Origin: Tannerella forsythia
GTDB lineage: Bacteria; Bacteroidota; Bacteroidia; Bacteroidales; Tannerellaceae
NCBI RefSeq assembly: GCF_001006485.1
Contig: NZ_JUET01000078.1
Location: 35,143-99,142 of the forward strand
DNA: 64,000 bases
Direction: 5' to 3'
The position numbers were made by a program, and so were the translations under genes. Positions 1 through 64,000 of the stretch are shown in pieces. Numbering within the stretch: the first letter of the stretch is position 1; each line of letters starts with the position of its first letter. Below the pieces are notes generated by a model. That model was given only the letters and a program-made list of their open reading frames with translations, made no database searches and was not told where the DNA came from.

Positions 1-1
1 T

Positions 2-391
2 CCCAACCTGTTTTGTGCGCATCCGCCGTTCCAAATCGACGGAAACTTCGGAGGATGTGCCGGGATTGCCGAGATGCTGGTACAGAGCCATAACGGATAC
101 ATCGAATTTCTGCCGGCACTTCCTACGGCATGGAAGAACGGTGAGTTCAAAGGTTTATGTGTGCAGGGAGCAGGCGAAGTACATGCTCAATGGAGCGACG
201 GCGAGTTGCTTCATGCCGGACTGAAAGTAAAAAAAGGCGGGACTTTCCGCATCAAGATACCTGGAAGCATGCCTGTTCTGGAAGTTCAGCTGAATGGAAA
301 GGCTGTCTCATGTCCGATTGTCGATGGAATGATTGTCATGGATTTACATGCAGCCGATGAACTCGCAGTAAACATGAGAAAAGACAGCTAA
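2..391 (+). CDS. Glycoside hydrolase, C-terminal fragment (GH95-like beta-sandwich). The gene starts upstream of the window.
   Basis: The frame is open from base 2. The translation ...IDGNFGGCAGIAEMLVQSHNGYIEFLPALPTAWKNGEFKGLCVQGAGEV... resembles the conserved C-terminal region of GH95-type alpha-fucosidases (IDGNFG, LLPALPxAW, KGL.ArGgfeV). The stop is at 389-391. Confidence 0.5.
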   Translation, partial: PNLFCAHPPFQIDGNFGGCAGIAEMLVQSHNGYIEFLPALPTAWKNGEFKGLCVQGAGEVHAQWSDGELLHAGLKVKKGGTFRIKIPGSMPVLEVQLNGKAVSCPIVDGMIVMDLHAADELAVNMRKDS

Positions 392-460
392 AAAGATTCA
401 GAAAGGAATGTTTTATGTTCATTTTATCCGTTAACAGATAAACGCCTTTGTTTTACTTTG

Positions 461-468
461 TATCTTTG
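461..468 (+). promoter_or_regulatory. Candidate Bacteroidetes -7 promoter box (TAnnTTTG) for the efflux operon
   Basis: tatctttg lies 20 bp upstream of the ATG at 488. It matches the Bacteroides sigma-A -7 consensus TAnnTTTG. Confidence 0.35.
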
Positions 469-487
469 TACCCCAAAATTGAAGGAA

Positions 488-1879
488 ATGAAACAGTTTA
501 TTTTTTTATGGATGGCGGTTATCCTGCCTTTTTGTGCTATGGCACAGGAAGTGCTGACACTGGATCAGTGCCGTCAGTTGGCGATTGCGAACAACAAAGA
601 GCTGAAAGTAGCCGGTAAACTGGTAGACAAAGCAAAGGAAGAACGTCATGCGGCACGCACGAAATATTTTCCGCAAGTTTCGGCCGTGGGAACGTATATA
701 CGAAACAGCAAAGATATTGAGCTTGTCGACTATAGTAAATTTTCTTCCTTGTCGTCCATTACAGCCCCCATGCTTCAAAAATTTCCGGAACTGGGACTTA
801 TCCTCCCGCAGGTCATGGAAAAGATGAAGGATGCGACCCATCTCGATATTCGCAATGTCTGGATAGGAGATGTATCTTTGGTGCAGCCGGTTTTTATGGG
901 TGGAAAAATTGTGTCCTACAATCAGATCACGACTTATGCCCGTGAGCTGGCCGAGTCGATGCACGACACGAAGTTGCAGGATGTGATCTACCGAACCGAT
1001 GAAACATACTGGCAGGTGATCTCATTGGTCAACAAAAAGAAACTGGCCGACGCGTATGTCGACCTGCTTCGGAAGATGGATAACGATATCACCGCGATGA
1101 TTCAAGAAGGTGTGGCCACGAAAGCAGACGGTTTAACGGTGAAGGTGAAGCTGAATGAAGCGGAGATGGCACAAAACAAAGTCGATAACGGCTTGGCGCT
1201 GTCGCGTATGCTGCTGGCTCAAATCTGTGGGCTGGAGATGGGAAGCCCGATAGCTCTGGCCGATGAAGAGATTGATTATCTCACAGTGCAGCCGGTATCT
1301 TCGCAAGCTCATACAGAAGAAGCCTTCAGTAATCGTCCCGAACTGAAAAGCCTCGAGCTTGCCACAAAAATTTATCGTAAGAAGGAACAGATCGCATTGG
1401 CCGAGATGTTACCGAGCGTCGCGCTGACAGCCAACTACCTGATCACAAATCCAAACTCGCACAACGGCTTTAAGAATGAGTTTTCCGGCATGTACAATGT
1501 CGGCGTGATGGTGAAAGTTCCTTTGTCCGGTTGGTGGGAAGGAACGTACAGGCGTAATTCGGCCAAGGCTGAAACGGTGATCAAGAAGCTGGAGCTCGAA
1601 GACGCGCGTGAGAAAATCGAGTTGCAGGTAAATCAATCGGTATATAAAGTCAACGAGGCAGGAAAACAGTTGACCGCTTCGATGAAAAATATGGAGAAAG
1701 CGGAAGAGAATCTTCGCTATGCCAATTTAGGCTTTGAGGAAGGCGTGATCCCGGCGCTGAACCTGATGGAAGCACAGACGGCCTGGGTCTCGGCGCGTTC
1801 GCAGCTGATCGATGCGCAGATTGAGGTCAAGCTGACGGAAGTTTATCTGCGTAAAGCCTTAGGAAAGCTGACGAAATAA
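488..1879 (+). CDS. TolC-family outer membrane efflux protein
   Basis: It starts MKQFIFLWMAVILPFCAMAQ (signal peptide), then EVLTLDQCRQLAIANNKELK, typical of OMF/TolC N-termini, with two-repeat alpha/beta architecture. It is first in an OMF-HlyD-permease operon. The ORF-track start at 458 is also possible. Confidence 0.8.
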   Translation: MKQFIFLWMAVILPFCAMAQEVLTLDQCRQLAIANNKELKVAGKLVDKAKEERHAARTKYFPQVSAVGTYIRNSKDIELVDYSKFSSLSSITAPMLQKFPELGLILPQVMEKMKDATHLDIRNVWIGDVSLVQPVFMGGKIVSYNQITTYARELAESMHDTKLQDVIYRTDETYWQVISLVNKKKLADAYVDLLRKMDNDITAMIQEGVATKADGLTVKVKLNEAEMAQNKVDNGLALSRMLLAQICGLEMGSPIALADEEIDYLTVQPVSSQAHTEEAFSNRPELKSLELATKIYRKKEQIALAEMLPSVALTANYLITNPNSHNGFKNEFSGMYNVGVMVKVPLSGWWEGTYRRNSAKAETVIKKLELEDAREKIELQVNQSVYKVNEAGKQLTASMKNMEKAEENLRYANLGFEEGVIPALNLMEAQTAWVSARSQLIDAQIEVKLTEVYLRKALGKLTK

Positions 1880-1930
1880 TCGGAAATTTGAGTTATAACG
1901 AACATTTATACATTCTATAATTTATACACG

Positions 1931-2923
1931 ATGAGTGAGAAAAAATATTCGATCAACAACATGCTATTGGCCTTTATTGCCGTACTGATAGTCATAGGCT
2001 TAGTTGCATTAGCCGGTTTTTTCCTGTTGTCGCCTCCCGACGAGATCATTATGGGTCAGGCCGAAGCAACTCAGGTACGTATTTCGGGTAAAGTACCCGG
2101 ACGCATCGAATCATATCGCTTTGGCGAGGGAGACAAGGTGCGTGCAGGCGACACACTGGTATTCCTCGACACCCCTGAGATTATGGCCAAGCTGCAACAG
2201 GCCGAGGCTGTCCGTCAGGCTGCTGAAGCACAGAATACCAAAGCAATGACCGGCGCCCGTTCACAAGAAGTTACCGGTGCTTACGAGTTGTGGCAAAAGG
2301 CGAAAGCAGGGCTCGATATTGCCCGGAAATCGTACGATCGCATACAGCATCTCTACGAGCAGGGCGTAATGTCTGCTCAAAAACGCGATGAGGTAGAAGC
2401 CAATTATCATGCGATGGTTGCCACCGAAAAGGCGGCTCGTTCACAGTATGAGATGGCGAAAGAAGGAGCGCGCCGTGAAGACAAGATGGCTGCCTCGGCA
2501 CTCGTCCGACAAGCGAAGGGTGCGGTGGCCGAGGTGCAATCCTACATCGGCGAACGGGCTTTGGTTTCACCTATCGACGGGGAGATTGTAGAACGCTTTC
2601 CCGAGGTGGGAGAGTTAGTGGGAACAGGCGCCCCGATCATGAACATTGCCGACCTGAACGACTTGTGGATCACGTTCAGCGTACGGGAAGATTTATTGAG
2701 TGATATCAAGATCGGAAAAGAGGTCAAAGGCTTTATTCCTGCCCTCCATAATCAGGAAGTGACGATGAAGGTCTATTTCATGAAAGCCATGGGCACGTAT
2801 GCCGCATGGAAGGCCACAAAAGCAACCGGCCAGTTCGATGCAAAAACGTTTGAAGTACGTGCACGCCCCATCGAAAAAATAGCTGATCTGCGTCCCGGAA
2901 TGTCTGTTATCATCAAGCGTTAA
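1931..2923 (+). CDS. HlyD-family secretion protein / membrane fusion protein
   Basis: It has a single N-terminal TM helix, a coiled-coil region (AKLQQAEAVRQAAEAQ...) and a C-terminal beta-barrel. It sits between the OMF and the ABC-2 permeases. Confidence 0.8.
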   Translation: MSEKKYSINNMLLAFIAVLIVIGLVALAGFFLLSPPDEIIMGQAEATQVRISGKVPGRIESYRFGEGDKVRAGDTLVFLDTPEIMAKLQQAEAVRQAAEAQNTKAMTGARSQEVTGAYELWQKAKAGLDIARKSYDRIQHLYEQGVMSAQKRDEVEANYHAMVATEKAARSQYEMAKEGARREDKMAASALVRQAKGAVAEVQSYIGERALVSPIDGEIVERFPEVGELVGTGAPIMNIADLNDLWITFSVREDLLSDIKIGKEVKGFIPALHNQEVTMKVYFMKAMGTYAAWKATKATGQFDAKTFEVRARPIEKIADLRPGMSVIIKR

Positions 2924-2935
2924 GGGGAGAGAGCT

Positions 2936-4114
2936 ATGACCATCCGGGAAGGCATACAAAGTTTGAAGCAGATATCCGTACGGGAAATCCGCAGGCTCTG
3001 TTTGAACCCGTTGTATTTCTTTTGTATGATTGTCGCGCCAATTGGCAGTCTGTTCTTTCTCATGACATTGATGCAAGACGGACTACCGACGAATCTTCCG
3101 GTAGCAGTCGTCGACTTGGACAACACCCCCACATCGCGCCAACTCATTCGCCAGTTGGATGCTTTCGAGCAGACTTCGGTAGCGATGCAGTGCGCTTCGT
3201 TCGAAGAGGCGCGCAGGGAGATGCAGAAAGGAAATATTTACGGAATCTATCATATCCCGAGAGGTTTTCAGCGTGAAGCCTCATCAGGCAAACGACCGAA
3301 ACTGTCGTTTTATACGAACGGATCGTTTCTGGTCGCAGGATCGTTGATGTTCCGGGATATGAAAACGACATCGGTATTGGCCGGTGGAGCCGTTGGCCTT
3401 CGGATCGGAGAAGCCAAAGGATATACGACAGCCCAGATCATAGCGCAAATACAGCCGATAGTCATCGATACGCACGCAATCGGCAATCCCTGGCTCAATT
3501 ATTCGATCTACCTGAACAATGCGATTATGCCCGGACTATTACAGCTGCTGATATTTATCGTAACGGTTTTCTCGATCGGGACGGAGATCAAAGAAAGGAC
3601 ATCGCGCGATTGGCTGAATATGGGGCATGGCTCCATTACCGTGAGTGTGATCGGAAAGTTATTGCCTCACAACGTAATCTTTACGGCTATCGGGTGGTTG
3701 ATCTGCGCGATTCTTTACGGATATAACGCCTTTCCGCTTCATTCGGGTTGGATACCGATGCTCGTTGCCATATTTCTGTTAGTAGTCGCCTCACAGGCGC
3801 TCGGGGTTTTTATGATCAGCGTACTGCCTACGGTGCGGTTGGGGCTTAGTTTAGCCTCTCTTTTCGGTATGTTAGGCTTTTCGATCTGCGGACTCTCCTA
3901 CCCCGTATCGGCGATGTATCCCGAATTTCATGCCGTATCATACCTCTATCCGCTACGGCATTACCTGCTGATTTATATCGATCAAGCACTCAACGGACGT
4001 GAATTGGTATACACATGGGGAGAATATGTATGGCTTGCCGGCTTCCTCCTGCTGCCTATCATCATGCGCAGATATCTGAAGAATGCGATGCTCTATTTTC
4101 ATTACATTCCGTAA
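2936..4114 (+). CDS. ABC-2 family transporter permease (YhhJ/YbhS-like)
   Basis: A large N-terminal periplasmic domain is followed by six C-terminal TM helices. Operon context with the next gene. Confidence 0.75.
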   Translation: MTIREGIQSLKQISVREIRRLCLNPLYFFCMIVAPIGSLFFLMTLMQDGLPTNLPVAVVDLDNTPTSRQLIRQLDAFEQTSVAMQCASFEEARREMQKGNIYGIYHIPRGFQREASSGKRPKLSFYTNGSFLVAGSLMFRDMKTTSVLAGGAVGLRIGEAKGYTTAQIIAQIQPIVIDTHAIGNPWLNYSIYLNNAIMPGLLQLLIFIVTVFSIGTEIKERTSRDWLNMGHGSITVSVIGKLLPHNVIFTAIGWLICAILYGYNAFPLHSGWIPMLVAIFLLVVASQALGVFMISVLPTVRLGLSLASLFGMLGFSICGLSYPVSAMYPEFHAVSYLYPLRHYLLIYIDQALNGRELVYTWGEYVWLAGFLLLPIIMRRYLKNAMLYFHYIP

Positions 4115-4126
4115 AAATAACGAACG

Positions 4127-5368
4127 ATGAAAAGAGAAAAAAAATTATCCGGCATCATCGCCGAAGGCATCCGGGACTTGTTTTATATCTGGAGAGAAGA
4201 ATTGAAAGCAATCTTCAAAGATAGCGGCGTAATGATTTTTTTCTTCTTGGTTCCATTAGCCTATCCGCTGATTTATTCGCTGATCTATCATCCTGAAACG
4301 GTACATGATGTCAAGGTCGTTGTAGTCGACCGGAGCCAATCGTTTTACAGTCGTGAGTTTGTACGCCGTGTAGATGCTACTCCGGATGTACAGATCGTTC
4401 GCTCGTGTACCTCAATGGACGAGGCACAGACCATGCTGAATAAAAAAGAAGCGTACGGCATCCTGTTGTTTCCGCCCGAGTTCAGTAAGAACCTGCATTC
4501 GGGACAACAAGCGACCGTTTCCCTCTATTGCGATATGAGTCTGTTGCTTTATTACAAGGCGATGCTGCTTTCCGCGACAGAGGTATCGCTCGAAATGGGG
4601 GGTGAGATACATGCGCAGAACCGGCCGCAATCGACCGAACAACTCAAGAAAATCGAGATTGAACCTATACCCTACGAATCGACGACGTTATTTAATCCGT
4701 CGAACGGTTTTGCGAGCTTTCTTCTGCCGGCGGTACTGATCCTGATTATCCAGCAGACGCTTGTGTTGGGCATCGGTATGTTGGGAGGCACGGCGCGTGA
4801 ACGTAACAAGTTTCACCATCTCGTACCGATCGACCGGCGTTTTAAGGGAACCCTGCGCGTGGTACTGGGTAAATCACTCGCTTACGTCGTAATCTACATT
4901 CCGGTATGTATCTGGACACTGATCGTGGTACCCAAGTTCTTTTCGTTTCCAAGTGTCGGGTATCCATGGGACATCCTGCTGTTTTTATTACCCTACCTTT
5001 TCGCGTGCATCTTGATGTCCATTACGATCTCAGGCTTTATGCGCACCCGCGAGTCGCCAATGATGATATTCGTCTTTATGTCCGTGATTCTGCTCTTTAT
5101 CTCAGGCATCTCGTGGCCGACAGAGGCATTCCCCATCTATTGGAAAGCACTCGGTAATATGTTTCCTTCAACACCGGCCATACGTGGTTTCGTTCTGATT
5201 AAGAGCTGTGGCGCCTCATTGCACGACGTGGCGCACGAATACCGGATACTCTGGATACATACCGGCATATATTTCATCACGGCGGCGCTTGTCTATCGTC
5301 GTCAGATTATCCGTGTTCGCCGAAAAATGCTCCGGCAATATAAAGAAGCCAAACTCCGGAGGGGATAG
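4127..5368 (+). CDS. ABC-2 family transporter permease (paralogue)
   Basis: Same architecture as the preceding gene. Its stop is 1 nt before the menA start. Confidence 0.75.
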   Translation: MKREKKLSGIIAEGIRDLFYIWREELKAIFKDSGVMIFFFLVPLAYPLIYSLIYHPETVHDVKVVVVDRSQSFYSREFVRRVDATPDVQIVRSCTSMDEAQTMLNKKEAYGILLFPPEFSKNLHSGQQATVSLYCDMSLLLYYKAMLLSATEVSLEMGGEIHAQNRPQSTEQLKKIEIEPIPYESTTLFNPSNGFASFLLPAVLILIIQQTLVLGIGMLGGTARERNKFHHLVPIDRRFKGTLRVVLGKSLAYVVIYIPVCIWTLIVVPKFFSFPSVGYPWDILLFLLPYLFACILMSITISGFMRTRESPMMIFVFMSVILLFISGISWPTEAFPIYWKALGNMFPSTPAIRGFVLIKSCGASLHDVAHEYRILWIHTGIYFITAALVYRRQIIRVRRKMLRQYKEAKLRRG

Positions 5369-5369
5369 A

Positions 5370-6248
5370 ATGAAACCGAACAAATGCAAAGCATGGATAC
5401 GGGCGGCACGACCGCAAACGCTGGCGGCATCGGTCAGCCCGGTATTGGTGGCCTGTGCATTGGCCTACAGAAACAATGTCTTTCAGTGGATGCCCGCAGT
5501 ACTGTGCATGGCCGTTGCCGTGCTGGCACAAATAGCAGCCAACTTCTTCAACGATTATTTCGACTTTAAAAAAGGAGCCGATACCGAAGAACGTCTGGGA
5601 CAGCAGCGGGCAGTCGCTTCGGGATGGATTACTCCCAAAACGATGCTGACCGGAGCTTTCGTCACATTATCCGCCGCCTCTCTTTGCGGCTTTGCTTTGC
5701 TAATCTACAGCGACTGGTGGCTGATTTTTGTCGGACTCGCTATTGCCCTCTGTGTGCCGGCTTATACGGCCGGACCTTATCCGCTGGCTTATCACGGGCT
5801 GGGCGATCTGGCCGTGCTGTTGTTCTACGGTGTTATTCCCGTATGTTTTACTTATTACATACAGGCACAAGAGTTTGCATGGACAGCCGGCTGGCTTTCA
5901 GTGGCCATGGGACTGCTTTCCGTAAATATCCTGCTGGTAAATAATGTGCGCGACAGAGAGCAAGACGCGCAGGCCGGTAAACGCACGACAGTCGTCATGT
6001 TCGGACGACGTTTCGGAACCACACTTTATCTGATCAACACGCTGCTGGCCGTGGCTTGTTCCTGGCCGGTCTATCTTTATCGTAGCCGGAACATCTGGTT
6101 CCTGTTTATTTTCTTCCTGATGATCGCATGGCTTGCGTGGCAGGAGCTGTCCCGTCAGCATGGCACCGCCCTCAACCGTACACTGGCCATAACAGCCCGC
6201 AACGTCCTGCTCTATGCCTTTCTGTTGATCTATGTATTGGTCTTCTAA
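5370..6248 (+). CDS. menA: 1,4-dihydroxy-2-naphthoate octaprenyltransferase (UbiA superfamily)
   Basis: MKPNKCKAWIRAARPQTLAASVSPVLVACALA... The N-terminal prenyltransferase motif (ARP.T) and the Asp-rich NDYFD motif are present, with eight to nine TM helices. The ORF-track start at 5208 is an in-frame upstream extension that overlaps the permease. Confidence 0.8.
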   Translation: MKPNKCKAWIRAARPQTLAASVSPVLVACALAYRNNVFQWMPAVLCMAVAVLAQIAANFFNDYFDFKKGADTEERLGQQRAVASGWITPKTMLTGAFVTLSAASLCGFALLIYSDWWLIFVGLAIALCVPAYTAGPYPLAYHGLGDLAVLLFYGVIPVCFTYYIQAQEFAWTAGWLSVAMGLLSVNILLVNNVRDREQDAQAGKRTTVVMFGRRFGTTLYLINTLLAVACSWPVYLYRSRNIWFLFIFFLMIAWLAWQELSRQHGTALNRTLAITARNVLLYAFLLIYVLVF

Positions 6249-6555
6249 GATTGCGACGTTTCCCACATACATCATCACGACGCTTGCACCTTAATCTTCG
6301 TATGCAAAAATTCTTTTTTCTAAAATATTCTTTGTAAAAACCGCCCAATAAATAAAAAAAATGTAATTTTGTGGGAAATCAGTTAGTTTCGGCTGTACGG
6401 GCTTTTATCGCTTTTGCGTCATTAAAACAACCATCGGCCGGCTAACCGAAATGTTTTATAACTAAACAAACAACAATACGATGACAAATACATTTATATA
6501 CCGTTCACAATGCCCCATTCCAATCGGGCAATATTCTTTATAACTACAGTTACTT

Positions 6556-9500
6556 ATGAACAGAAAAAGATTTTTTATTGGCTTCCTGTGCTTTTTGTGT
6601 GCAGGAATGGTTACTGCCCAGACGCTTGTGCAGATCAGGGGCAGTGTAGTAGATGAAACGGGCGAGCCGGTGATCGGGGCCAACATTCTGGTGAAAGGTA
6701 CGACACAGGGCACGACGAGCGACGTCGACGGGCAATTCTCGCTGTCGGTCGATCGCGTACCGGTCACATTGCAAATCTCGTACATCGGTTATGCACGCCA
6801 AGAGGTAGAGGCCGTGTCGGGAAAAACGGTCAAAGTACAGATGACGCCGGACACGCAGATGATGGAAGAAGTGGTAGTCACCGGCTACGGTACGTTTAAA
6901 AAGTCGGCTTACGCCGGATCGGCCTCGAACGTAAAAGGCGAGAAGATGAAAGACATCCCTGCCGTGACGTTTAAAGACCTTTTGCAGGGAAACGCCTCCG
7001 GAGTGCAGTTCTCCTCGTCGTCCGGACAGCCGGGCGCCTCGTCGTCGCTGAGAATCCGCGGCATGGGATCGTTCAATGCAAGCAATGCCCCGCTTTATGT
7101 GATCGACGGCGTACCGATGCGCGCCGGAACCGTTAACTCGATCAACTCGAAGGCAGGCCTCGACATCATGTCGACCCTCAACAGCTCCGACATCGAAAGC
7201 ATTACCATCATCAAGGATGCCGCCGCCGCATCGCTCTACGGCTCACGCGCAGCCAACGGTGTGGTGCTCATCACCACCAAACGCGGCAAGGCCGGCAAAC
7301 CCTCCGTCCAGTTCAAAGCCGACTGGGGCGAGTCTGACTTTGCCATGGAATACCGGCCGATTATGGGCGGAGAAGAACGGCGTCAATATATCTATGACGG
7401 ACTGAAGGCCGGCCAGATCAAAAAAGGAAAAAGCGAAGAGCAGGCTCAGGCTTATGCCGACAAGCGGATCGACGATCTTGCCCCCGTGCCGTGGTGCGGC
7501 TATGTAGACTGGGACGATGTGCTGCTTCAAAAAGGCAGCCACCGGTCGTATGAAACATCGATTACCGGAGGCACGGAGCGGTTTAGCTATTACTCCTCTC
7601 TGGCCTATCTGAAGCAAGACGGCCTCTCCCGGAGGTCAGGGCTGGAACGCATCAGCGGACGTCTGAATGTCGACTACCGCGCCACCGACAGGCTGAAAAT
7701 CGGCGCAAACATTTTATTTGCAACCGTGAACCAGAAAGTGTATTCCGAAGGCACGTCCTACTCCTCTCCTTTTTATACTTCGCGCAATGCCGTCGTTCCC
7801 TCCGACCCGGTCTACAACGAAGACAATACGTGGAACCGCGAACTGATCCGCGTCGGCGACCGTAACCCGGCACTGGTGGCTGCTTACGACTTCCAGCGCG
7901 AATACGTAACCCGCGCTTTCAATACCCTTTACGGAGAATACGAGTTTATCAAAGACCTGAAATTCAAATCGACCTTCAGCTACGACTACGTAAATACGAA
8001 AGGACGCGAATGGTACGACCCGCGCACCTCGAACGGCGACGATAAAAACGGAGGCATGATAAAGAAATTCTACGAATACAAAAAAATGGTATGGGCCAAT
8101 CAGCTGAGCTATAAAACAACACTGGCCGAAAACCACCATGCCGATGTGCTGGCAGGATATGAAATCGACGACCAGTACCGCGACTTTCTCTCGGGCTACG
8201 CCACCAACTTCGCCACGCCGGAAAAGAACGAGATCAGCAATGGAATGAAAACCGAATCGGTCAGCGGAAACGATATCCGCACCCGGATGGTTTCCTACAT
8301 CTCGCGCCTGAACTACGACTACCGTAACAAATACTATCTGGGCGGCAGCTTCCGTACCGACGGCAGTTCGCGCTTCCACCGGAGCAATCGATGGGGCAGC
8401 TTCTGGTCGGTATCGGCCGCATGGCGCGCCATCGAAGAAGATTTTATGTCGCCTGCCACCAACTGGCTGACCGATCTGAAAGTCCGCGCCTCCTACGGAG
8501 TGAACGGTACGCTTCCCTCCAGTTACTTCGGGTACATGGGGCTGAGCAGCCTCACCAACGGCTACCTCGAACAGCCCGGCATCATCCGCTCACAAATGAT
8601 GAACAACGACTTGCAGTGGGAAACAAACTATAACCTCAATCTGGGTTTAGACTTCGCCCTGTGGAACCGGATCAACGTAACCCTCGAATATTATACCCGC
8701 ATCACCCGCAACCTGCTCATGGATCGCCCGATCTCCATGACCAACGGCTTCGACAGCTACCTGATGAATATCGGCGAGGTGAAGAACCAGGGGATCGAAC
8801 TCGATATCAGTTCAACAAATGTGAAAACAAAAAACTTCTCATGGAACACAACCTTCAACATCTCGCATAACCGGAACGAAATCGTGAAATTAGACGGCTT
8901 GCAGACGGAGATCATCAGCGGCAACCAGATCCGCAAGGTCGGGAAACCCTACCGCACATTCTACCTGATCGAATTTGCAGGGGTAAACCCCGAAACCGGC
9001 GCTCCGCAGTTCTATACGAACGAGACGGACAAAGACGGCAATTTACGGAAAGATATCACCGAATCGGCCGGGCAGGCACGCGCCACCGTACTGGACAAGC
9101 ATGCCGAACCCGATATAATCGGAGGACTGTCCAATATGCTTCGATACAAATGGTTCGACCTGAACTTCATGTTCTCCTACCAGTTCGGAGGCTACTCGTA
9201 CGACACGTGGGCGCAGAAAACCGAACACGGAGGCAATGATATGAAAGCCAACATCCCAACATACTATCGCAACAGCTGGAAACGCCCCGGCGACGTTACG
9301 GATTACGAACTGTTCTACGAAAATCCTGCCGTGGCCATGAATAAAATCTCAACAACACGCAGGCTGCACAGCACCGATTTCGTCCGCCTCAAGACACTGA
9401 CCTTCGGTGTCACCGTTCCAAAAGCATGGACAAAGAAGCTAAAAATGGACAACCTGCGCTTCTATGCCTCGGCCAATAACCTCTGGACATGGGCCGCCTA

Positions 9501-9597
9501 TGATTATTACGATCCGGAAGCCGTCAGCGGAGGAACTGCAATCTGGGGTACCCCTCCGTTACGAACAGTCACATGCGGATTCAATATGTATTTCTAA
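6556..9597 (+). CDS. susC: SusC/RagA-family TonB-dependent outer membrane transporter
   Basis: Signal peptide, then a CarboxypepD_reg-like N-terminal domain (IRGSVVDETGEPVIGANILVKGTTQGTTSDVDGQFSL), a TonB plug (VVVTGYGT) and a C-terminal barrel ending in F. It is immediately followed by susD. Confidence 0.9.
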   Translation: MNRKRFFIGFLCFLCAGMVTAQTLVQIRGSVVDETGEPVIGANILVKGTTQGTTSDVDGQFSLSVDRVPVTLQISYIGYARQEVEAVSGKTVKVQMTPDTQMMEEVVVTGYGTFKKSAYAGSASNVKGEKMKDIPAVTFKDLLQGNASGVQFSSSSGQPGASSSLRIRGMGSFNASNAPLYVIDGVPMRAGTVNSINSKAGLDIMSTLNSSDIESITIIKDAAAASLYGSRAANGVVLITTKRGKAGKPSVQFKADWGESDFAMEYRPIMGGEERRQYIYDGLKAGQIKKGKSEEQAQAYADKRIDDLAPVPWCGYVDWDDVLLQKGSHRSYETSITGGTERFSYYSSLAYLKQDGLSRRSGLERISGRLNVDYRATDRLKIGANILFATVNQKVYSEGTSYSSPFYTSRNAVVPSDPVYNEDNTWNRELIRVGDRNPALVAAYDFQREYVTRAFNTLYGEYEFIKDLKFKSTFSYDYVNTKGREWYDPRTSNGDDKNGGMIKKFYEYKKMVWANQLSYKTTLAENHHADVLAGYEIDDQYRDFLSGYATNFATPEKNEISNGMKTESVSGNDIRTRMVSYISRLNYDYRNKYYLGGSFRTDGSSRFHRSNRWGSFWSVSAAWRAIEEDFMSPATNWLTDLKVRASYGVNGTLPSSYFGYMGLSSLTNGYLEQPGIIRSQMMNNDLQWETNYNLNLGLDFALWNRINVTLEYYTRITRNLLMDRPISMTNGFDSYLMNIGEVKNQGIELDISSTNVKTKNFSWNTTFNISHNRNEIVKLDGLQTEIISGNQIRKVGKPYRTFYLIEFAGVNPETGAPQFYTNETDKDGNLRKDITESAGQARATVLDKHAEPDIIGGLSNMLRYKWFDLNFMFSYQFGGYSYDTWAQKTEHGGNDMKANIPTYYRNSWKRPGDVTDYELFYENPAVAMNKISTTRRLHSTDFVRLKTLTFGVTVPKAWTKKLKMDNLRFYASANNLWTWAAYDYYDPEAVSGGTAIWGTPPLRTVTCGFNMYF

Positions 9598-9617
9598 CTT
9601 GATAAAAATTCAACATC

Positions 9618-11069
9618 ATGAAACAATTACGATTTTTATGGATTATCTCCGTTATATTTGCTGCAACCTCGTGCGGTAACAACTGGTTAGACCTCGAATC
9701 TTCCATCTCCATCGATACCGAAACCAGCATCCGGTCGCTCAAAGACATCGAATTTACCCTGAACGGCATCTACAGTACCATGCAAAACTCCGATGCCTAT
9801 TCGGGACGGCTCGTCTACTATGGCGATGCAACGGGCGACGACATGCAGGCCGTCAGCTCAACCAAACGCGTAGCCAACTACTACCGCTTTAACTTTACGA
9901 AAGACAATGGCCCCTCCAGCCATTGGGCGTATCTCTATTTCATCATTCAGAACTGCAATCTGATCCTGCACAACATCGACAAAATACCCGTCGGTGAAAA
10001 AGAGAAAGGGCATGCTGCCGACCTGAAAGGGCAAACACTGGCCATACGGGGCATGGCATTGTTCGATCTGACGCGTATCTTCGGCTATCCGTATGCAAAA
10101 GACAACGGCAGATCGTTGGGGGTAGCGATCGTAGAGACCCTCCCGGACATCCACAGCAAACCCGCACGCAATACCGTAGCCGAGTGCTACGCCAAAGTCA
10201 TCGACGACCTGACGGCATCAGTCGGCCTGCTGGGCGGCAAGTTTAACAAGGGCAAGTTCAACAAATGGGCAGCCATGACCCTCCTCAGCCGCGTCTACCT
10301 CTACAAGGGCGAAAACGCTCCGGCACTGAAAACAGCCCGCGAAGCCATCGCCGGTGCGGAAAAGAACGGATATGCCTTGTGGACAAACGAAGCGTACCCG
10401 ACAGCATGGAGCAACGATGCCTCGGCCGCCAGCCCGGGCGAAGTACTGTTTGAAATCGTCAACCTGACTACCGACACGCCCGGCAAGGAAAGCATGGGCT
10501 ATCTTAGCTCGAAAGACGGCTACGACGACATTTGCATCACCTGCTCGTTCTATCGCCTGCTCAAGGAAGACCCCAAAGACGTGCGTCTGAAACTGCTGAG
10601 CTTCGACAAAAAGTACTATGCCTACGTAAACAAGTATCAGCCGCAGCAGAACGAAGCGATTCAAGATGCCAATATTCCGCTCATCCGCCTCTCCGAAGCA
10701 TACCTCAATGCAGCCGAAGCGGCAGTTAAAACGGGCGACAATGAAACGGCCGTGAAGTATCTCGACCCGATCGTCAAACGTGCCAATCCGGCCAACACGG
10801 TCGAAGGGAAAAGTCTGACCGTTGAAGACGTCCTGAACGAACGCCGCAAAGAACTGGTCGGTGAAGGACATCGCATGTACGACGTGATTCGTAACGGAAT
10901 GAAGGTAAAACGCAAGGATGTAGAGGAGCGTAACCTGAGCAAAACCAAACACGATACGCCTTACATGGAGTATGACTGGAATTTTTACATGATCGTACTC
11001 CCCATCCCCAAGAAAGAGATGGATACGAATCCGAATATGGTGCAGAATCCGGGATACGGGGGTAACTAA
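9618..11069 (+). CDS. susD: SusD/RagB-family nutrient-binding outer membrane lipoprotein
   Basis: Lipoprotein signal (IFAATSC). TPR-like helical SusD features are present, including the RSEAYLNAAEA motif and a C-terminal WNFYMIVLPIP..E motif. Confidence 0.9.
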   Translation: MKQLRFLWIISVIFAATSCGNNWLDLESSISIDTETSIRSLKDIEFTLNGIYSTMQNSDAYSGRLVYYGDATGDDMQAVSSTKRVANYYRFNFTKDNGPSSHWAYLYFIIQNCNLILHNIDKIPVGEKEKGHAADLKGQTLAIRGMALFDLTRIFGYPYAKDNGRSLGVAIVETLPDIHSKPARNTVAECYAKVIDDLTASVGLLGGKFNKGKFNKWAAMTLLSRVYLYKGENAPALKTAREAIAGAEKNGYALWTNEAYPTAWSNDASAASPGEVLFEIVNLTTDTPGKESMGYLSSKDGYDDICITCSFYRLLKEDPKDVRLKLLSFDKKYYAYVNKYQPQQNEAIQDANIPLIRLSEAYLNAAEAAVKTGDNETAVKYLDPIVKRANPANTVEGKSLTVEDVLNERRKELVGEGHRMYDVIRNGMKVKRKDVEERNLSKTKHDTPYMEYDWNFYMIVLPIPKKEMDTNPNMVQNPGYGGN

Positions 11070-11136
11070 TGTTCCTCGACCTCCTCTCTCTCGATAGAGA
11101 ACGGAATGTTATCTCAGCCTTTGTTGCAATCCGTTT

Positions 11137-11195
11137 GCCTCGTTTCTTATCGGTAAGATTCCGGCCTTTGTGCCGGGATTGATAAGAAACGAGGC
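11137..11195. terminator. Bidirectional intrinsic terminator (long perfect hairpin) between convergent susD and GH51
   Basis: gcctcgtttcttatc (11137-11151) pairs perfectly with gataagaaacgaggc (11181-11195). The loop holds an inner hairpin ccggcctttgtgccgg. Confidence 0.6.
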
Positions 11196-11212
11196 AATAA
11201 GTTTAGGGCTGT

Positions 11213-15201
<3,989 letters not shown>

Positions 15202-15221
15202 TACTTTCACCTGTCATACAT

Positions 15222-15248
15222 AAAAAAGCCGCGTAGAGCGGCTTTTTT
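15222..15248. terminator. Bidirectional rho-independent terminator between serpin (+) and DJ-1 (-)
   Basis: aaaaaagccgcgtagagcggctttttt. The gccgc/gcggc stem is flanked by an A-run and a T-run. Confidence 0.7.
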
Positions 15249-15786
15249 ATTTCAATAATAAATCTTTGGCGACTTGTTCCGCCGACTCGAGCCCTTCGAG
15301 ATGCTCCAGTATAGCCAACCCGAAATCGAAAACCAGTCCCGGTCCCCGACCGGTAATGATAGAACCATCGGTAACCGTCGGTACATTAACAACAGTTGCA
15401 CCTTTGAGGTACTCTTCAAATCCCGGATAACATGTCGCGCGCTTGCCTTCAAGCAGTCCCAATCCGCCGAAAACGAGCGGCGCAGCGCAAATAGCTGCCA
15501 GCGGCTTGCCGGCATCGTGATGGCGCACGATTTCCTTCTTCAATGCCTCGTAATCGTTAAGCATTGGACCTCCTCCGGGCAGTACGAGCACATCGGCATC
15601 GGCATAGCTGAGGTCTTCAAATAGCGCATCGGCAACAACAGAGATATCATGCCCTCCCTTAACGGTTGCGGCACCGGTCATTGAAACCGTTACAACGTGC
15701 ATTCCTCCACGGCGTAGTACATCGATTGTACCGATCGCTTCGACTTCTTCAAAGCCGGTTGCTAAAAATACATAAGCCTTTTTCAT
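15247..15786 (-). CDS. DJ-1/PfpI-family protein (ThiJ-like)
   Basis: 179 aa. The nucleophile elbow is AICAAP, with a flavodoxin-like fold pattern (MKKAYVFLATGFEEVEA...). Confidence 0.8.
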   Translation of the reverse strand: MKKAYVFLATGFEEVEAIGTIDVLRRGGMHVVTVSMTGAATVKGGHDISVVADALFEDLSYADADVLVLPGGGPMLNDYEALKKEIVRHHDAGKPLAAICAAPLVFGGLGLLEGKRATCYPGFEEYLKGATVVNVPTVTDGSIITGRGPGLVFDFGLAILEHLEGLESAEQVAKDLLLK

Positions 15787-15822
15787 CGTTTATAAGTTTT
15801 TTGAATGGTTATTACATGCGTT

Positions 15823-16659
15823 TTATCTTAATGAGTAGCGATACGTGATCGTTCCGCTCTGATTATTCGTGCCCTGAATACTGTTAAACTTCGCTTTCCG
15901 AGCAGCTTCGAGCGCACTTTTTCGCATCGTGGCATGGTCGATGTTCGTTCCTTTACCGATCTCGGCCATGATGACGTTGCCTCGCGGGTCGACGGTGATA
16001 TTGATCACGATCCGCCCCTCTTCCTGAATGGTGTAAGCCGGTTTGGGCAAGCCTCCCGCACCGATCGAACGACCGTTCAAGTTGAATGAACCGATACCGC
16101 CCACTCCTTCGTTTGCTCCGCTGTCGGAGTTGCCGAACGGGCTACCCTGATTGCCGCTGCCACTGGCCGCATCCCCCTGATTATTGTTCTCGCTACCTCC
16201 GGTTGAACCGAAAGCACCGGCTACGCGGTCACGGATAGCCTGCTCCTTACGCCGCTGCTCATCCGTCTGTTTCTTACGCTCCGCTTCCACCTTACGCTGC
16301 TCTGTTTCCTTTCTACGAGCCTCTTCCTGTTCTTTCTTCTCCTTCTTTTTCCGTTCCTCTTCGTTCTTCTTATTTGTGAGTGAAACAGATTCTTCCAGGT
16401 CCTGTGTGATCATTTCTTCGCGTGGAGTGGGATGGGCAGGCTGTGGCGGAGGAGCAGCCGTCATATCGGATGAAGCCGGCTCACCACGCGGCTCAAACTG
16501 TCCGGCTGCAAGATTGACATTGCCGAAATTCACCATGATACCGCTGTCTTCCTCCGGAACGATTGTTTTAAGTACCGTAAAATAGAGGACGAGTAAAATC
16601 GACAGATGAAAAATAATCGAGCCGATCAGCGCTATGATATCATTCTTTTCAAACTTCAT
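15823..16659 (-). CDS. tonB: Energy transducer TonB
   Basis: N-terminal TM helix, a Lys/Glu/Arg-rich charged linker and a C-terminal TonB domain. Its start overlaps the exbD stop (ATGA). Confidence 0.8.
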   Translation of the reverse strand: MKFEKNDIIALIGSIIFHLSILLVLYFTVLKTIVPEEDSGIMVNFGNVNLAAGQFEPRGEPASSDMTAAPPPQPAHPTPREEMITQDLEESVSLTNKKNEEERKKKEKKEQEEARRKETEQRKVEAERKKQTDEQRRKEQAIRDRVAGAFGSTGGSENNNQGDAASGSGNQGSPFGNSDSGANEGVGGIGSFNLNGRSIGAGGLPKPAYTIQEEGRIVINITVDPRGNVIMAEIGKGTNIDHATMRKSALEAARKAKFNSIQGTNNQSGTITYRYSLR

Positions 16660-17075
16660 GGCTTGTGAGACGGTGGACGAGTAGCCAATACCACCTTGAA
16701 TTTATTTTCGTTTGCGATATTCAATACTTTCACGATTTCTTTATATGGCACGGTTTCATCGGCATATAATGCAACGAACATCTCCGGCTCCTGAACGTAC
16801 TGCTCCTGAAGGAAAGGAGTAATCTCGTCGAATGTCACCATCCGTTCGCGTTGCTTCCCGGCCGCAACATAATAATTTCCGGCCGCATCGATCGTAACTC
16901 GTGTAAGCGGTTTCGCTGCCGTTTGCTTCTGAGCTTGAGGCAAGGTCAGTTTGATCGCATTCGGCACGACCACGGTCGACGTGACCATAAAAAAGATCAG
17001 CAAGAGAAAGATGACGTCTGTCATCGAAGCCATGCTGAATGCTGCATTGATTTTGGTTCTTCGTTTCAACGCCAT
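16656..17075 (-). CDS. exbD: Biopolymer transport protein ExbD/TolR
   Basis: 139 aa with a single TM helix (VIFLLLIFFMVTS) and an ExbD periplasmic domain. Confidence 0.85.
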   Translation of the reverse strand: MALKRRTKINAAFSMASMTDVIFLLLIFFMVTSTVVVPNAIKLTLPQAQKQTAAKPLTRVTIDAAGNYYVAAGKQRERMVTFDEITPFLQEQYVQEPEMFVALYADETVPYKEIVKVLNIANENKFKVVLATRPPSHKP

Positions 17076-17080
17076 GATGT

Positions 17081-17794
17081 TCAGTTAGCCGGTTCGTTCA
17101 GTATGTCCATAAATTCCATCGTATTGGCCTCTAATCGATTGACAACATTGTCGACACGCGCGACCAAGTAATTGTACGCGAAAAGAGCAATGATGCCTAC
17201 TACCAGACCGCCGACGGTTGTCACCAAAGCTTCGTAGATACCTCCCGACAGTAAGGATACATCCACATTCGTTCCGGCATTAGCCATATCGTAAAAAGCA
17301 CGTACCATTCCGGTCACCGTGCCCAGAAAGCCGATCATCGGAGCGCCGGCTGCTGTAGTGGCAAGTACCGGAAAGCCTTTCTCCAGTTTTGCAATTTCAA
17401 TATTGCCCGCATTCTCGATTGCCGCCAACACATCGTTCGTGGGACGTCCCAAACGGATAATTCCCTTTTCAATCATGCGGGCTGCCGGTGTTTTCGTCGT
17501 ACGACAGAGATTAAGAGCAGAATCGACTTTCCCTTCATACACATAATCCCGGATTCGGTTCATAAACGTTTCGTCGCTCTTGGCGGCCTGACGAATCACC
17601 AAAATCCGTTGAATAAAAAAGTAAATAGCGACTAAAGAAAGGATGAGGAGAACCCCCATCACCCATCCGCCTTTCAGTGCCAGGTCGATAATGTTCAGTT
17701 GCGCCTCCGTCGGGACGGTTTCCGGAGTCAGGTTCATCGGAGTTGCATTGGCCGGATTCGGCGTCACTTGTGCTAATGCTGCTAAAATGTTCAT
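17081..17794 (-). CDS. exbB: MotA/TolQ/ExbB proton channel protein
   Basis: Three TM helices. The conserved region is GMVRAFYDMA...VSLLSGGIYEALVTTVGGLVVGIIALFAYNYL. Confidence 0.85.
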   Translation of the reverse strand: MNILAALAQVTPNPANATPMNLTPETVPTEAQLNIIDLALKGGWVMGVLLILSLVAIYFFIQRILVIRQAAKSDETFMNRIRDYVYEGKVDSALNLCRTTKTPAARMIEKGIIRLGRPTNDVLAAIENAGNIEIAKLEKGFPVLATTAAGAPMIGFLGTVTGMVRAFYDMANAGTNVDVSLLSGGIYEALVTTVGGLVVGIIALFAYNYLVARVDNVVNRLEANTMEFMDILNEPAN

Positions 17795-17833
17795 ACGTTT
17801 TTCTGTTTTATATTTTTTTGTTCTTGTTTTTTT

Positions 17834-18553
17834 CTATCTCTGTATCAAGCAGTTTTTATAGAGCCTGATTGTTTCTTTCAAGCCGTAATAAAGAGCATCG
17901 CAGATCAGAGCGTGACCGATCGACACTTCTTCGAGCCATGGAACACGCGAGGCGAAGAAGGAAAGATTTTGCAGATTCAGATCATGACCGGCATTGATGC
18001 CGAGACCAAGTTCATGCGCACACGTAGCGGCTTCGACAAATGGGGCTACGGCAGTGTCTCTATCTATGGCATATTGCTGTGCATACGGTTCGGTATACAG
18101 TTCGATACGGTCGGTACCTGTCCGGGCAGCCCATTCCAAATTAGTCAAATCCGTTTCGACAAAAATAGACATACGGATCTGATGGCGCTTAAACAAATCT
18201 GCCAATCCGCTCAACAACTCGAAATGCTCCTGCACCTTCCATCCCGCGTTCGACGTGAGCACATCGGGGGCATCAGGAACTAATGTAACTTGTGTCGGCT
18301 TCACATCTAATACCAGATCGATAAATGATTGACTCGGATAGCCTTCGATATTCAACTCGGTACGAATATTCGGCTTGATGGCATAGACGTCGCTGTAACG
18401 GATGTGCCTTCTGTCAGGACGGGGATGCACGGTGATACCCTGTGCTCCGAACGATTCACAATCTTTGGCAATCTGTTCTATGTCAGGAGTATTCCCGCCT
18501 CGTGCATTACGGAGGGTAGCCGCCTTATTGATGTTCACACTTAATTTTACCAT
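17834..18553 (-). CDS. pdxJ: Pyridoxine 5'-phosphate synthase
   Basis: [24 protein letters not shown]...[12 protein letters not shown]...ELYTEPYA...EVSIGHALI matches PdxJ across its length. Confidence 0.9.
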
Positions 18554-18584
18554 GCAAGATCAGTCTTATTCCGTTCATATATTC

Positions 18585-18592
18585 TATATTTG
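18585..18592 (+). promoter_or_regulatory. Candidate -7 promoter box (TAnnTTTG) for nadK
   Basis: tatatttg lies 56-74 bp upstream of the nadK start, in the divergent pdxJ/nadK intergenic region. Confidence 0.35.
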
Positions 18593-18647
18593 TCGAGAAA
18601 TATACATGCAAATGTAGGATGAATTGAGAAATTATTAAAGAAATTCG

Positions 18648-19541
18648 GTGCAAAAGATTTATAAAATGAAAGTTGGATTATTCGGCAGTGGGTATCACAC
18701 GGATAAATTACCGTTGATTCGCAGATTGTTCAAAAAATTAGCCGCATTGAAGGCGGAAGTCTATGTGTCGCACAATTTCTATACCTTTCTGGCCGAGTTT
18801 CCGGAAGTATGCCCGATGATTGACGGCATACTTCAAGTGCCTCCGTTCGATCTGGATATCGCATTAAGTGTCGGAGGAGACGGGACATTTCTCCGCACGG
18901 CAGAACAGATCAACAGACAGAACATTCCGATTTTAGGGATCAATACGGGACGATTGGGATTCCTGGCCGATATCGGAGCAGAGCAGATTGAAGAAACACT
19001 TGACGAACTTTATCATAAACATTATCATATAGAAGAGCGAATGTTGCTCCGGCTGGATATGGACAAACATTCGTTTGAAGGGTATAACTGTGCCTTGAAC
19101 GAGGTCGCGATCCTCAAGCGTGAGACATCGTCCATGATCACGATTCATACAAGTTTGAACGATGAATACCTGACATCGTACCAGGCCGACGGGTTAGTCA
19201 TTGCCACCCCCACCGGCTCTACGGCTTATTCGATGAGTGTCAACGGGCCCATCATTTTGCCACAAAGCGATAACATTGTATTAAGTCCGGTGGCGCCGCA
19301 CAGCTTGAATGTACGCCCTCTCGTGGTGCCCGGATCGTATAAAATTTCGTTAAATATCGAAAGTCGTACCCACTCCTTTCTAATCTCCCTGGACGGACGT
19401 TCGCAAAGCTGCCCGACAGATGTAAGACTTTCCGTTTCTAAAGCGGATTTTTCAACACTTATTATCAATCGGTATAACCAGACTTTCTATCAAACTTTAC
19501 GTGATAAATTGATGTGGGGAGCTGACAAAAGAGTTAAATAA
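18648..19541 (+). CDS. nadK: NAD(+) kinase
   Basis: The GGDGT motif (LSVGGDGTFLRTA), the NTGRLGFL motif and the C-terminal beta-sandwich are present. An alternative start is MKVGLFG at 18666. Confidence 0.9.
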   Translation: MQKIYKMKVGLFGSGYHTDKLPLIRRLFKKLAALKAEVYVSHNFYTFLAEFPEVCPMIDGILQVPPFDLDIALSVGGDGTFLRTAEQINRQNIPILGINTGRLGFLADIGAEQIEETLDELYHKHYHIEERMLLRLDMDKHSFEGYNCALNEVAILKRETSSMITIHTSLNDEYLTSYQADGLVIATPTGSTAYSMSVNGPIILPQSDNIVLSPVAPHSLNVRPLVVPGSYKISLNIESRTHSFLISLDGRSQSCPTDVRLSVSKADFSTLIINRYNQTFYQTLRDKLMWGADKRVK

Positions 19542-19652
19542 ACATAACGCAGTGCATTTTTCTGCCGAAGAATTATGTTGGATAGCATAAAACGCCTTAT
19601 CTTTGCATCGTGTTTTTCATGGTATTAGATTTAAGGTTAACAATGAAGATTG

Positions 19653-19686
19653 TGGTTGTCGTGAGACAACCATTTCTTTTTTATAG
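19653..19686 (+). terminator. Rho-independent terminator downstream of nadK
   Basis: tggttgtc-gtga-gacaacca hairpin followed by tttctttttt. Confidence 0.55.
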
Positions 19687-19773
19687 AAGTTCCTAAATTT
19701 CACCTCCCTTTTCCCTCTATCTAACTAAAACAAGAATTAATTCCGTTTTTGTCATTAACTAATGAAAAAACGC

Positions 19774-19781
19774 TATATTTG
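19774..19781 (+). promoter_or_regulatory. Candidate -7 promoter box (TAnnTTTG) with an upstream TTTG for secDF
   Basis: tatatttg lies 55 bp upstream of the secDF ATG. TTTG at 19748-19751 is about 22 bp upstream (candidate -33 element). Confidence 0.4.
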
Positions 19782-19835
19782 CACCCTAAAAAAAAGAGGA
19801 ATAAGAACAAATAACATATAAATCAAGAAATTCAA

Positions 19836-22800
19836 ATGCAAAACAAAGGATTTGTGAGAGTTTTTGCGATATTGCTTACTCTGGTTTGCCTCTATTATCT
19901 TTCTTTCTCGTTTGTGACGAGAAAATATTATAAAGAGGCGGCAGAGTATGCAAACGGAAGCTCGTCGAAGGAGAGTTTTTATTTAGACTCGTTAGCCAAC
20001 AAAAAAGTGTGGTTTGGCGCTTATACGTTGAAGCAGTGCCGGGAAATGGAAGTGACCTTAGGGCTTGACCTGAAAGGGGGAATGAACGTTGTATTGGAGC
20101 TCAACGTGCCGGATGTAATCCGTTCGTTAGCCAACAACAGTCAGGATGTCAACTTCAACAAGGCATTGGAATCGGCTTATGCCCGTCAGGCAACCAGCCA
20201 GAGAAACTTTGTTGATCTGTTCGCCGAAGAGTATAAGAAGCTGGACCCGGGTGCACATCTGTCAGCCCTTTTCAGCACGTTTGAACTGAAAGAAAAAATT
20301 AATCCGCAAAGCTCTGATGATCAAGTTGTTTCCGTACTCAAAGAAGAGCTGCAAAGCGCCATCGACAACTCCTTTAATGTATTACGTACGCGTATAGACC
20401 GCTTTGGAGTTGTTTCGCCCAATATCCAGCGTCTGGAAACTGCCGGACGTATCTTGGTCGAATTGCCGGGTGTGAAAGAGCCTGCACGTGTGCGTAAACT
20501 CTTGCAGGGAAGTGCCAATCTCGAGTTTTGGGAAACGTATAACCTGACCGAGATCAACCAGCAGCTGATGGCAGCCGATCAAGTGTTGGCACGTGTCCTG
20601 ACGCCCGTATCGGCTGAGGCTGATACGACAGCAGCTTCCGTGCCGACTTCCGAATCGGCGGTACAAACCGACACGATGGCCTCACAAGCCACCGACTCGC
20701 TGATCGCACAGTTGGGAGGTGAGGAGCAACAAACTCCCGAAGCCAACATGTCGTTGGAAGAATACGCCAAACAACACCCGTTGTTTGCTTTGTTGCAACT
20801 GAACGTAGACCCAACCGGACGTTACCTGATTCCGGGACCGGTGGCAGGCTATGCGAGAAAAACAGATATGGAAAAGATTTCCGAATATCTGAATATGCCG
20901 CAAGTGAAAGCCGTGCTCCCGAATAACATTATCTTCCGTTGGGGTGTAAAAGCAATGGATGAGAACGATCAGTTTTATCAGTTGTATGCACTGAAAGTGA
21001 CGAACCGCGACGGCACACCGGCCATGAGTGGCGATGTCGTGACGAATGCGGTGGCCGACTTTGCACAGCAGCAGATCGGACGTTCGCAGTATCAGGTGAG
21101 CATGACGATGAATGCCGAAGGAGCACGTGAATGGGCACGTCTGACGAAAGAAAACATCAAGCGAAGCATCGCAATCGTGCTGGACGGCATGGTTTATTCG
21201 GCTCCGACCGTTCAGACAGAAATTACCGGCGGACAGTCGCAGATTACGGGAGACTTTACGCAGGATGAAGGAAAAGACTTGGCCAACGTATTGAAATCCG
21301 GAAAGATGGCCGCTTCGGTAAATATCGTACAGGAAGATATCGTAGGACCGTCACTCGGTCATGAAGCGATTCAGGCGGGAGTTATCTCATTCGTTCTGGC
21401 TCTGATCATTTTGATGATCTACATGTGTGCCATCTACGGCCTTGTACCGGGTATGATCGCCAACGGCGCATTGGTGCTGAATATTTTCTTTACCATGGGT
21501 ATTCTCGCATCGTTCCAAGCCGTACTGACGCTGCCGGGTATTGCCGGTATGGTGCTCACGTTGGGTATGGCCGTCGATGCAAACGTATTGATCTATGAAC
21601 GTACAAAAGAAGAACTGCGTAACGGTAAACAATTGGCCAAGGCGATTGCCGACGGTTACTCGAACGCTTTCTCGGCAATTTTCGACGCTAACCTGACAAC
21701 GGTCATCACAGGCATCGTATTATTCGTCTTCGGAACAGGTCCCATCCGCGGATTTGCCACGACCTTGATTATCGGCTTGATCGCTTCGTTCTTAACGGCC
21801 GTCTTCCTGACACGTCTCGTATACGAAGCATTACTGGCAAAAGACAAGATCAAGCATCTGACATTCACAACTCCGGTATCGAAAAATATTCTGACTGACC
21901 CGAAAGTAAACTTCCTCGGCAAACGGAAAATCGGATATCTGATCCCGCTAATTATCATTGTTCTCGGTACGGTATCGATGTTTACCGTAGGGTTGAATAA
22001 CGGCATCGACTTTACAGGAGGACGGAATTATGTGATCCGTTTCGATAAGGACGTACGCACGGACGAAATCCGTTCAGCACTGGAGCCGCAGTTGCAGGGT
22101 GGATCGGTAGGGGTAATTACAATCGGCTCCCAGAATCAGGTACGCGTATCTACGAACTATCGTATTGCAGACAATGCGCAGGATGTAGACGATGATATTA
22201 CCGGAAAGCTGTATGCCGGTCTCCAATCCTTCTTGCCGGAGGGTACCACATTCGAACAGTTTACCTCCGACCATATTCAAAGTTCGCAAAAGGTAGGACC
22301 AAGTATGGCCGATGACATCAAAAACAGCGCATTCATGGCTGTGATTTTCGCCATGTTCTGTATGGCTTTGTATATCCTCGTTCGTTTCCGCGACGTCGCT
22401 TTCTCGATCGGCGTATTCGTGTCTGTTGCAGTAACGACTTTGTGCATCATCGCATTCTATACGCTGCTATGGAAGATTATGCCGTTTTCCATGGAGGTCG
22501 ATCAGACATTTATTGCCGCTATCCTGACGGTAATCGGCTACTCGATCAACGATACCGTGGTTGTCTTCGACCGTATCCGCGAGACGATTCAGAACTATCC
22601 GAAACGGGATCGCTATCAGGTAATCAACGACTCCTTGAACTCTACGCTTGCACGTACCTTCAGTACGTCAATCTCCACGTTTATCGTTGTATTTATTATT
22701 TTCCTGTTGGGAGGGTCTACGATTCAAAGCTTTACGTTCGCGATCCTGTTAGGCGTGATCGTCGGCACGTATTCCACGCTGTTTGTGGCAACCCCGATTG

Positions 22801-22868
22801 CTTACGAAATTCAGAAACGTAAATTCAAAACGGCAGAGCATGCTTCGGCAGTAGCTGCTACGGCGTAA
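19836..22868 (+). CDS. secDF: Fused protein translocase subunit SecDF
   Basis: 1010 aa with two SecD/SecF-type 6-TM bundles and large periplasmic domains. The fusion is typical of Bacteroidetes. Confidence 0.9.
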   Translation: MQNKGFVRVFAILLTLVCLYYLSFSFVTRKYYKEAAEYANGSSSKESFYLDSLANKKVWFGAYTLKQCREMEVTLGLDLKGGMNVVLELNVPDVIRSLANNSQDVNFNKALESAYARQATSQRNFVDLFAEEYKKLDPGAHLSALFSTFELKEKINPQSSDDQVVSVLKEELQSAIDNSFNVLRTRIDRFGVVSPNIQRLETAGRILVELPGVKEPARVRKLLQGSANLEFWETYNLTEINQQLMAADQVLARVLTPVSAEADTTAASVPTSESAVQTDTMASQATDSLIAQLGGEEQQTPEANMSLEEYAKQHPLFALLQLNVDPTGRYLIPGPVAGYARKTDMEKISEYLNMPQVKAVLPNNIIFRWGVKAMDENDQFYQLYALKVTNRDGTPAMSGDVVTNAVADFAQQQIGRSQYQVSMTMNAEGAREWARLTKENIKRSIAIVLDGMVYSAPTVQTEITGGQSQITGDFTQDEGKDLANVLKSGKMAASVNIVQEDIVGPSLGHEAIQAGVISFVLALIILMIYMCAIYGLVPGMIANGALVLNIFFTMGILASFQAVLTLPGIAGMVLTLGMAVDANVLIYERTKEELRNGKQLAKAIADGYSNAFSAIFDANLTTVITGIVLFVFGTGPIRGFATTLIIGLIASFLTAVFLTRLVYEALLAKDKIKHLTFTTPVSKNILTDPKVNFLGKRKIGYLIPLIIIVLGTVSMFTVGLNNGIDFTGGRNYVIRFDKDVRTDEIRSALEPQLQGGSVGVITIGSQNQVRVSTNYRIADNAQDVDDDITGKLYAGLQSFLPEGTTFEQFTSDHIQSSQKVGPSMADDIKNSAFMAVIFAMFCMALYILVRFRDVAFSIGVFVSVAVTTLCIIAFYTLLWKIMPFSMEVDQTFIAAILTVIGYSINDTVVVFDRIRETIQNYPKRDRYQVINDSLNSTLARTFSTSISTFIVVFIIFLLGGSTIQSFTFAILLGVIVGTYSTLFVATPIAYEIQKRKFKTAEHASAVAATA

Positions 22869-22892
22869 TTTCGTATTACATAAATTGAAAAG

Positions 22893-22934
22893 AGGCAGTT
22901 TTTCATCAACGCGATGAAGCTGCCTTTTCTTTTG
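22893..22934 (+). terminator. Rho-independent terminator after secDF
   Basis: aggcag-t-ttcatc aacgcg gatgaa-g-ctgcct, followed by ttttctttt. Confidence 0.6.
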
Positions 22935-23167
22935 TATCCCCCGATTATTCTCCCTTGTGAATTCATTTCAATGTTATTGGGTGGATGGGAACCCTAATTT
23001 TATCGCCACTCTTATTGCCATTCAAAAAGGGGCTTGGAAACAAAAATGGACTATTCAGAAAGCGCATATACTGACCTCGAAGATGGCTTTTCAGGCTTTC
23101 CAATCATTTATCGTATACTAATAATTAAATACAATGCGTACCCTCGTCCCTTCATTTTAAATAATAC

Positions 23168-23184
23168 CCCCTATTTTTAGGGAT
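23168..23184. repeat. Degenerate direct repeat, copy 1 (ccctatttttagggat...gagaaaaaat)
   Basis: The 15-nt core cctatttttagggat (itself a small CCCTA/TAGGG palindrome) plus roughly 20 nt of flanking similarity recurs about 150 bp downstream. Confidence 0.5.
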
Positions 23185-23317
23185 CGACCGAGAAAAAATT
23201 CCTTTTATATTCACCAAAAATATAAAAATTCCTCACATAAAAAAAAGAATTAAACTAAAAATCTCAACCCTACATAAGAAAAACAAGAAATTCACAAACC
23301 TCGAAAAAGAATAAATA

Positions 23318-23332
23318 CCTATTTTTAGGGAT
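23318..23332. repeat. Degenerate direct repeat, copy 2
   Basis: Identical 15-nt core cctatttttagggat, followed by taacagagacaaaaat (compare cgaccgagaaaaaat in copy 1). Confidence 0.5.
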
Positions 23333-23404
23333 TAACAGAGACAAAAATACTTTCTACCTTTGTGGCCGTTATTATAATATCAAAATTAAAAAAAAACATT
23401 TCTA

Positions 23405-23638
23405 ATGAAAAGAACATTTCTTTATGTCGGATGTATTGCAGGAGCTGTCTTGCTTCTACTGGGTTCCTGTTCCGACAACATGTTCGAAGATGTCAATACG
23501 TCTCCGAAAGGAAAAGCGGAAGCTATAAAGTTGAGAAGTATGGCCAATGAAGACGAGAAAGAAAAATATCTCATTCAATTTGCTGAAGTATTGTCAAAAG
23601 CTACCTATGCAAGGAAAGATGTCCGTGAGTTCCAGTAG
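23405..23638 (+). CDS. Hypothetical small lipoprotein (77 aa)
   Basis: Lipoprotein signal MKRTFLYVGCIAGAVLLLLGSC. It lies in an AT-rich islet and has no recognisable domain. Confidence 0.45.
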   Translation: MKRTFLYVGCIAGAVLLLLGSCSDNMFEDVNTSPKGKAEAIKLRSMANEDEKEKYLIQFAEVLSKATYARKDVREFQ

Positions 23639-23701
23639 CAGTCGTTCATACATATAACACAGGATATGTTAAATTTGCTTTGGCAGTAGAATAATAGAAA
23701 A

Positions 23702-24049
23702 ATGAAGACCAAAAGCCTTTTTATCTTATTAGCCGTTATTGTGAGTGGATTGTTTTTCTCATGCTCCAAAAAAGAGAAGGATTACAAGGTAACCATTAAA
23801 GTATTCAGTGATAACCCTTGTGTCCCGGTCAGATTAGAGGGTTACGAGACTCACTATTCGACCATCATGAGGTTCAGATGGGATAAAGAATTTATTGTAC
23901 CCCCTGAAAGCTATCTCGAGATGAAAGCTGAATGTGTAGAGGACAAAGACAAGAACGACACATTGCTGAGAATCGAATTCTGGGTAGATGGAGAATTACG
24001 CAAACAAAAAGAATGGCACGGCTATGTTCATTTAAAAATGAAATTATAA
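23702..24049 (+). CDS. Hypothetical small lipoprotein (115 aa)
   Basis: Lipoprotein signal MKTKSLFILLAVIVSGLFFSC. It is followed by a terminator hairpin and has no recognisable domain. Confidence 0.5.
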   Translation: MKTKSLFILLAVIVSGLFFSCSKKEKDYKVTIKVFSDNPCVPVRLEGYETHYSTIMRFRWDKEFIVPPESYLEMKAECVEDKDKNDTLLRIEFWVDGELRKQKEWHGYVHLKMKL

Positions 24050-24057
24050 GCGTCAAA

Positions 24058-24108
24058 AACACCGCTGTCCATCCTTTCTATGAGGAGGATGGCGGTGTGT
24101 TTTGATGA
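24058..24108 (+). terminator. Rho-independent terminator after the small lipoprotein gene
   Basis: caccgctgtccatcct...aggatggcggtg imperfect hairpin followed by tgttttg. Confidence 0.5.
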
Positions 24109-24345
24109 TAATATACGCATAATGCTTAAACAAGCATACGGAACACGATACCCATGGATTAATTGTCAGAAAGATATGTGGGAAACCGAGTATACGGTAA
24201 AACATCCAAAAAGGTTTGGTTAAGTGCTCGTTGTGATAAAAATAAGATTGTATTGCCGTATGTTGAGATTTGGATAAACAAGAAAATACGCGACAAAACC
24301 GAAAGGTACGGCTTTGCAACCGTAGAAGTAGAATTAAGCCGGATA

Positions 24346-24410
24346 TAAAAAAAACAAGAAGGATGTGCCCGAACGTTTTCGTTTTACGGACACATCCTCT
24401 TTTTCTATCG
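24346..24410. terminator. Bidirectional terminator downstream of PFOR (minus strand)
   Basis: ataaaaaaaac, then the hairpin ggatgtgcccg...cggacacatcc (one mismatch), then tctttttct. This gives a U-run on both strands. Confidence 0.55.
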
Positions 24411-24426
24411 TTCAGTACCGAATCCC

Positions 24427-27969
<3,543 letters not shown>

Positions 27970-28008
27970 AAATTTCTTAAATTAATATACATCTACATTC
28001 TATTTCTC

Positions 28009-29187
28009 TTAATATAAAAATCCGAACAGCCATAAAGGAATCAAGTTCTCTCCTCCTATTTCCATTTTATCCACTGCATAGTACATACCCGGATTAAATT
28101 TTCCTCTCGTATCGGGAACAATCTGAAAATGATATTTCCCATTCACTAAAAAACGAGCATTTTGATTGCTCTCATTCATGTTGTTATCTTTAATCAGTTG
28201 ATTACAAAAGAATGTTTCGTTTACGGCCGGTCCATCGGGTATCTGCTGATTCATCACGTACATCAGATTGGGATTATACATATATGCCCGCACAGGTTTC
28301 TTGGGATATTCCTCACCTGGTGCATAAAGCAGATTAATCATCCGCGCATCTTGCAGATATTTAATATAGTTCATCACCGTTGCCCGTGATGTCTCGATCA
28401 ACTTACTCAACTGGCTTATGTTCGGTGTACAAGGCATATGAAGCGAAAGTAAGTAGAGCAATTTACGTAACTTCGTCAAGTAACGCTGCTCAACCTGTTT
28501 AATGTATAAAACGTCGACTTCAAGCGTCATATTCATCGTTTTGAGCAAGTTTTCCGAATAGTTTCGCTTTTCGAGAAAGAACGGATAGAAACCGTGATGC
28601 AGATAATCGCGAAAATAAGCACGAGGTTTTATCAATGCACATACCTCACGGGCGATAGCCATGTGATTTTTCATCACCTCGTCGAACGAATAGGCTGGGA
28701 AGTCGGTGCCGGCCATCAGATTCAGATATTCGCGAAACGAGAAGCCTCTCAGATAGTATGACGAGACTTTTCCGGCCAAATCGGGATTCTCGTCTTTGAG
28801 ACGCATGACGGACGAACCGGTAAACACGATCCGCAAATCGGTGAAATGATCGTAACAATATCTCAACTCACGAGACCATTCGGGATATTTGAATACCTGA
28901 TCGATAAGCAGTACTTTACCACCCTGTGCACGAAACTCGCCGGCAAAGTCAATCAATGTCCGCTCCGTAAAAAAGAAATGATTCAAATTGATATACAGAC
29001 ATTCTTTATTGTCAGAACCAAAAAACTCACGGGCATACAGCAACAGAAACGTTGTTTTCCCGACTCCGCGCGAGCCTTTGATGCCAATTAACCGTTGGTT
29101 CCAATCAATTTCATCCATCAGCCCACGCCGAACGGTCGAGCCAAGATGTGCCAACAGATATTGATGTGTTCGGTAAAAAGCCTCCAT
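28009..29187 (-). CDS. AAA+ superfamily ATPase with DUF4143 (COG1373-like)
   Basis: Walker A GSRGVGKTT and Walker B LLIDQV, with a C-terminal DUF4143-like region. Confidence 0.7.
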   Translation of the reverse strand: MEAFYRTHQYLLAHLGSTVRRGLMDEIDWNQRLIGIKGSRGVGKTTFLLLYAREFFGSDNKECLYINLNHFFFTERTLIDFAGEFRAQGGKVLLIDQVFKYPEWSRELRYCYDHFTDLRIVFTGSSVMRLKDENPDLAGKVSSYYLRGFSFREYLNLMAGTDFPAYSFDEVMKNHMAIAREVCALIKPRAYFRDYLHHGFYPFFLEKRNYSENLLKTMNMTLEVDVLYIKQVEQRYLTKLRKLLYLLSLHMPCTPNISQLSKLIETSRATVMNYIKYLQDARMINLLYAPGEEYPKKPVRAYMYNPNLMYVMNQQIPDGPAVNETFFCNQLIKDNNMNESNQNARFLVNGKYHFQIVPDTRGKFNPGMYYAVDKMEIGGENLIPLWLFGFLY

Positions 29188-29352
29188 GCCTTGTTAAAAA
29201 TCGAAGGCAAAGATACGAAGATATTTGAAATTGCAATGTCGAGTTGGCAAAAAACTGCAAAAACTGCTATTTGTTTCCGGAAGCTCTCACAAAAAAGGTC
29301 AGAGATCACATCGCATGATCAAGAGAAGAACTGCCTCCTTTACAATTATATA

Positions 29353-29856
29353 TCAAAAAGATAAGTCATTCTTCATGGAAAGACCAAGAAAAATGACCGT
29401 ATCGGTAGCCGCATGATGAGTAAACGTATAGGCCGCTCCGTCATTGATTCGTATCGTATATGTTCCGTGTCTCAACGGTATTTCATATTTCAAGTTATAC
29501 GGGCATAGGCATCGCACACTGTTTTTCGAAACATCTTCTTCCTTCACCCAAAGCTGATCTCCCTTTTGACTGACACGAATCTCCATCTTTGCCGCACAAT
29601 TATAAACTGCGCTATCGTGAGCGATCTGCAGCCTACCGTCTTCAACGGCTTTCAGGCGAAGCGTTTCATGCAGGCTGGAAGAAGCGTTACCCGCTTCTTC
29701 CGATCTGGTATTCGATAAACAACCCGAATTGTATATATTATAGACTTTCAGAGAAGCACCGGCAGCCGTACTTTGCATGTCTTCTTCATTACACCCCCAT
29801 GCCCAAACCATGGTTGCCAATACTGCTATATACAGAAACATTCTTTTCAATTTCAT
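29353..29856 (-). CDS. Hypothetical lipoprotein
   Basis: Signal peptide plus lipobox (VWAWGC). No recognisable domain. Confidence 0.5.
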   Translation of the reverse strand: MKLKRMFLYIAVLATMVWAWGCNEEDMQSTAAGASLKVYNIYNSGCLSNTRSEEAGNASSSLHETLRLKAVEDGRLQIAHDSAVYNCAAKMEIRVSQKGDQLWVKEEDVSKNSVRCLCPYNLKYEIPLRHGTYTIRINDGAAYTFTHHAATDTVIFLGLSMKNDLSF

Positions 29857-29939
29857 TGTACTCCGTTTTTTTATTCATTCTATATAATGACGCAAAACAG
29901 AGGCCAAATGTTGCATGTTTCTGTTATTTTTAAACTTTT

Positions 29940-30959
29940 TTATTCAATCACCTTCACCCAGCCGTAATCGTCCGGTTCGTCGCCGTACTGAATAGCACGC
30001 AACTTGTGATACAAACGGGTACAAACAGGTCCTACTTTTCCGTCTTTGGCAATGACGTATTGCTTGTCCTCATCCAGGTCATCGATCTGAGAAATCGGAG
30101 CGATAACGGCTGCCGTTCCACATTCGGCCGCCTCGTCGAATGTCGCGATTTCTTCAAAAGGTACCGGACGACGTTCTACCGTCATGCCCATTTGCTCGGC
30201 AAGCTGCATCAGACTCTTGTTTGTGATTGACGGGAGAATAGATTCGGACGCCGGCGTGATGTATGTATTGCCACGTATGCCGAAGAAGTTGGCCGGGCCG
30301 CATTCGTCAATATACTTTTTCTCTTTCGGATCAAGGTAAAGTACGGCCGCATAGCCGCCTTGCCGTGCCTTTTCGCCGGCGCGAAGGCTGGCTGCATAAT
30401 TTCCGCCGACCTTCACCATTCCCGTACCATGAGGCGCTGCACGGTCGTATCCGCGCATGACACATACCTTCGACGGTTGAAATCCATTCTTAAAGTAAGG
30501 ACCTACGGGAGTGACAAAGATAAGGAACAAATATTCGACAGCCGGTTTAACACCAACCTGCGCACCGGTTCCGATCAGCAGCGGACGAAGATAGAGTGAC
30601 GAACCGCTTTCGTGGGGCGGTATAAAACGTTCATTCAGCAATACGACCTTACGGACAGCCTCTTCAAATTTCTCGACAGGCAATTCCGGCATCAGGATGG
30701 CTCGGCTCGACGATTGCAGTCGCTTGGCGTTTTCATCCATCCGAAACACACGAATTTTACCGTCTTTGCCACGAAAAGCTTTCAGCCCTTCGAATGCTTC
30801 CTGACCATAGTGCAGACACGTAGCTGCCATGTGGATATTAATCATTTCGGACGAAGAAATTTCAATCTCGCCCCATTTGCCATCGCGATAGCAGCATCTT
30901 ACGTTATAATCCGTCTTCATGTATCCGAACGGAATTTCCGACCAATTGATATTTTCCAT
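29940..30959 (-). CDS. ilvE: Branched-chain amino acid aminotransferase
   Basis: 339 aa, PLP fold-type IV. Motifs are HYGQEAFEGLKAF, the catalytic-Lys context and ECGTAAVI. Confidence 0.9.
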   Translation of the reverse strand: MENINWSEIPFGYMKTDYNVRCCYRDGKWGEIEISSSEMINIHMAATCLHYGQEAFEGLKAFRGKDGKIRVFRMDENAKRLQSSSRAILMPELPVEKFEEAVRKVVLLNERFIPPHESGSSLYLRPLLIGTGAQVGVKPAVEYLFLIFVTPVGPYFKNGFQPSKVCVMRGYDRAAPHGTGMVKVGGNYAASLRAGEKARQGGYAAVLYLDPKEKKYIDECGPANFFGIRGNTYITPASESILPSITNKSLMQLAEQMGMTVERRPVPFEEIATFDEAAECGTAAVIAPISQIDDLDEDKQYVIAKDGKVGPVCTRLYHKLRAIQYGDEPDDYGWVKVIE

Positions 30960-31268
30960 TTTGTTAGAGTTTAAAATTTACATAAAAATCAAAATGCAAA
31001 TGTACATGATAATTTCTCAATTTCCACGCACGATCCACAAAAGTTTTACCATAAACCTGCGTTTCACCGCCCTCTTCCTCGATCGTTTCCTCTCATAAAT
31101 ATAGAAAAAGGCGGTGTGTCATAACGGGCGAACTGCTTCGTTGCTTACGGAATGCGTGCTCGGTTACATACCTTAGTATACTCCCTCGCTCTCATCCTTA
31201 ATTCCTTGCATTTCACCCATGCATTGCGTTTTGACACACCCTCGCAAAAGATTTTTTCTTCTCACACT

Positions 31269-32732
31269 TTACCCTTTCGCGGGCGGTTCTTTTCTTTCGG
31301 GTACAGGCACGGATTCTGCAGGCTTCAACGGAATCGTCGTCTTATCATCCTGTCCTTTGAGGTAGGACGGAAGGTTCATTCCGGCCATATTAAACAGATC
31401 GTTCAACGGGGGAATAGACTTCATCAACCCGGAAATAAAGTTGGCGGTTGAGGTCATCCCTTTTCCGTCAGCATGGTTGCCATCCCATACGGTGATCTTG
31501 TCGATCTTGATATTTTTGACAGCTTCCACCTGCGTTTTGACAAGCTCCGGCAATTTGTCGGTGATCAGCATGAGCACCGCCTTATCGGGATCGCTTCCGG
31601 CAGCGCGAACAAGACGGTCGTATCCTTCGGCCTGCTTCGTGAGCACTTCGTAGATACCGCGTGCTTCGGCATCCATCTTCGCAAAGATAGCATCGGCCTC
31701 ACCTCGTGCTTTGCGACGCAGCTTCTCGGCTTCAGCTTCGGCATCGATAATCGCTTTCTCCTTTTCGATCTCGGCGGGCACGACCACGTTGGCCGTCTGC
31801 GTCGCCTTCTCGCGCTCGGCACGTGTCATTTCCGCCTCGCGCTCCGACTGATAAGCCTCTTGCAGCGCCTTGGCCGTCTGCACCTTCTCGGCGGCCACGG
31901 CCCGACGGGCGGCCTCGGCCTCCTTCTCGCGACGGGTAGCATCGGAGTTGGCGATGGCAATCTTCGCATTGTTCTCCCCCTCCACGGCCAGCGCATTGGC
32001 TTCGGACGTACGGATACGCGTGTCGCGGAGGGTTTCTGCAATCCGGATGTCTTTGTCACGATCGGCTTCGGCCTTACCGATTTCACCGAAACGGTTCTGC
32101 TCGGCCACGCTCTTCTTGGCTTCGTTGATAGCCTTTGCGGCAGCTTCTTTTCCAAGCGCTTCGATATAGCCCGATTCATCGCGAATATCGGTCACGTTGA
32201 CGTTGATGAGCTTCAGACCGATCTTCCGCAGTTCGGCCTCGACGTTGGCGCTGACATTGGCTAAGAACTTATCACGGTCGGCATTGATTTCCTCAATATC
32301 CATCGTGGCGATGACAAGGCGCAACTGACCGAAAAGAATATCGGTGGCTATATTCTGGATGTTGTGCGTATTTTGCCCTAACAGACGTTCGGCCGCATTG
32401 GTCATGCTCTCCGGTTCGGTCGAAATGCCGACCGTAAAACGGCAAGGCACGTCTACACGGATGTTTTGTTTACTCAGCGCATTCGTCAGGTTACACTCGA
32501 TGGAGATGGGCGTAAGGTCGAGGAAAGCATAATTTTGGAACACGGGCCAGATGAACGCCGCCCCACCGTGGATGCAGCGTGCCGAGCTGACGCCACCCTC
32601 TTTGTTGCGACCTGTTTTCCCGTAAACGACTAAGATTTTGTCCGAGGGACAGCGTTTATAACGCGAAAGAATCGAAGCGAACGTCACGAACAGGACGGCT
32701 ACGATCACTACAATTAAATATAAACTTGGCAT
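31269..32732 (-). CDS. Flotillin-like SPFH/band-7 protein (YqiK family)
   Basis: N-terminal TM helix, an SPFH domain and a long Ala/Glu-rich coiled-coil C-terminus (EAEAARRAVAAEKVQTAKALQEAY...). Confidence 0.85.
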   Translation of the reverse strand: MPSLYLIVVIVAVLFVTFASILSRYKRCPSDKILVVYGKTGRNKEGGVSSARCIHGGAAFIWPVFQNYAFLDLTPISIECNLTNALSKQNIRVDVPCRFTVGISTEPESMTNAAERLLGQNTHNIQNIATDILFGQLRLVIATMDIEEINADRDKFLANVSANVEAELRKIGLKLINVNVTDIRDESGYIEALGKEAAAKAINEAKKSVAEQNRFGEIGKAEADRDKDIRIAETLRDTRIRTSEANALAVEGENNAKIAIANSDATRREKEAEAARRAVAAEKVQTAKALQEAYQSEREAEMTRAEREKATQTANVVVPAEIEKEKAIIDAEAEAEKLRRKARGEADAIFAKMDAEARGIYEVLTKQAEGYDRLVRAAGSDPDKAVLMLITDKLPELVKTQVEAVKNIKIDKITVWDGNHADGKGMTSTANFISGLMKSIPPLNDLFNMAGMNLPSYLKGQDDKTTIPLKPAESVPVPERKEPPAKG

Positions 32733-32783
32733 AAGCTATTAAATTGAGATTATTGAAATTATTACTGATAACGAAACTGTTTG

Positions 32784-33131
32784 TCACGTTTTATAATCTG
32801 TTATTCCTAACCGGTTACCCGATGGATCCTCAAACTCGACGGCCCAACCTGTTTGGATATGGAAAGGCTCGGAAAGGAATCGGACGCCTCTTTCTTTCAT
32901 CTTGGCATACTCAACCGCCACATCTTCTACCTCTATCCACAAAGCAGGTTGGGCATCCGGGAATCGTGTGGTATCCCTTAGGATAAGTGCCGGTTCGTCG
33001 TCTCCTATACGATAGGCGATCATGCCCATAGAGGAGAAATCAAACTTCACGGCTAAACCCAATACATCGTCATAGAAGTGTTTTGTCGCTTCAAAATCCT
33101 TTGCAGGGAAAAAATAATTATCTGTCTTCAT
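32784..33131 (-). CDS. VOC-family (glyoxalase/bleomycin-resistance-like) protein
   Basis: 115 aa with a beta-alpha-beta-beta-beta module pattern (HFYDDVLGL...ALWIEVEDV...FEDPSGNRL). Confidence 0.7.
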   Translation of the reverse strand: MKTDNYFFPAKDFEATKHFYDDVLGLAVKFDFSSMGMIAYRIGDDEPALILRDTTRFPDAQPALWIEVEDVAVEYAKMKERGVRFLSEPFHIQTGWAVEFEDPSGNRLGITDYKT

Positions 33132-33163
33132 AAGGATATAATAAGATGGCGTAAACTCGTAAA

Positions 33164-33745
33164 CTATATTTTCTCTACGAGTACCGTGTGCCCGTTCAGG
33201 ACGGCGGTCACGCGGATGGGAGCTTCGTTAGGCAGGCGCTCGCCGTCGGTCATGGCGTCATATTCGCGGATGGCACCGCGGACGCTGACTTGCACTTTAC
33301 CTTCGCCCGTGCGTGCGGCCGGGATGGTCAGGTAGACCGCCCCTTTGCAGCCGACAAGGGCTTCCGGCTCAATGGTGCCCGACTGCTGCATGCCGCTCAT
33401 CCATTTAAACAGGTACATCACGGCGGCTACGAGCAGCACACCCACCACCACGCCGCCGACGAGTATCAGCGAAGTGTTTTCGGTGGACGCGCGCAGGGCG
33501 ATGGCCGTCCAGCTGAACCCCAGCAGGAAATTGATCAGATTACGAAACGTGAAAAGTTGGAAGGGGGTCGCCTCACCCGTGCCGTCGGCAGACATATCGC
33601 CGTCGAAGTCGCCGTCAAAATTCGTTTCGGAGTCCATCCCCACAAAGGTCATGACACTTTGAATAATAAAGACCACTGAGGCAAAAATAGCGATGCCCCA
33701 AAGAGTTTGCATAAATGGATCGAGTGATCCCCACCATGTTTCCAT
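33164..33745 (-). CDS. NfeD-like membrane protein (YqiJ family), flotillin partner
   Basis: TM helices, then a C-terminal OB-fold (GCKGAVYLTIPAARTGEGKVQVSVRGAIREYDAMT). It lies upstream of the flotillin operon. Confidence 0.7.
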   Translation of the reverse strand: METWWGSLDPFMQTLWGIAIFASVVFIIQSVMTFVGMDSETNFDGDFDGDMSADGTGEATPFQLFTFRNLINFLLGFSWTAIALRASTENTSLILVGGVVVGVLLVAAVMYLFKWMSGMQQSGTIEPEALVGCKGAVYLTIPAARTGEGKVQVSVRGAIREYDAMTDGERLPNEAPIRVTAVLNGHTVLVEKI

Positions 33746-33836
33746 AATCTATTGTGTTCTTTAGGTTGTTTGTACTTTTTTTCCTGACAAATGTAAATAC
33801 AAATTCTAAAACCGCCAAAAAATTTGAGAAAAACAT

Positions 33837-36401
33837 TCAGAATGAAAATTGCATTTTCATTCTAAGTCCACGGTCAGGCGTATGAGGATGGTTACGATAA
33901 GAGAGTCGCCAGACATAATCAAGCCGGACGAGCTTAAAGATATTATCAAGTCCGCAACTGATTTCCATGTAAGGACGATCTTCCATCAGATAACTGTTTT
34001 CAGGGAAAACATAAAGTCCTTCATTACCCGGTTTCCACGGATTATTCTTGTCGCTCAGATCACCATACCATCCGCGAAAAGCAAAAACCTCGCGCAGTTG
34101 CAGGCGTTTGATGAGCGGAAGACGGTTCAGCAAAGCTCCATTCATAAAATACGTGACTTCCCACGACACAAAGCGATCATTGATAAACTCCATCGGGTCC
34201 ATCAGGGCATATGTTTCCGGTTCGATGCTGTACGATAAGTTCGCATTCGGGATGATAAGCAACGGATAAGGTACCTTATCCCATACTTTACCGGCCTGCC
34301 CGTAAAGGTCGACATACCCGAAAGGCGACATCCAGAAGCGTTTACGGATGCCAATCTCGGTGCGGTTATAATGATGGTCGGAGCCCAAGACGCCTTTTCG
34401 GGCAAAGGTATGACTGAGCGTGATGATCGGTGCATCAAGCGTAATGGGATAACGATAGTTGCGCGACTGATAGAACTTCTCGTTCTGCGCCCAGCGCAGC
34501 ACCACCTCAAGCTGTGCCGAGCGGTAATGATCGAGTGGAAGAGCCGTCACCCCGTCGGGTTGAATTTGCGCGAACGGCACATAACGTGACGCCCATTCCG
34601 TCAAGTGACGAGCCGTAATGCCATAGCCTAACCCGTTGTAATGCTCATGATAATAACCGAGTTCGGCCTTCTGCATGTAGGTAATCAGGTTGTTTTTGCG
34701 CCGCTTAAGCATCATAAACACATTATCTGCATTCGTATAAAGGTAATGCTGCCCGATCTGATTGATGTCATAGCGATATTCGGCACGCACATAATGGAAC
34801 GGATACTCTTTACGAAAACTTCGTTTATCGTTGAACGAATATTCAACCAGCAAATCCCCTTTGAATTTTTCGTCGCCCGCGCCGTAAGCCAGATAACCAT
34901 CCACAAAGAAACGTCGGCTAAGATTCGTCGTAGTCGTTCCGCCGAAGCGATATCGTGCCCCTTCGAGCGCATTACCGCTGATAAAGGTGTTCACCGGCCC
35001 AAATTCGACCGGGCTGTTCGTTTCCCGGGGCTGCACATACCCGTTGATCAAAGCGCCCACGATCTTTTCCGTCCAGAAAAAAGCAGGCACGGCGCGCAGT
35101 TGTGCCATCATCTTCTCGACCGAGGTCTGGGTAATCTCTTTCTCGTTCTCCCGATGTCCCTGCCAATATTCGTCCGAACGTTTGCGGGCATCTTCCGTTT
35201 CCATCACGGGATTATTCTCTCGAAAGACCGTGATATCTTCGGGAGGATCGAACGAATGATCGCGATAAAGACAAATGCGGCGGGCATACGTTCCTTTACT
35301 TTTAGCGTTCAGCTTAAATTCGACGGTAATATCATTTTTCGTCATCAGCCGCGTGCCATCATCTGCACGTATAAAATCCTGTTCGATCCGCATAAAATCT
35401 ACAAAATTGAGGTTAATGTGCCGCGGCACATTCAGCTTCACCCGTTTGACAAAGAAAGTCGAGTCGAGGGGGATATAAAGATGTCCGGTAAAACCGAACG
35501 ACTCGGAGTTAAACGGCACGAACACCAGATCGACACACGGTTCACCCTCTACCGTTACGGTGTCCGACAAGTAATACTTATAGTAGAGCGGACCAAATGA
35601 AGCGAGCGGACTGATAAAGCGATTCAAAAACAACGGGATATTGTCTTGAAAAAGGTCTATCTCCCTGAACACTTCCTCGATAAACTGTTTGACCCCGTCT
35701 TCCGAAAAGATTTCGATCAGTCCGGCACGTTTCACCCCCTGTACGACTTTACGTTCCGCAGTCGGCGATTTTCGATAATACGTCTTCTCGATCCGTTCTT
35801 CGTTGTAAAGCGGCAAAATCGGTTTGCCCGATACCCGAGACGTATCGATGTAATTGAAAATAAAATCGATCTGTTTGTAACGTTTTTTCTTACGTGCCTC
35901 TTCCTCGTTAAAGTCATTTTTGGCCAAAATCTTCTGGTCGTACGTGCTATAGTGATAATAATCATGTTGGCGAGGATCATTGACTGTACGCCGACTTATC
36001 ACCTTTTCAACAAATGTCACCGCCGGGTTCTTTTTTCTGGAATATTTTTCTTTTTCAGGCTTGACAACAATATCGGACAACGCATAAGATATTGGTTTCA
36101 TCCGGACTGTTACATTGTTTATTCCATTTCTTTTCAACGGAAGTTCAACCTCTTCATACCCCAGAAATGAAACATGTAATACGTTTTCGGAAGAAGTGAC
36201 TTGTAAGGAGAAATGGCCTCTGTTGTCCGTCACCGTGCCGATCGTCGTTCCTTTCAACATGACCGATACAGCAGGCATAGCTTCACGGGTTAATGAATCT
36301 TTGACAAATCCTTCTACACGGATCGTATATTGTGCAACCCCCTTTCCCGCCCCAAACAAGAAACATAACAAAAGGAGACATAGCATGCTTTTCAGTTTCA
36401 T
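33837..36401 (-). CDS. CarboxypepD_reg-like domain plus DUF5686-family protein, secreted or outer membrane
   Basis: Signal peptide, then the N-terminal YTIRVEGFVKDSLTREAMPAVSVMLKGTTIGTVTDNRGHFSL (carboxypeptidase regulatory-like domain). The remaining ~750 aa are predicted beta-rich and end in F. Confidence 0.6.
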   Translation of the reverse strand: MKLKSMLCLLLLCFLFGAGKGVAQYTIRVEGFVKDSLTREAMPAVSVMLKGTTIGTVTDNRGHFSLQVTSSENVLHVSFLGYEEVELPLKRNGINNVTVRMKPISYALSDIVVKPEKEKYSRKKNPAVTFVEKVISRRTVNDPRQHDYYHYSTYDQKILAKNDFNEEEARKKKRYKQIDFIFNYIDTSRVSGKPILPLYNEERIEKTYYRKSPTAERKVVQGVKRAGLIEIFSEDGVKQFIEEVFREIDLFQDNIPLFLNRFISPLASFGPLYYKYYLSDTVTVEGEPCVDLVFVPFNSESFGFTGHLYIPLDSTFFVKRVKLNVPRHINLNFVDFMRIEQDFIRADDGTRLMTKNDITVEFKLNAKSKGTYARRICLYRDHSFDPPEDITVFRENNPVMETEDARKRSDEYWQGHRENEKEITQTSVEKMMAQLRAVPAFFWTEKIVGALINGYVQPRETNSPVEFGPVNTFISGNALEGARYRFGGTTTTNLSRRFFVDGYLAYGAGDEKFKGDLLVEYSFNDKRSFRKEYPFHYVRAEYRYDINQIGQHYLYTNADNVFMMLKRRKNNLITYMQKAELGYYHEHYNGLGYGITARHLTEWASRYVPFAQIQPDGVTALPLDHYRSAQLEVVLRWAQNEKFYQSRNYRYPITLDAPIITLSHTFARKGVLGSDHHYNRTEIGIRKRFWMSPFGYVDLYGQAGKVWDKVPYPLLIIPNANLSYSIEPETYALMDPMEFINDRFVSWEVTYFMNGALLNRLPLIKRLQLREVFAFRGWYGDLSDKNNPWKPGNEGLYVFPENSYLMEDRPYMEISCGLDNIFKLVRLDYVWRLSYRNHPHTPDRGLRMKMQFSF

Positions 36402-36555
36402 CTTAATGTTCTAATGACATGATTCGTGCAAAAGTCGTTTTTTTCTCCGAAAAACAAAAATCTATTTCACCTATATTCTGTTCATTCTATCTTTTTGTAT
36501 CGCAGACAGCGCTTTCTTGTGATAACTGTTTTATCTTTGCGCCTCATTTTAACAG

Positions 36556-38226
36556 GTGAAGATGGATTGGTTGAACGGTTTATTTGTAGAACACTCCCCC
36601 ATGCAGGCAGTGGTTGTGCTTTCACTCATCGTTGCGGTAGGATTGGCATTGGGTAAAATACATATCGGTGGAATATCCTTGGGAGTTACTTTCGTCTTTT
36701 TTACAGGTATTTTAGCCGGGCATTTCGGGCTTTCCATAGATGATAAAATGCTGGCTTATGCTGAAAGCTTCGGATTAGTCATTTTTATCTACTCTCTCGG
36801 GTTACAGGTCGGTCCGGGTTTCTTTAATTCGTTTCGTAAAGAAGGGATCATGCTCAATATGCTATCGATGGCGCTTATCTTAATCGGAAGCGGGTTGACC
36901 GTTCTGCTATCGCATCTGACAGAGGTATCGTTACCGGATATGGTTGGTATTTTTTGCGGAGCCACGACCAACACACCGGCCTTGGGAGCGGCACAGCAGA
37001 CCTTAAAACAGATCGGACTGGACAGCAACATCCCTGCTTTAGGCTGCGCCGTGGCTTATCCTTTAGGGGTGGTCGGGGTGATTTTTGCAATCTTACTCAT
37101 CCGGAAAACACTCGTTCGTGAGGAGCTACTGAACAACGTTGAAAAGGATGATTTAAAAAAAGTATATGTAGCCGCTTTTCAAGTGCATAATCCGGCGGTC
37201 TTTGAAAAAAGTGTCAAGGAAATTGTTCGGATGAGTGATCTGAAATTTATCATCTCACGTTTATGGAGAGACGGGCATGTAAGCATTCCAACGTCGGAAA
37301 AAATCTTGAAAGAGAATGACAGATTATTGGTTATCACATCGGAAAAAGATGTGCAAGCCTTAACGTTCCTGTTCGGTCAGCAGGAAAAGACGGACTGGAA
37401 CAAGGAGGATATCGACTGGAATGCTATTGATACGGAGTTAGTTTCAAAACGTATTGTGGTGACTCGTGCAGCGTTGAACGGCAAAAAATTAGGTTCTCTC
37501 CGTTTACGCAATCATTATGGAATCAATATCAGTCGTGTTTTTCGCTCAGGGGTGGAGTTGCTTGCCACTCCCGAATTGGTGCTCCAGTTAGGAGACCGGT
37601 TGACGGTAGTGGGCGAGGCTGCAGCGATCCGAAACGTAGAGCAGGTATTGGGGAATGCCGTCAAAGATCTGGAAGAGCCCAACCTCGTCGTGATTTTTAT
37701 CGGTCTCGTTTTGGGGCTGGCTTTAGGATCTGTGCCGTTTTCATTTCCGGGCATCGCTACACCGGTGAAATTGGGTTTAGCGGCAGGTCCTATTATCGTC
37801 GGCATTTTACTGGGCACATTCGGTCCCCGCATACACATGATTACTTACACAACTCGCAGTGCCCATCTGATGCTTCGTGCGATCGGTCTTTCCATGTACC
37901 TGGCATGTCTAGGGTTGGACGCGGGCACACACTTCTTCGAAACGGTGTTTCGCCCCGAAGGGCTTTTGTGGATTGTGATCGGCGCAGGGTTAACCCTTAT
38001 ACCTACCATTATCGTAGGAGTCGTTGCTTTAAAAGTCATGAAGATCGACTTTGGGACGGTTTCGGGCATGTTGTGCGGAAGTATGGCTAATCCGATGGCA
38101 TTAAGCTACGTCAATGAAACGATATCCGGAGACAATCCTTCGATTGCTTATGCCACGGTTTATCCGTTAGGCATGTTTGCACGAGTCATCCTTGTGCAGA
38201 TACTGTTGATGTGCTTATTGGGATAA
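36556..38226 (+). CDS. Putative transporter of the YidE/YbjL (AspT-like) family with two TrkA-C (RCK_C) domains
   Basis: Two homologous 5-6 TM halves separated by two cytoplasmic TrkA-C-like domains (RIVVTRAALNGKKLGSLRL...). Confidence 0.75.
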   Translation: MKMDWLNGLFVEHSPMQAVVVLSLIVAVGLALGKIHIGGISLGVTFVFFTGILAGHFGLSIDDKMLAYAESFGLVIFIYSLGLQVGPGFFNSFRKEGIMLNMLSMALILIGSGLTVLLSHLTEVSLPDMVGIFCGATTNTPALGAAQQTLKQIGLDSNIPALGCAVAYPLGVVGVIFAILLIRKTLVREELLNNVEKDDLKKVYVAAFQVHNPAVFEKSVKEIVRMSDLKFIISRLWRDGHVSIPTSEKILKENDRLLVITSEKDVQALTFLFGQQEKTDWNKEDIDWNAIDTELVSKRIVVTRAALNGKKLGSLRLRNHYGINISRVFRSGVELLATPELVLQLGDRLTVVGEAAAIRNVEQVLGNAVKDLEEPNLVVIFIGLVLGLALGSVPFSFPGIATPVKLGLAAGPIIVGILLGTFGPRIHMITYTTRSAHLMLRAIGLSMYLACLGLDAGTHFFETVFRPEGLLWIVIGAGLTLIPTIIVGVVALKVMKIDFGTVSGMLCGSMANPMALSYVNETISGDNPSIAYATVYPLGMFARVILVQILLMCLLG

Positions 38227-38285
38227 TGATGATTTCGTTATTTGCAGGAAAAGCGGTATCTTTGCCGACCCAAAATAAACATACT

Positions 38286-38981
38286 ATGGATTATGCAATT
38301 ATCGCTGCCGGTGAGGGTTCACGCCTCGTTCAGGAAGGGATGAAGACTCCCAAACCCTTGCTCCGCTTACACGGAGTCCCCTTGATCGACCGGCTGATTC
38401 ATCTTTTTTTGAGGCATCACGCCACGTCGATCAGTATCATCGTGAATGAAGAGATGACGGAAGTGCAGGCGCACCTGAAAGCTCTTTCGCTGCCGGTACC
38501 GTTTCATTTATTGGTACAATCCACCCCCAGCTCGATGCATAGTTTTCATGCATTAAGCCGCTTCCTGACCGGCAATCGGTTTTGTCTGACCACGGTCGAT
38601 ACGATTTTTCAGGAAGATGAATTTACACAATATATCCGTACATTCGAGCAGACATCGACTTTGGATGGCTTGATGGCCGTTACAAGTTTCGTAGACGATG
38701 AGAAGCCGCTCTACGTAAAGACAGACGATGATTACATGATCCAAGCTTTCCTCGATGCGACAGACGAACCCTGCCGTTATGTGTCCGGAGGAATTTACTG
38801 CCTGAGAAATACTGTGTTACCGGCGTTGGATCAGGCAATGGAACAAGGAATCTCACGGATGCGCAACTATCAGCGCCTGTTGGTGAGCGAAGGTTTGCAT
38901 TTGAAGGCCTATCCGTTTCATAAAATTATTGATATCGATCATATCAGTGATCTGGCTAAGGCAGAAACATTTCTGGCATGA
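38286..38981 (+). CDS. Nucleotidyltransferase (sugar/alcohol-phosphate cytidylyl- or nucleotidyl-transferase fold)
   Basis: MDYAIIAAGEGSRLVQEGMKTPKPLLRLHGVPLIDRLI carries the G-x-G-x-R and KPLL signature of GlmU/LicC/IspD/IPCT-type NTP transferases. The ORF-track start at 38211 overlaps the transporter. Confidence 0.7.
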   Translation: MDYAIIAAGEGSRLVQEGMKTPKPLLRLHGVPLIDRLIHLFLRHHATSISIIVNEEMTEVQAHLKALSLPVPFHLLVQSTPSSMHSFHALSRFLTGNRFCLTTVDTIFQEDEFTQYIRTFEQTSTLDGLMAVTSFVDDEKPLYVKTDDDYMIQAFLDATDEPCRYVSGGIYCLRNTVLPALDQAMEQGISRMRNYQRLLVSEGLHLKAYPFHKIIDIDHISDLAKAETFLA

Positions 38982-39020
38982 TACGTACTTCTTCGGATAG
39001 GGTTTTAATAATCAATCAAC

Positions 39021-39878
39021 ATGAATACGCATAAGGTAGCCGGTATTCGCAGGGAAAACCGTTTTTCACCGAATCATGTAGGAAACGATGCCGCCATTTT
39101 TTCATTGACGGCAGAGCATCTGCACCGTATGGGATGCACGGTGAACGAATACATCGAATCGGACCTGTTAGTTCGGGACATCGATGCCAATATCGTTTTT
39201 AACATGGCACGTGAACGACAGATGGTACGTAAATTGCAACGTATGGAAGACGAAGGATGCAAGGTCATCAATTCGGGCTACGGTATCGAGAATTGCACCC
39301 GTGAGAAGATGACGCGTCTTTTGCTATCTGCCGGAATAGCCCATCCGAAGAGCCTGATACTTAAAACGGACGACGATCCGACGGAGGCGCTCGAGGAGGC
39401 CGGCCTGCATCATTGCTGGATCAAACGCGGAGATTTCCATGCCATCCATCGTGAAGACGTGACCTATGTTCGTCATCGCGAAGAGGCCAAAGGTATTTTT
39501 CATGAGTTTGCCGTGCGAGGAATTGAAACCGCAGTGATAAATGAACATCTGGTCGGCGATCTGGTCAAATTTTACGGGGTGTACGGAACGGACTTCTTCT
39601 ATTGGTTTTATCCGTTCGAGATGCATCACGGAAAGTTCGGGCTTGAACAAATCAACGGTGCAGCCAAGGGATTTTCATTCGATCTGAATTATTTACGAAA
39701 AATGTGCGATCAGGCAGCCCAGGTGTTGAACGTCCATATTTATGGTGGCGACTGCATTGTATCGGAAGACGGCACGGTACGACTGATCGACTTCAACGAC
39801 TGGCCGAGTTTTGCACCTTGTCGTGATGAAGCGGCACCCCATATTGCCGAATGTATTTACCGTTTCATGAAACAATGA
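39021..39878 (+). CDS. ATP-grasp fold enzyme (RimK/ITPK-like)
   Basis: Pattern KVINSGYGIENCTREKMTRLLLSAGIAHPKS...WIKRGDFHA...AVINEHLVGDLVKFYGV...IYGGDCIVSEDGTVRLIDFNDWPS, consistent with the ATP-grasp central and C domains. Confidence 0.55.
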   Translation: MNTHKVAGIRRENRFSPNHVGNDAAIFSLTAEHLHRMGCTVNEYIESDLLVRDIDANIVFNMARERQMVRKLQRMEDEGCKVINSGYGIENCTREKMTRLLLSAGIAHPKSLILKTDDDPTEALEEAGLHHCWIKRGDFHAIHREDVTYVRHREEAKGIFHEFAVRGIETAVINEHLVGDLVKFYGVYGTDFFYWFYPFEMHHGKFGLEQINGAAKGFSFDLNYLRKMCDQAAQVLNVHIYGGDCIVSEDGTVRLIDFNDWPSFAPCRDEAAPHIAECIYRFMKQ

Positions 39879-40798
39879 TGACACGCAACTCACAGACAAA
39901 GGATTTGGAGTCCACACTCAAATCGTTGGATACGGAAGAGTTTATTGATATACATTTTTATCGTCCGCTGGGCTATCGATGGGCCTTACTGTTCGAGCGG
40001 ATGGGTATATCGCCGAATGCCGTTACCGTAGCGGGAATCTTTATCGGGATTGCCGCCGGTATTTGTTTTTACTACCCTTCGCCGACAATCAATGTGATCG
40101 GGATGTTACTCCTTGTCTGGGCCAATATGTACGACAGCGCCGACGGTCAGCTGGCGCGTATGACCGGGCAGAAATCACCGTTGGGAAGGATCCTCGACGG
40201 CTTCTGCGGCGATGTATGGTTCTTTGCCATCTATGTCGCCATCTGTTTGCGACTCATGCCGGTTTGGGGCGGATGGATCTGGCTAATGGCTATCGTTACG
40301 GGAGTCTTCCACGGCAAACAAGCCGCCATGGCCGATTACTACCGGAACATCCATCTCCTTTTTCTGAAAGGAAAAGCCGGCAGCGAGTTGTCACACTCAC
40401 CGGCCGTAAAGGCGAATTTCGAGAAGATGACATGGAGACATGATTTTATCTATAAACTCTTTGAGATGTTTTACCTGCGTTACACACGCGGACAGGAACG
40501 ATGGACGCCGCGCTTTCAGGAGATGATGGACATCGTCCGGAACGATTATCACGGAGAAGCGCCGGAATGGTTTCGCAAAGCTTTCCGCACGAAAAGTCTG
40601 CCGTTGATGAAATATACGAATATGCTTTCGTTCAATACACGTGTTATTGCGTTATTCGTAAGCCTTTTGATCGATCAGCCGTGGCTTTATTTCGTTTTCG
40701 AACTGACGGTGCTCAATGTCATGCTCGTTTACATGGTGACGAAGCATGAACGTATTTGCACCGACTTTACCCCCTCATTAAAGAACCAACAGCAATGA
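39875..40798 (+). CDS. CDP-alcohol phosphatidyltransferase-family protein
   Basis: Canonical D-x2-D-G-x2-A-R...G-x3-D-x3-D motif (DSADGQLARMTGQKSPLGRILDGFCGD) and multiple TM helices. The ATG at 39875 overlaps the upstream stop (ATGA). An alternative start is 39851. Confidence 0.8.
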   Translation: MMTRNSQTKDLESTLKSLDTEEFIDIHFYRPLGYRWALLFERMGISPNAVTVAGIFIGIAAGICFYYPSPTINVIGMLLLVWANMYDSADGQLARMTGQKSPLGRILDGFCGDVWFFAIYVAICLRLMPVWGGWIWLMAIVTGVFHGKQAAMADYYRNIHLLFLKGKAGSELSHSPAVKANFEKMTWRHDFIYKLFEMFYLRYTRGQERWTPRFQEMMDIVRNDYHGEAPEWFRKAFRTKSLPLMKYTNMLSFNTRVIALFVSLLIDQPWLYFVFELTVLNVMLVYMVTKHERICTDFTPSLKNQQQ

Positions 40799-41526
40799 TC
40801 AACATAAAAACTATTCAAGGGATCGTGTTCGACTACGGCGGTACGATCGACAGTAACGGATTGCATTGGGCGGAAGTGATCTGGCAGGCTTATCAGGCGG
40901 AGGCTGTTCCCGTCACGAAAGACGTTTTCCGGCAGGCTTACGTGTATGCCGAGCGGACGATGGGGCAACTTCCTTTGGTAAAACCGGAGCATACGTTTGC
41001 CGATATGATGCGTATTAAGACCGATTTGCAAATCGAGTGGCTTCGTGAGAATCGGTATTTGTCGGACATGGAAGCCTCACGCGAATTGAAACGAAGCCTG
41101 GCCGGGCGATGCTATACATTCGCTGCGCGGTCGACCGCTGCGGCGCGCCCTGTTATCGAGGTGCTGGCCGACAGTTATCCGCTGGTCATGGTTTCCAATT
41201 TTTACGGAAACCTTCGGACGGTATTGAAAGATTTCCGTCTCGATGCGTATTTCCCGCTCCTTATCGAGTCAGCGACGGTGGGCGTCCGCAAACCCGATCC
41301 TCAAATCTTCCGGTTGGGAATCAGCGCCCTGAACATACCGGCTGCTCATATCGCTGTGATCGGAGACTCGTACGATAAGGATATCGTTCCTGCCGCCGCT
41401 GTGGGTTGCCGTACGGTCTGGCTCAAAAACATCGGTTGGAAAGAATATGCCGGTAACGAGACGGCTGACGCTGTAATTTCGGACTTTTCGGAGCTGAAAA
41501 CGGTTTTTAATTTGTCATCATCTTAA
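40795..41526 (+). CDS. HAD-superfamily hydrolase (subfamily IA-like)
   Basis: Motif I variant VFDYGGTID, motif II MVSN, motif III GVRKPDPQIF, motif IV VIGDSYDKD. Its start overlaps the upstream stop (ATGA). Confidence 0.75.
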   Translation: MINIKTIQGIVFDYGGTIDSNGLHWAEVIWQAYQAEAVPVTKDVFRQAYVYAERTMGQLPLVKPEHTFADMMRIKTDLQIEWLRENRYLSDMEASRELKRSLAGRCYTFAARSTAAARPVIEVLADSYPLVMVSNFYGNLRTVLKDFRLDAYFPLLIESATVGVRKPDPQIFRLGISALNIPAAHIAVIGDSYDKDIVPAAAVGCRTVWLKNIGWKEYAGNETADAVISDFSELKTVFNLSSS

Positions 41527-41550
41527 AAAACATATACCTTTGTCCACCGG

Positions 41551-42006
41551 ATGAAAAGTCCTCGGATGAAGCATAAACGACATATCATGCAATGGGTCGT
41601 ATGGATAAGCAGTGTATTCTTCCTGTTTTCGGCGACGGCACCACATCATCATCACGATGGTGGGAAAGTTTGTTTTATGTCTTTTTGGGGAGACGGAGCA
41701 AAACATGCCTGCTGTCATACGTGCGGCGAAACCTCTCCGAACAGCCATCTTCATCACCATCCTTTACAGACATGCGATGATTGTGGGGCGACCGTGTCCG
41801 TCACCCTGACACAGGATCATGATAGCCATGCGGCTGTGACGCCTGTTCTCATTCCTTTCTTCGTATTACTGAATTATCTCTATCCGGCCGAATTGGAACA
41901 AGCCGGTCTGTGTTTCTCCCGAAAACATCTCTCCTTTTATATCGAAGCGCTTCGCGACACGTGGATTACACGTGCTTCGGGACTGCGCGCCCCGCCTCTT
42001 TTTTAA
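41551..42006 (+). CDS. Hypothetical His/Cys-rich small membrane protein (possible metal-binding accessory protein)
   Basis: One N-terminal TM helix (WVVWISSVFFLFSATA), then the HHHHDGG, CCHTCGE and HLHHHP motifs, and DDCG. It sits directly upstream of czcBAC. The start is ambiguous (41551 or 41587). Confidence 0.45.
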   Translation: MKSPRMKHKRHIMQWVVWISSVFFLFSATAPHHHHDGGKVCFMSFWGDGAKHACCHTCGETSPNSHLHHHPLQTCDDCGATVSVTLTQDHDSHAAVTPVLIPFFVLLNYLYPAELEQAGLCFSRKHLSFYIEALRDTWITRASGLRAPPLF

Positions 42007-42081
42007 TGAACCGAAAATCATTTCAGGCTGATTGCAGACGTACTATATTCAGCGATTGTTCATTCATTAAAAAAGTCAATT

Positions 42082-43320
42082 ATGAAACATCGATCATTTA
42101 TTTTATTGTGGGCAGTTTGCGCCTGCATACTTGCCGGGTGTGGCGGCTCATCCACACAAAAAGACGAACATCAACACGCTCATGATGAACATTCACATCA
42201 TGATCATAAACATGAGCATGACCATAAACACGACCATGACCATGAAGGGGAGGAGCATGATCACGACTATAAAGAAGACACCCATGAAGCCATAGATAAC
42301 GAGATTATTTTTACAGCCGAACAGGCCAAGGCCGTAGGTCTGGAAGTCAGCACCGCAGAGCCCGGTCTGTTTTGTCAGGTAATCAAAGCCGGCGGACAAA
42401 TCCTGTCGGCACAAGGTGACGAGGTGACGATAGCCGCGACATCGAACGGTATCCTTTCTTTTTCCGGTTCTGCAGTCGAGGGAGTGGCGGTACGTGCCGG
42501 CGAAGCGATCGCATCGATCTCGGCCAAAGATATTGCCAATGGTGATCCGGTGGCGCAGGCCCGGATTACGTATGAAACCGCCGAGAAAGAATTCCGACGC
42601 GCCGAAGAGTTAGTGAAGGATCAAATCATCTCGACCCAGGAATTCGAGCAGGTTCGCCTCCGTTACGAAACGGCGAAGACCGCCTATCGGGCGTTTGCCG
42701 GCAAAGCGGGAGTGCACGGCGTAAGGCTTACGACACCCATCGCAGGATACCTCAAAAACCGGTTTGTCAATCAGGGAGAGTTTGTGGCAGTCGGCCAGCC
42801 TGTCGCCACCGTTTCACAGAACCGGCGGTTACAATTGCGTGCCGAGGTTCCTGAAAAATATTTCAGAGACTTACAGCACATCGGGAGTGCGAATTTCAAG
42901 GTATCCTACAGCGACCGGATATACAAACTGAGCGAACTGAAAGGGCGGTTGCTGTCGTTCGGGAAGTCGGCAGGACAAGCCTCGTTCTATATTCCCGTCA
43001 CTTTCGAGTTCGACAATATCGGCGATATCATGCCCGGCGCTTACGCCGAAGTGTATCTGCTTTCCACTCCGCGTCCCGATGTGATAACCTTGCCGATAAA
43101 GGCTGTAACGGAGGAGCAAGGGGTTCATTTTGTGTATGTTCAACTCGACGAAGAAGGTTACGTAAAAAGAGAAGTTACCTTAGGAGCTGACGACGGTGAG
43201 CGCGTGCAGATTCTTTCCGGGATACATGTGGGAGATCGCGTCGTGACGCAGGGTGTTTACCAGCTGAAGCTGGCGGCCAATGCAAGCGTGATTCCGGAAG
43301 GTCACAGTCACAGTCATTAA
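42082..43320 (+). CDS. Efflux RND periplasmic adaptor subunit (CzcB/CusB-like) with a His-rich N-terminal extension
   Basis: Lipoprotein signal (ILAGC), then His-rich HQHAHDEHSHHDHKHEHDHKHDHDHEGEEHDHDY, an MFP barrel-sandwich/beta-barrel core and the C-terminal HSHSH. Confidence 0.8.
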   Translation: MKHRSFILLWAVCACILAGCGGSSTQKDEHQHAHDEHSHHDHKHEHDHKHDHDHEGEEHDHDYKEDTHEAIDNEIIFTAEQAKAVGLEVSTAEPGLFCQVIKAGGQILSAQGDEVTIAATSNGILSFSGSAVEGVAVRAGEAIASISAKDIANGDPVAQARITYETAEKEFRRAEELVKDQIISTQEFEQVRLRYETAKTAYRAFAGKAGVHGVRLTTPIAGYLKNRFVNQGEFVAVGQPVATVSQNRRLQLRAEVPEKYFRDLQHIGSANFKVSYSDRIYKLSELKGRLLSFGKSAGQASFYIPVTFEFDNIGDIMPGAYAEVYLLSTPRPDVITLPIKAVTEEQGVHFVYVQLDEEGYVKREVTLGADDGERVQILSGIHVGDRVVTQGVYQLKLAANASVIPEGHSHSH

Positions 43321-43333
43321 AAACCGGACGGAT

Positions 43334-46300
43334 ATGCTGAATAATATTATACGATTTTCATTGAATAATCGGCTGATCGTGCTTGCCGCAGCTGTATTAT
43401 TGCTCTTTGCCGGTACGTATACGGCCATGAACATGGACGTGGATGTCTTCCCCGACCTGAATGCTCCGACCGTAGTCGTGATGACCGAGGCAAAAGGGAT
43501 GGCTCCCGAGGAAGTAGAGCGGTTGGTCACTTTTCCGGTAGAGACGGCCGTCAACGGAGCGACGGATGTGCGTCGCGTACGTTCATCGTCGACAACCGGC
43601 TTCTCGGTCGTATGGGTCGAGTTTAACTGGGGGACGGATATTTACCGTGCGCGCCAGATCGTATCGGAAAAGCTGGCTATGATCGGCGAATCTTTACCGC
43701 CGAACGCAGGAAGACCGACGCTGGGGCCGCAATCGTCTATTCTCGGCGAGATGATGATTATCGGCCTGACGGCCGATACGACCTCGATGGAGGAACTGCG
43801 AACGATCGCCGACTGGACCATTCGTCCGCGTCTGTTGTCTACGGGCGGAGTAGCGCAAGTAGCCGTATTGGGAGGCGATATCAGGGAATATCAGGTGTTG
43901 CTGAATCCTGAAAAGATGAAGCATTACGGGATCGGTCTGGACGAGGTGATGAAAGTAGTTCGCGACATGAATCAAAACGCGTCGGGCGGGGTATTATACG
44001 AATACGGAAACGAGTACATCATCCATGGCGTGATCTCCACCAACGACGTCGATGCCCTTTCGAAAGCCGTATTGAAACGCGTGGGCGAGGTACCGCTCTT
44101 GCTGGGCGATGTGGCCGATGTACGTATCGGCGCGAAGATGCCGAAACTCGGCGTAGCATCGCACCGCGCCAAGCCGGCCGTATTGCTGACGGTCACGAAA
44201 CAGCCGCATACGAGCACGCTCGATCTGACGCGGAAGCTCGACGCTTCCATCGCCGAATTGCAAAAAACGATGCCCCGTGATGTGCAGGTGGCAACCGATA
44301 TCTTCCGACAGTCACGATTTATCGAAAGTTCGATCGGCAACATTCGGCGATCGCTGATCGAAGGGGCTGTTTTCGTCGTGATCATCCTGTTTATCTTCCT
44401 GATGAATGCACGAACCACCCTGATCTCGCTCGTCACCATTCCTTTGTCGATCCTCGTTGCCATCGTCGTGTTACGATTGATGGGGCTGACGATTAACACG
44501 ATGAGTATCGGAGGGATGGCCATTGCGATCGGCTCACTCGTTGACGATGCGATCGTCGACGTCGAAAACGTCTACAAACGTCTGCGTGAGAACCGGCAGA
44601 AGCCCGAGGCCGAGCGGCGCGGAGTGATTGCCGTCGTGTTCGATGCCTCGCAGGAGGTGCGGATGCCAATCCTGAACTCAACCTTTATTATCGTCGTCAG
44701 CTTCGTGCCGTTGTTCTTCCTTTCGGGTATGGAGGGACGGATGCTGGCGCCGTTGGGCGTGGCTTTTATTGTGGCGCTGTTTGCCTCTACTCTCGTAGCG
44801 TTGACGCTGACCCCCGTGTTATGCAGTTTTCTGCTCACGGCAGACCGCCAGACAAAGAAAAACAAAGAGCCGTTCGTGGTGCGTCATCTCAAGGCGGCTT
44901 ACGAACGCGCTTTAGACCGGACGCTGACCCATCGGAAGGCTTCGCTCGGCATTACGGGTGGGATCGCACTCGTGGCGCTCGTCGCCTTTTTCATGTTGGG
45001 AAACAGTTTTCTGCCGTCGTTCAACGAAGGTTCGTTTACGATCAACGTAAGTACACTGCCGGGCATCTCGCTCGAAGAGTCGGACAAGGTTGGTCGCCGG
45101 GCGGAAGAGTTACTGCTTTCGATTCCGGAGATACGGACGGTGGCACGTAAGACCGGACGCGCCGAGTTAGACGAGCATGCGTTGGGGGTCAATGTCTCTG
45201 AAATCGAAGCGCCGTTCGAGCTTTCCGGACGGTCGAAAGAAGAGGTCGTCGAGGAAGTGCGGGAGAAGCTGAAAACGCTTTCGGGAGTAAATATTGAGAT
45301 CGGACAACCCATCTCGCACCGTATCGACGCGATGTTATCAGGCACACGAGCCAATATTGCCATCAAGCTGTTCGGTACGGACCTGAACCGTATGTTCGCG
45401 CTCGGCAACCGGATTAAGACGAGTATCGCCGATATCGAGGGGATTGCCGACCTGAACGTAGAGCAGCAGATCGAACGTCCTCAGATCAAAATCGAGCCGA
45501 AACGCGAGATGCTCGCCAAATACGGCATCCCCCCTTCCGAGTTCGGAGAGTATGTATCGGTTATGCTCGGTGGCGAGGTCGTTTCGCAGGTGTATGAAGG
45601 CAATCGCTCCTTCGATCTGACCGTAAGGGTCAATGACGAGAGCCGGAGCGGCATCGACCGGATCGGTGATCTGATCATCGATGCCGACGGGCGGAAAATA
45701 CCGCTGAGCTACGTGGCCGACATTGTTTCGTCCGGCGGGCCGAATACGATCAGCCGCGAGAACGTCAGTCGCAAGATCGTCGTTTCGGCCAATGTGTCGG
45801 GCGGGGACCTGCGGGGTATCGTCCACCGGATACGCGAACGGATCGATGAGCAGATCGTGCTTCCCGAAGGGTATCACATCGAATACGGCGGACAGTTCGA
45901 GAGCGAGCAGGCTGCATCGCGCACGCTGCTCGTCGCCTCTATCCTGTCTATTTTCGTTATCTTCCTGCTGCTTTACAACCAGTTTAGGAGCATGAAGCAG
46001 TCGGCCGTCGTACTGTTGAATCTTCCGTTGGCACTCATCGGCGGCATCTTTGCCATCTTCTTTGCCGACCGAATCATCAGCATCCCCGCCATCATCGGAT
46101 TCATTTCGCTGTTCGGCATTGCCACACGCAACGGCATGCTTCTGATCGATCGATACAACGATCTGAAACGCAGTGGGCTGTCATTGATTGAGTGTGTAAG
46201 GCAAGGTTCATCAGACCGGCTTAACCCCATTCTGATGACGGCGCTTACCTCGGCGCTGGCGCTCGTTCCGCTGGCCTTGGGAGGCGATCTGCCGGGTAAC

Positions 46301-46417
46301 GAAATTCAGAGCCCGATGGCTGTCGTGATTCTGGGCGGATTGTTGACCTCTACGCTGTTAAACGGCTTTATCATCCCGATTATGTATCTTTTAATCCATA
46401 AAAAGCAAGACGTATGA
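43334..46417 (+). CDS. CusA/CzcA-family heavy-metal efflux RND transporter
   Basis: 1027 aa with the 12-TM RND architecture. The N-terminal MLNNIIRFSLNNRLIVLAAAV is typical of CzcA/CusA. Confidence 0.9.
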   Translation: MLNNIIRFSLNNRLIVLAAAVLLLFAGTYTAMNMDVDVFPDLNAPTVVVMTEAKGMAPEEVERLVTFPVETAVNGATDVRRVRSSSTTGFSVVWVEFNWGTDIYRARQIVSEKLAMIGESLPPNAGRPTLGPQSSILGEMMIIGLTADTTSMEELRTIADWTIRPRLLSTGGVAQVAVLGGDIREYQVLLNPEKMKHYGIGLDEVMKVVRDMNQNASGGVLYEYGNEYIIHGVISTNDVDALSKAVLKRVGEVPLLLGDVADVRIGAKMPKLGVASHRAKPAVLLTVTKQPHTSTLDLTRKLDASIAELQKTMPRDVQVATDIFRQSRFIESSIGNIRRSLIEGAVFVVIILFIFLMNARTTLISLVTIPLSILVAIVVLRLMGLTINTMSIGGMAIAIGSLVDDAIVDVENVYKRLRENRQKPEAERRGVIAVVFDASQEVRMPILNSTFIIVVSFVPLFFLSGMEGRMLAPLGVAFIVALFASTLVALTLTPVLCSFLLTADRQTKKNKEPFVVRHLKAAYERALDRTLTHRKASLGITGGIALVALVAFFMLGNSFLPSFNEGSFTINVSTLPGISLEESDKVGRRAEELLLSIPEIRTVARKTGRAELDEHALGVNVSEIEAPFELSGRSKEEVVEEVREKLKTLSGVNIEIGQPISHRIDAMLSGTRANIAIKLFGTDLNRMFALGNRIKTSIADIEGIADLNVEQQIERPQIKIEPKREMLAKYGIPPSEFGEYVSVMLGGEVVSQVYEGNRSFDLTVRVNDESRSGIDRIGDLIIDADGRKIPLSYVADIVSSGGPNTISRENVSRKIVVSANVSGGDLRGIVHRIRERIDEQIVLPEGYHIEYGGQFESEQAASRTLLVASILSIFVIFLLLYNQFRSMKQSAVVLLNLPLALIGGIFAIFFADRIISIPAIIGFISLFGIATRNGMLLIDRYNDLKRSGLSLIECVRQGSSDRLNPILMTALTSALALVPLALGGDLPGNEIQSPMAVVILGGLLTSTLLNGFIIPIMYLLIHKKQDV

Positions 46418-47595
46418 AAAAATATATGATAGCAGGACTTGCCGTGCTGCTGACCATCGTGGCGCAAGCGCAGACGACGATGGACGAGGTATTGCGTCAA
46501 GTGGAAACGAATAACCGCGAGTTGCAGGCCGCCCGCCAGTATTACGAGTTGCAGTTGCTCGAATCGAAAAGTGAGAATAACCTGCCCGATCCATCGGTGA
46601 GTTATTCGCATCAATACGGCAATCGTGCGGAGATGGGCGTACAGGGTGAGCTGGTCGCGTCGCAGTCGTTCGAGTTCCCCACGGTTTACGGGCAACGCAG
46701 CAAACTGACGACCGTTCGCCAACAACTCTTCGCCTCGCAATACACCGGTGAGCGTCGTCAGGTATTGCTCAATGCCCAAGAGGTCTGCCTCGATTTAGTG
46801 TGGCTTAACCGGCGTCGACAGCTCCTTCGCGAACGGCGACGCGACGCCGAGCGGCTGGCGGAGCTGTATGACGAGCGTTTGAAGAAAGGCAATGCCAATA
46901 TACTGGAGACGAATAAAATCAAGCTCGAGCTCTTAAACGTAAAGACGGAAGAACGGCTGAACGAGACGGAACGCGAAGGCAAGTTGCGCGAATTGGCCAC
47001 GTTGAACGGCGGACACCCCGTCGCATTCACCGATACGGTTTACCCCTCGCCTGCCGAACCGTCCTCGTGGGACGCGTTACGTGACGAGGCGCTGGCCGCC
47101 GACGCCACATTACAGACGTTGCAATACCGGCAGGCCGAAGCGCAGCGGCAGATCGGCGTAAGCCGCGCTCAGGGGCTGCCCGGACTGGAGCTGGGCTATC
47201 GGCTGAACACGGCCACCGGTGGAGATCGATACAACGGCTTCGTCGTGGGAATGAGCATCCCGCTCTTTTCAAACCGCCATCAGGTGAAGAAGGCGCACCG
47301 TCAAAGTCATTATGTAGAGTTGCAACGTGAGAGCGCTGCGGTACAGGCCAAGAACCGCCTGATGCAGCTCTATCACCGGTTGCAGGTACTCCGCGCTTCG
47401 ATGGACGAATTTGATACCGTACTCAAAAATCAGGACAACCTGAACCTGCTGAATAAAGCGTTGCAAGCCGGACAAATCTCCATGATCGAGTATTTCGTCA
47501 GCATCGGCACGCTATATCAGAGCACCGACTATCATCTGCAACTGCAAAGCGAATACCACAAAGTGCTGGCCGCGATTTACAGCTACAAACTTTGA
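46414..47595 (+). CDS. TolC-family outer membrane factor (CzcC-like)
   Basis: Signal peptide, two OEP repeats with coiled coils, and a start that overlaps the czcA stop. Confidence 0.8.
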   Translation: MKKYMIAGLAVLLTIVAQAQTTMDEVLRQVETNNRELQAARQYYELQLLESKSENNLPDPSVSYSHQYGNRAEMGVQGELVASQSFEFPTVYGQRSKLTTVRQQLFASQYTGERRQVLLNAQEVCLDLVWLNRRRQLLRERRRDAERLAELYDERLKKGNANILETNKIKLELLNVKTEERLNETEREGKLRELATLNGGHPVAFTDTVYPSPAEPSSWDALRDEALAADATLQTLQYRQAEAQRQIGVSRAQGLPGLELGYRLNTATGGDRYNGFVVGMSIPLFSNRHQVKKAHRQSHYVELQRESAAVQAKNRLMQLYHRLQVLRASMDEFDTVLKNQDNLNLLNKALQAGQISMIEYFVSIGTLYQSTDYHLQLQSEYHKVLAAIYSYKL

Positions 47596-47692
47596 TAACG
47601 GTAAAGTAGAGCGCAACAGTCGGAAAAAGGAGATGAAGTGTCATTCATATCGAACGGATCGATAAACACGTATCGAACGGGCGCATAAGAAG

Positions 47693-47739
47693 AGAGGGTG
47701 TGCCGGAGCGAAAAGCTCCGGCACACCCTCTTTCTATTT
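47693..47739. terminator. Bidirectional intrinsic terminator (17-bp perfect stem) between convergent czcC and the isomerase gene
   Basis: agagggtgtgccggagc gaaaa gctccggcacaccctct, followed by ttctatttg. Confidence 0.7.
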
Positions 47740-47759
47740 GTGAATCCGAAGGAAGAAGT

Positions 47760-48620
47760 TTAGGGAAACAGTTCTTCGACCGTCTGATGGAAATATTCGA
47801 TACATTTCCGGATATCCGGTACCGAGTTCTCCCAGTTGGCTTCGTACTCAATCGAGAAAACGCCTTCAAACCGCTGACGTTTCAACTCTTCGAGCATGCC
47901 TTTCATATCCAGACTGCCGGTGCCCCAGATCACATCATCCTGCCAGGCCACACCTTCCTTTTTCGGTGCGACATCTTTGAAATGAAGCGACCGTACACGT
48001 CCCTGCAACATTTTCAAACACTCCACCGGATCAAGCCCTTCGCGACGCCAATGACCGACATCGGCACAGGAACCGATGCGTGCATCACGCGTCGAGATCT
48101 GTTTCAACACGTTTTCGGGTGTCCAATAGTCCGACGGCTGCGGATGATTATGGACGGACACTTTCAGATCGTACTGTTTGGCCAGACGTTCTATCAGATC
48201 CCAGTCTTTCGTGGCCGGCTCGCACGAGATAAATTCCATCTCCATATCCTTGGCCAGTCGAAACATCTTTTCCCATGTCGAGGCATCGTTGGTCATGTAC
48301 ACGCCGGTACCCGCGAAACGGATCTGCTTTGAGGCGGCAAGCGCTTTCAGCTCTTCGCGCGTTTGCGCGTCGAGATCGTAGCCAAACACCCGATCGCCCC
48401 ATTGTCCGCCCAGTTTATGGCCGGGATAGACCTCGATGTTGTGAACCCCCAGCTCCGCTACTTTGTCGAGCGTTTCTACGAGCGTGAACTTATGGAACGA
48501 ATACGATTGCACGGACAACCGCCAACCGTTTTTCTCAGCCTTGTCCCGTGCCGGACAAACGGTCGGTAATAGGCTGCATATAAGTGTAACGACCGCTCCC
48601 AGCCATATCGTTCTTTTCAT
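47760..48620 (-). CDS. Sugar phosphate isomerase/epimerase (xylose-isomerase-like TIM barrel), secreted
   Basis: Signal peptide MKRTIWLGAVVTLICSLLPTVCPA. The TIM-barrel divalent-metal motifs are SVHNHP...GSCADVGHW...HFKD...SIEYE. Confidence 0.75.
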   Translation of the reverse strand: MKRTIWLGAVVTLICSLLPTVCPARDKAEKNGWRLSVQSYSFHKFTLVETLDKVAELGVHNIEVYPGHKLGGQWGDRVFGYDLDAQTREELKALAASKQIRFAGTGVYMTNDASTWEKMFRLAKDMEMEFISCEPATKDWDLIERLAKQYDLKVSVHNHPQPSDYWTPENVLKQISTRDARIGSCADVGHWRREGLDPVECLKMLQGRVRSLHFKDVAPKKEGVAWQDDVIWGTGSLDMKGMLEELKRQRFEGVFSIEYEANWENSVPDIRKCIEYFHQTVEELFP

Positions 48621-48649
48621 CTTCCGGATCGTTATTGGTGAGGGAATGA

Positions 48650-49918
48650 TTACAATGTTTTCACCCGGATGTTACGCCAAAGCACCTTAATACCTCCTCC
48701 GTCATGTATTTGCAGAGCGATACGGCCTTGACCGGCACCGATCTTCTCGTCCTGAATATCGACCATCTGTTCGCCGTTCAACCAAGTCGTTACCTGATTG
48801 CCGACCACCCGGATACGCATCGTGTTCCACTCTCTTTCTTTGAGGAAGTTTTCGCGATCGTCCGGAATCTGGATCAGCCATCCGCGGCCATACGACTCGT
48901 AGATACCGCCCGTATCGAATCCTTTTGGAGCCACCTCCACCTGCCAGCCGTTCACTTTCGCTCCTTCTTCTACGAACGAACGGATGAAGATACCCGAGTT
49001 GCCATCGGCTTCCTGCTTGAAGTCGGCCGTCAACTCAAAATCGTTATAATATTTGCATGTGGCCAGATAACCGTACTGCTTGTCGGGACCGCTCTCGCAA
49101 ACGAGCAGGCTGTCCTGTACATACCATTGCTCCGTTCCGTACACATCCCAGCCCGTCAGGTCTTTGCCGTTAAACAATTCTTCTTCCTCCGTCTTGCGTG
49201 GTAATTCACGGATTTTAATGTTGCGGAACCATGCCGGATAACCGTGATCCTGCAAGCATATCAGCCCTTTGCGCGCCAGACCGTATTCGGGAGCATTCTC
49301 CCACTTACCGCTGTTCTTACGTTGAAACCAATCGTCCGACCATGCTTCGAATTCGATCGTTTTCTGTCCGTTCATGTAGTACTCTACATGTCCGTTGTCG
49401 AAGACGATTTTCGAGGTATTCCATTCGCCGGCGGGACGTACATTCATCGTCGCGAAATCGGGCAGATACATCGCATAATCCACGCCGCAACGCTGCCAGT
49501 CTTCCAACGGTTCGGCAAACCCTTTGTCGTCGATCAACTGGTATTCGGGACCGGTCACGTATGGCACCTTGTACTGCGGACGCTCCACAACGTGATAAAG
49601 CAATCCGCTGTTACCGCCCTTCGAGATTTTCCAATCCCATTGCAGCTCGAAATTCTCATAGATACGATCATACACGATGTATCCGTTCTCATCGCTGCCT
49701 TCGCCATCGGCCTGAATAGCACCGTCGACCACTTCCCACGGACCGGTCAGGGCCTGACCGTTGTAATCACGCCAGCCTTCGAGCGTCTGACCGTCGAACA
49801 GCAATTGCCATCCCGCTGCCTTTTCCTCTTCGGTCAACACATTTTGCGGTTTCTCGGAACATGCCGTTAAGGCTCCGAATAAAACCATCACACATAAACA
49901 ATTCATGCACTTCATCAT
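48650..49918 (-). CDS. Tandem DUF1080 (3-keto-disaccharide-hydrolase-like) domain protein, secreted
   Basis: The signal peptide MMKCMNCLCVMVLFGALTAC begins at 49918. Two DUF1080-like repeats are present (GWRDYNG...WEVVDGAI and GWDVYGTEQWYVQDSLL...GNSGIFIRS). The ORF-track start at 50077 is an upstream in-frame extension. Confidence 0.7.
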   Translation of the reverse strand: MMKCMNCLCVMVLFGALTACSEKPQNVLTEEEKAAGWQLLFDGQTLEGWRDYNGQALTGPWEVVDGAIQADGEGSDENGYIVYDRIYENFELQWDWKISKGGNSGLLYHVVERPQYKVPYVTGPEYQLIDDKGFAEPLEDWQRCGVDYAMYLPDFATMNVRPAGEWNTSKIVFDNGHVEYYMNGQKTIEFEAWSDDWFQRKNSGKWENAPEYGLARKGLICLQDHGYPAWFRNIKIRELPRKTEEEELFNGKDLTGWDVYGTEQWYVQDSLLVCESGPDKQYGYLATCKYYNDFELTADFKQEADGNSGIFIRSFVEEGAKVNGWQVEVAPKGFDTGGIYESYGRGWLIQIPDDRENFLKEREWNTMRIRVVGNQVTTWLNGEQMVDIQDEKIGAGQGRIALQIHDGGGIKVLWRNIRVKTL

Positions 49919-49990
49919 AAAAACAATTTTAAAATTTTCAAAAAACTCCACAAAGATAGTCATTCTTTGTAAAATGATTATCTTTGTCCG

Positions 49991-50506
49991 GTGAAAACAA
50001 AAAGAATGAAAAGTAAACGGATTATACTGGGCGTTGTCTTGTTCTTCTCCGCTTTGTGCGGAATGAAAGCCGAACATCAGACCTCTGTCCCTCCGGTAAA
50101 AGCGGGCAATTTCACCTATACATTGGGTTCAGGGCAAAAGGATTCGCTTTACGCGCTTACATCGGAATGGATACTGCTCTATTTTTACGAACCGACGTGC
50201 GAAGACTGCCGCCTACTTACCGAACAAATAGCCGGATCGGAAATCCTGAATCGTCTCTTTGCCGAGAAAAAGTTGCAGGTACTGGCCATCTATCCGGACA
50301 ATGACCGGGAGCTTTGGAAAAACCATGCTTCCCACCTGCCGGAGCAGTGGATCAACGGGTATGACGAACATTTGTCGATCATCCCCGGAAGCAACTATCT
50401 GTTCCGTTCATTACCGGCACTTTATCTGCTGGATAAAGAGAAGTACATCCGTTTGCGGGAAACAACACTCGAAGCCATTGAAAATGCAATGCGAAGAATA
50501 AAATGA
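49991..50506 (+). CDS. Thioredoxin-fold protein (TlpA/DUF4369-like) with a CxxC motif
   Basis: Signal peptide, then LLYFYEPTCEDCRLL (CxxC). Confidence 0.5.
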   Translation: MKTKRMKSKRIILGVVLFFSALCGMKAEHQTSVPPVKAGNFTYTLGSGQKDSLYALTSEWILLYFYEPTCEDCRLLTEQIAGSEILNRLFAEKKLQVLAIYPDNDRELWKNHASHLPEQWINGYDEHLSIIPGSNYLFRSLPALYLLDKEKYIRLRETTLEAIENAMRRIK

Positions 50507-50521
50507 AGGAGGAATCAAACA

Positions 50522-51145
50522 ATGGATAAGAAGATCAGATTAATCGTGCAGGGATTGACGAACAGTCAGGTCCAGTCGGGGGCTTATGCGTTGATTTTGT
50601 CGGAGAACGGGCCGCGCCGCCTGCCCGTCATCGTCGGTGTTTCGGAGGCGCAATCGATCGCGATTGCGTTGGAAGAGCTAACTCCTCCCCGTCCTTTGAC
50701 ACACGATTTGTTCGTCGGGGTGATACAGTCGTTTAAACTCTTTCTTTCGGAAGTATTCATCTATCGATTCGAGGAAGGAGTATTCTATTCGGAGCTTATC
50801 TTCTCGGACGGAACGAACGAAGTGCGTATCGACTCGCGCACGTCGGACGCCGTAGCGATCGCCTTGCGGGTAAACTGCCCGATATACACGCTCGAATCGA
50901 TCATGCAGCAATGCGGGGTGGTGATTGATGAAGGAACGATCGAAAACGAAGCGCCGGTATTATCGAAAGACCTGAATCCCGAAGAGATTCACGACCCGGA
51001 GAAACTGCGCGAATGGCTCAATATGCTGCAACGCGGTGAGCTTGAAGAGCGGATGCAGAAAGCCATCGGCGAAGAGAAATACGAGTCGGCCAAGATTTAC
51101 CGGGACGAACTGAACCGCCGTGATCATTTCGGCGATATACAATAA
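50522..51145 (+). CDS. Bifunctional nuclease (DUF151/BFN) domain protein with a C-terminal UVR motif
   Basis: RLPVIVGVSEAQSIAIALE...SDAVAIALRVNCPIYT matches DUF151. The C-terminal EKYESAKIYRDELNRR is UvrB/C-like. Confidence 0.7.
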   Translation: MDKKIRLIVQGLTNSQVQSGAYALILSENGPRRLPVIVGVSEAQSIAIALEELTPPRPLTHDLFVGVIQSFKLFLSEVFIYRFEEGVFYSELIFSDGTNEVRIDSRTSDAVAIALRVNCPIYTLESIMQQCGVVIDEGTIENEAPVLSKDLNPEEIHDPEKLREWLNMLQRGELEERMQKAIGEEKYESAKIYRDELNRRDHFGDIQ

Positions 51146-51174
51146 ACGATACACCTTATATAGACAGTTCACGC

Positions 51175-51876
51175 ATGCAGCTTTTCTACGCTCCCGACAT
51201 TGCGACGAATCCGCTCTTACCCGAAGAGGAATCGAGGCATTGCACGAAAGTACTGCGTCTGACAGTGGATGACACGTTGATGCTGACCGACGGCAAAGGG
51301 TCGTTTTACCGGGCTGTGATTGCCGAACCCCATCCGAAATATTGCCGGGTAACGGTTGTAGAACACCTGCCGCAGGCGCCGTTATGGCCGTTCCGGATAC
51401 ATCTGGCCGTAGCGCCGACGAAGAATATCGACCGTATGGAATGGTTTCTCGAAAAAGCGACCGAAGTAGGGATCGATACCGTGACATGCCTCAACTGCCG
51501 CTTCTCGGAACGTCGGGAGGTAAAGACCGAGCGGTTAGAGAAAATCCTTGTTTCGGCCATGAAGCAATCGCAGAAAGCACGCCTGCCTCAGCTTATCGGA
51601 ATGAGCGACTTTAGCGATTTCGTTGCTCGTCCGTTTGAAGGACGGAAAATGATTGCGCATTGCCACACTCCGGAGGATTTGCCTTTGATTCGTTCCGTCT
51701 ACCGTCCGGGCGAAGATGCGCTGATACTGATCGGCCCCGAAGGAGATTTCAGCAAGGAAGAAGTGGAGCTGGCCGAAGCGCATGGCTTCACAGGTGTTTC
51801 ATTGGGAAAAAGCCGCCTGCGCACCGAGACAGCCGCCTTCACCGCCTGCCATACCCTCCATGTCCTAAATCAGTAA
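51175..51876 (+). CDS. rsmE: 16S rRNA (uracil1498-N3)-methyltransferase
   Basis: MQLFYAPDI...EESRHCTKVLRL N-terminus with a PUA-like domain and SPOUT-fold C-terminus (LILIGPEGDFSKEEV). Confidence 0.85.
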   Translation: MQLFYAPDIATNPLLPEEESRHCTKVLRLTVDDTLMLTDGKGSFYRAVIAEPHPKYCRVTVVEHLPQAPLWPFRIHLAVAPTKNIDRMEWFLEKATEVGIDTVTCLNCRFSERREVKTERLEKILVSAMKQSQKARLPQLIGMSDFSDFVARPFEGRKMIAHCHTPEDLPLIRSVYRPGEDALILIGPEGDFSKEEVELAEAHGFTGVSLGKSRLRTETAAFTACHTLHVLNQ

Positions 51877-51972
51877 GAGGCAATCTTCCGCACGAACAAA
51901 CACGCTTATGGTGCACGTTTTTTAGCGCCCCCAAATGCGTTGAATCGATTATTTCCACTATCTTTGTCTCTT

Positions 51973-52345
51973 GGCAGCAGACCGGTCTGTCGCTTATTCT
52001 TTTGGGGATGAGAGGAAAGTCCGGGCAACACAGGGCGCCATCCTTCCTAACGGGAAGCTGTCTGCGAGGGCAGAGTAACGTAGCAGAAAAGAACCGCCGC
52101 GCTGTAAGGCGAGGTAAGGGTGAAAAGGTGAGGTAAGAGCTTACCGCTCCCGTCGGAATACGGGAGGTCCGTACGTCTGATGGGTTGTAAGGTCATGTAT
52201 ACCGACGATAGAGGGCGGCTCGTCCGATGTCGGGGGGTAGACCGCAAAGAGTTTGCCGGCGACGGTAATCCAAGATAAATGACAGACGCTTCGTCTTTCT
52301 TTTCGGGGTGACGGAGTACAGAACCCGGCTTACAGGTCGGCTGCC
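51973..52345 (+). ncRNA. rnpB: RNase P RNA (bacterial type A)
   Basis: Present are GGAAAGTCCGGGC (P4 5' strand), GGTAAGGGTGAAAAGGTGAGGTAAGAGCTTACC (P10-P12 region) and ACAGAACCCGGCTTA (P4 3' strand). The P1 helix is ggcagcagaccgg / caggtcggctgcc, followed by a U-run. The ORF-track ORFs here are spurious. Confidence 0.85.
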
Positions 52346-52378
52346 TTTTTTTACGATAAACAACACATAAGCATAACG

Positions 52379-53743
52379 ATGCCGGATAATAAGACGACTA
52401 AAAAATCGCTCATCACGCGAATTAGCGAGGGAATTTCATCATTGATTCGCTTCGTCACCTACGATATTTGGAGGGTAGCTGACAACGAAATGAGCGGGTT
52501 ACGCCGATCCTATATTTACGTGGCCAAGACCGTGATTCTGGCCGTGCGCGGCTTCAGAAGCGAGAATTTGCAGACACGCGCCTCAGCACTGACATACAGC
52601 ACGCTATTGGCCCTTGTTCCGTTATTGGCCGTCATTGTCGGCATAGCAAGCGGATTCGGCTTTCGCGACACCGTGCGAAAAGGGCTGTACGACTTCTTCC
52701 CCAGCCAATCGTTTCAAATCGATAAGGCACTCAATTTTGCCGAAAATTACCTCTCCATGGCCAAAGGAGGCTTGTTTATCGGAGTAGGACTTGTTCTCCT
52801 CTTTTACACCGTCATCAGTCTGATTTCGACGATCGAACGTACCTTTAACAACATCTGGCAGATACAAAAAGACCGCCCGTGGCATCGCAAGGTAAGCGAC
52901 TATATGGCGATGTTTGTCATCCTACCCGTACTGATGACCTGCTCAAGCGGACTCTCGATCTTCATTTCAACGATCCGAAACTCTTACCTTAACGAATTTA
53001 TTTTCCTGACCCCGATTGCCGACCTGACGCTCAGCCTGTTGCCTTACGTAATCATCAGTCTGTTCTTCACGCTGCTCTATATCTTCGTTCCCAATACGAA
53101 GGTACGCTTTCTCAATGCGTTGGTGGCCGGGACCATCATTGGATGTGTCTTTCAGATTTTCCAGAATTTCTACATCAGCGGACAGATCTGGGTAAGCAAA
53201 TATAACGCTATCTACGGAAGCTTTGCCGCCCTTCCTTTACTCATGCTATGGCTGCAAGTGTCGTGGTTGATCTGCCTGTTCGGCGCCGAGATCGTTTATG
53301 CCTCACAGAACGTGAAAAAATTCAGCTTCGAACGCGACAGCAAAAATATCAGTCGACGGTATCACGACTTTTTGGCTATCCTTATCGCTACGCTAATCGT
53401 AAAACGCTTCGAACAAGGAGAAAAGCCCTACACGGCCGACGAGCTTTCGGAGTCATACCGCATACCTATCCGCCTCACTACAAGAATCCTTTGTTTACTT
53501 ACCGAGTTAGGCATTCTGATTGAAGTCAATTACGAAGACGACGAGCGTATTGTTCATTATCAACCGGCTTTCGACATTCATCAGATTAGCGTAGGACTCT
53601 TGCTGCGAAAAATCGATGAGCACGGATCGGAAAACTTCAAGATTGATACGAACGAAACGTTCGGAAAAGAATGGCATACCTTTCTCGATAAACGACAAGA
53701 ACTTTACCTGCCCAACAAGGACATTCTGCTGAAAGATTTATAA
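52379..53743 (+). CDS. YihY/virulence-factor BrkB-family membrane protein with a C-terminal extension
   Basis: RASALTYSTLLALVPLLAV is the hallmark of YihY/BrkB. There are six TM helices and an extra C-terminal domain of about 150 aa. Confidence 0.75.
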   Translation: MPDNKTTKKSLITRISEGISSLIRFVTYDIWRVADNEMSGLRRSYIYVAKTVILAVRGFRSENLQTRASALTYSTLLALVPLLAVIVGIASGFGFRDTVRKGLYDFFPSQSFQIDKALNFAENYLSMAKGGLFIGVGLVLLFYTVISLISTIERTFNNIWQIQKDRPWHRKVSDYMAMFVILPVLMTCSSGLSIFISTIRNSYLNEFIFLTPIADLTLSLLPYVIISLFFTLLYIFVPNTKVRFLNALVAGTIIGCVFQIFQNFYISGQIWVSKYNAIYGSFAALPLLMLWLQVSWLICLFGAEIVYASQNVKKFSFERDSKNISRRYHDFLAILIATLIVKRFEQGEKPYTADELSESYRIPIRLTTRILCLLTELGILIEVNYEDDERIVHYQPAFDIHQISVGLLLRKIDEHGSENFKIDTNETFGKEWHTFLDKRQELYLPNKDILLKDL

Positions 53744-53933
53744 CCATCGTTATCTTTAGCCGTATGAACGATTCTATCTGTCGGAGTAAAAACATACCGA
53801 TCCTGAAAAATCCATGTCTTACATTAGAGAAACGACACCATCCTCCAAAGGATAAGTTTATTCATCAAACAGAGATTGATTTGCTTGCTCCGTATTTTTA
53901 AAATCTGGTGTCTCTTTTCAGCTAAAAAACCTC

Positions 53934-53941
53934 TATCTTTG
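53934..53941 (+). promoter_or_regulatory. Candidate -7 promoter box (TAnnTTTG) for the thrA operon
   Basis: tatctttg lies 40 bp upstream of the thrA ATG. Confidence 0.35.
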
Positions 53942-53980
53942 CGGTCTGATTCAGGTTTAGCAAACAGATTACATACATCA

Positions 53981-56419
53981 ATGAAAGTATTGAAATTCGG
54001 TGGCACATCGGTCGGTTCGACGGAAAGTATCCGCAGTGTCAAAAAGATTGTCGAAGCCATTGAAGAGCCGGTTATTGTTGTCGTTTCCGCATTGGGCGGG
54101 ATCACCGACAAACTCCTGAAAACCTCTGAGCTCGCGTCGAAAGGGGATCCGGCCTATCAGCAGGAATTAGCCGAAATCGTTGCACGTCATCGCAACATCA
54201 TCGAAAGCGTTGTGCCGAAAGCTGCACAGGAAAAGGTAGAGAATCTGGTAATGGAGACGCTCGACGAGCTGGAGAATATTTTCCGAGGCGTCTTTCTAAT
54301 CAAAGATTTATCTCCTAAAACGTCGGACACGATCGTTAGCTACGGCGAACGGCTTTCGTCGTTGATCATCGCTCATATCATCAAGGACGCCAAGCTATAT
54401 GACTCGCGTCAATTTATCAAGACCGTCAAGCAATTCAACAAGCATATCGTCGATTTCGAACAGACAAACCAACGGGTCAACGAAACGTTTCAATCGCTTC
54501 CGCAGGTGGCACTTGTACCCGGATTTATTTCATCGAGCTGCGAAAACGACGAAGTGACAAACCTCGGCCGTGGCGGATCCGATTATACGGCTGCCATTCT
54601 GGCTGCGGCGCTGAATGCATCGATCCTGGAGATCTGGACAGACGTCGACGGATTCATGACTGCCGACCCACGCGTCATCGACTCCGCATACGTCATCGAC
54701 CGTCTCTCATTCACCGAAGCGATGGAACTTTGCCACTTCGGTGCCAAAGTTATTTATCCGCCAACGATTTATCCCGTACTCCGCAAAAATATTCCGATCC
54801 GTATACGCAACACCTTCAACCCTGAAGCTCCGGGTACGTATATCTCGAAAGAGTCGCACGCCGACAAGCAGAAGAGCATGATCAAAGGCATCTCGTCGAT
54901 CAACGACACCTGCCTGATCACCGTACAGGGACTGGGTATGGTCGGAGTCATCGGAGTTAACCGACGTATTTTCAAGGCGCTGGCACAAAACGGAATCAGC
55001 GTGTTCATGGTCTCGCAAGCCAGTTCGGAAAACAACACGACATTTGCCGTGAAAAATGAGGATGCCGAGTTGGCTGTACGTGTACTCGACGATGAGTTCG
55101 CACTGGAACGCTCACAGGGCGAAATGAATCCGACGATTGCTCAGAAAGGACTGGCGACCGTGGCCATTGTAGGTGAAAACATGAGGCATACCCCCGGAGT
55201 GGCCGGCAAACTGTTCGGTACGCTCGGAAGTGCGGGTATCAGTGTCATAGCCTGTGCGCAGGGAGCTTCCGAAACAAACATCTCGTTCGTCATCAAACTT
55301 GAGTCGTTACGTAAGGCGTTAAACTCCATCCATGATTCATTCTTCCTTTCGGAATACAAGGTACTTAACCTCTTCCTCGTCGGTATCGGAACGGTAGGTA
55401 GTCACCTGTTGGAACAGATTCAACGGCAGCAACCCGAGCTGATGAAACAAAACAGACTAAAAATCAATGTGGTCGGCATCTCCAATTCCAAACGCATGTT
55501 GCTGAATCGCGAAGGGTTGGATTTGACAATGTGCATTAAAGAGCTAAAGACAGAGGGTACCCCCTCCTCGCCCGAAGCATTGTACGATGAGATTATCCGG
55601 ATGAATATTTTCAACTCCGTCTTTGTCGATTGCACCTCGAGCGAGAAAATCACAGCGCTTTACGAAAAGCTGCTGGACAATAACATCTCCGTCGTGGCAG
55701 CCAACAAGCTCGCGGCCTCCTCGCAACAGAAAATTTACCAGCTGCTGAAAGATACCGCTCGCAAACGCAATGTAAAATACCTTTTCGAAACGAACGTGGG
55801 TGCGGGCCTGCCCATCATCAACACGATGAACAATTTGATCAACAGCGGCGACCACATCCTACGGTTAGAAGCTGTCGTTTCAGGTACCCTGAACTTCATC
55901 TTCAACACGGTCAGCGAAGACATATCGCTGAGCCAGGCGATCCGTATGGCCGTAGACGCCGGGTATGCCGAACCCGATCCGCGCACCGACCTGAGCGGCA
56001 AGGACGTGATCCGTAAATTAGTGATTCTCGCACGCGAAGCCGGCTACAAGATCGAACAGAAGGAAGTAAAAATAACCTCCTTCATTCCCGAAGCATATTT
56101 CAACGATACAGTAGAGTACTTCTGGGAACATATTCCGGAACTGGATGCCGCCTTCGAAGAAAAACGCAAGAAAATCGCTGCTGAGAACAAACGGATGCGC
56201 TTCGTTGCCAGTATGAAAGAAGGGGCTTGCGAAGTCGGACTGAAGGAGGTAGACAGTCACCATCCGTTTTACGAACTCGAAGGCAGCAACAACATCATCA
56301 TGATCTCGACCGAACGCTATCATGATTATCCGATGATCATCAAAGGATACGGAGCCGGAGCGGCCGTAACGGCTGCCGGCGTGTTTGCCGACATCATCTC
56401 CATCGCGAACATCCGCTGA
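53981..56419 (+). CDS. thrA: Bifunctional aspartate kinase / homoserine dehydrogenase I
   Basis: MKVLKFGGTSVGS start, with aspartokinase, two ACT domains and a homoserine dehydrogenase domain (GIGTVGSHLLEQI). The ORF-track start at 53876 is an upstream extension. Confidence 0.9.
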   Translation: MKVLKFGGTSVGSTESIRSVKKIVEAIEEPVIVVVSALGGITDKLLKTSELASKGDPAYQQELAEIVARHRNIIESVVPKAAQEKVENLVMETLDELENIFRGVFLIKDLSPKTSDTIVSYGERLSSLIIAHIIKDAKLYDSRQFIKTVKQFNKHIVDFEQTNQRVNETFQSLPQVALVPGFISSSCENDEVTNLGRGGSDYTAAILAAALNASILEIWTDVDGFMTADPRVIDSAYVIDRLSFTEAMELCHFGAKVIYPPTIYPVLRKNIPIRIRNTFNPEAPGTYISKESHADKQKSMIKGISSINDTCLITVQGLGMVGVIGVNRRIFKALAQNGISVFMVSQASSENNTTFAVKNEDAELAVRVLDDEFALERSQGEMNPTIAQKGLATVAIVGENMRHTPGVAGKLFGTLGSAGISVIACAQGASETNISFVIKLESLRKALNSIHDSFFLSEYKVLNLFLVGIGTVGSHLLEQIQRQQPELMKQNRLKINVVGISNSKRMLLNREGLDLTMCIKELKTEGTPSSPEALYDEIIRMNIFNSVFVDCTSSEKITALYEKLLDNNISVVAANKLAASSQQKIYQLLKDTARKRNVKYLFETNVGAGLPIINTMNNLINSGDHILRLEAVVSGTLNFIFNTVSEDISLSQAIRMAVDAGYAEPDPRTDLSGKDVIRKLVILAREAGYKIEQKEVKITSFIPEAYFNDTVEYFWEHIPELDAAFEEKRKKIAAENKRMRFVASMKEGACEVGLKEVDSHHPFYELEGSNNIIMISTERYHDYPMIIKGYGAGAAVTAAGVFADIISIANIR

Positions 56420-56425
56420 GGCAAA

Positions 56426-57631
56426 ATGAAGTATCTCGTTGTCCTCGCAGACGGTATGGCAGATGAGCCGATAGCCGAATTGGGACATCGCACGCCGTTG
56501 CAATATGCTCGAACGCCTTATATGGACCGGCTTGCAGCATCGGGAGTGACCGGAAGCCTGCGTACAGTTCCCGATGGCTTTGCGCCGGGCAGTGAGGTAG
56601 CCAATCTGTCCGTATTAGGCTACAGCCTCCCGGCTGTCTACGAAGGACGCGGCGCGCTCGAAGCGGCCGGTATGGGAATACGATTGCGACCGGACGAACT
56701 GGCCATGCGGTGTAACCTGCTCTGCGTGGAGGGAGAACGGCTGAAAAGTTATTCGGCAGGAGACCTCGCCGACGAAGAAGCCGAACAGCTCATCACCTTT
56801 CTTAACAACGAGCTGGGCGATGAAAACATCCGGTTTTGTCGCGGCCTGTCATACCGGCATCTGCTGGTCATCAAAAAGGGCGACAAACGGATCGACTGTA
56901 CACCTCCCCATAACATCCTCTCGCTTCCGTTTCGCCCGGCTTTGGTCAGGGCTCAAACACCCGAAGCCGGCCCAACAGCCGTCCTTCTCAACGAACTGAT
57001 TCGGAAATCGCAAGATATACTGCCGGATCATCCGGTCAACCGCCGACGGATCAACGAAGAGAAAGAGCCGGCCAACAGCATCTGGCCATGGTCACCGGGA
57101 TATCGCCCGGTCATGCAGACATTCAAACAGCTGTATGGCATCGGAAAAAGCGCCGTCATCTCGGCCGTCGATGTGATTCGCGGTATCGGAGCTTATGCCG
57201 GCATGGACGTGATAAGCGTCGAAGGAGCTACCGGCAAACATGACACGAACTACGAAGGCAAAGCACAAGCAGCTATCCGAGCCTTGCAAACGCACGACTT
57301 CGTATATCTGCATATCGAAGCGAGCGATGAGGCCGGACACGCAGGTGATGCAGCACTGAAAGTCCGTACCATCGAAGACTTGGATTCCCGGATTATCAAG
57401 CCTTTATTCGAAGCGCTGAGTCAATGGGATGTTCCCGTCACGGTCGCGGTACTGCCTGACCACCCTACCCCATGCGCTCTGCGTACACACACCGACACGC
57501 CCGTTCCTTTTCTGATCTACCGTCCCGGAATAACACTCGACAGGGTAACCCGCTACGATGAATTTTCCGTGCAGCATGGAAAATACCCGTTGCTCAATGG
57601 CAACGAGTTTATGAAAGAAGTATTGAAGTAA
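56426..57631 (+). CDS. apgM: Cofactor-independent phosphoglycerate mutase, archaeal type
   Basis: MKYLVVLADGMADEP start, about 400 aa, metalloenzyme superfamily. The conserved thrA-apgM arrangement is typical of Bacteroidales. Confidence 0.8.
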   Translation: MKYLVVLADGMADEPIAELGHRTPLQYARTPYMDRLAASGVTGSLRTVPDGFAPGSEVANLSVLGYSLPAVYEGRGALEAAGMGIRLRPDELAMRCNLLCVEGERLKSYSAGDLADEEAEQLITFLNNELGDENIRFCRGLSYRHLLVIKKGDKRIDCTPPHNILSLPFRPALVRAQTPEAGPTAVLLNELIRKSQDILPDHPVNRRRINEEKEPANSIWPWSPGYRPVMQTFKQLYGIGKSAVISAVDVIRGIGAYAGMDVISVEGATGKHDTNYEGKAQAAIRALQTHDFVYLHIEASDEAGHAGDAALKVRTIEDLDSRIIKPLFEALSQWDVPVTVAVLPDHPTPCALRTHTDTPVPFLIYRPGITLDRVTRYDEFSVQHGKYPLLNGNEFMKEVLK

Positions 57632-57648
57632 AAAATGCCTCGGTTCGT

Positions 57649-58545
57649 TTATTTGTCTTTCTTTCCTTTTTTCCACAACTGCCAGCTATTGATCATATTT
57701 TGCCACAGGATATACCCCGAAGGTGCGATCGCCGTCAGCGGATGCAGATACGTCTGTGCCATCCAGACAGCAAGGATCGTATTCTTCTGTCCGAGCCCCT
57801 GCCCCGACGACACCGGATCGCCATAATAACGGCCGATACGACGACCGAGTATAAATTGCAACACACATAAAACGAGCGACACACCCAGCAAACCGTATTC
57901 CGTTTGATAGTCGACATTATCCTGATTCAGCATAAACTGAACGGTGATACCCGTCACTACAGTCAGGGCAACAGCCCAGAGATAGAAGGTCATACGCGGC
58001 ATACTCAGCAAAAGACGGTGTACCCGAGGCGTCCATTTCCGAACGGCCAACGCCACAAACAGGGGGAGAATAAGCAGCGGGAGGACTTTCCGGCAGATAA
58101 ACCATACCGACTGCATAAACGTCATCTCATCGCCATGTACGCCGGTCAAGGTGAAATAGACGGGGGCAGCGACGGCCACAGCCATGTTGCAGAACAGCAG
58201 ATAAGCCGTCAGGAAGCCGACATTGCCGCCGAGCATACCTGTAATCACGGCCGCCGCTGTCGCCGTAGGTACCAGCATGCAGAGCATCGCTCCCTGCGCC
58301 ACGACAGCGTCGAACGGACGCAGTATCCAGTAAACGGCCGCACTCCCGACCAACTGAATCATCAGCAGCCAGAGGTGTGCCGGATGGAAGCGAATATCCT
58401 TCAGCGAGATTTTACAGAACGTGAGCAGCAGCATCGTAAAAATCAGGTAAGGAGTCAAAAAAGAAAGGCGGCTGACCCATTGATGAGCCAGCGCGCCTGT
58501 AATCATTGCGATCGGAAGCATCCAATCTTTTACGAATTTCAACAC
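57649..58545 (-). CDS. Putative BASS/AEC-fold membrane transporter
   Basis: About 10 TM helices. GQKNTILAV resembles the BASS-family GxQN motif. Confidence 0.45.
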   Translation of the reverse strand: MLKFVKDWMLPIAMITGALAHQWVSRLSFLTPYLIFTMLLLTFCKISLKDIRFHPAHLWLLMIQLVGSAAVYWILRPFDAVVAQGAMLCMLVPTATAAAVITGMLGGNVGFLTAYLLFCNMAVAVAAPVYFTLTGVHGDEMTFMQSVWFICRKVLPLLILPLFVALAVRKWTPRVHRLLLSMPRMTFYLWAVALTVVTGITVQFMLNQDNVDYQTEYGLLGVSLVLCVLQFILGRRIGRYYGDPVSSGQGLGQKNTILAVWMAQTYLHPLTAIAPSGYILWQNMINSWQLWKKGKKDK

Positions 58546-58588
58546 TTCGGTTATCGTTTATGGTTCGTTTCCGATTCGGGAACTTACG

Positions 58589-60577
58589 TTACCGGATGGG
58601 AATATACTGCACGAACGCCTCGATAGCCTCATACGAAGCCAGACCAAGTTGTTTGTACAGCTCGGCTGTCGCACGGTTACGGTCTTCGGCGCGTTGCCAG
58701 AAGAGACGTTCGTCGTCGCCAAGGAACGGTGCGCTTTCAGCCTGCGACTGATGCTTGAGAATCGCGTTCCGTTTGTAACGCAACTCTTCCGGACTGATCG
58801 GCACGGCCATCTCGATATGGTCCATCTCCCATTCCGCCCATGCCCCGCGATACATCCATATACGGCAATCCTTCATCCACTTCTGATCTTTCACCTCATC
58901 GATCGCGGCCAACGCAGCGTCGAGACACACCTTATGCGTTCCGTGCGGGTCGGCCAGGTCGCCGGCGACAAAAATCTGATTCGGCTTCACTTCGAGCAAG
59001 AGTTTCTTAATGATCTCCACATCTTTCTCGCTGATGGGGTTCTTCTTCACCAGACCCGTTTCGTAGAAGGGCAGATCGAGGAAATGTACATGCTCGTCCT
59101 TGACTCCCGAATAACGACATCCGTGACGCGCTTCTTCACGACGGATCGTCCCCTTCATAAACAGCACATCGGGACTTTCGGGCTTACCGTCTTCTTTCTT
59201 GTCGTAACGCAGATACTGTATGATCTCTTCCGCTTTTTTCCGGATCGTCTTATCTTTCGGCGAATATTTATCACATACATCGCACAGATATTCGCAATAC
59301 CGGATCACTTCCTCATCGCCTACGGCAATGTTGCCCGATGTCTGATAAGCCACATGCACGTCATGATGCTGGTCGCACAGACGACGCAACGTTCCACCCA
59401 TCGAGATCACATCGTCATCGGGATGCGGGCTGAAGAGGATCACTCGCTTGGGATACGGCTCGGCACGTTCGGGACGGTTCGAATCGTCGGCATTCGGCTT
59501 TCCGCCCGGCCATCCGGTGATGGTATGCTGAATATCGTTGAATATTTTGATGTTCACATTGTAGGCCGACCCGTAGAGCGCCAGCAGCTCGCCAAGCCCG
59601 TGTTCACTGTAATCCTTGTTGGTAAGTTTGAGAATCGGTTTATTCGTCAACTGACAGAGCCAAACGATGGCGCGACGAATCAGTTTGTTGTCCCATTCGC
59701 AGGTCGTCACGAGCCACGGATGACTGATACGTGTCAAGTCACAAGCCGACGAGAGATCGATGACCGCTTTGGCATTCGCATGATGCTGGAGGCAGGTAGC
59801 GGGCAAAGCATCCGTGACCGGATTTTCGATCGTTTTGCGGATAATATTGGCTTTATTTTCGCCCCACGAGATCAGCACGACCTTTTTCGCATCCATAATC
59901 GTACCGAGTCCCATCGTAATCACGCCCGCGGGCACGTTTTCGATAGAGCTGAACAACTGTGCCGATTCCTTGCGCGACGTGTCGTCCATCAGCACCAAAT
60001 GCGTGCGTGAGGCAACCGACGTACCGGCACTGTTTAGACCGATCGTGCCTCCCTGTCCGATACCGAGCAGCATATAATCAATGCCTCCGCATTCGTTGAT
60101 CTTCTGCTCATAGCTCTGACAGAACTCATAGATATCGTTTTTGTTCATAAAGCCATCCGGGCTGTAGATGTTCTTTTTCGGAATATCCACATGATTCAGG
60201 AACACTTCCTGCAACTGATGCAAGTTGCTGTTCGCCGCATTCGTCAGCGGATAAAATTCGTAAAGCAAAAAAACGATCACATTCTTAAAGCTCAGCTGTT
60301 CCTCTTTATGCATCTGAATGAGGTGTTGAAAAAGCGTGTGCGGCGAACGTCCGCCCGGTATAGCCATAACGAACTTCTTCTTAGCCTTTTGCTTTTCTCT
60401 GATCTCGTCGGCGATTTCTTTAGCCAGCACTGCCGAACCTTCATCCATCGTCGCGTAGATATGGGTCCGTATCTTCTCGAAACGTGTCAGCAAACTGTAC
60501 TCGTAAGCATTTTCCGGATGGTAGTATCTTTCCGGTATACGCGTCAACGTAATTTGTGAACTTAAATTATTTCTCAT
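58589..60577 (-). CDS. nagB: Glucosamine-6-phosphate deaminase (NagB domain) fused to a LmbE/PIG-L-like deacetylase domain
   Basis: The N-terminal half has NagB/6-phosphogluconolactonase fold motifs (MAIPGGRSPHTLF...). The C-terminal half has the PIG-L motif ILFSPHPDDDVISMGG and HxxH. Start chosen at MRNNLSS; the ORF-track start at 60610 is possible. Confidence 0.8.
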   Translation of the reverse strand: MRNNLSSQITLTRIPERYYHPENAYEYSLLTRFEKIRTHIYATMDEGSAVLAKEIADEIREKQKAKKKFVMAIPGGRSPHTLFQHLIQMHKEEQLSFKNVIVFLLYEFYPLTNAANSNLHQLQEVFLNHVDIPKKNIYSPDGFMNKNDIYEFCQSYEQKINECGGIDYMLLGIGQGGTIGLNSAGTSVASRTHLVLMDDTSRKESAQLFSSIENVPAGVITMGLGTIMDAKKVVLISWGENKANIIRKTIENPVTDALPATCLQHHANAKAVIDLSSACDLTRISHPWLVTTCEWDNKLIRRAIVWLCQLTNKPILKLTNKDYSEHGLGELLALYGSAYNVNIKIFNDIQHTITGWPGGKPNADDSNRPERAEPYPKRVILFSPHPDDDVISMGGTLRRLCDQHHDVHVAYQTSGNIAVGDEEVIRYCEYLCDVCDKYSPKDKTIRKKAEEIIQYLRYDKKEDGKPESPDVLFMKGTIRREEARHGCRYSGVKDEHVHFLDLPFYETGLVKKNPISEKDVEIIKKLLLEVKPNQIFVAGDLADPHGTHKVCLDAALAAIDEVKDQKWMKDCRIWMYRGAWAEWEMDHIEMAVPISPEELRYKRNAILKHQSQAESAPFLGDDERLFWQRAEDRNRATAELYKQLGLASYEAIEAFVQYIPIR

Positions 60578-60739
60578 TATAATTATTATATTTGATTTTT
60601 TTCCGCACAAAGGTACGAAAAATATCGTCTCATGCGCCCTTCAAAAACAATTTGCAGCGAACAATGTGTTTTAGCATCATGTACACGATAAAAATGCACA
60701 AGAAATTCCGTATCGAGGACGACTAACGCTGTTCCGCTC

Positions 60740-63202
60740 CTACTGCGGATCAACATCGGCATGCAGAATAACCTGACGGAACGACGGTGTCTGCTGCATC
60801 GCCGCATGAGCGGCTTCGAGCGTGTGACGCACGTCTTTCACGGCAACCGAAAGCGGTATCTTCAACATAATCCGGCGCACAAACAACGTCTGAACACGAC
60901 CTATCGGCGGTACGAAGGGGCCGACAACGTTCGTCCCCAAATCGCTCCGTAACTGCTCGCCGTACATGGCCGCGAACCGGTCCAGTGTCGATTCGTTCTT
61001 CGCCCGCATGATGACCGTGATCAGGCGGCAATAAGGCGGATAGCAGTATTGCTTACGCTCGGTCAGTTGTGAGAGTGCCATCCCGTCGTAGTCGAAGGTC
61101 TGTACCATGCGCAGTAGCGGATGTTGAGGTTGTGACGTCTGAATGATAACCGTTCCCTGTCCGGTACGCCGCCCTGCGCGTCCGCTCACCTGCATCATCA
61201 GCTGAAAAGCCCGCTCATGAGCGCGGAAATCCGGAAAGTTCATCAGGCTGTCGGCGTTCAGCACCCCAACCACGCTGACGTTCCCGAAGTCCAATCCTTT
61301 CGAGAGCATCTGCGTTCCGATCAGAATCTGTGTCTTCCCCTCTTCAAAATCGGTCAGGATACGCTCGTAGGCACGACGAGTACGGGCATTGTCGAGGTCG
61401 AGACGCGCTGTGGCGGCGTCAGGGAATAAGGTGGCGATCTCCTCTTCGATCTTCTCCGTGCCGAAGCCTACCATCTTGACCTCGGCGCTCGCACACGAGG
61501 GACAACGCGACGTCACAGGTTGCGAATAACCGCAATAATGGCAAACTTGCCGATGACGGCTGCGATGATACGTGAGCGTCACGTCGCAGTTCACGCAGTG
61601 CGGCACATAACCGCACGCCTTGCATTCCAGTATCGGAGCGAAACCGCGCCGGTTCTGAAACAAAATCACCTGCCGTCCGTGCGTCAGCGCCTCGTCGATT
61701 TTTTCGCGCAGCAACGGAGAGAACAGCGTCTCCTTCATGATTTTTTTGCGTCGCAATGTTTTCACGTCGACGATATGAATTTGCGGGATTAACGTTGGGC
61801 CATAACGTTCACGCAGCGTGACCAGCCCGTATTTTCCCGTCTTCGCATTATAAAACGAATCGAGCGAAGGCGTAGCCGAGCCGAGCAGTGTGCGGGCGTC
61901 GTGCATCGAGGCCAGCATAATGGCCGCATTGCGTGCATGATAGCGAGGCGCCGGGTCCTGCTGCTTATACGACGGCTCCTGCTCCTCGTCCACAATGACC
62001 AGCCCCAGAGCGGAAAACGGCAGAAACAGCGACGAACGTACTCCCACTACCGCCAACGGCTCGTCGGCCTCAAGCAGCTTATTCCACACCTCCACCCGTT
62101 CCGCGTCAGAGAGCCCGGAATGATACACCAGCAGACGTTGGCCTAACACCCGCGCCAACCGTTCGGTGATCTGTGTCGTAACGGCAATCTCCGGCAACAG
62201 ATACAAGACCTGCCGCCCCTCCCACAACGTCGCAAGGATCAGATGCAGATAGATTTCCGTTTTTCCGCACGACGGCGCTCCGTGCAACAGGCAAACGGCT
62301 TTCGTCGCGAACGTCTCGTTGATCGAGGTAAATGCCGCTTGCTGTGCCGCGCTCAGCGGACAGGGCGGATGCAGAGCCAACGTAAGATGTAACCGGCTGA
62401 TCTCTTTCCGATACGCCTCGATCACCCCACGCCGCAACAGCCCGTTCAGCGCCGACGGATCGGCACCGGCTGTTTTCAGCAACGCTTTTCGGGAGATTTC
62501 GGGTGTGCCTTCTCCCCGAAAAGGTTTCGTTTCGTCGAGGAAAGAGAGTAACAGCTTTTCCTGTTTCGGTGCTCGCCTCAACGATTCAAACACTGAGACG
62601 AGATCCGCTTCTTTCTCATACAGGGAAGACAGACGCAGGTAGATTTCCGTCTTGGGCACGAAGCCGCGTTTAAGCTCTTCGCGAACGGTTACGGCTCCCT
62701 GCTTCACAAGTTGCGTCAACGCGGGAATCAGGTTGTGCAGGCCGGTTTTCTTCTCAATCTCTGCCACTGTTTGCGGCTTTCCCTCTCCCGCCAACGCATC
62801 GAGTAGCGTTTGCAACTTGGGCGACAGGGGACGGGAAGCCTCAAAATCGTCACAAAGCGAAACGACGGTCTCGCTTCCGAGTTTCAGGCCGGAAGGAACA
62901 GCCGCTTTATACACATCGCCCAACGTACAAAGGTAATACGAGGCCATCCATTCCCAGAAATGCAATTGACACTCGTGAAGGACAGGCGCTTCATCGAGCA
63001 CGGTAAAAACGGATTTGACCGCATACAAATCGTCGGGAGGACGCTCGTGCACCTCCCTTACGATAGCCGTATAGTAGCGTTTAGCCCCGAACGGAACAAT
63101 CACCCTGCCGTTGGGCAACACCTGCGATGCCATACCTTCGGGGATCGCATACGTGTATGTCTGTGCCAAAGGCAAGGGCAAGATAACCTCCACATATTTC
63201 AT
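60740..63202 (-). CDS. priA: Primosomal protein N' (replication restart helicase PriA)
   Basis: Start MKYVEVILPLPL, Walker A GAPSCGKTE, DEEQ box and Cys4 zinc-finger region (CKACGYVPHCVNCDVTLTYH...CHYCGY...CPSC). The ORF-track start at 63259 would overlap the next gene. Confidence 0.9.
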   Translation of the reverse strand: MKYVEVILPLPLAQTYTYAIPEGMASQVLPNGRVIVPFGAKRYYTAIVREVHERPPDDLYAVKSVFTVLDEAPVLHECQLHFWEWMASYYLCTLGDVYKAAVPSGLKLGSETVVSLCDDFEASRPLSPKLQTLLDALAGEGKPQTVAEIEKKTGLHNLIPALTQLVKQGAVTVREELKRGFVPKTEIYLRLSSLYEKEADLVSVFESLRRAPKQEKLLLSFLDETKPFRGEGTPEISRKALLKTAGADPSALNGLLRRGVIEAYRKEISRLHLTLALHPPCPLSAAQQAAFTSINETFATKAVCLLHGAPSCGKTEIYLHLILATLWEGRQVLYLLPEIAVTTQITERLARVLGQRLLVYHSGLSDAERVEVWNKLLEADEPLAVVGVRSSLFLPFSALGLVIVDEEQEPSYKQQDPAPRYHARNAAIMLASMHDARTLLGSATPSLDSFYNAKTGKYGLVTLRERYGPTLIPQIHIVDVKTLRRKKIMKETLFSPLLREKIDEALTHGRQVILFQNRRGFAPILECKACGYVPHCVNCDVTLTYHRSRHRQVCHYCGYSQPVTSRCPSCASAEVKMVGFGTEKIEEEIATLFPDAATARLDLDNARTRRAYERILTDFEEGKTQILIGTQMLSKGLDFGNVSVVGVLNADSLMNFPDFRAHERAFQLMMQVSGRAGRRTGQGTVIIQTSQPQHPLLRMVQTFDYDGMALSQLTERKQYCYPPYCRLITVIMRAKNESTLDRFAAMYGEQLRSDLGTNVVGPFVPPIGRVQTLFVRRIMLKIPLSVAVKDVRHTLEAAHAAMQQTPSFRQVILHADVDPQ

Positions 63203-63228
63203 ACGTTCTCCGGGAGAGTAATCTTCCT

Positions 63229-63831
63229 TTAGAAGAATACGGCAGCCGAGATCATCCACGTGTGCGGCTTACCGATATAAGAGATGATATCGTTATCGAC
63301 CTTGTATGTCTTATAATTGTCGGTCAACCCGAGACTGTACGTCAGTCCCACCTGTACGATATCGAACACCTCGGCACCAGCCGTAAAGTTCAACCCTGCG
63401 GCAAAACTCTGGGCCTTCAATTGATCCGTCACTCTTCCGGGGATGTTTCTGAGCTTGTCGCCCGACACGCGGAACGAAGCATACGGACCGGCTGCTATGT
63501 AAGGTTTGACAAGCGGTAACATAATCTTGTACTTCAGATTGACGGGCACATCGATATAATCGTTCCGGTATCCTTTATCATTCAATCCGAATCCTTTCTG
63601 ACTGTACACCACCGCGGCATCGACCCCCAGGCCGGCTACGGGAATCATCAACTCGATCATCGGGCCGATATGAAATCCGGTGATATTCTCCGAATCGATC
63701 ACATCCCGATTAAACTTCACCGAGGCAATATTTACTCCGCCCTTCACGCCGAAACGCAACTGTGCCTGCATAGCCGGTGCTGCCAATAATACAGCAACGA
63801 ATAAAAACCATTTCAATTTTTTCATCATCAT
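63229..63831 (-). CDS. Outer membrane beta-barrel protein (OmpW/porin-like, 8-strand)
   Basis: Signal peptide MMMKKLKWFLFVAVLLAAPAMQAQ, alternating amphipathic strands and a C-terminal AAVFF. Confidence 0.7.
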   Translation of the reverse strand: MMMKKLKWFLFVAVLLAAPAMQAQLRFGVKGGVNIASVKFNRDVIDSENITGFHIGPMIELMIPVAGLGVDAAVVYSQKGFGLNDKGYRNDYIDVPVNLKYKIMLPLVKPYIAAGPYASFRVSGDKLRNIPGRVTDQLKAQSFAAGLNFTAGAEVFDIVQVGLTYSLGLTDNYKTYKVDNDIISYIGKPHTWMISAAVFF

Positions 63832-64000
63832 AATCTCCTATCATTAATATTTATACTCGATGGCAAAGGTATTACAATCCATTCAATAAACAAACCCAAT
63901 GCTTCATCTCCCCTTTTTCCCCCTTCAAAGGGGGGAATGCAAGGCTGATTGCTGAGAACTGAATGCTGTAAAAGCCCTGAAAGGGCGTAATAATTCAGCC

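Follow-up and report, generated by a model that had tools for sequence, protein, structure and literature searches.

In Bacteroides thetaiotaomicron the BT_1522-BT_1526 cluster (MIPS, PIPS, PIP phosphatase, PI-DHC synthase) makes PI-DHC, with CDP-DAG as the donor and PIP-DAG as an intermediate. A 'putative alternative inositol lipid cluster' was predicted in silico by Heaver et al. (2022, PMC9246714). It comprises, in B. vulgatus, BVU_RS13095 (NTP-transferase), BVU_RS13105 (phosphatidyltransferase) and BVU_RS13115 (HAD), is found widely across Bacteroides, Prevotella and Parabacteroides, and as a rule lies beside the gene for the inositol-phosphate synthase MIPS. According to the same study, B. 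vulgatus and P. veroralis make PI-DHC without the BT-type genes, P. veroralis has a phosphotransferase-HAD (PT-HAD) fusion, and a BT_1527 homologue is found near both cluster types. In 2023 the alternative pathway was still called uncharacterised, and our search of the searchable literature found no assay of any enzyme of the cassette in any organism.

Comparable enzyme sets are known from other systems. The Kennedy pathway (choline/ethanolamine kinase, CCT/ECT, CPT1/CEPT1) and LicA/LicC follow the order kinase, cytidylyltransferase, phosphotransferase and use a lipid acceptor. In the archaeal and bacterial IPCT/DIPPS system (A. fulgidus, PDB 4mnd; model NF041135), which works with a DIPP phosphatase, the two activities are fused, the DIPPS acceptor is soluble and the product is a thermoprotective solute. 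The MIPS-IPCT-BEPIS operon of Rhodothermus marinus (Jorge et al. 2015, via PMC4587543) likewise combines a cytidylyltransferase with a CDP-alcohol phosphotransferase acting on dialkylether glycerol and, as far as it is described there, includes neither an ATP-grasp nor a HAD gene.

Tannerella forsythia depends entirely on exogenous inositol for its phospho-myo-inositol dihydroceramides and has neither MIPS nor IMPase (PMC4587543). No candidate for the kinase, the transporter or the IPCT had been named in this species, only a BEPIS homologue (Megson et al., PMC4587543). Inositol-phosphodihydroceramides account for about a quarter of T. forsythia lipids.

Gene organization of the locus

The window, i.e. 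the whole 64-kb stretch of DNA analysed here, belongs to T. forsythia, as its ATP-grasp protein is identical to WP_060828369.1 at 283 of 285 positions. Five open reading frames on the plus strand encode, in this order, a YidE-like protein, an NTP-transferase, an ATP-grasp protein, a CDP-alcohol phosphotransferase and a HAD hydrolase (Table 1). The coordinates give gaps of 59 nt (YidE/NTP-transferase) and 39 nt (NTP-transferase/ATP-grasp), and ATGA start/stop overlaps can be read directly from the sequence at 39875-39878 and 40795-40798, confirming the tight packing described in the first-pass annotation. The YidE gene probably starts at ATG 36562. The NTP-transferase frame reaches back to GTG 38211, with conservation among 73 homologues starting at ATG 38286.

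Table 1. Features of the T. forsythia locus (window coordinates)
Feature	Position	Strand	Evidence or assignment
CarboxypepD_reg + DUF5686 protein (BT_1527-like)	33837-36401	-	PF18939, 121 bits; PF13715, 59 bits; divergent, peripheral neighbour
TATCTTTG, match to Bacteroidetes -7 consensus TAnnTTTG	36532-36539	+	Pattern search and sequence; upstream of YidE gene
YidE-family transporter	36556-38226	+	NF003007, 682.8 bits (cut-off 449); PF06826 + PF02080
Second TATCTTTG, -7-like	38257-38264	+	In the 59-nt YidE-NTP gap, 21 nt 5′ of the NTP-transferase ATG
NTP-transferase, 231 aa	38286-38981	+	PF00483, 47.6 bits; PF12804, 41.3 bits
ATP-grasp protein, 285 aa, orphan	39021-39878	+	Predicted inositol or inositol-phosphate kinase feeding the cytidylyltransferase
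CDP-alcohol phosphotransferase, 307 aa, polytopic membrane protein	39875-40798	+	Predicted phospho-inositol transfer from CDP-inositol to dihydroceramide and/or diacylglycerol
HAD-IA hydrolase, 243 aa, motif I FDYGGT	40795-41526	+	PF00702, 52.3 bits; predicted phosphatase
TACCTTTG, -7-like	41535-41542	+	Pattern search; between HAD stop codon and next gene

TAnnTTTG is the published -7 promoter consensus of Bacteroidetes. Judged by this consensus, the first TATCTTTG copy is a putative promoter of the YidE gene, and the second could give the four genes downstream a promoter of their own. TACCTTTG probably marks the 3′ boundary of the unit; beyond the HAD gene and this element lies an unrelated DUF6769/HlyD/RND/OEP efflux set.

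Conservation of the cassette

We anchored the comparison of 81 loci on the ATP-grasp gene. The phosphotransferase accompanies it in 80 of them, the HAD in 78 and the NTP-transferase in 75, and the gene order is almost always kept. The first-pass annotation had suggested looking at the co-occurrence of the four genes and at their distance to a MIPS gene: the four are co-linear in about 75 of the 81 Bacteroidales loci, an arrangement far beyond chance, and MIPS lies within 10 kb of the cassette in 52. P. chinchillae and P. distasonis carry the cassette without MIPS. As had been noted before, the window has no MIPS gene either (tblastn over the 64 kb, no match at E<1). The DUF5686 (BT_1527-like) gene is a recurrent neighbour of inositol-lipid clusters: it flanks the cassette in L005, L015, L022 and in 8 of 29 metagenome loci, and the window shares this neighbour with the BT_1522-BT_1526 cluster.

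The pathway had been presented as undescribed, which was wrong: three of the four genes correspond, by family and order, to the B. vulgatus-type cluster. P. chinchillae DSM 29073, listed in Supplementary Table 5 of Heaver et al., is also one of our loci (L008), and its ATP-grasp protein, phosphotransferase (P0185) and HAD are 71%, 71% and 60% identical to those of the window. By transitivity through this strain, common to both data sets, the window cassette is orthologous to the published cluster; it differs in lacking MIPS and in having YidE in its place. T. forsythia does not appear in the supplementary text files of Heaver et al. that we examined, the species survey table among them, and the word 'grasp' does not occur in the text or the supplementary files examined (PMC9246714). 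The opinion that the locus is not the classical B. thetaiotaomicron cluster was correct: on the model for the PIPS BT_1523, whose cut-off is 350 bits, the window phosphotransferase scores just 23.

The conserved unit consists of four genes and does not include YidE. The YidE protein belongs to the AAE family, with two Asp-Al_Ex halves and TrkA_C domains (PF06826, PF02080). Besides the window, its gene adjoins the cassette in just 2 of the 81 loci, L004 and L005, which restricts this arrangement to T. forsythia and one close relative; the oral Tannerella sp. OT808 does not have it. With adjacency confined to this lineage, YidE is a lineage-specific neighbour whose link to the pathway is weak, and the five-gene operon with a dedicated YidE transporter put forward by the first-pass annotation is weakly supported, the more so as a TAnnTTTG element lies in the gap.

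We consider it very unlikely that the locus makes a soluble CDP-inositol-derived solute of the di-myo-inositol-phosphate kind or, in T. forsythia, another head group (phosphoglycerol, phosphoethanolamine), with YidE as exporter or importer in a five-gene operon. The position of YidE, 59 nt upstream on the same strand, would suit this, as would its occupying the MIPS slot of related Tannerellaceae: the divergent DUF5686 gene is followed by MIPS and the NTP-transferase in L015, and by YidE and the NTP-transferase in the window. DIPPS is the best fold match of the phosphotransferase, and the HAD could be a DIPP-type phosphatase. However, the bacteria that carry the cassette are mesophiles living in association with a host, and inositol sphingolipids are documented in them; in other lineages the cassette has embedded genes for an LPG_synthase_TM (flippase-like) protein and for acyltransferases. 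By its score YidE is a bona fide generic orthologue of its family, whose known substrates are anions (TC 2.A.81). A compatible solute as the product is thus unlikely.

NTP-transferase and CDP-alcohol phosphotransferase

The NTP-transferase contains the expected motifs AAGEGSRL (GxGxR) and KPLL. It matched, weakly but over its full length (residues 4-229), the IPCT portion of NF041135, the IPCT/DIPPS model of Thermococcales, and gave a weak match to the IPCT structure 2xme (E 0.0087). The scores of the window with NF041135, 32.5 bits (IPCT half) and 22 bits, are far below the cut-off of 580, and the genes fused in that system are separate here. We predict that the enzyme is a CTP:inositol-phosphate cytidylyltransferase making CDP-inositol. 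The reasoning of the first-pass annotation, which modelled the combination of cytidylyltransferase, CDP-alcohol phosphotransferase and HAD on IPCT/DIPPS, holds up.

The phosphotransferase has the signature D87-x2-D90-G-x2-A-R-x8-G104-x3-D108-x4-D113. The signature had been recognized before, but with the canonical last spacing D-x3-D; the spacing is D-x4-D, so that compared with DIPPS the last Asp is shifted. In three alignments it was kept in 43 of 43, at least 90% of 76, and 21 of 21 homologues. The best fold match is the CDP-inositol-using DIPPS, and the best PDB sequence matches are Kennedy-type CPT1/CEPT1 (E 4e-5). Megson et al. noted a BEPIS homologue, Tanf_07760, which probably corresponds to this protein.

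ATP-grasp protein

In six representative clusters (50% identity) and eight assembled metagenome loci the NTP-transferase and the ATP-grasp protein are fused in frame; the N-terminal halves of the fusion proteins are 55-58% identical to the window NTP-transferase. The fusions suggest that the ATP-grasp protein acts one step ahead of the cytidylyltransferase. Invariant D244, D257 and N259 align with the metal triad of ITPKs (D...D-x-N). The proposed likeness to ITPKs holds in part: in profile comparison the catalytic C-terminus aligns with ITPK1 and ITPK4 (PDB 1z2n, 2qb5, 7pup; identity 16-22%), whereas PF05770 (ITPK) has no match in the window protein and matches weakly in just 4 of 42 relatives. 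Weak Pfam matches of the relatives are spread over ATPgrasp_ST (7), RimK (5) and Ins134_P3_kin (4). ITPK-type enzymes act on inositol phosphates, namely InsP3/InsP4, whereas inositol or InsP1 would be the expected substrate here.

PsnB is the top profile match of the protein. Instead of a kinase, the protein might be an acyl-phosphate-forming ligase modifying the head group or another molecule. We regard this as improbable. The catalytic strand reads D-x-N as in ITPKs, not E-x-N as in the PsnB alignment, and no carboxylate- or amide-bearing inositol lipid, nor an amino-acid moiety needing a ligase, is on record in T. forsythia. In LicA/LicC, HldE and Fkp a kinase step is followed by a nucleotidyltransferase step, and the fusion of the ATP-grasp protein to a nucleotidyltransferase fits this pattern. 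The metal triad and the absence of a ligase-requiring lipid moiety support assignment as a kinase, and the gene is a good candidate for the missing kinase of inositol use in T. forsythia. It is also kept where MIPS already supplies inositol phosphate, so a simple free-inositol salvage kinase does not explain its universality.

HAD hydrolase

The motif FDYGGT is present as previously reported, but instead of being peculiar to this locus it characterizes the entire HAD family: one set of 33 homologues shows no deviation from it, and in a set of 72 its conservation is 90% or more. The nucleophile Asp is kept and the general acid Asp+2 is replaced by Gly; D13, S134, K166 and D191...D196 are invariant in the 33 homologues. 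No NCBIfam equivalog scored at or above its cut-off, and the closest solved relatives are generic HAD-IA proteins. As the HAD is kept in MIPS-less T. forsythia, an IMPase acting on the MIPS product cannot be its sole role.

In the three-enzyme scheme published by Heaver et al. (PMC9246714), the product of MIPS is the direct substrate of the NTP-transferase, CDP-inositol and DAG are combined to PI-DAG by the phosphotransferase, and the HAD is the PI-DHC synthase; the ATP-grasp protein would be accessory, regulatory or unrelated. The scheme agrees with the 52 MIPS-linked loci and with the P. veroralis PT-HAD fusion, which fits consecutive steps. We find it rather doubtful, because it assigns no function to the ATP-grasp protein, whose gene every locus has and which occurs fused to the NTP-transferase. 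Nor can it account for the step by which T. forsythia, lacking MIPS, would make a substrate for the cytidylyltransferase out of free inositol from outside. Moreover, a soluble HAD-IA phosphatase fold without Asp+2 seems unlikely to act as a lipid head-group transferase.

Alternatively, the ATP-grasp protein could add a second phosphate (e.g. Ins3P to Ins(1,3)P2), after which the NTP-transferase would form CDP-inositol-phosphate and the phosphotransferase a lipid-P-inositol-phosphate, from which the HAD would remove the extra phosphate. Such a route parallels PIPS/PIP-phosphatase and DIPPS/DIPP-phosphatase, would give the canonical D-1 linkage while avoiding a dephosphorylation-rephosphorylation cycle, and accounts for the universal occurrence of ATP-grasp and HAD regardless of MIPS; both reported fusions (NTP-ATP-grasp, PT-HAD) would join consecutive steps, and action on inositol phosphates is typical of ITPKs. 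Still, it is on the unlikely side: T. forsythia would need two phosphorylations of free inositol, and the family has only a few invariant basic residues, fewer than expected for a polyphosphate pocket.

Predicted CDP-inositol pathway

The interpretation given by the first-pass annotation was partly supported. The four genes at 38286-41526 are, we think with somewhat better than even confidence, the T. forsythia version of a Bacteroidales CDP-inositol (alternative, Kennedy-type) lipid head-group pathway, and it is reasonably probable that the cassette at large is a widespread Bacteroidales set for inositol lipids via CDP-inositol, with its biochemistry predicted. Substrates and step order are deduced from the gene content, conservation, MIPS linkage, fusions, folds and motifs described above. 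The ATP-grasp protein would phosphorylate myo-inositol, or in relatives with MIPS may act on inositol phosphate. The NTP-transferase would convert inositol phosphate and CTP to CDP-inositol, and the membrane phosphotransferase would attach phospho-inositol to a lipid alcohol (dihydroceramide in T. forsythia, directly or via PI-DAG), yielding inositol-phosphodihydroceramides. The HAD would be a phosphatase beside the transferase, which could strip a residual phosphate from its product; alternatively, it may produce the acceptor lipid by acting on PA or ceramide-1-phosphate, or serve as inositol-monophosphatase in MIPS-containing species.

The predicted end product is that of BT_1522-BT_1526, reached from CDP-inositol instead of CDP-DAG, and the presumed acceptor, dihydroceramide or DAG, differs from that of R. 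marinus. Kinase-nucleotidyltransferase fusions occur in Kennedy/LicA-LicC systems as well as in the cassette, but the Kennedy kinase has the protein-kinase-like choline kinase fold and the candidate here the ATP-grasp fold; the predicted inositol head group and the additional HAD are further differences.

Beyond Heaver et al., the analysis adds the ATP-grasp gene as a constant member, fused in frame to the NTP-transferase and carrying the ITPK-type D...D-x-N, and the variant motifs D-x4-D in the transferase and DYGGT in the HAD. It also places candidates for both the missing kinase and the missing cytidylyltransferase of T. forsythia in the cassette. Since T. forsythia has lost MIPS, the cassette would work there as a salvage-only route for host inositol. 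If the ATP-grasp protein is the missing kinase, it could enable this inositol-dependent pathogen to use the inositol of its host.

Gene organization and genomic context of the cassette

All five plus-strand ORFs of the first-pass annotation were found in the window in the arrangement it gave. Both ATGA overlaps were confirmed by direct reading of the sequence, and the gaps of 59 nt and 39 nt follow from the ORF coordinates. The ATG starts chosen there are backed by homologue alignment: conservation starts at M-x-Y-A-I-I-A-A-G in the NTP-transferase and at K-G-I-I-F-D-Y-G-G-T in the HAD protein. The NTP_transferase, CDP-OH_P_transf and Hydrolase domains of the cassette proteins passed the Pfam cut-offs, and none of the four cassette enzymes reached the cut-off of a curated NCBIfam equivalog.

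Features of the cassette and its surroundings (window positions)
Feature	Position	Strand	Remark
Serpin	13558-15201		547 aa; PF00079, 357 bits
DUF5686 + CarboxypepD_reg protein	33837-36401	-	BT_1527-like; divergent from YidE
TAnnTTTG element	36532		5′ of YidE
YidE-like ORF	36556-38226	+	NCBIfam NF003007
TAnnTTTG element	38257		YidE-NTP-transferase gap
NTP-transferase ORF	38286-38981	+	Pfam cut-off passed
ATP-grasp ORF	39021-39878	+	285 aa; no Pfam match
CDP-alcohol phosphotransferase (PT) ORF	39875-40798	+	PF01066
PT signature	40133-40213		residues 87-113
HAD ORF	40795-41526	+	PF00702
HAD motif I	40828-40845		FDYGGT, F12-T17
TAnnTTTG element	41535		3′ of HAD stop
DUF6769 protein, HlyD-type adaptor, RND pump, outer-membrane factor	41551-47595		

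The ATP-grasp protein is identical to T. forsythia WP_060828369.1/BAR50170.1 in 283 of 285 residues, and the PT clusters at 90% identity with the next accession, BAR50171.1. These matches place the window, and with it the cassette locus, on the T. forsythia chromosome. Plasmid origin of 38286-41526 was ruled out by megablast against plasmids, which gave no match. An Rfam search of 33000-43000 returned no RNA family.

The conserved unit is a four-gene cassette

The ATP-grasp family is large, with 6029 matches at 90% clustering and 1020 clusters at 50% identity, and it is carried by at least 588 species genomes. Partner genes were located by tblastn in the best 80 genome loci of these (at least 588) and in the window, 81 loci altogether. 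The ATP-grasp gene was present in all 81, the PT in 80, the HAD gene in 78 and the NTP-transferase in 75. The commonest order was PdxA > NTP-transferase > ATP-grasp > PT > HAD > MIPS; some Tannerellaceae had MIPS > NTP-transferase > ATP-grasp > PT > HAD. Because these counts and the order are kept across the loci, the conserved unit is the four-gene cassette. Among the neighbours, MIPS (recognised by Pfam PF07994/PF01658) was found in 52 loci, PdxA in 49, DUF5686 in 4 and YidE in 2. Gene position shows the link between the cassette and inositol in two thirds of the loci.

PdxA lies directly 5′ of the cassette in 49 of the 81 loci (upstream flanks within L023-L084), often after RlmN, SurA-like and MetK genes. 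This is probably conserved housekeeping synteny, although phosphorylated polyols are substrates of PdxA-family dehydrogenases.

Several loci had further genes. A Metallophos phosphoesterase gene and a 212-aa gene follow the HAD gene on the same strand in L001 (12631-14044) and in similar Parabacteroides/Massilibacteroides loci; the pair occurs in several Tannerellaceae, with and without MIPS. In two loci of the oral Tannerella sp. OT808 type (L114, 3714-4811; L115, 7511-8608) the HAD stop lies within a 4-nt overlap with a Fic/DUF4172 gene, which may therefore share a transcript with the cassette. Contig L096 (1105-7467) carries MIPS-NTP-transferase-ATP-grasp-PT twice, inverted and head to head, possibly an assembly artefact or a genuine inverted duplication. 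Two MAG contigs labelled Parachlamydiaceae (L039) and [Ruminococcus] lactaris (L066) have a Bacteroidales-type cassette in Dysgonomonas/Muribaculaceae synteny; the labels are probably due to bin contamination.

An LPG_synthase_TM gene (PF03706, MprF-flippase-like, BT_1521-type) lies between the PT and HAD genes in other lineages, as in metagenome locus L086 (10466-11461) and in L100 (10496-11482). It probably matches the locus tag, left undiscussed, between the B. vulgatus PT and HAD genes. No such gene was found in the T. forsythia window. Acyltransferase genes occur within the cluster in other lineages, and together with LPG_synthase_TM they support a membrane-lipid product.

The cassette corresponds to a predicted inositol lipid cluster

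Heaver et al. (2022, PMC9246714) described an alternative cluster in which BVU_RS13095 codes for an NTP-transferase, BVU_RS13105 for a CDP-alcohol phosphatidyltransferase and BVU_RS13115 for a HAD protein. In B. vulgatus, in Prevotella and in Parabacteroides this cluster adjoins MIPS. The authors put forward the route CDP-inositol -> PI-DAG -> PI-DHC (inositol-phosphodihydroceramide), with functions unconfirmed by their own statement; B. vulgatus and P. veroralis make PI-DHC although the BT-type genes are missing (PMC9246714). In Supplementary Table 5 of that paper both P. chinchillae DSM 29073 and P. distasonis have all three genes and no MIPS, with E-values of 1e-85 to 1e-118 between DSM 29073 and the three BVU proteins (PMC9246714).

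P. chinchillae DSM 29073 is also one of our loci (L008). It carries the cassette co-linearly, and its proteins are 71% (ATP-grasp), 71% (PT, P0185) and 60% (HAD) identical to those of the window. The shared strain and these identities, which connect the window to B. vulgatus indirectly, through DSM 29073, indicate that the window cassette is the B. vulgatus-type alternative inositol lipid cluster. As in that cluster, the NTP-transferase, PT and HAD genes stand together; it differs in that MIPS does not lie alongside. The MIPS-less carriers in the table of Heaver et al. show that MIPS adjacency is usual, not obligatory.

The CDP-alcohol enzyme logic of the first-pass annotation was right, and its suggestion of an undescribed pathway was wrong: the cassette represents an already predicted, unproven inositol-lipid pathway (Heaver et al. 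2022). A 2023 review (PMC10191378) still treats the alternative (Prevotella/Phocaeicola/Parabacteroides-type) pathway as predicted and uncharacterised, and no later characterisation was found in the searchable literature. The word 'grasp' is absent from the text and the searched supplements of Heaver et al., and RS13100, the tag between the NTP-transferase and phosphatidyltransferase genes, is nowhere discussed there (PMC9246714). We found no literature on Tanf_07745 to Tanf_07770 or on bacterial ATP-grasp inositol kinases.

Phosphotransferase and NTP-transferase

The PT matched PF01066 with 43.2 bits (gathering cut-off 22). Of the signature read in the first-pass annotation, the part D-x2-DG-x2-AR…G-x3-D stood, whereas the final D-x3-D did not, the last Asp being one residue later: D87-x2-D90-G91-x2-A94-R95-x8-G104-x3-D108-x4-D113. 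The D-x4-D spacing is kept in 43 of 43 close homologues, in at least 90% of 76 homologues and in all 21 distant ones. Acceptor geometry may differ as a result of this shift. Among PDB entries, those closest in sequence were CPT1/CEPT1 of the Kennedy type (E 4e-5), with AF2299 and PIPS behind them. These matches fit a CDP-head-group donor and a lipid acceptor, but by small margins.

Bifunctional IPCT/DIPPS (NF041135) is a fused cytidylyltransferase and transferase, whereas the window has two separate genes, and the NTP-transferase and PT scored 32.5 and 22 bits against a cut-off of 580. With the PIP/archaetidylinositol-phosphate synthase models the PT reached 41.5 (NF045883), 52.3 (NF040950) and 23.1 bits (NF052561, BT_1523 type) against cut-offs of 170, 180 and 350; on the last of these scores, membership of the BT_1523-type cluster was rejected.

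The ATP-grasp protein as a candidate kinase

The ATP-grasp protein has the three-domain fold, the conserved ATP-binding lysines and the metal-binding acidic/Asn triad of the superfamily. Pfam, NCBIfam and phmmer against PDB all stayed below the cut-offs that would name it. It did not match PF05770 (Ins134_P3_kin) at E<=1; four of 42 relatives did (best E 0.058), and the weak Pfam matches of the relatives were divided among ATPgrasp_ST, RimK and Ins134_P3_kin. The protein belongs to an orphan family.

A profile of 42 diverse members placed PsnB, a ligase, at the top (E 4e-5), followed by six entries for inositol phosphate kinases (ITPKs; E 6e-4 to 6e-3). In the profile the invariant Y-G-G-D244…I-D257-F-N259-D-W-P-S-F aligned with F-G-(I/F)-D…(I/V)-D-x-N-x-(F/L)-P-(G/S)-(Y/F) of ITPK1/ITPK4. 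The aligned D…D-x-N positions are metal ligands in ITPK1 structures. The ITPK catalytic segment G-x-D…D-x-N-x-x-P-(G/S)-(Y/F) is thus present, the profile aligning to 1z2n, 7pup and 2odt, whereas PsnB has E-x-N where the ATP-grasp protein and the ITPKs carry D-x-N. The known T. forsythia lipids include nothing that needs a ligase (PMC4587543). The RimK-family ligase model (TIGR00768) gave 27 bits against a cut-off of 143.4, with only the N-terminal part matching.

The strongest functional clue is the fusion of the NTP-transferase with the ATP-grasp protein. Such fusions typically unite consecutive steps, and LicA/LicC, HldE and Fkp are kinase/nucleotidyltransferase pairs. Fusion proteins made up six representative 50%-identity clusters, with N-terminal halves 55-58% identical to the window NTP-transferase, and eight metagenome loci (L085-L092) have both domains in one frame (L086, ORF 7836-9560, 574 aa).

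In a Kennedy-type CDP-inositol route the ATP-grasp protein would carry out the first step as an inositol or inositol-monophosphate kinase and would feed the cytidylyltransferase; the variant D-x4-D PT would place phospho-inositol straight onto dihydroceramide. We regard inositol lipid synthesis by the cassette, by way of CDP-inositol, as quite likely. The combined model of the cassette with an ATP-grasp kinase is somewhat favoured, and the chances that the ATP-grasp protein, taken by itself, is a kinase are about even. The ATP-grasp protein is an overlooked step, probably an essential one, and most likely the kinase feeding the cytidylyltransferase. Our most specific proposal is tentative, at rather under an even chance: that this 285-aa protein founds a new bacterial family of ATP-grasp inositol/inositol-monophosphate kinases, acting as the Kennedy-type first step before direct dihydroceramide transfer by the D-x4-D PT.

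The HAD protein

The HAD protein matched PF00702 with 52 bits. Its nucleophile D13, motif II S134, motif III K166 and motif IV D191/D196 are invariant. A reading of motif I as a local anomaly was rejected: FDYGGT is the same in all 33 aligned homologues and is therefore a family trait, the Asp+2 general acid being replaced by Gly throughout the family. Phosphatase chemistry is plausible for such a protein, if atypical. In PDB the nearest solved relatives of the profile were generic HAD-IA proteins only.

A PT-HAD fusion exists in P. veroralis (PMC9246714). Three roles would be compatible with this fusion: the HAD protein may take a phosphate off the PT product, provide the lipid acceptor or act as an inositol-monophosphatase. 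The retention of the HAD gene in MIPS-less T. forsythia argues against inositol-monophosphatase as its sole role.

YidE, putative promoters and flanking genes

The YidE assignment is firm (NF003007, 682.8 bits, cut-off 449, residues 15-555), but its inclusion as an integral cassette member had to be dropped, as it adjoins the cassette in only two of the 81 loci; the adjacency is confined to T. forsythia and its closest relative, L005 (Tannerella sp., ATP-grasp protein 92% identical). It is missing in oral Tannerella sp. OT808-type loci, where outer-membrane beta-barrel genes lie 5′ instead. YidE occupies the slot between the DUF5686 and NTP-transferase genes that is held by MIPS in related locus L015, which is suggestive in an inositol-dependent species, but concerns a single lineage.

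When 36300-42200 was scanned for sigma-70 promoters and intrinsic terminators, the number of sites did not exceed that in shuffles or fell below it, and since such a scan is uninformative for Bacteroidetes, the Bacteroidetes -7 pattern TAnnTTTG was used. It occurs 49 times in the window against 31.4 expected, a count reached by none of 100 shuffles, and its commonest variant is TATCTTTG. Its positions 5′ of YidE, in the YidE-NTP-transferase gap and after the HAD stop suggest that the cassette may be transcribed from a promoter of its own, with the DUF6769/HlyD/RND/OEP genes downstream as a separate unit.

The N-terminus of the HlyD-type adaptor is very His/Asp-rich (HQHAHDEHSHHDHKHEHDHKHDHDH…); this gene set probably serves metal efflux and has no relation to the cassette. 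DUF5686 genes lie beside the cassette in four genome and eight metagenome loci, and also beside the BT-type cluster (PMC9246714). The serpin is plausibly a T. forsythia miropin-type protease inhibitor.

Inositol salvage in T. forsythia

T. forsythia has two phospho-myo-inositol dihydroceramides, which account for ~25% of membrane lipid; its genome has neither MIPS nor inositol monophosphatase, and only exogenous inositol labels these dihydroceramides (Megson et al. 2015, PMC4587543). These authors named Tanf_07760 as a homologue of BEPIS (bacterial dialkylether glycerophosphoinositol synthase), stated that the IPCT for CDP-inositol is absent and could identify no candidate inositol kinase or transporter (PMC4587543). 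No MIPS was found within the 64-kb window either. The window PT is probably Tanf_07760. Directly 5′ of this inositol-type CDP-alcohol phosphotransferase stand the NTP-transferase and the ATP-grasp enzyme, the candidates for the two activities that were missing. In T. forsythia the cassette takes the form of a salvage variant without MIPS.

Host-associated Bacteroidales have inositol sphingolipids among their major membrane lipids; effects of these lipids on capsule expression, on resistance to antimicrobial peptides and on fitness in the gut are known from B. thetaiotaomicron (PMC9246714). The locus bears on two gaps, the second Bacteroidales inositol pathway and the activation of exogenous inositol in T. 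forsythia, and brings into the pathway an enzyme that is universally conserved but had been overlooked. If the proposal is true, it completes the 'alternative' inositol-lipid pathway common in gut Bacteroidales, and explains how Tannerellaceae without MIPS, among them the periodontal pathogen T. forsythia, use host inositol to build roughly a quarter of the membrane lipid. As an inositol kinase, should it prove to be one, the ATP-grasp protein would add a new bacterial branch to the ITPK-like enzymes, and it could offer a selective target in an oral pathogen that depends on inositol.

Follow-up and report, generated by a model that had tools for sequence, protein, structure and literature searches.

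Control of metal genes by a nascent chain that arrests its own ribosome has already been described for the copper genes of other bacteria (PMC9973294, PMC9426467). In the CutF system stalling lasts longer once copper has bound to the exported nascent chain, and the stem-loop masking cutO is unfolded (PMC9973294). Metal acts oppositely in the two studied relatives, with stalling being prolonged in CutF and arrest being relieved in CruR. A survey of CutF-like proteins noted them in Bacteroidota, and upstream of OEP (PF02321), ACR_tran (PF00873) and CusB/CzcB-type HlyD_D23 (PF16576) genes (PMC9973294). The sequence RAPP is a ribosome-arrest motif (PMC10951233, PMC12992588) whose mechanism has been described (PMC10951233) and which is depleted from proteomes other than in the C-terminal region of small membrane or exported proteins encoded upstream of other genes (PMC12992588). 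Published in-silico catalogues of RAPP upstream ORFs already include homologues of the small ORF examined here, among them one of P. goldsteinii (L004) that precedes an RND adaptor (PMC12992588 supplement).

We looked at a stretch of 64,000 nt from Tannerella forsythia (contig NZ_JUET01000078.1), referred to throughout as the window, in which a small ORF of the DUF6769 family precedes the genes of a tripartite metal efflux pump. From the analysis below we judge it reasonably likely that this ORF encodes a cis-acting, metal-responsive ribosome-arrest peptide of the CutF/CruR type which controls the pump operon. The features of the locus are collected in Table 1.

Table 1 Features of the small ORF, the intergenic region and the pump operon, with positions in the window
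Feature	Position	Strand	Basis
Putative Bacteroidetes-type promoter	41512..41542	+	-33 TTTG 41512-41515, 19-nt spacer, -7 TAccTTTG 41535-41542
Small ORF, DUF6769 family	41551..42006	+	151 aa from ATG 41551; PF20558 52 bits
Signal anchor / TM helix 1 (residues ~12-30)	41584..41640	+	AF2 helix and hydropathy
P31-H32-H33-H34-H35 and Cys41, outer end of TM helix 1	41641..41673	+	Family alignment
Disordered loop rich in His/Cys/Asp/Glu (residues 42-95)	41674..41835	+	Composition and AF2 pLDDT 43-60
Second, marginally hydrophobic segment (residues 96-113)	41836..41889	+	Kyte-Doolittle
Candidate arrest module Y130..P149, YIEALRDTWITRASGLRAPP	41938..41997	+	Conservation and SecM register
Stem 5' arm (CUUUUUUAAUGAA..GAA)	41998..42015	+	Codons 150-151, stop codon 42004-42006, next nucleotides
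Stem 3' arm (UUC..UUCAUUAAAAAAG)	42059..42075	+	A-rich leader; ends 6 nt before adaptor ATG
RND periplasmic adaptor, lipoprotein	42082..43320	+	TIGR01730 155 bits; lipobox ILAGC
Heavy-metal efflux RND pump, CusA/CzcA family	43334..46417	+	TIGR00914 790 bits vs cut-off 701
Outer-membrane factor (OEP/TolC-like)	46414..47595	+	PF02321 99 bits; start overlaps pump stop codon

The small ORF matches the Pfam family PF20558 (DUF6769) well above the cut-off of 27 bits, over profile positions 2-129 of 130, and its homologues bear the precomputed PF20558 label; no NCBIfam model matches it. DUF6769 is a family of Bacteroidota with 314 clusters at E<=1e-3, and a literature search for DUF6769 found only an unrelated paper. 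Translation probably starts at ATG 41566 (M6), giving a protein of 146 aa, because most homologues begin there and because of the position of the TAccTTTG box. That box belongs to the putative promoter, of a type whose consensus was reportedly set out by Bayley et al. in 2000. Of 32 distinct homologous loci, 30 have a TAnnTTTG box in the 100 nt that precede the small ORF, the background frequency being 0.058 per 100 nt. We propose that the operon begins with the small ORF. Only 75 nt separate its end from the adaptor ATG (51-145 nt in homologues), in keeping with the initial annotation, which had placed it immediately upstream of an RND adaptor, and the order DUF6769, CzcB-like adaptor, ACR_tran, OEP is kept in all contexts examined, so that conservation upstream of czc loci, put forward there as a check, was found. 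Metagenome loci were searched with a narrower alignment and those added are biased to Parabacteroides-like sequences; residue counts below refer to a family alignment of 136 members.

The downstream genes encode a pump of CzcA type, as had been called from the sequence at first sight, which scores 493 bits against ZneA and 478 bits against CusA. CusA reportedly binds metal at a three-methionine site, M573/M623/M672, said to have been described by Long et al. in 2010. The window pump has N, V and A at the aligned positions, where five linked orthologues also lack Met, and since this triad is missing we rejected assignment as a Cus-type Cu(I)/Ag(I) pump; TM4 reads AIGSLVDDAIVDVEN. From these features the substrates are probably divalent cations. 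Of the 52 adaptor residues that follow the lipobox Cys, 16 are His and 18 are Asp/Glu, and HSHSH forms the C-terminal end; the His/Asp/Glu tract described initially is present, nearer to 42 residues in length than the 35 given, and every linked adaptor keeps both this tract and an HxHxH end, which may well bind metal. Among solved metal-pump adaptors ZneB (3lnn) comes nearest, as the third match overall behind the uncharacterised, putative efflux transporter 4l8j and MexJ (20yy). Pfam scans of 25 ORFs of the window, namely the operon with both flanks to ~34 kb and ~52 kb and ten ORFs further out, identified no regulator gene, which agrees with the initial annotation, and none is adjacent in the homologous contexts examined. 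Literature on zinc or czc regulation in Bacteroides yielded nothing relevant; a paper on a Mg-efflux RND system of B. thetaiotaomicron concerns a different operon. Control by an arrest peptide would explain the absence of a nearby regulator.

The small protein begins with a Lys/Arg/His-rich N-terminus followed by TM helix 1, which AF2 models as a helix over residues 4-29 with pLDDT ~90 and for which the family median 18-mer Kyte-Doolittle value is 2.3. An invariant Pro at +1 after this helix argues against cleavage by signal peptidase. The one TM helix recognised at the outset is present, and a second, moderately hydrophobic segment was missed, with a best 13-mer Kyte-Doolittle value of 2.46 here and 1.55 as the family median. 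The end of this second segment lies 35 residues ahead of the last Pro in the median (interquartile range 32-39), a spacing at which it would be just leaving the ribosome tunnel at arrest. Between PHHHH and the last Pro the family keeps a distance of 99-119 residues.

All four of the His/Cys clusters first reported are present in the 151 aa ORF (HHHHDGG at residues 32-38, CCHTCGE at 54-60, HLHHHP at 66-71 and DDCG at 76-79), and the conservation of their ligands turned out to be partial. The PHHHH motif is 96-99% conserved (P in 135/136 and the His residues in 129-134/136), Cys41 is present in 127/136 (93%), both are invariant in A3 and A5, and a semi-conserved C/H cluster lies at residues 71-79 (42-71%); the positions of CCHTCGE and HLHHHP are not conserved. 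Across the family the loop keeps its composition, with a His+Cys fraction of 28% here vs a family median of 22%, but not most of its ligand positions. The PHHHH motif, the Cys and a loop rich in His/Cys/Asp/Glu are kept across 219 members, and PHHHH, C41 and the C/H cluster would provide the predicted exported part with a conserved metal-binding motif of the kind expected in CutF-like proteins.

Such ligands could also belong to a metallochaperone or accessory subunit (CusF-, CzcI- or AcrZ-like) that stays anchored in the membrane as a stable periplasmic protein, hands captured metal to the adaptor and pump and uses its RAPP end as a protein contact motif. RND pumps do have small accessory proteins, such as CusF and AcrZ, and besides this precedent the conserved PHHHH, C41 and C/H cluster, the ligand-rich loop, the strict synteny with the pump and the conserved His-rich adaptor ends, which could take the metal, are all in favour of such a role. 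The structure prediction proposed with the initial annotation was however not of a kind that a chaperone would lead one to expect, in that AF2 with a 100-sequence alignment gave no folded domain (loop pLDDT ~50, pTM 0.33, no strands), and neither CusF nor any other chaperone family in Pfam matches the small protein at E<=1. The unconserved ligand positions of the loop also speak against it.

The strongest conservation in the family falls on the C-terminal ~20 residues ending in RAPP, a block as long as the chain held in the upper tunnel. Family members end in Y-x-E-S-L-H-x2-W-I-x4-G-L-R-A-P-P followed by 2-6 residues and the stop, with Y130 kept in 108, E132 in 111, L134 in 109, G144 in 124, L145 in 120, R146 in 134, A147 in 125, P148 in 134 and P149 in 135 of the 136 members. 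In the window protein R146-A147-P148-P149 (codons at 41986-41997) stands two residues before the stop, and this is the only R[AG]PP or RAGP inside ORFs among the six frames of the window. At the predicted arrest the P-site would hold Pro148 and the A-site Pro149. RAPP/RGPP arrest peptides are recognised as small (<300 aa) proteins with R-A/G-P-P near the C-terminus (Fujiwara et al. 2025; Morici et al. 2024) and with a signal peptide or TM segment at the N-terminus, and by AF2 and Kyte-Doolittle values the small protein has such a hydrophobic helix as well. The invariant C-terminal GLRAPP is absent from the initial annotation.

The mRNA that follows the RAPP codons pairs with the leader of the adaptor gene. 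In the minimum free energy structure nt 41998-42010 pair with 42075-42063 and nt 42013-42015 with 42061-42059, and the expected number of pairs between the two arms is 12.75 vs 0.85 +/- 1.8 in 100 dinucleotide shuffles, none of which reached the observed value. Blocking nt 41980-42010 in order to mimic a stalled ribosome raised the unpaired probability of the leader (42062-42081) from 0.30 to 0.73. Folding of the whole 161-nt region was no better than that of shuffles (z = -1.1), and only the long-range pairing is exceptional. The arms in the window, one U-rich and one A-rich, are of low complexity.

Because the arms cannot be aligned between groups and covariation is thus not countable, recurrence of the closing stem was scored at the level of architecture with shuffle controls. 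It recurs in about 10 of 14 homologue groups with unrelated arm sequences, the exception being three related Parabacteroides-like groups (P. goldsteinii/segnis, L016/L037 and L020/L021) which share theirs. The others are Tannerella, a Tannerellaceae MAG (L007), the distant locus L014 and four further gut-metagenome groups (L005, L029/L067, L038/L044 and L040). Across these stem-bearing groups pairing between the arms amounts to 8.5-15.8 vs ~1 +/- 2-3 in dinucleotide shuffles, a level reached by 0-4 of 100 shuffles. The stem is marginal in L011 and L015 and absent or not significant in L008 (Bacteroidaceae-type), L010/L012/L013 (Paraprevotella-type) and L017, and wider pairing windows still gave none in L008, L010 and L017. 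An intergenic stem-loop near the stalled ribosome that could mask the downstream start, as in CutF-like systems, is accordingly found in the window and not in L008-/L010-type loci.

A chaperone gives no role to a conserved RNA stem that links the RAPP site to the adaptor start, nor does it account for the best-conserved element being an arrest motif 2-6 residues before the stop, and we regard it as unlikely. The same considerations, together with the unconserved clusters and the lack of a fold, tell against the periplasmic capture relay or metallochaperone feeding CzcA that the initial annotation had put first; the data can be explained without any relay from the small protein. The sensor that it had named as the alternative fits the RAPP, ligand and stem evidence. 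We prefer a nascent-chain sensor acting in cis because the RAPP end is the best-conserved part of the protein and is coupled to a stem masking the adaptor start, although the mature small protein might in addition be stable and have a second function.

An arrest peptide could also be read out in a different way, with RAPP arrest as the default state that shields the transcript from Rho-dependent termination, metal altering the duration of arrest and transcriptional read-through as the main output. CruR works so with the same RAPP motif (PMC9426467), the untranslated intergenic region of 51-145 nt could load Rho, and L008- and L010-type loci keep GLRAPP without the closing stem, so some other read-out must exist there. 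In CruR, however, metal relieves the arrest and shuts the operon down, the opposite of what an efflux pump requires if the coupling is not inverted; the leader-masking stem is significant in most groups, and no intrinsic terminator was found on the + strand of the intergenic region. As the main logic of the locus we consider read-through quite unlikely.

That the small ORF is instead a SecM/MifM-like monitor of membrane insertion or secretion capacity, with its His and Cys residues serving another purpose or none, is very unlikely, since despite a signal anchor, arrest motif and hairpin in the classical design of monitoring substrates (PMC7897499, PMC10987492) and a SecM-like register of the C-terminus, the downstream genes encode a metal efflux pump rather than Sec/YidC components and the metal ligands are kept across the 219 members. 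At the RNA level a NiCo/czcD-type riboswitch was ruled out, with no riboswitch or other known RNA in Rfam matching positions 41300-42300, and attenuation at His codons of the his-operon leader type was rejected, the HHHH run lying ~115 codons before the stop and being invariant at the protein level beside a TM helix.

With the small ORF as a metal-responsive arrest peptide, the mechanism we infer would work as follows. The N-terminal signal anchor would target the translating ribosome to the Sec/YidC machinery, and the PHHHH-Cys site and the His/Cys/Asp/Glu loop would pass through to the periplasmic face before synthesis of the C-terminus is complete. With R146-A147-P148 in the P-site and Pro149-tRNA in the A-site peptide-bond formation would be inhibited, and the Y-x-E-S-L-H..W-I..A-x-G-L segment in the upper exit tunnel would tune the arrest. 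In the free mRNA the 13-16 nt after the RAPP codons, stop codon included, would pair with the A-rich leader and hide the initiation region of the adaptor, in a phylum that relies on unstructured A-rich leaders and not on Shine-Dalgarno pairing. A ribosome held at RAPP would cover the 5' arm and free the leader, and translation of the adaptor would bring along the genes for the pump and the outer-membrane factor, which lie close behind or overlap. As long as metal is not in excess, the chain would be pulled out of arrest quickly by its translocation or insertion, termination would follow two codons on and the stem would re-form. Excess divalent metal, most likely Zn and possibly Co, Cd or Ni, would bind the exposed His/Cys ligands and weaken or delay the pull, and the longer arrest would induce the pump; we assign this direction to the metal effect because an efflux pump needs induction.

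The fuller version of this reading, for which we see slightly less than an even chance, is that of a sensor for divalent metals (Zn/Co/Cd/Ni) with an uncleaved anchor and a PHHHH-Cys site at the membrane surface, the second hydrophobic segment as force generator, a SecM-like module that arose independently of DUF2946, and a hairpin hiding an A-rich leader devoid of a Shine-Dalgarno sequence; it would be the first arrest control of an RND efflux pump and the first such switch shown in Bacteroidota. If true, arrest control would account for the metal response of an efflux operon common in gut and oral Bacteroidales (Tannerella, Parabacteroides, Paraprevotella and Bacteroidaceae) that has no transcription factor nearby, in place of the two-component systems or MerR or ArsR proteins that regulate czc and cus operons elsewhere. 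Nascent-chain metal sensing would be widened from copper and Proteobacteria to probable divalent metals, RND pumps and a phylum whose initiation is not led by Shine-Dalgarno sequences. This gain is a limited one, since both class and mechanism are in the literature already, as are in-silico lists of homologues. The reading does however propose a concrete, testable function for the uncharacterised family DUF6769, with the RAPP motif and the closing stem as simple mutational handles, and it may offer a compact metal-inducible switch for Bacteroides genetics.

Several known systems share part of this design. CusF is likewise a small protein encoded within an HME-RND operon and binds the transported metal; it is a folded soluble beta-barrel, whereas the small protein has neither a predicted fold nor a Pfam CusF match and carries an arrest motif. 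In Cupriavidus metallidurans the HME-RND operon czcCBA is directly preceded by the gene of CzcI, a small exported protein with His and Cys residues that is presumed to be a metal-sensing regulator (PMC9973294), a likeness drawn from descriptions; it is without a C-terminal Pro motif (PMC9973294) and its gene order is czcI-C-B-A, as against small ORF, B, A, C here.

The C-terminus shares its register with SecM of E. coli, in which W155-I156-x4-G161-I162-R163-A164-G165-P166 (PMC10951299) corresponds to W138-I139-x4-G144-L145-R146-A147-P148-P149, and in SecM, VemP and MifM the read-out is also a hairpin masking the downstream gene (PMC9973294). SecM, ApdA and ApdP differ in that they monitor Sec or YidC activity, have no metal ligands and are not homologous to DUF6769 outside the motif, and F150 of SecM is without a counterpart in DUF6769. 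The DUF6769 site, 2-6 residues before the stop, is placed as in these three proteins, the SecM arrest site lying 4 residues before the stop of a protein 170 aa in length.

CruR (Bp2923) of Bordetella pertussis, a DUF2946 protein (Roy et al. 2022, PMC9426467), is also encoded by the first gene of a metal-homeostasis operon, has conserved Cys ligands and requires its C-terminal RAPP motif for regulation (PMC9426467). It belongs to a different sequence family and differs in that copper relieves the arrest, leading to Rho-dependent termination and the operon being switched off, in that its target is a TonB-dependent importer, in its intergenic region of 162 nt and in an action independent of the signal sequence (PMC9973294).

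CutF (Rhodobacter capsulatus cutFOG, DUF2946; Ozturk et al. 2023, PMC9973294) has no detectable sequence homology to DUF6769. Membership of the small protein in DUF2946 (PF11162) was rejected, there being no match at E<=1, where a control DUF2946 protein scored 52.6 bits, and an hhalign probability of 5%; since the two families are not detectably homologous the mechanism is carried over by analogy. In DUF6769 the anchor is likely uncleaved, given the invariant Pro at +1, the ligands are PHHHH, Cys and His instead of the CxxxC of CutF, there is a second hydrophobic segment and a long conserved tunnel segment ending in exact RAPP, the target is not a multicopper oxidase but a tripartite pump that probably exports divalent metals, and the stem masks an A-rich leader and not a Shine-Dalgarno sequence. 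Both carry a Sec-type targeting sequence at the N-terminus and a motif of metal ligands in the part that is exported, and both have a Pro-Pro stalling motif at the C-terminal end, only a few residues ahead of the stop. They also share a stem-loop masking the downstream initiation region and a proposed logic by which metal would prolong stalling and turn the downstream gene on.

The small His/Cys-rich ORF matches the Pfam family DUF6769 (PF20558) with 52 bits (cut-off 27), and a literature search found no paper characterising this family. Profile searching of 1.84 billion representative proteins returned 314 DUF6769 clusters at E<=1e-3, of which 54 pass E<=1e-10; almost all measure 120-160 aa. 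An alignment of 136 members shows a basic start and a hydrophobic helix abutted by an invariant PHHHH (P in 135, His in 129-134), followed by Cys41 (127 of 136), a less strict C/H cluster spanning positions 71-79, a conserved, marginally hydrophobic second segment and a C-terminal block of about 20 residues. Conserved here are Y130 (108/136), E132 (111), L134 (109), an aromatic residue at 138, I/L/V at 139, A142, G144 (124), L145 (120) and the final R146 (134), A147 (125), P148 (134) and P149 (135), with the stop codon 2-6 residues past the last proline. The His/Cys clusters named in the initial annotation are all found in the translated ORF, and across the alignment the composition of CCHTCGE and HLHHHP is conserved while their positions are not. 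Two database homologs (P0004 and P0005) are frame hybrids that begin in an alternative-frame ORF before returning to the DUF6769 frame, which probably reflects metagenome assembly indels and not biology.

Features of the efflux operon and its surroundings (window coordinates)
Feature	Position	Strand	Details and basis
AAA_14/DUF4143 ATPase gene	28009-29187		beside one low-GC patch; Pfam
Putative promoter, consensus-fitting	TTTG 41512-41515; TAccTTTG 41535-41542	+	sequence
Small ORF	41551-42006	+	151 aa, MKSPRMKHKRHIMQWVVWISSVFFLFSATAPHHHHDGGKVCFMSFWGDGAKHACCHTCGETSPNSHLHHHPLQTCDDCGATVSVTLTQDHDSHAAVTPVLIPFFVLLNYLYPAELEQAGLCFSRKHLSFYIEALRDTWITRASGLRAPPLF; ORF list
Alternative-frame ORF matched by P0004/P0005 starts	41592-41780	+1 frame	MGRMDKQCILPVF...
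Closing stem 5' arm	41998-42010	+	CUUUUUUAAUGAA; codons 150-151, stop codon, four more nt
Closing stem 3' arm	42063-42075	+	UUCAUUAAAAAAG; A-rich leader, ends 6 nt before adaptor ATG
RND adaptor	42082-43320	+	412 aa; TIGR01730, 155 bits
Pump	43334-46417	+	1027 aa; TIGR00914 (CusA/CzcA family), 790 bits, cut-off 701
Outer-membrane factor	46414-47595	+	393 aa; PF02321

The DUF6769 gene was conserved upstream of czc-type loci in every context examined, being followed directly by a CzcB-like adaptor, an ACR_tran pump and, where visible, an OEP gene. This order is seen in Parabacteroides goldsteinii, P. segnis, a Tannerellaceae MAG, a Bacteroidaceae-like gut contig, Paraprevotella xylaniphila and several distant metagenomic contigs, and all 32 distinct junctions recovered later place the gene directly upstream of adaptor/pump. 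Among the distant loci, L014 (8077-12354) encodes a 1425-aa fusion of the pump with a C-terminal OEP-like part, and in L015 (6562-8733) the adaptor appears split, with a 23S_rRNA_IVP-family gene between adaptor and pump. No transcription factor adjoins the operon in any of these contexts; the TetR gene in L008 lies 7 kb upstream within a separate ABC operon. The absence of a visible regulator likewise holds for the 25 window ORFs scanned with Pfam, comprising the operon, the flanks on either side as far as ~34 kb and ~52 kb, and ten ORFs further out. Four sizeable ORFs (39021-39878, 29353-29856, 33164-33745 and 57649-58545) matched no Pfam family at E<=1e-4. The window derives from a Tannerella close to T. 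forsythia. GC content is ~0.50 apart from patches at 19001-20000 (0.40), 23001-24000 (0.355) and 28001-30000 (0.42), the last of which may be acquired DNA because it adjoins the AAA_14/DUF4143 gene.

The Bacteroidetes -7 promoter consensus is TAnnTTTG. In 30 of 32 loci it occurs within the 100 nt preceding the small ORF, against a background of 0.058 per 100 nt. The placement of the putative promoter boxes together with the start site of most homologs, which begin at the equivalent position, points to M6 (ATG 41566) as the probable real start.

The adaptor, 75 nt downstream of the small ORF, has the lipobox ILAGC followed by 16 His and 18 Asp/Glu in 52 residues, and ends in HSHSH, bearing out the His-rich protein initially described; that observation as a whole is confirmed. 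Every DUF6769-linked adaptor carries the His/Asp/Glu tract after the lipobox Cys, and all those in loci L001-L054 and the window (43306-43320) end in an HxHxH-type motif (HSHSH, HTHNH, HSHQH, HSHEH, HNHSH or HSGHVH), a two-ended signature that by sequence marks the DUF6769-linked adaptor clade. The pump itself is equidistant from ZneA and CusA (493 and 478 bits) and has N, V and A in place of the CusA methionine triad, while its TM4 (around residues 395-415), AIGSLVDDAIVDVEN, has two Asp without counterpart in CusA. Both the triad loss and the TM4 motif recur in five linked orthologs, 56-73% identical. Taken together the missing triad, TM4 carboxylates, His-rich adaptor ends and ZneA/CusA scores favour Zn, Co, Cd or Ni as the putative substrate rather than Cu(I) or Ag(I).

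The C-terminus of the small protein is, as judged from its motif, a putative ribosome-arrest sequence. It ends W-I-x4-G-L-R-A-P-P in the same register as SecM 150-FxxxxWIxxxxGIRAGP-166, on which the stalled ribosome holds Gly165 in the P-site and has Pro166-tRNA in the A-site (PMC10951299). RAPP and RGPP cause robust, EF-P-resistant translation arrest, are depleted from bacterial proteomes and are enriched near the C-termini of small secretory/membrane proteins upstream of other genes, including those of metal homeostasis (Fujiwara et al., PMC12992588). Six-frame scanning of the window for R[AG]PP or RAGP gave three matches, only that of the small ORF lying within a real ORF, and no further RAPP-ending small His/Cys ORF. 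The same Bacteroidales genomes also encode small His/Cys proteins of unrelated sequence that carry RAPP at the C-terminus and precede TonB-dependent receptors (PMC12992588 supplement), suggesting recurrent use of arrest-type upstream ORFs in Bacteroidota.

At the arrest point the C-terminal block would fill the upper exit tunnel. In 219 members PHHHH lies 99-119 residues before the last proline and the second hydrophobic segment finishes, at the median, 35 residues ahead of it (interquartile range 32-39), a spacing at which this segment would just be leaving the tunnel with the His/Cys loop already exposed. By analogy with known monitoring substrates such geometry could yield a pulling force. 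AlphaFold2, given a 100-sequence alignment, predicted a confident helix for the anchor only (pTM 0.33; pLDDT ~50 for loop 31-99) and no chaperone-like domain. The initial interpretation is partly supported: the alternative of a sensor fits the evidence, and a metallochaperone relaying metal to the pump does not.

A closing stem is predicted between nucleotides just after the RAPP codons and the adaptor leader, with a 3-bp extension beyond the two arms. Pairing between 18 nt from the A-site Pro codon on (A) and -25 to +9 at the adaptor start (B) gave 12.75 expected pairs in the window against 0.85 +/- 1.8 in dinucleotide shuffles, none of 100 reaching the observed value. The same architecture with unrelated arm sequences recurs in the P. 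goldsteinii/segnis group, three further Parabacteroides-like groups, L005, L007 and the distant L014, with A-B values of 8.5-15.8, which 0-4 shuffles per 100 equalled. In L011 and L015 the stem is marginal, and by the same comparison it is absent from L017, where a competing fold prevails, and from the Bacteroidaceae-like L008 (7447-7593) and Paraprevotella-like L010, L012 and L013, which keep GLRAPP. The latter three have a 51-nt intergenic region, and Paraprevotella-type proteins are also without the YIESLH..WI part of the tunnel block. Only the long-range A-B pairing stands out in the window, as overall fold stability is unexceptional (z = -1.1), and the region contains no Rfam family or intrinsic terminator. 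Blocking nt 41980-42010, as by a stalled ribosome, took leader nt 42062-42081 from an unpaired probability of 0.30 to one of 0.73.

We regard an arrest peptide as a reasonably probable explanation of the small ORF. Divalent metal in excess would be captured by the PHHHH-Cys site and the loop ligands of the nascent protein and would lengthen arrest at RAPP, whereupon the closing stem would open and allow translation of adaptor, pump and outer-membrane factor. That metal prolongs arrest is deduced from the direction in which an efflux pump needs to be induced. A serious variant is a read-out of RAPP arrest through Rho, chiefly for the stemless subgroups, with a precedent in the related CruR system, where relief of arrest by copper is followed by Rho-dependent termination (PMC9426467); the stemless Bacteroidaceae- and Paraprevotella-like loci may use such a different read-out.

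With stem opening as the read-out, the small ORF is proposed to act in the same way as CutF of R. capsulatus, a small protein targeted to Sec. Copper bound by the exported nascent chain of CutF prolongs arrest at a C-terminal Pro-rich motif, and this unfolds the stem-loop by which the following gene is masked (PMC9973294). DUF6769 would thus resemble CutF and CruR in its working but lies outside their family DUF2946, since no homology was detectable (no Pfam hit; hhalign probability 5%). The CutF-like/arrest upstream-ORF class is already published: among the 5,334 CutF-like proteins that Ozturk et al. reported, many belong to Bacteroidota and many are encoded ahead of OEP, ACR_tran and CusB/CzcB genes. 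DUF6769 is neither discussed nor tested there or in Fujiwara et al. (PMC12992588), whose main text never uses the word efflux. New here are the placement of this small ORF in that class, the SecM-like register and family-wide geometry of DUF6769, the recurrence of a closing stem across a leader that lacks a Shine-Dalgarno sequence, the position of the promoter and the non-Cus character of the pump.
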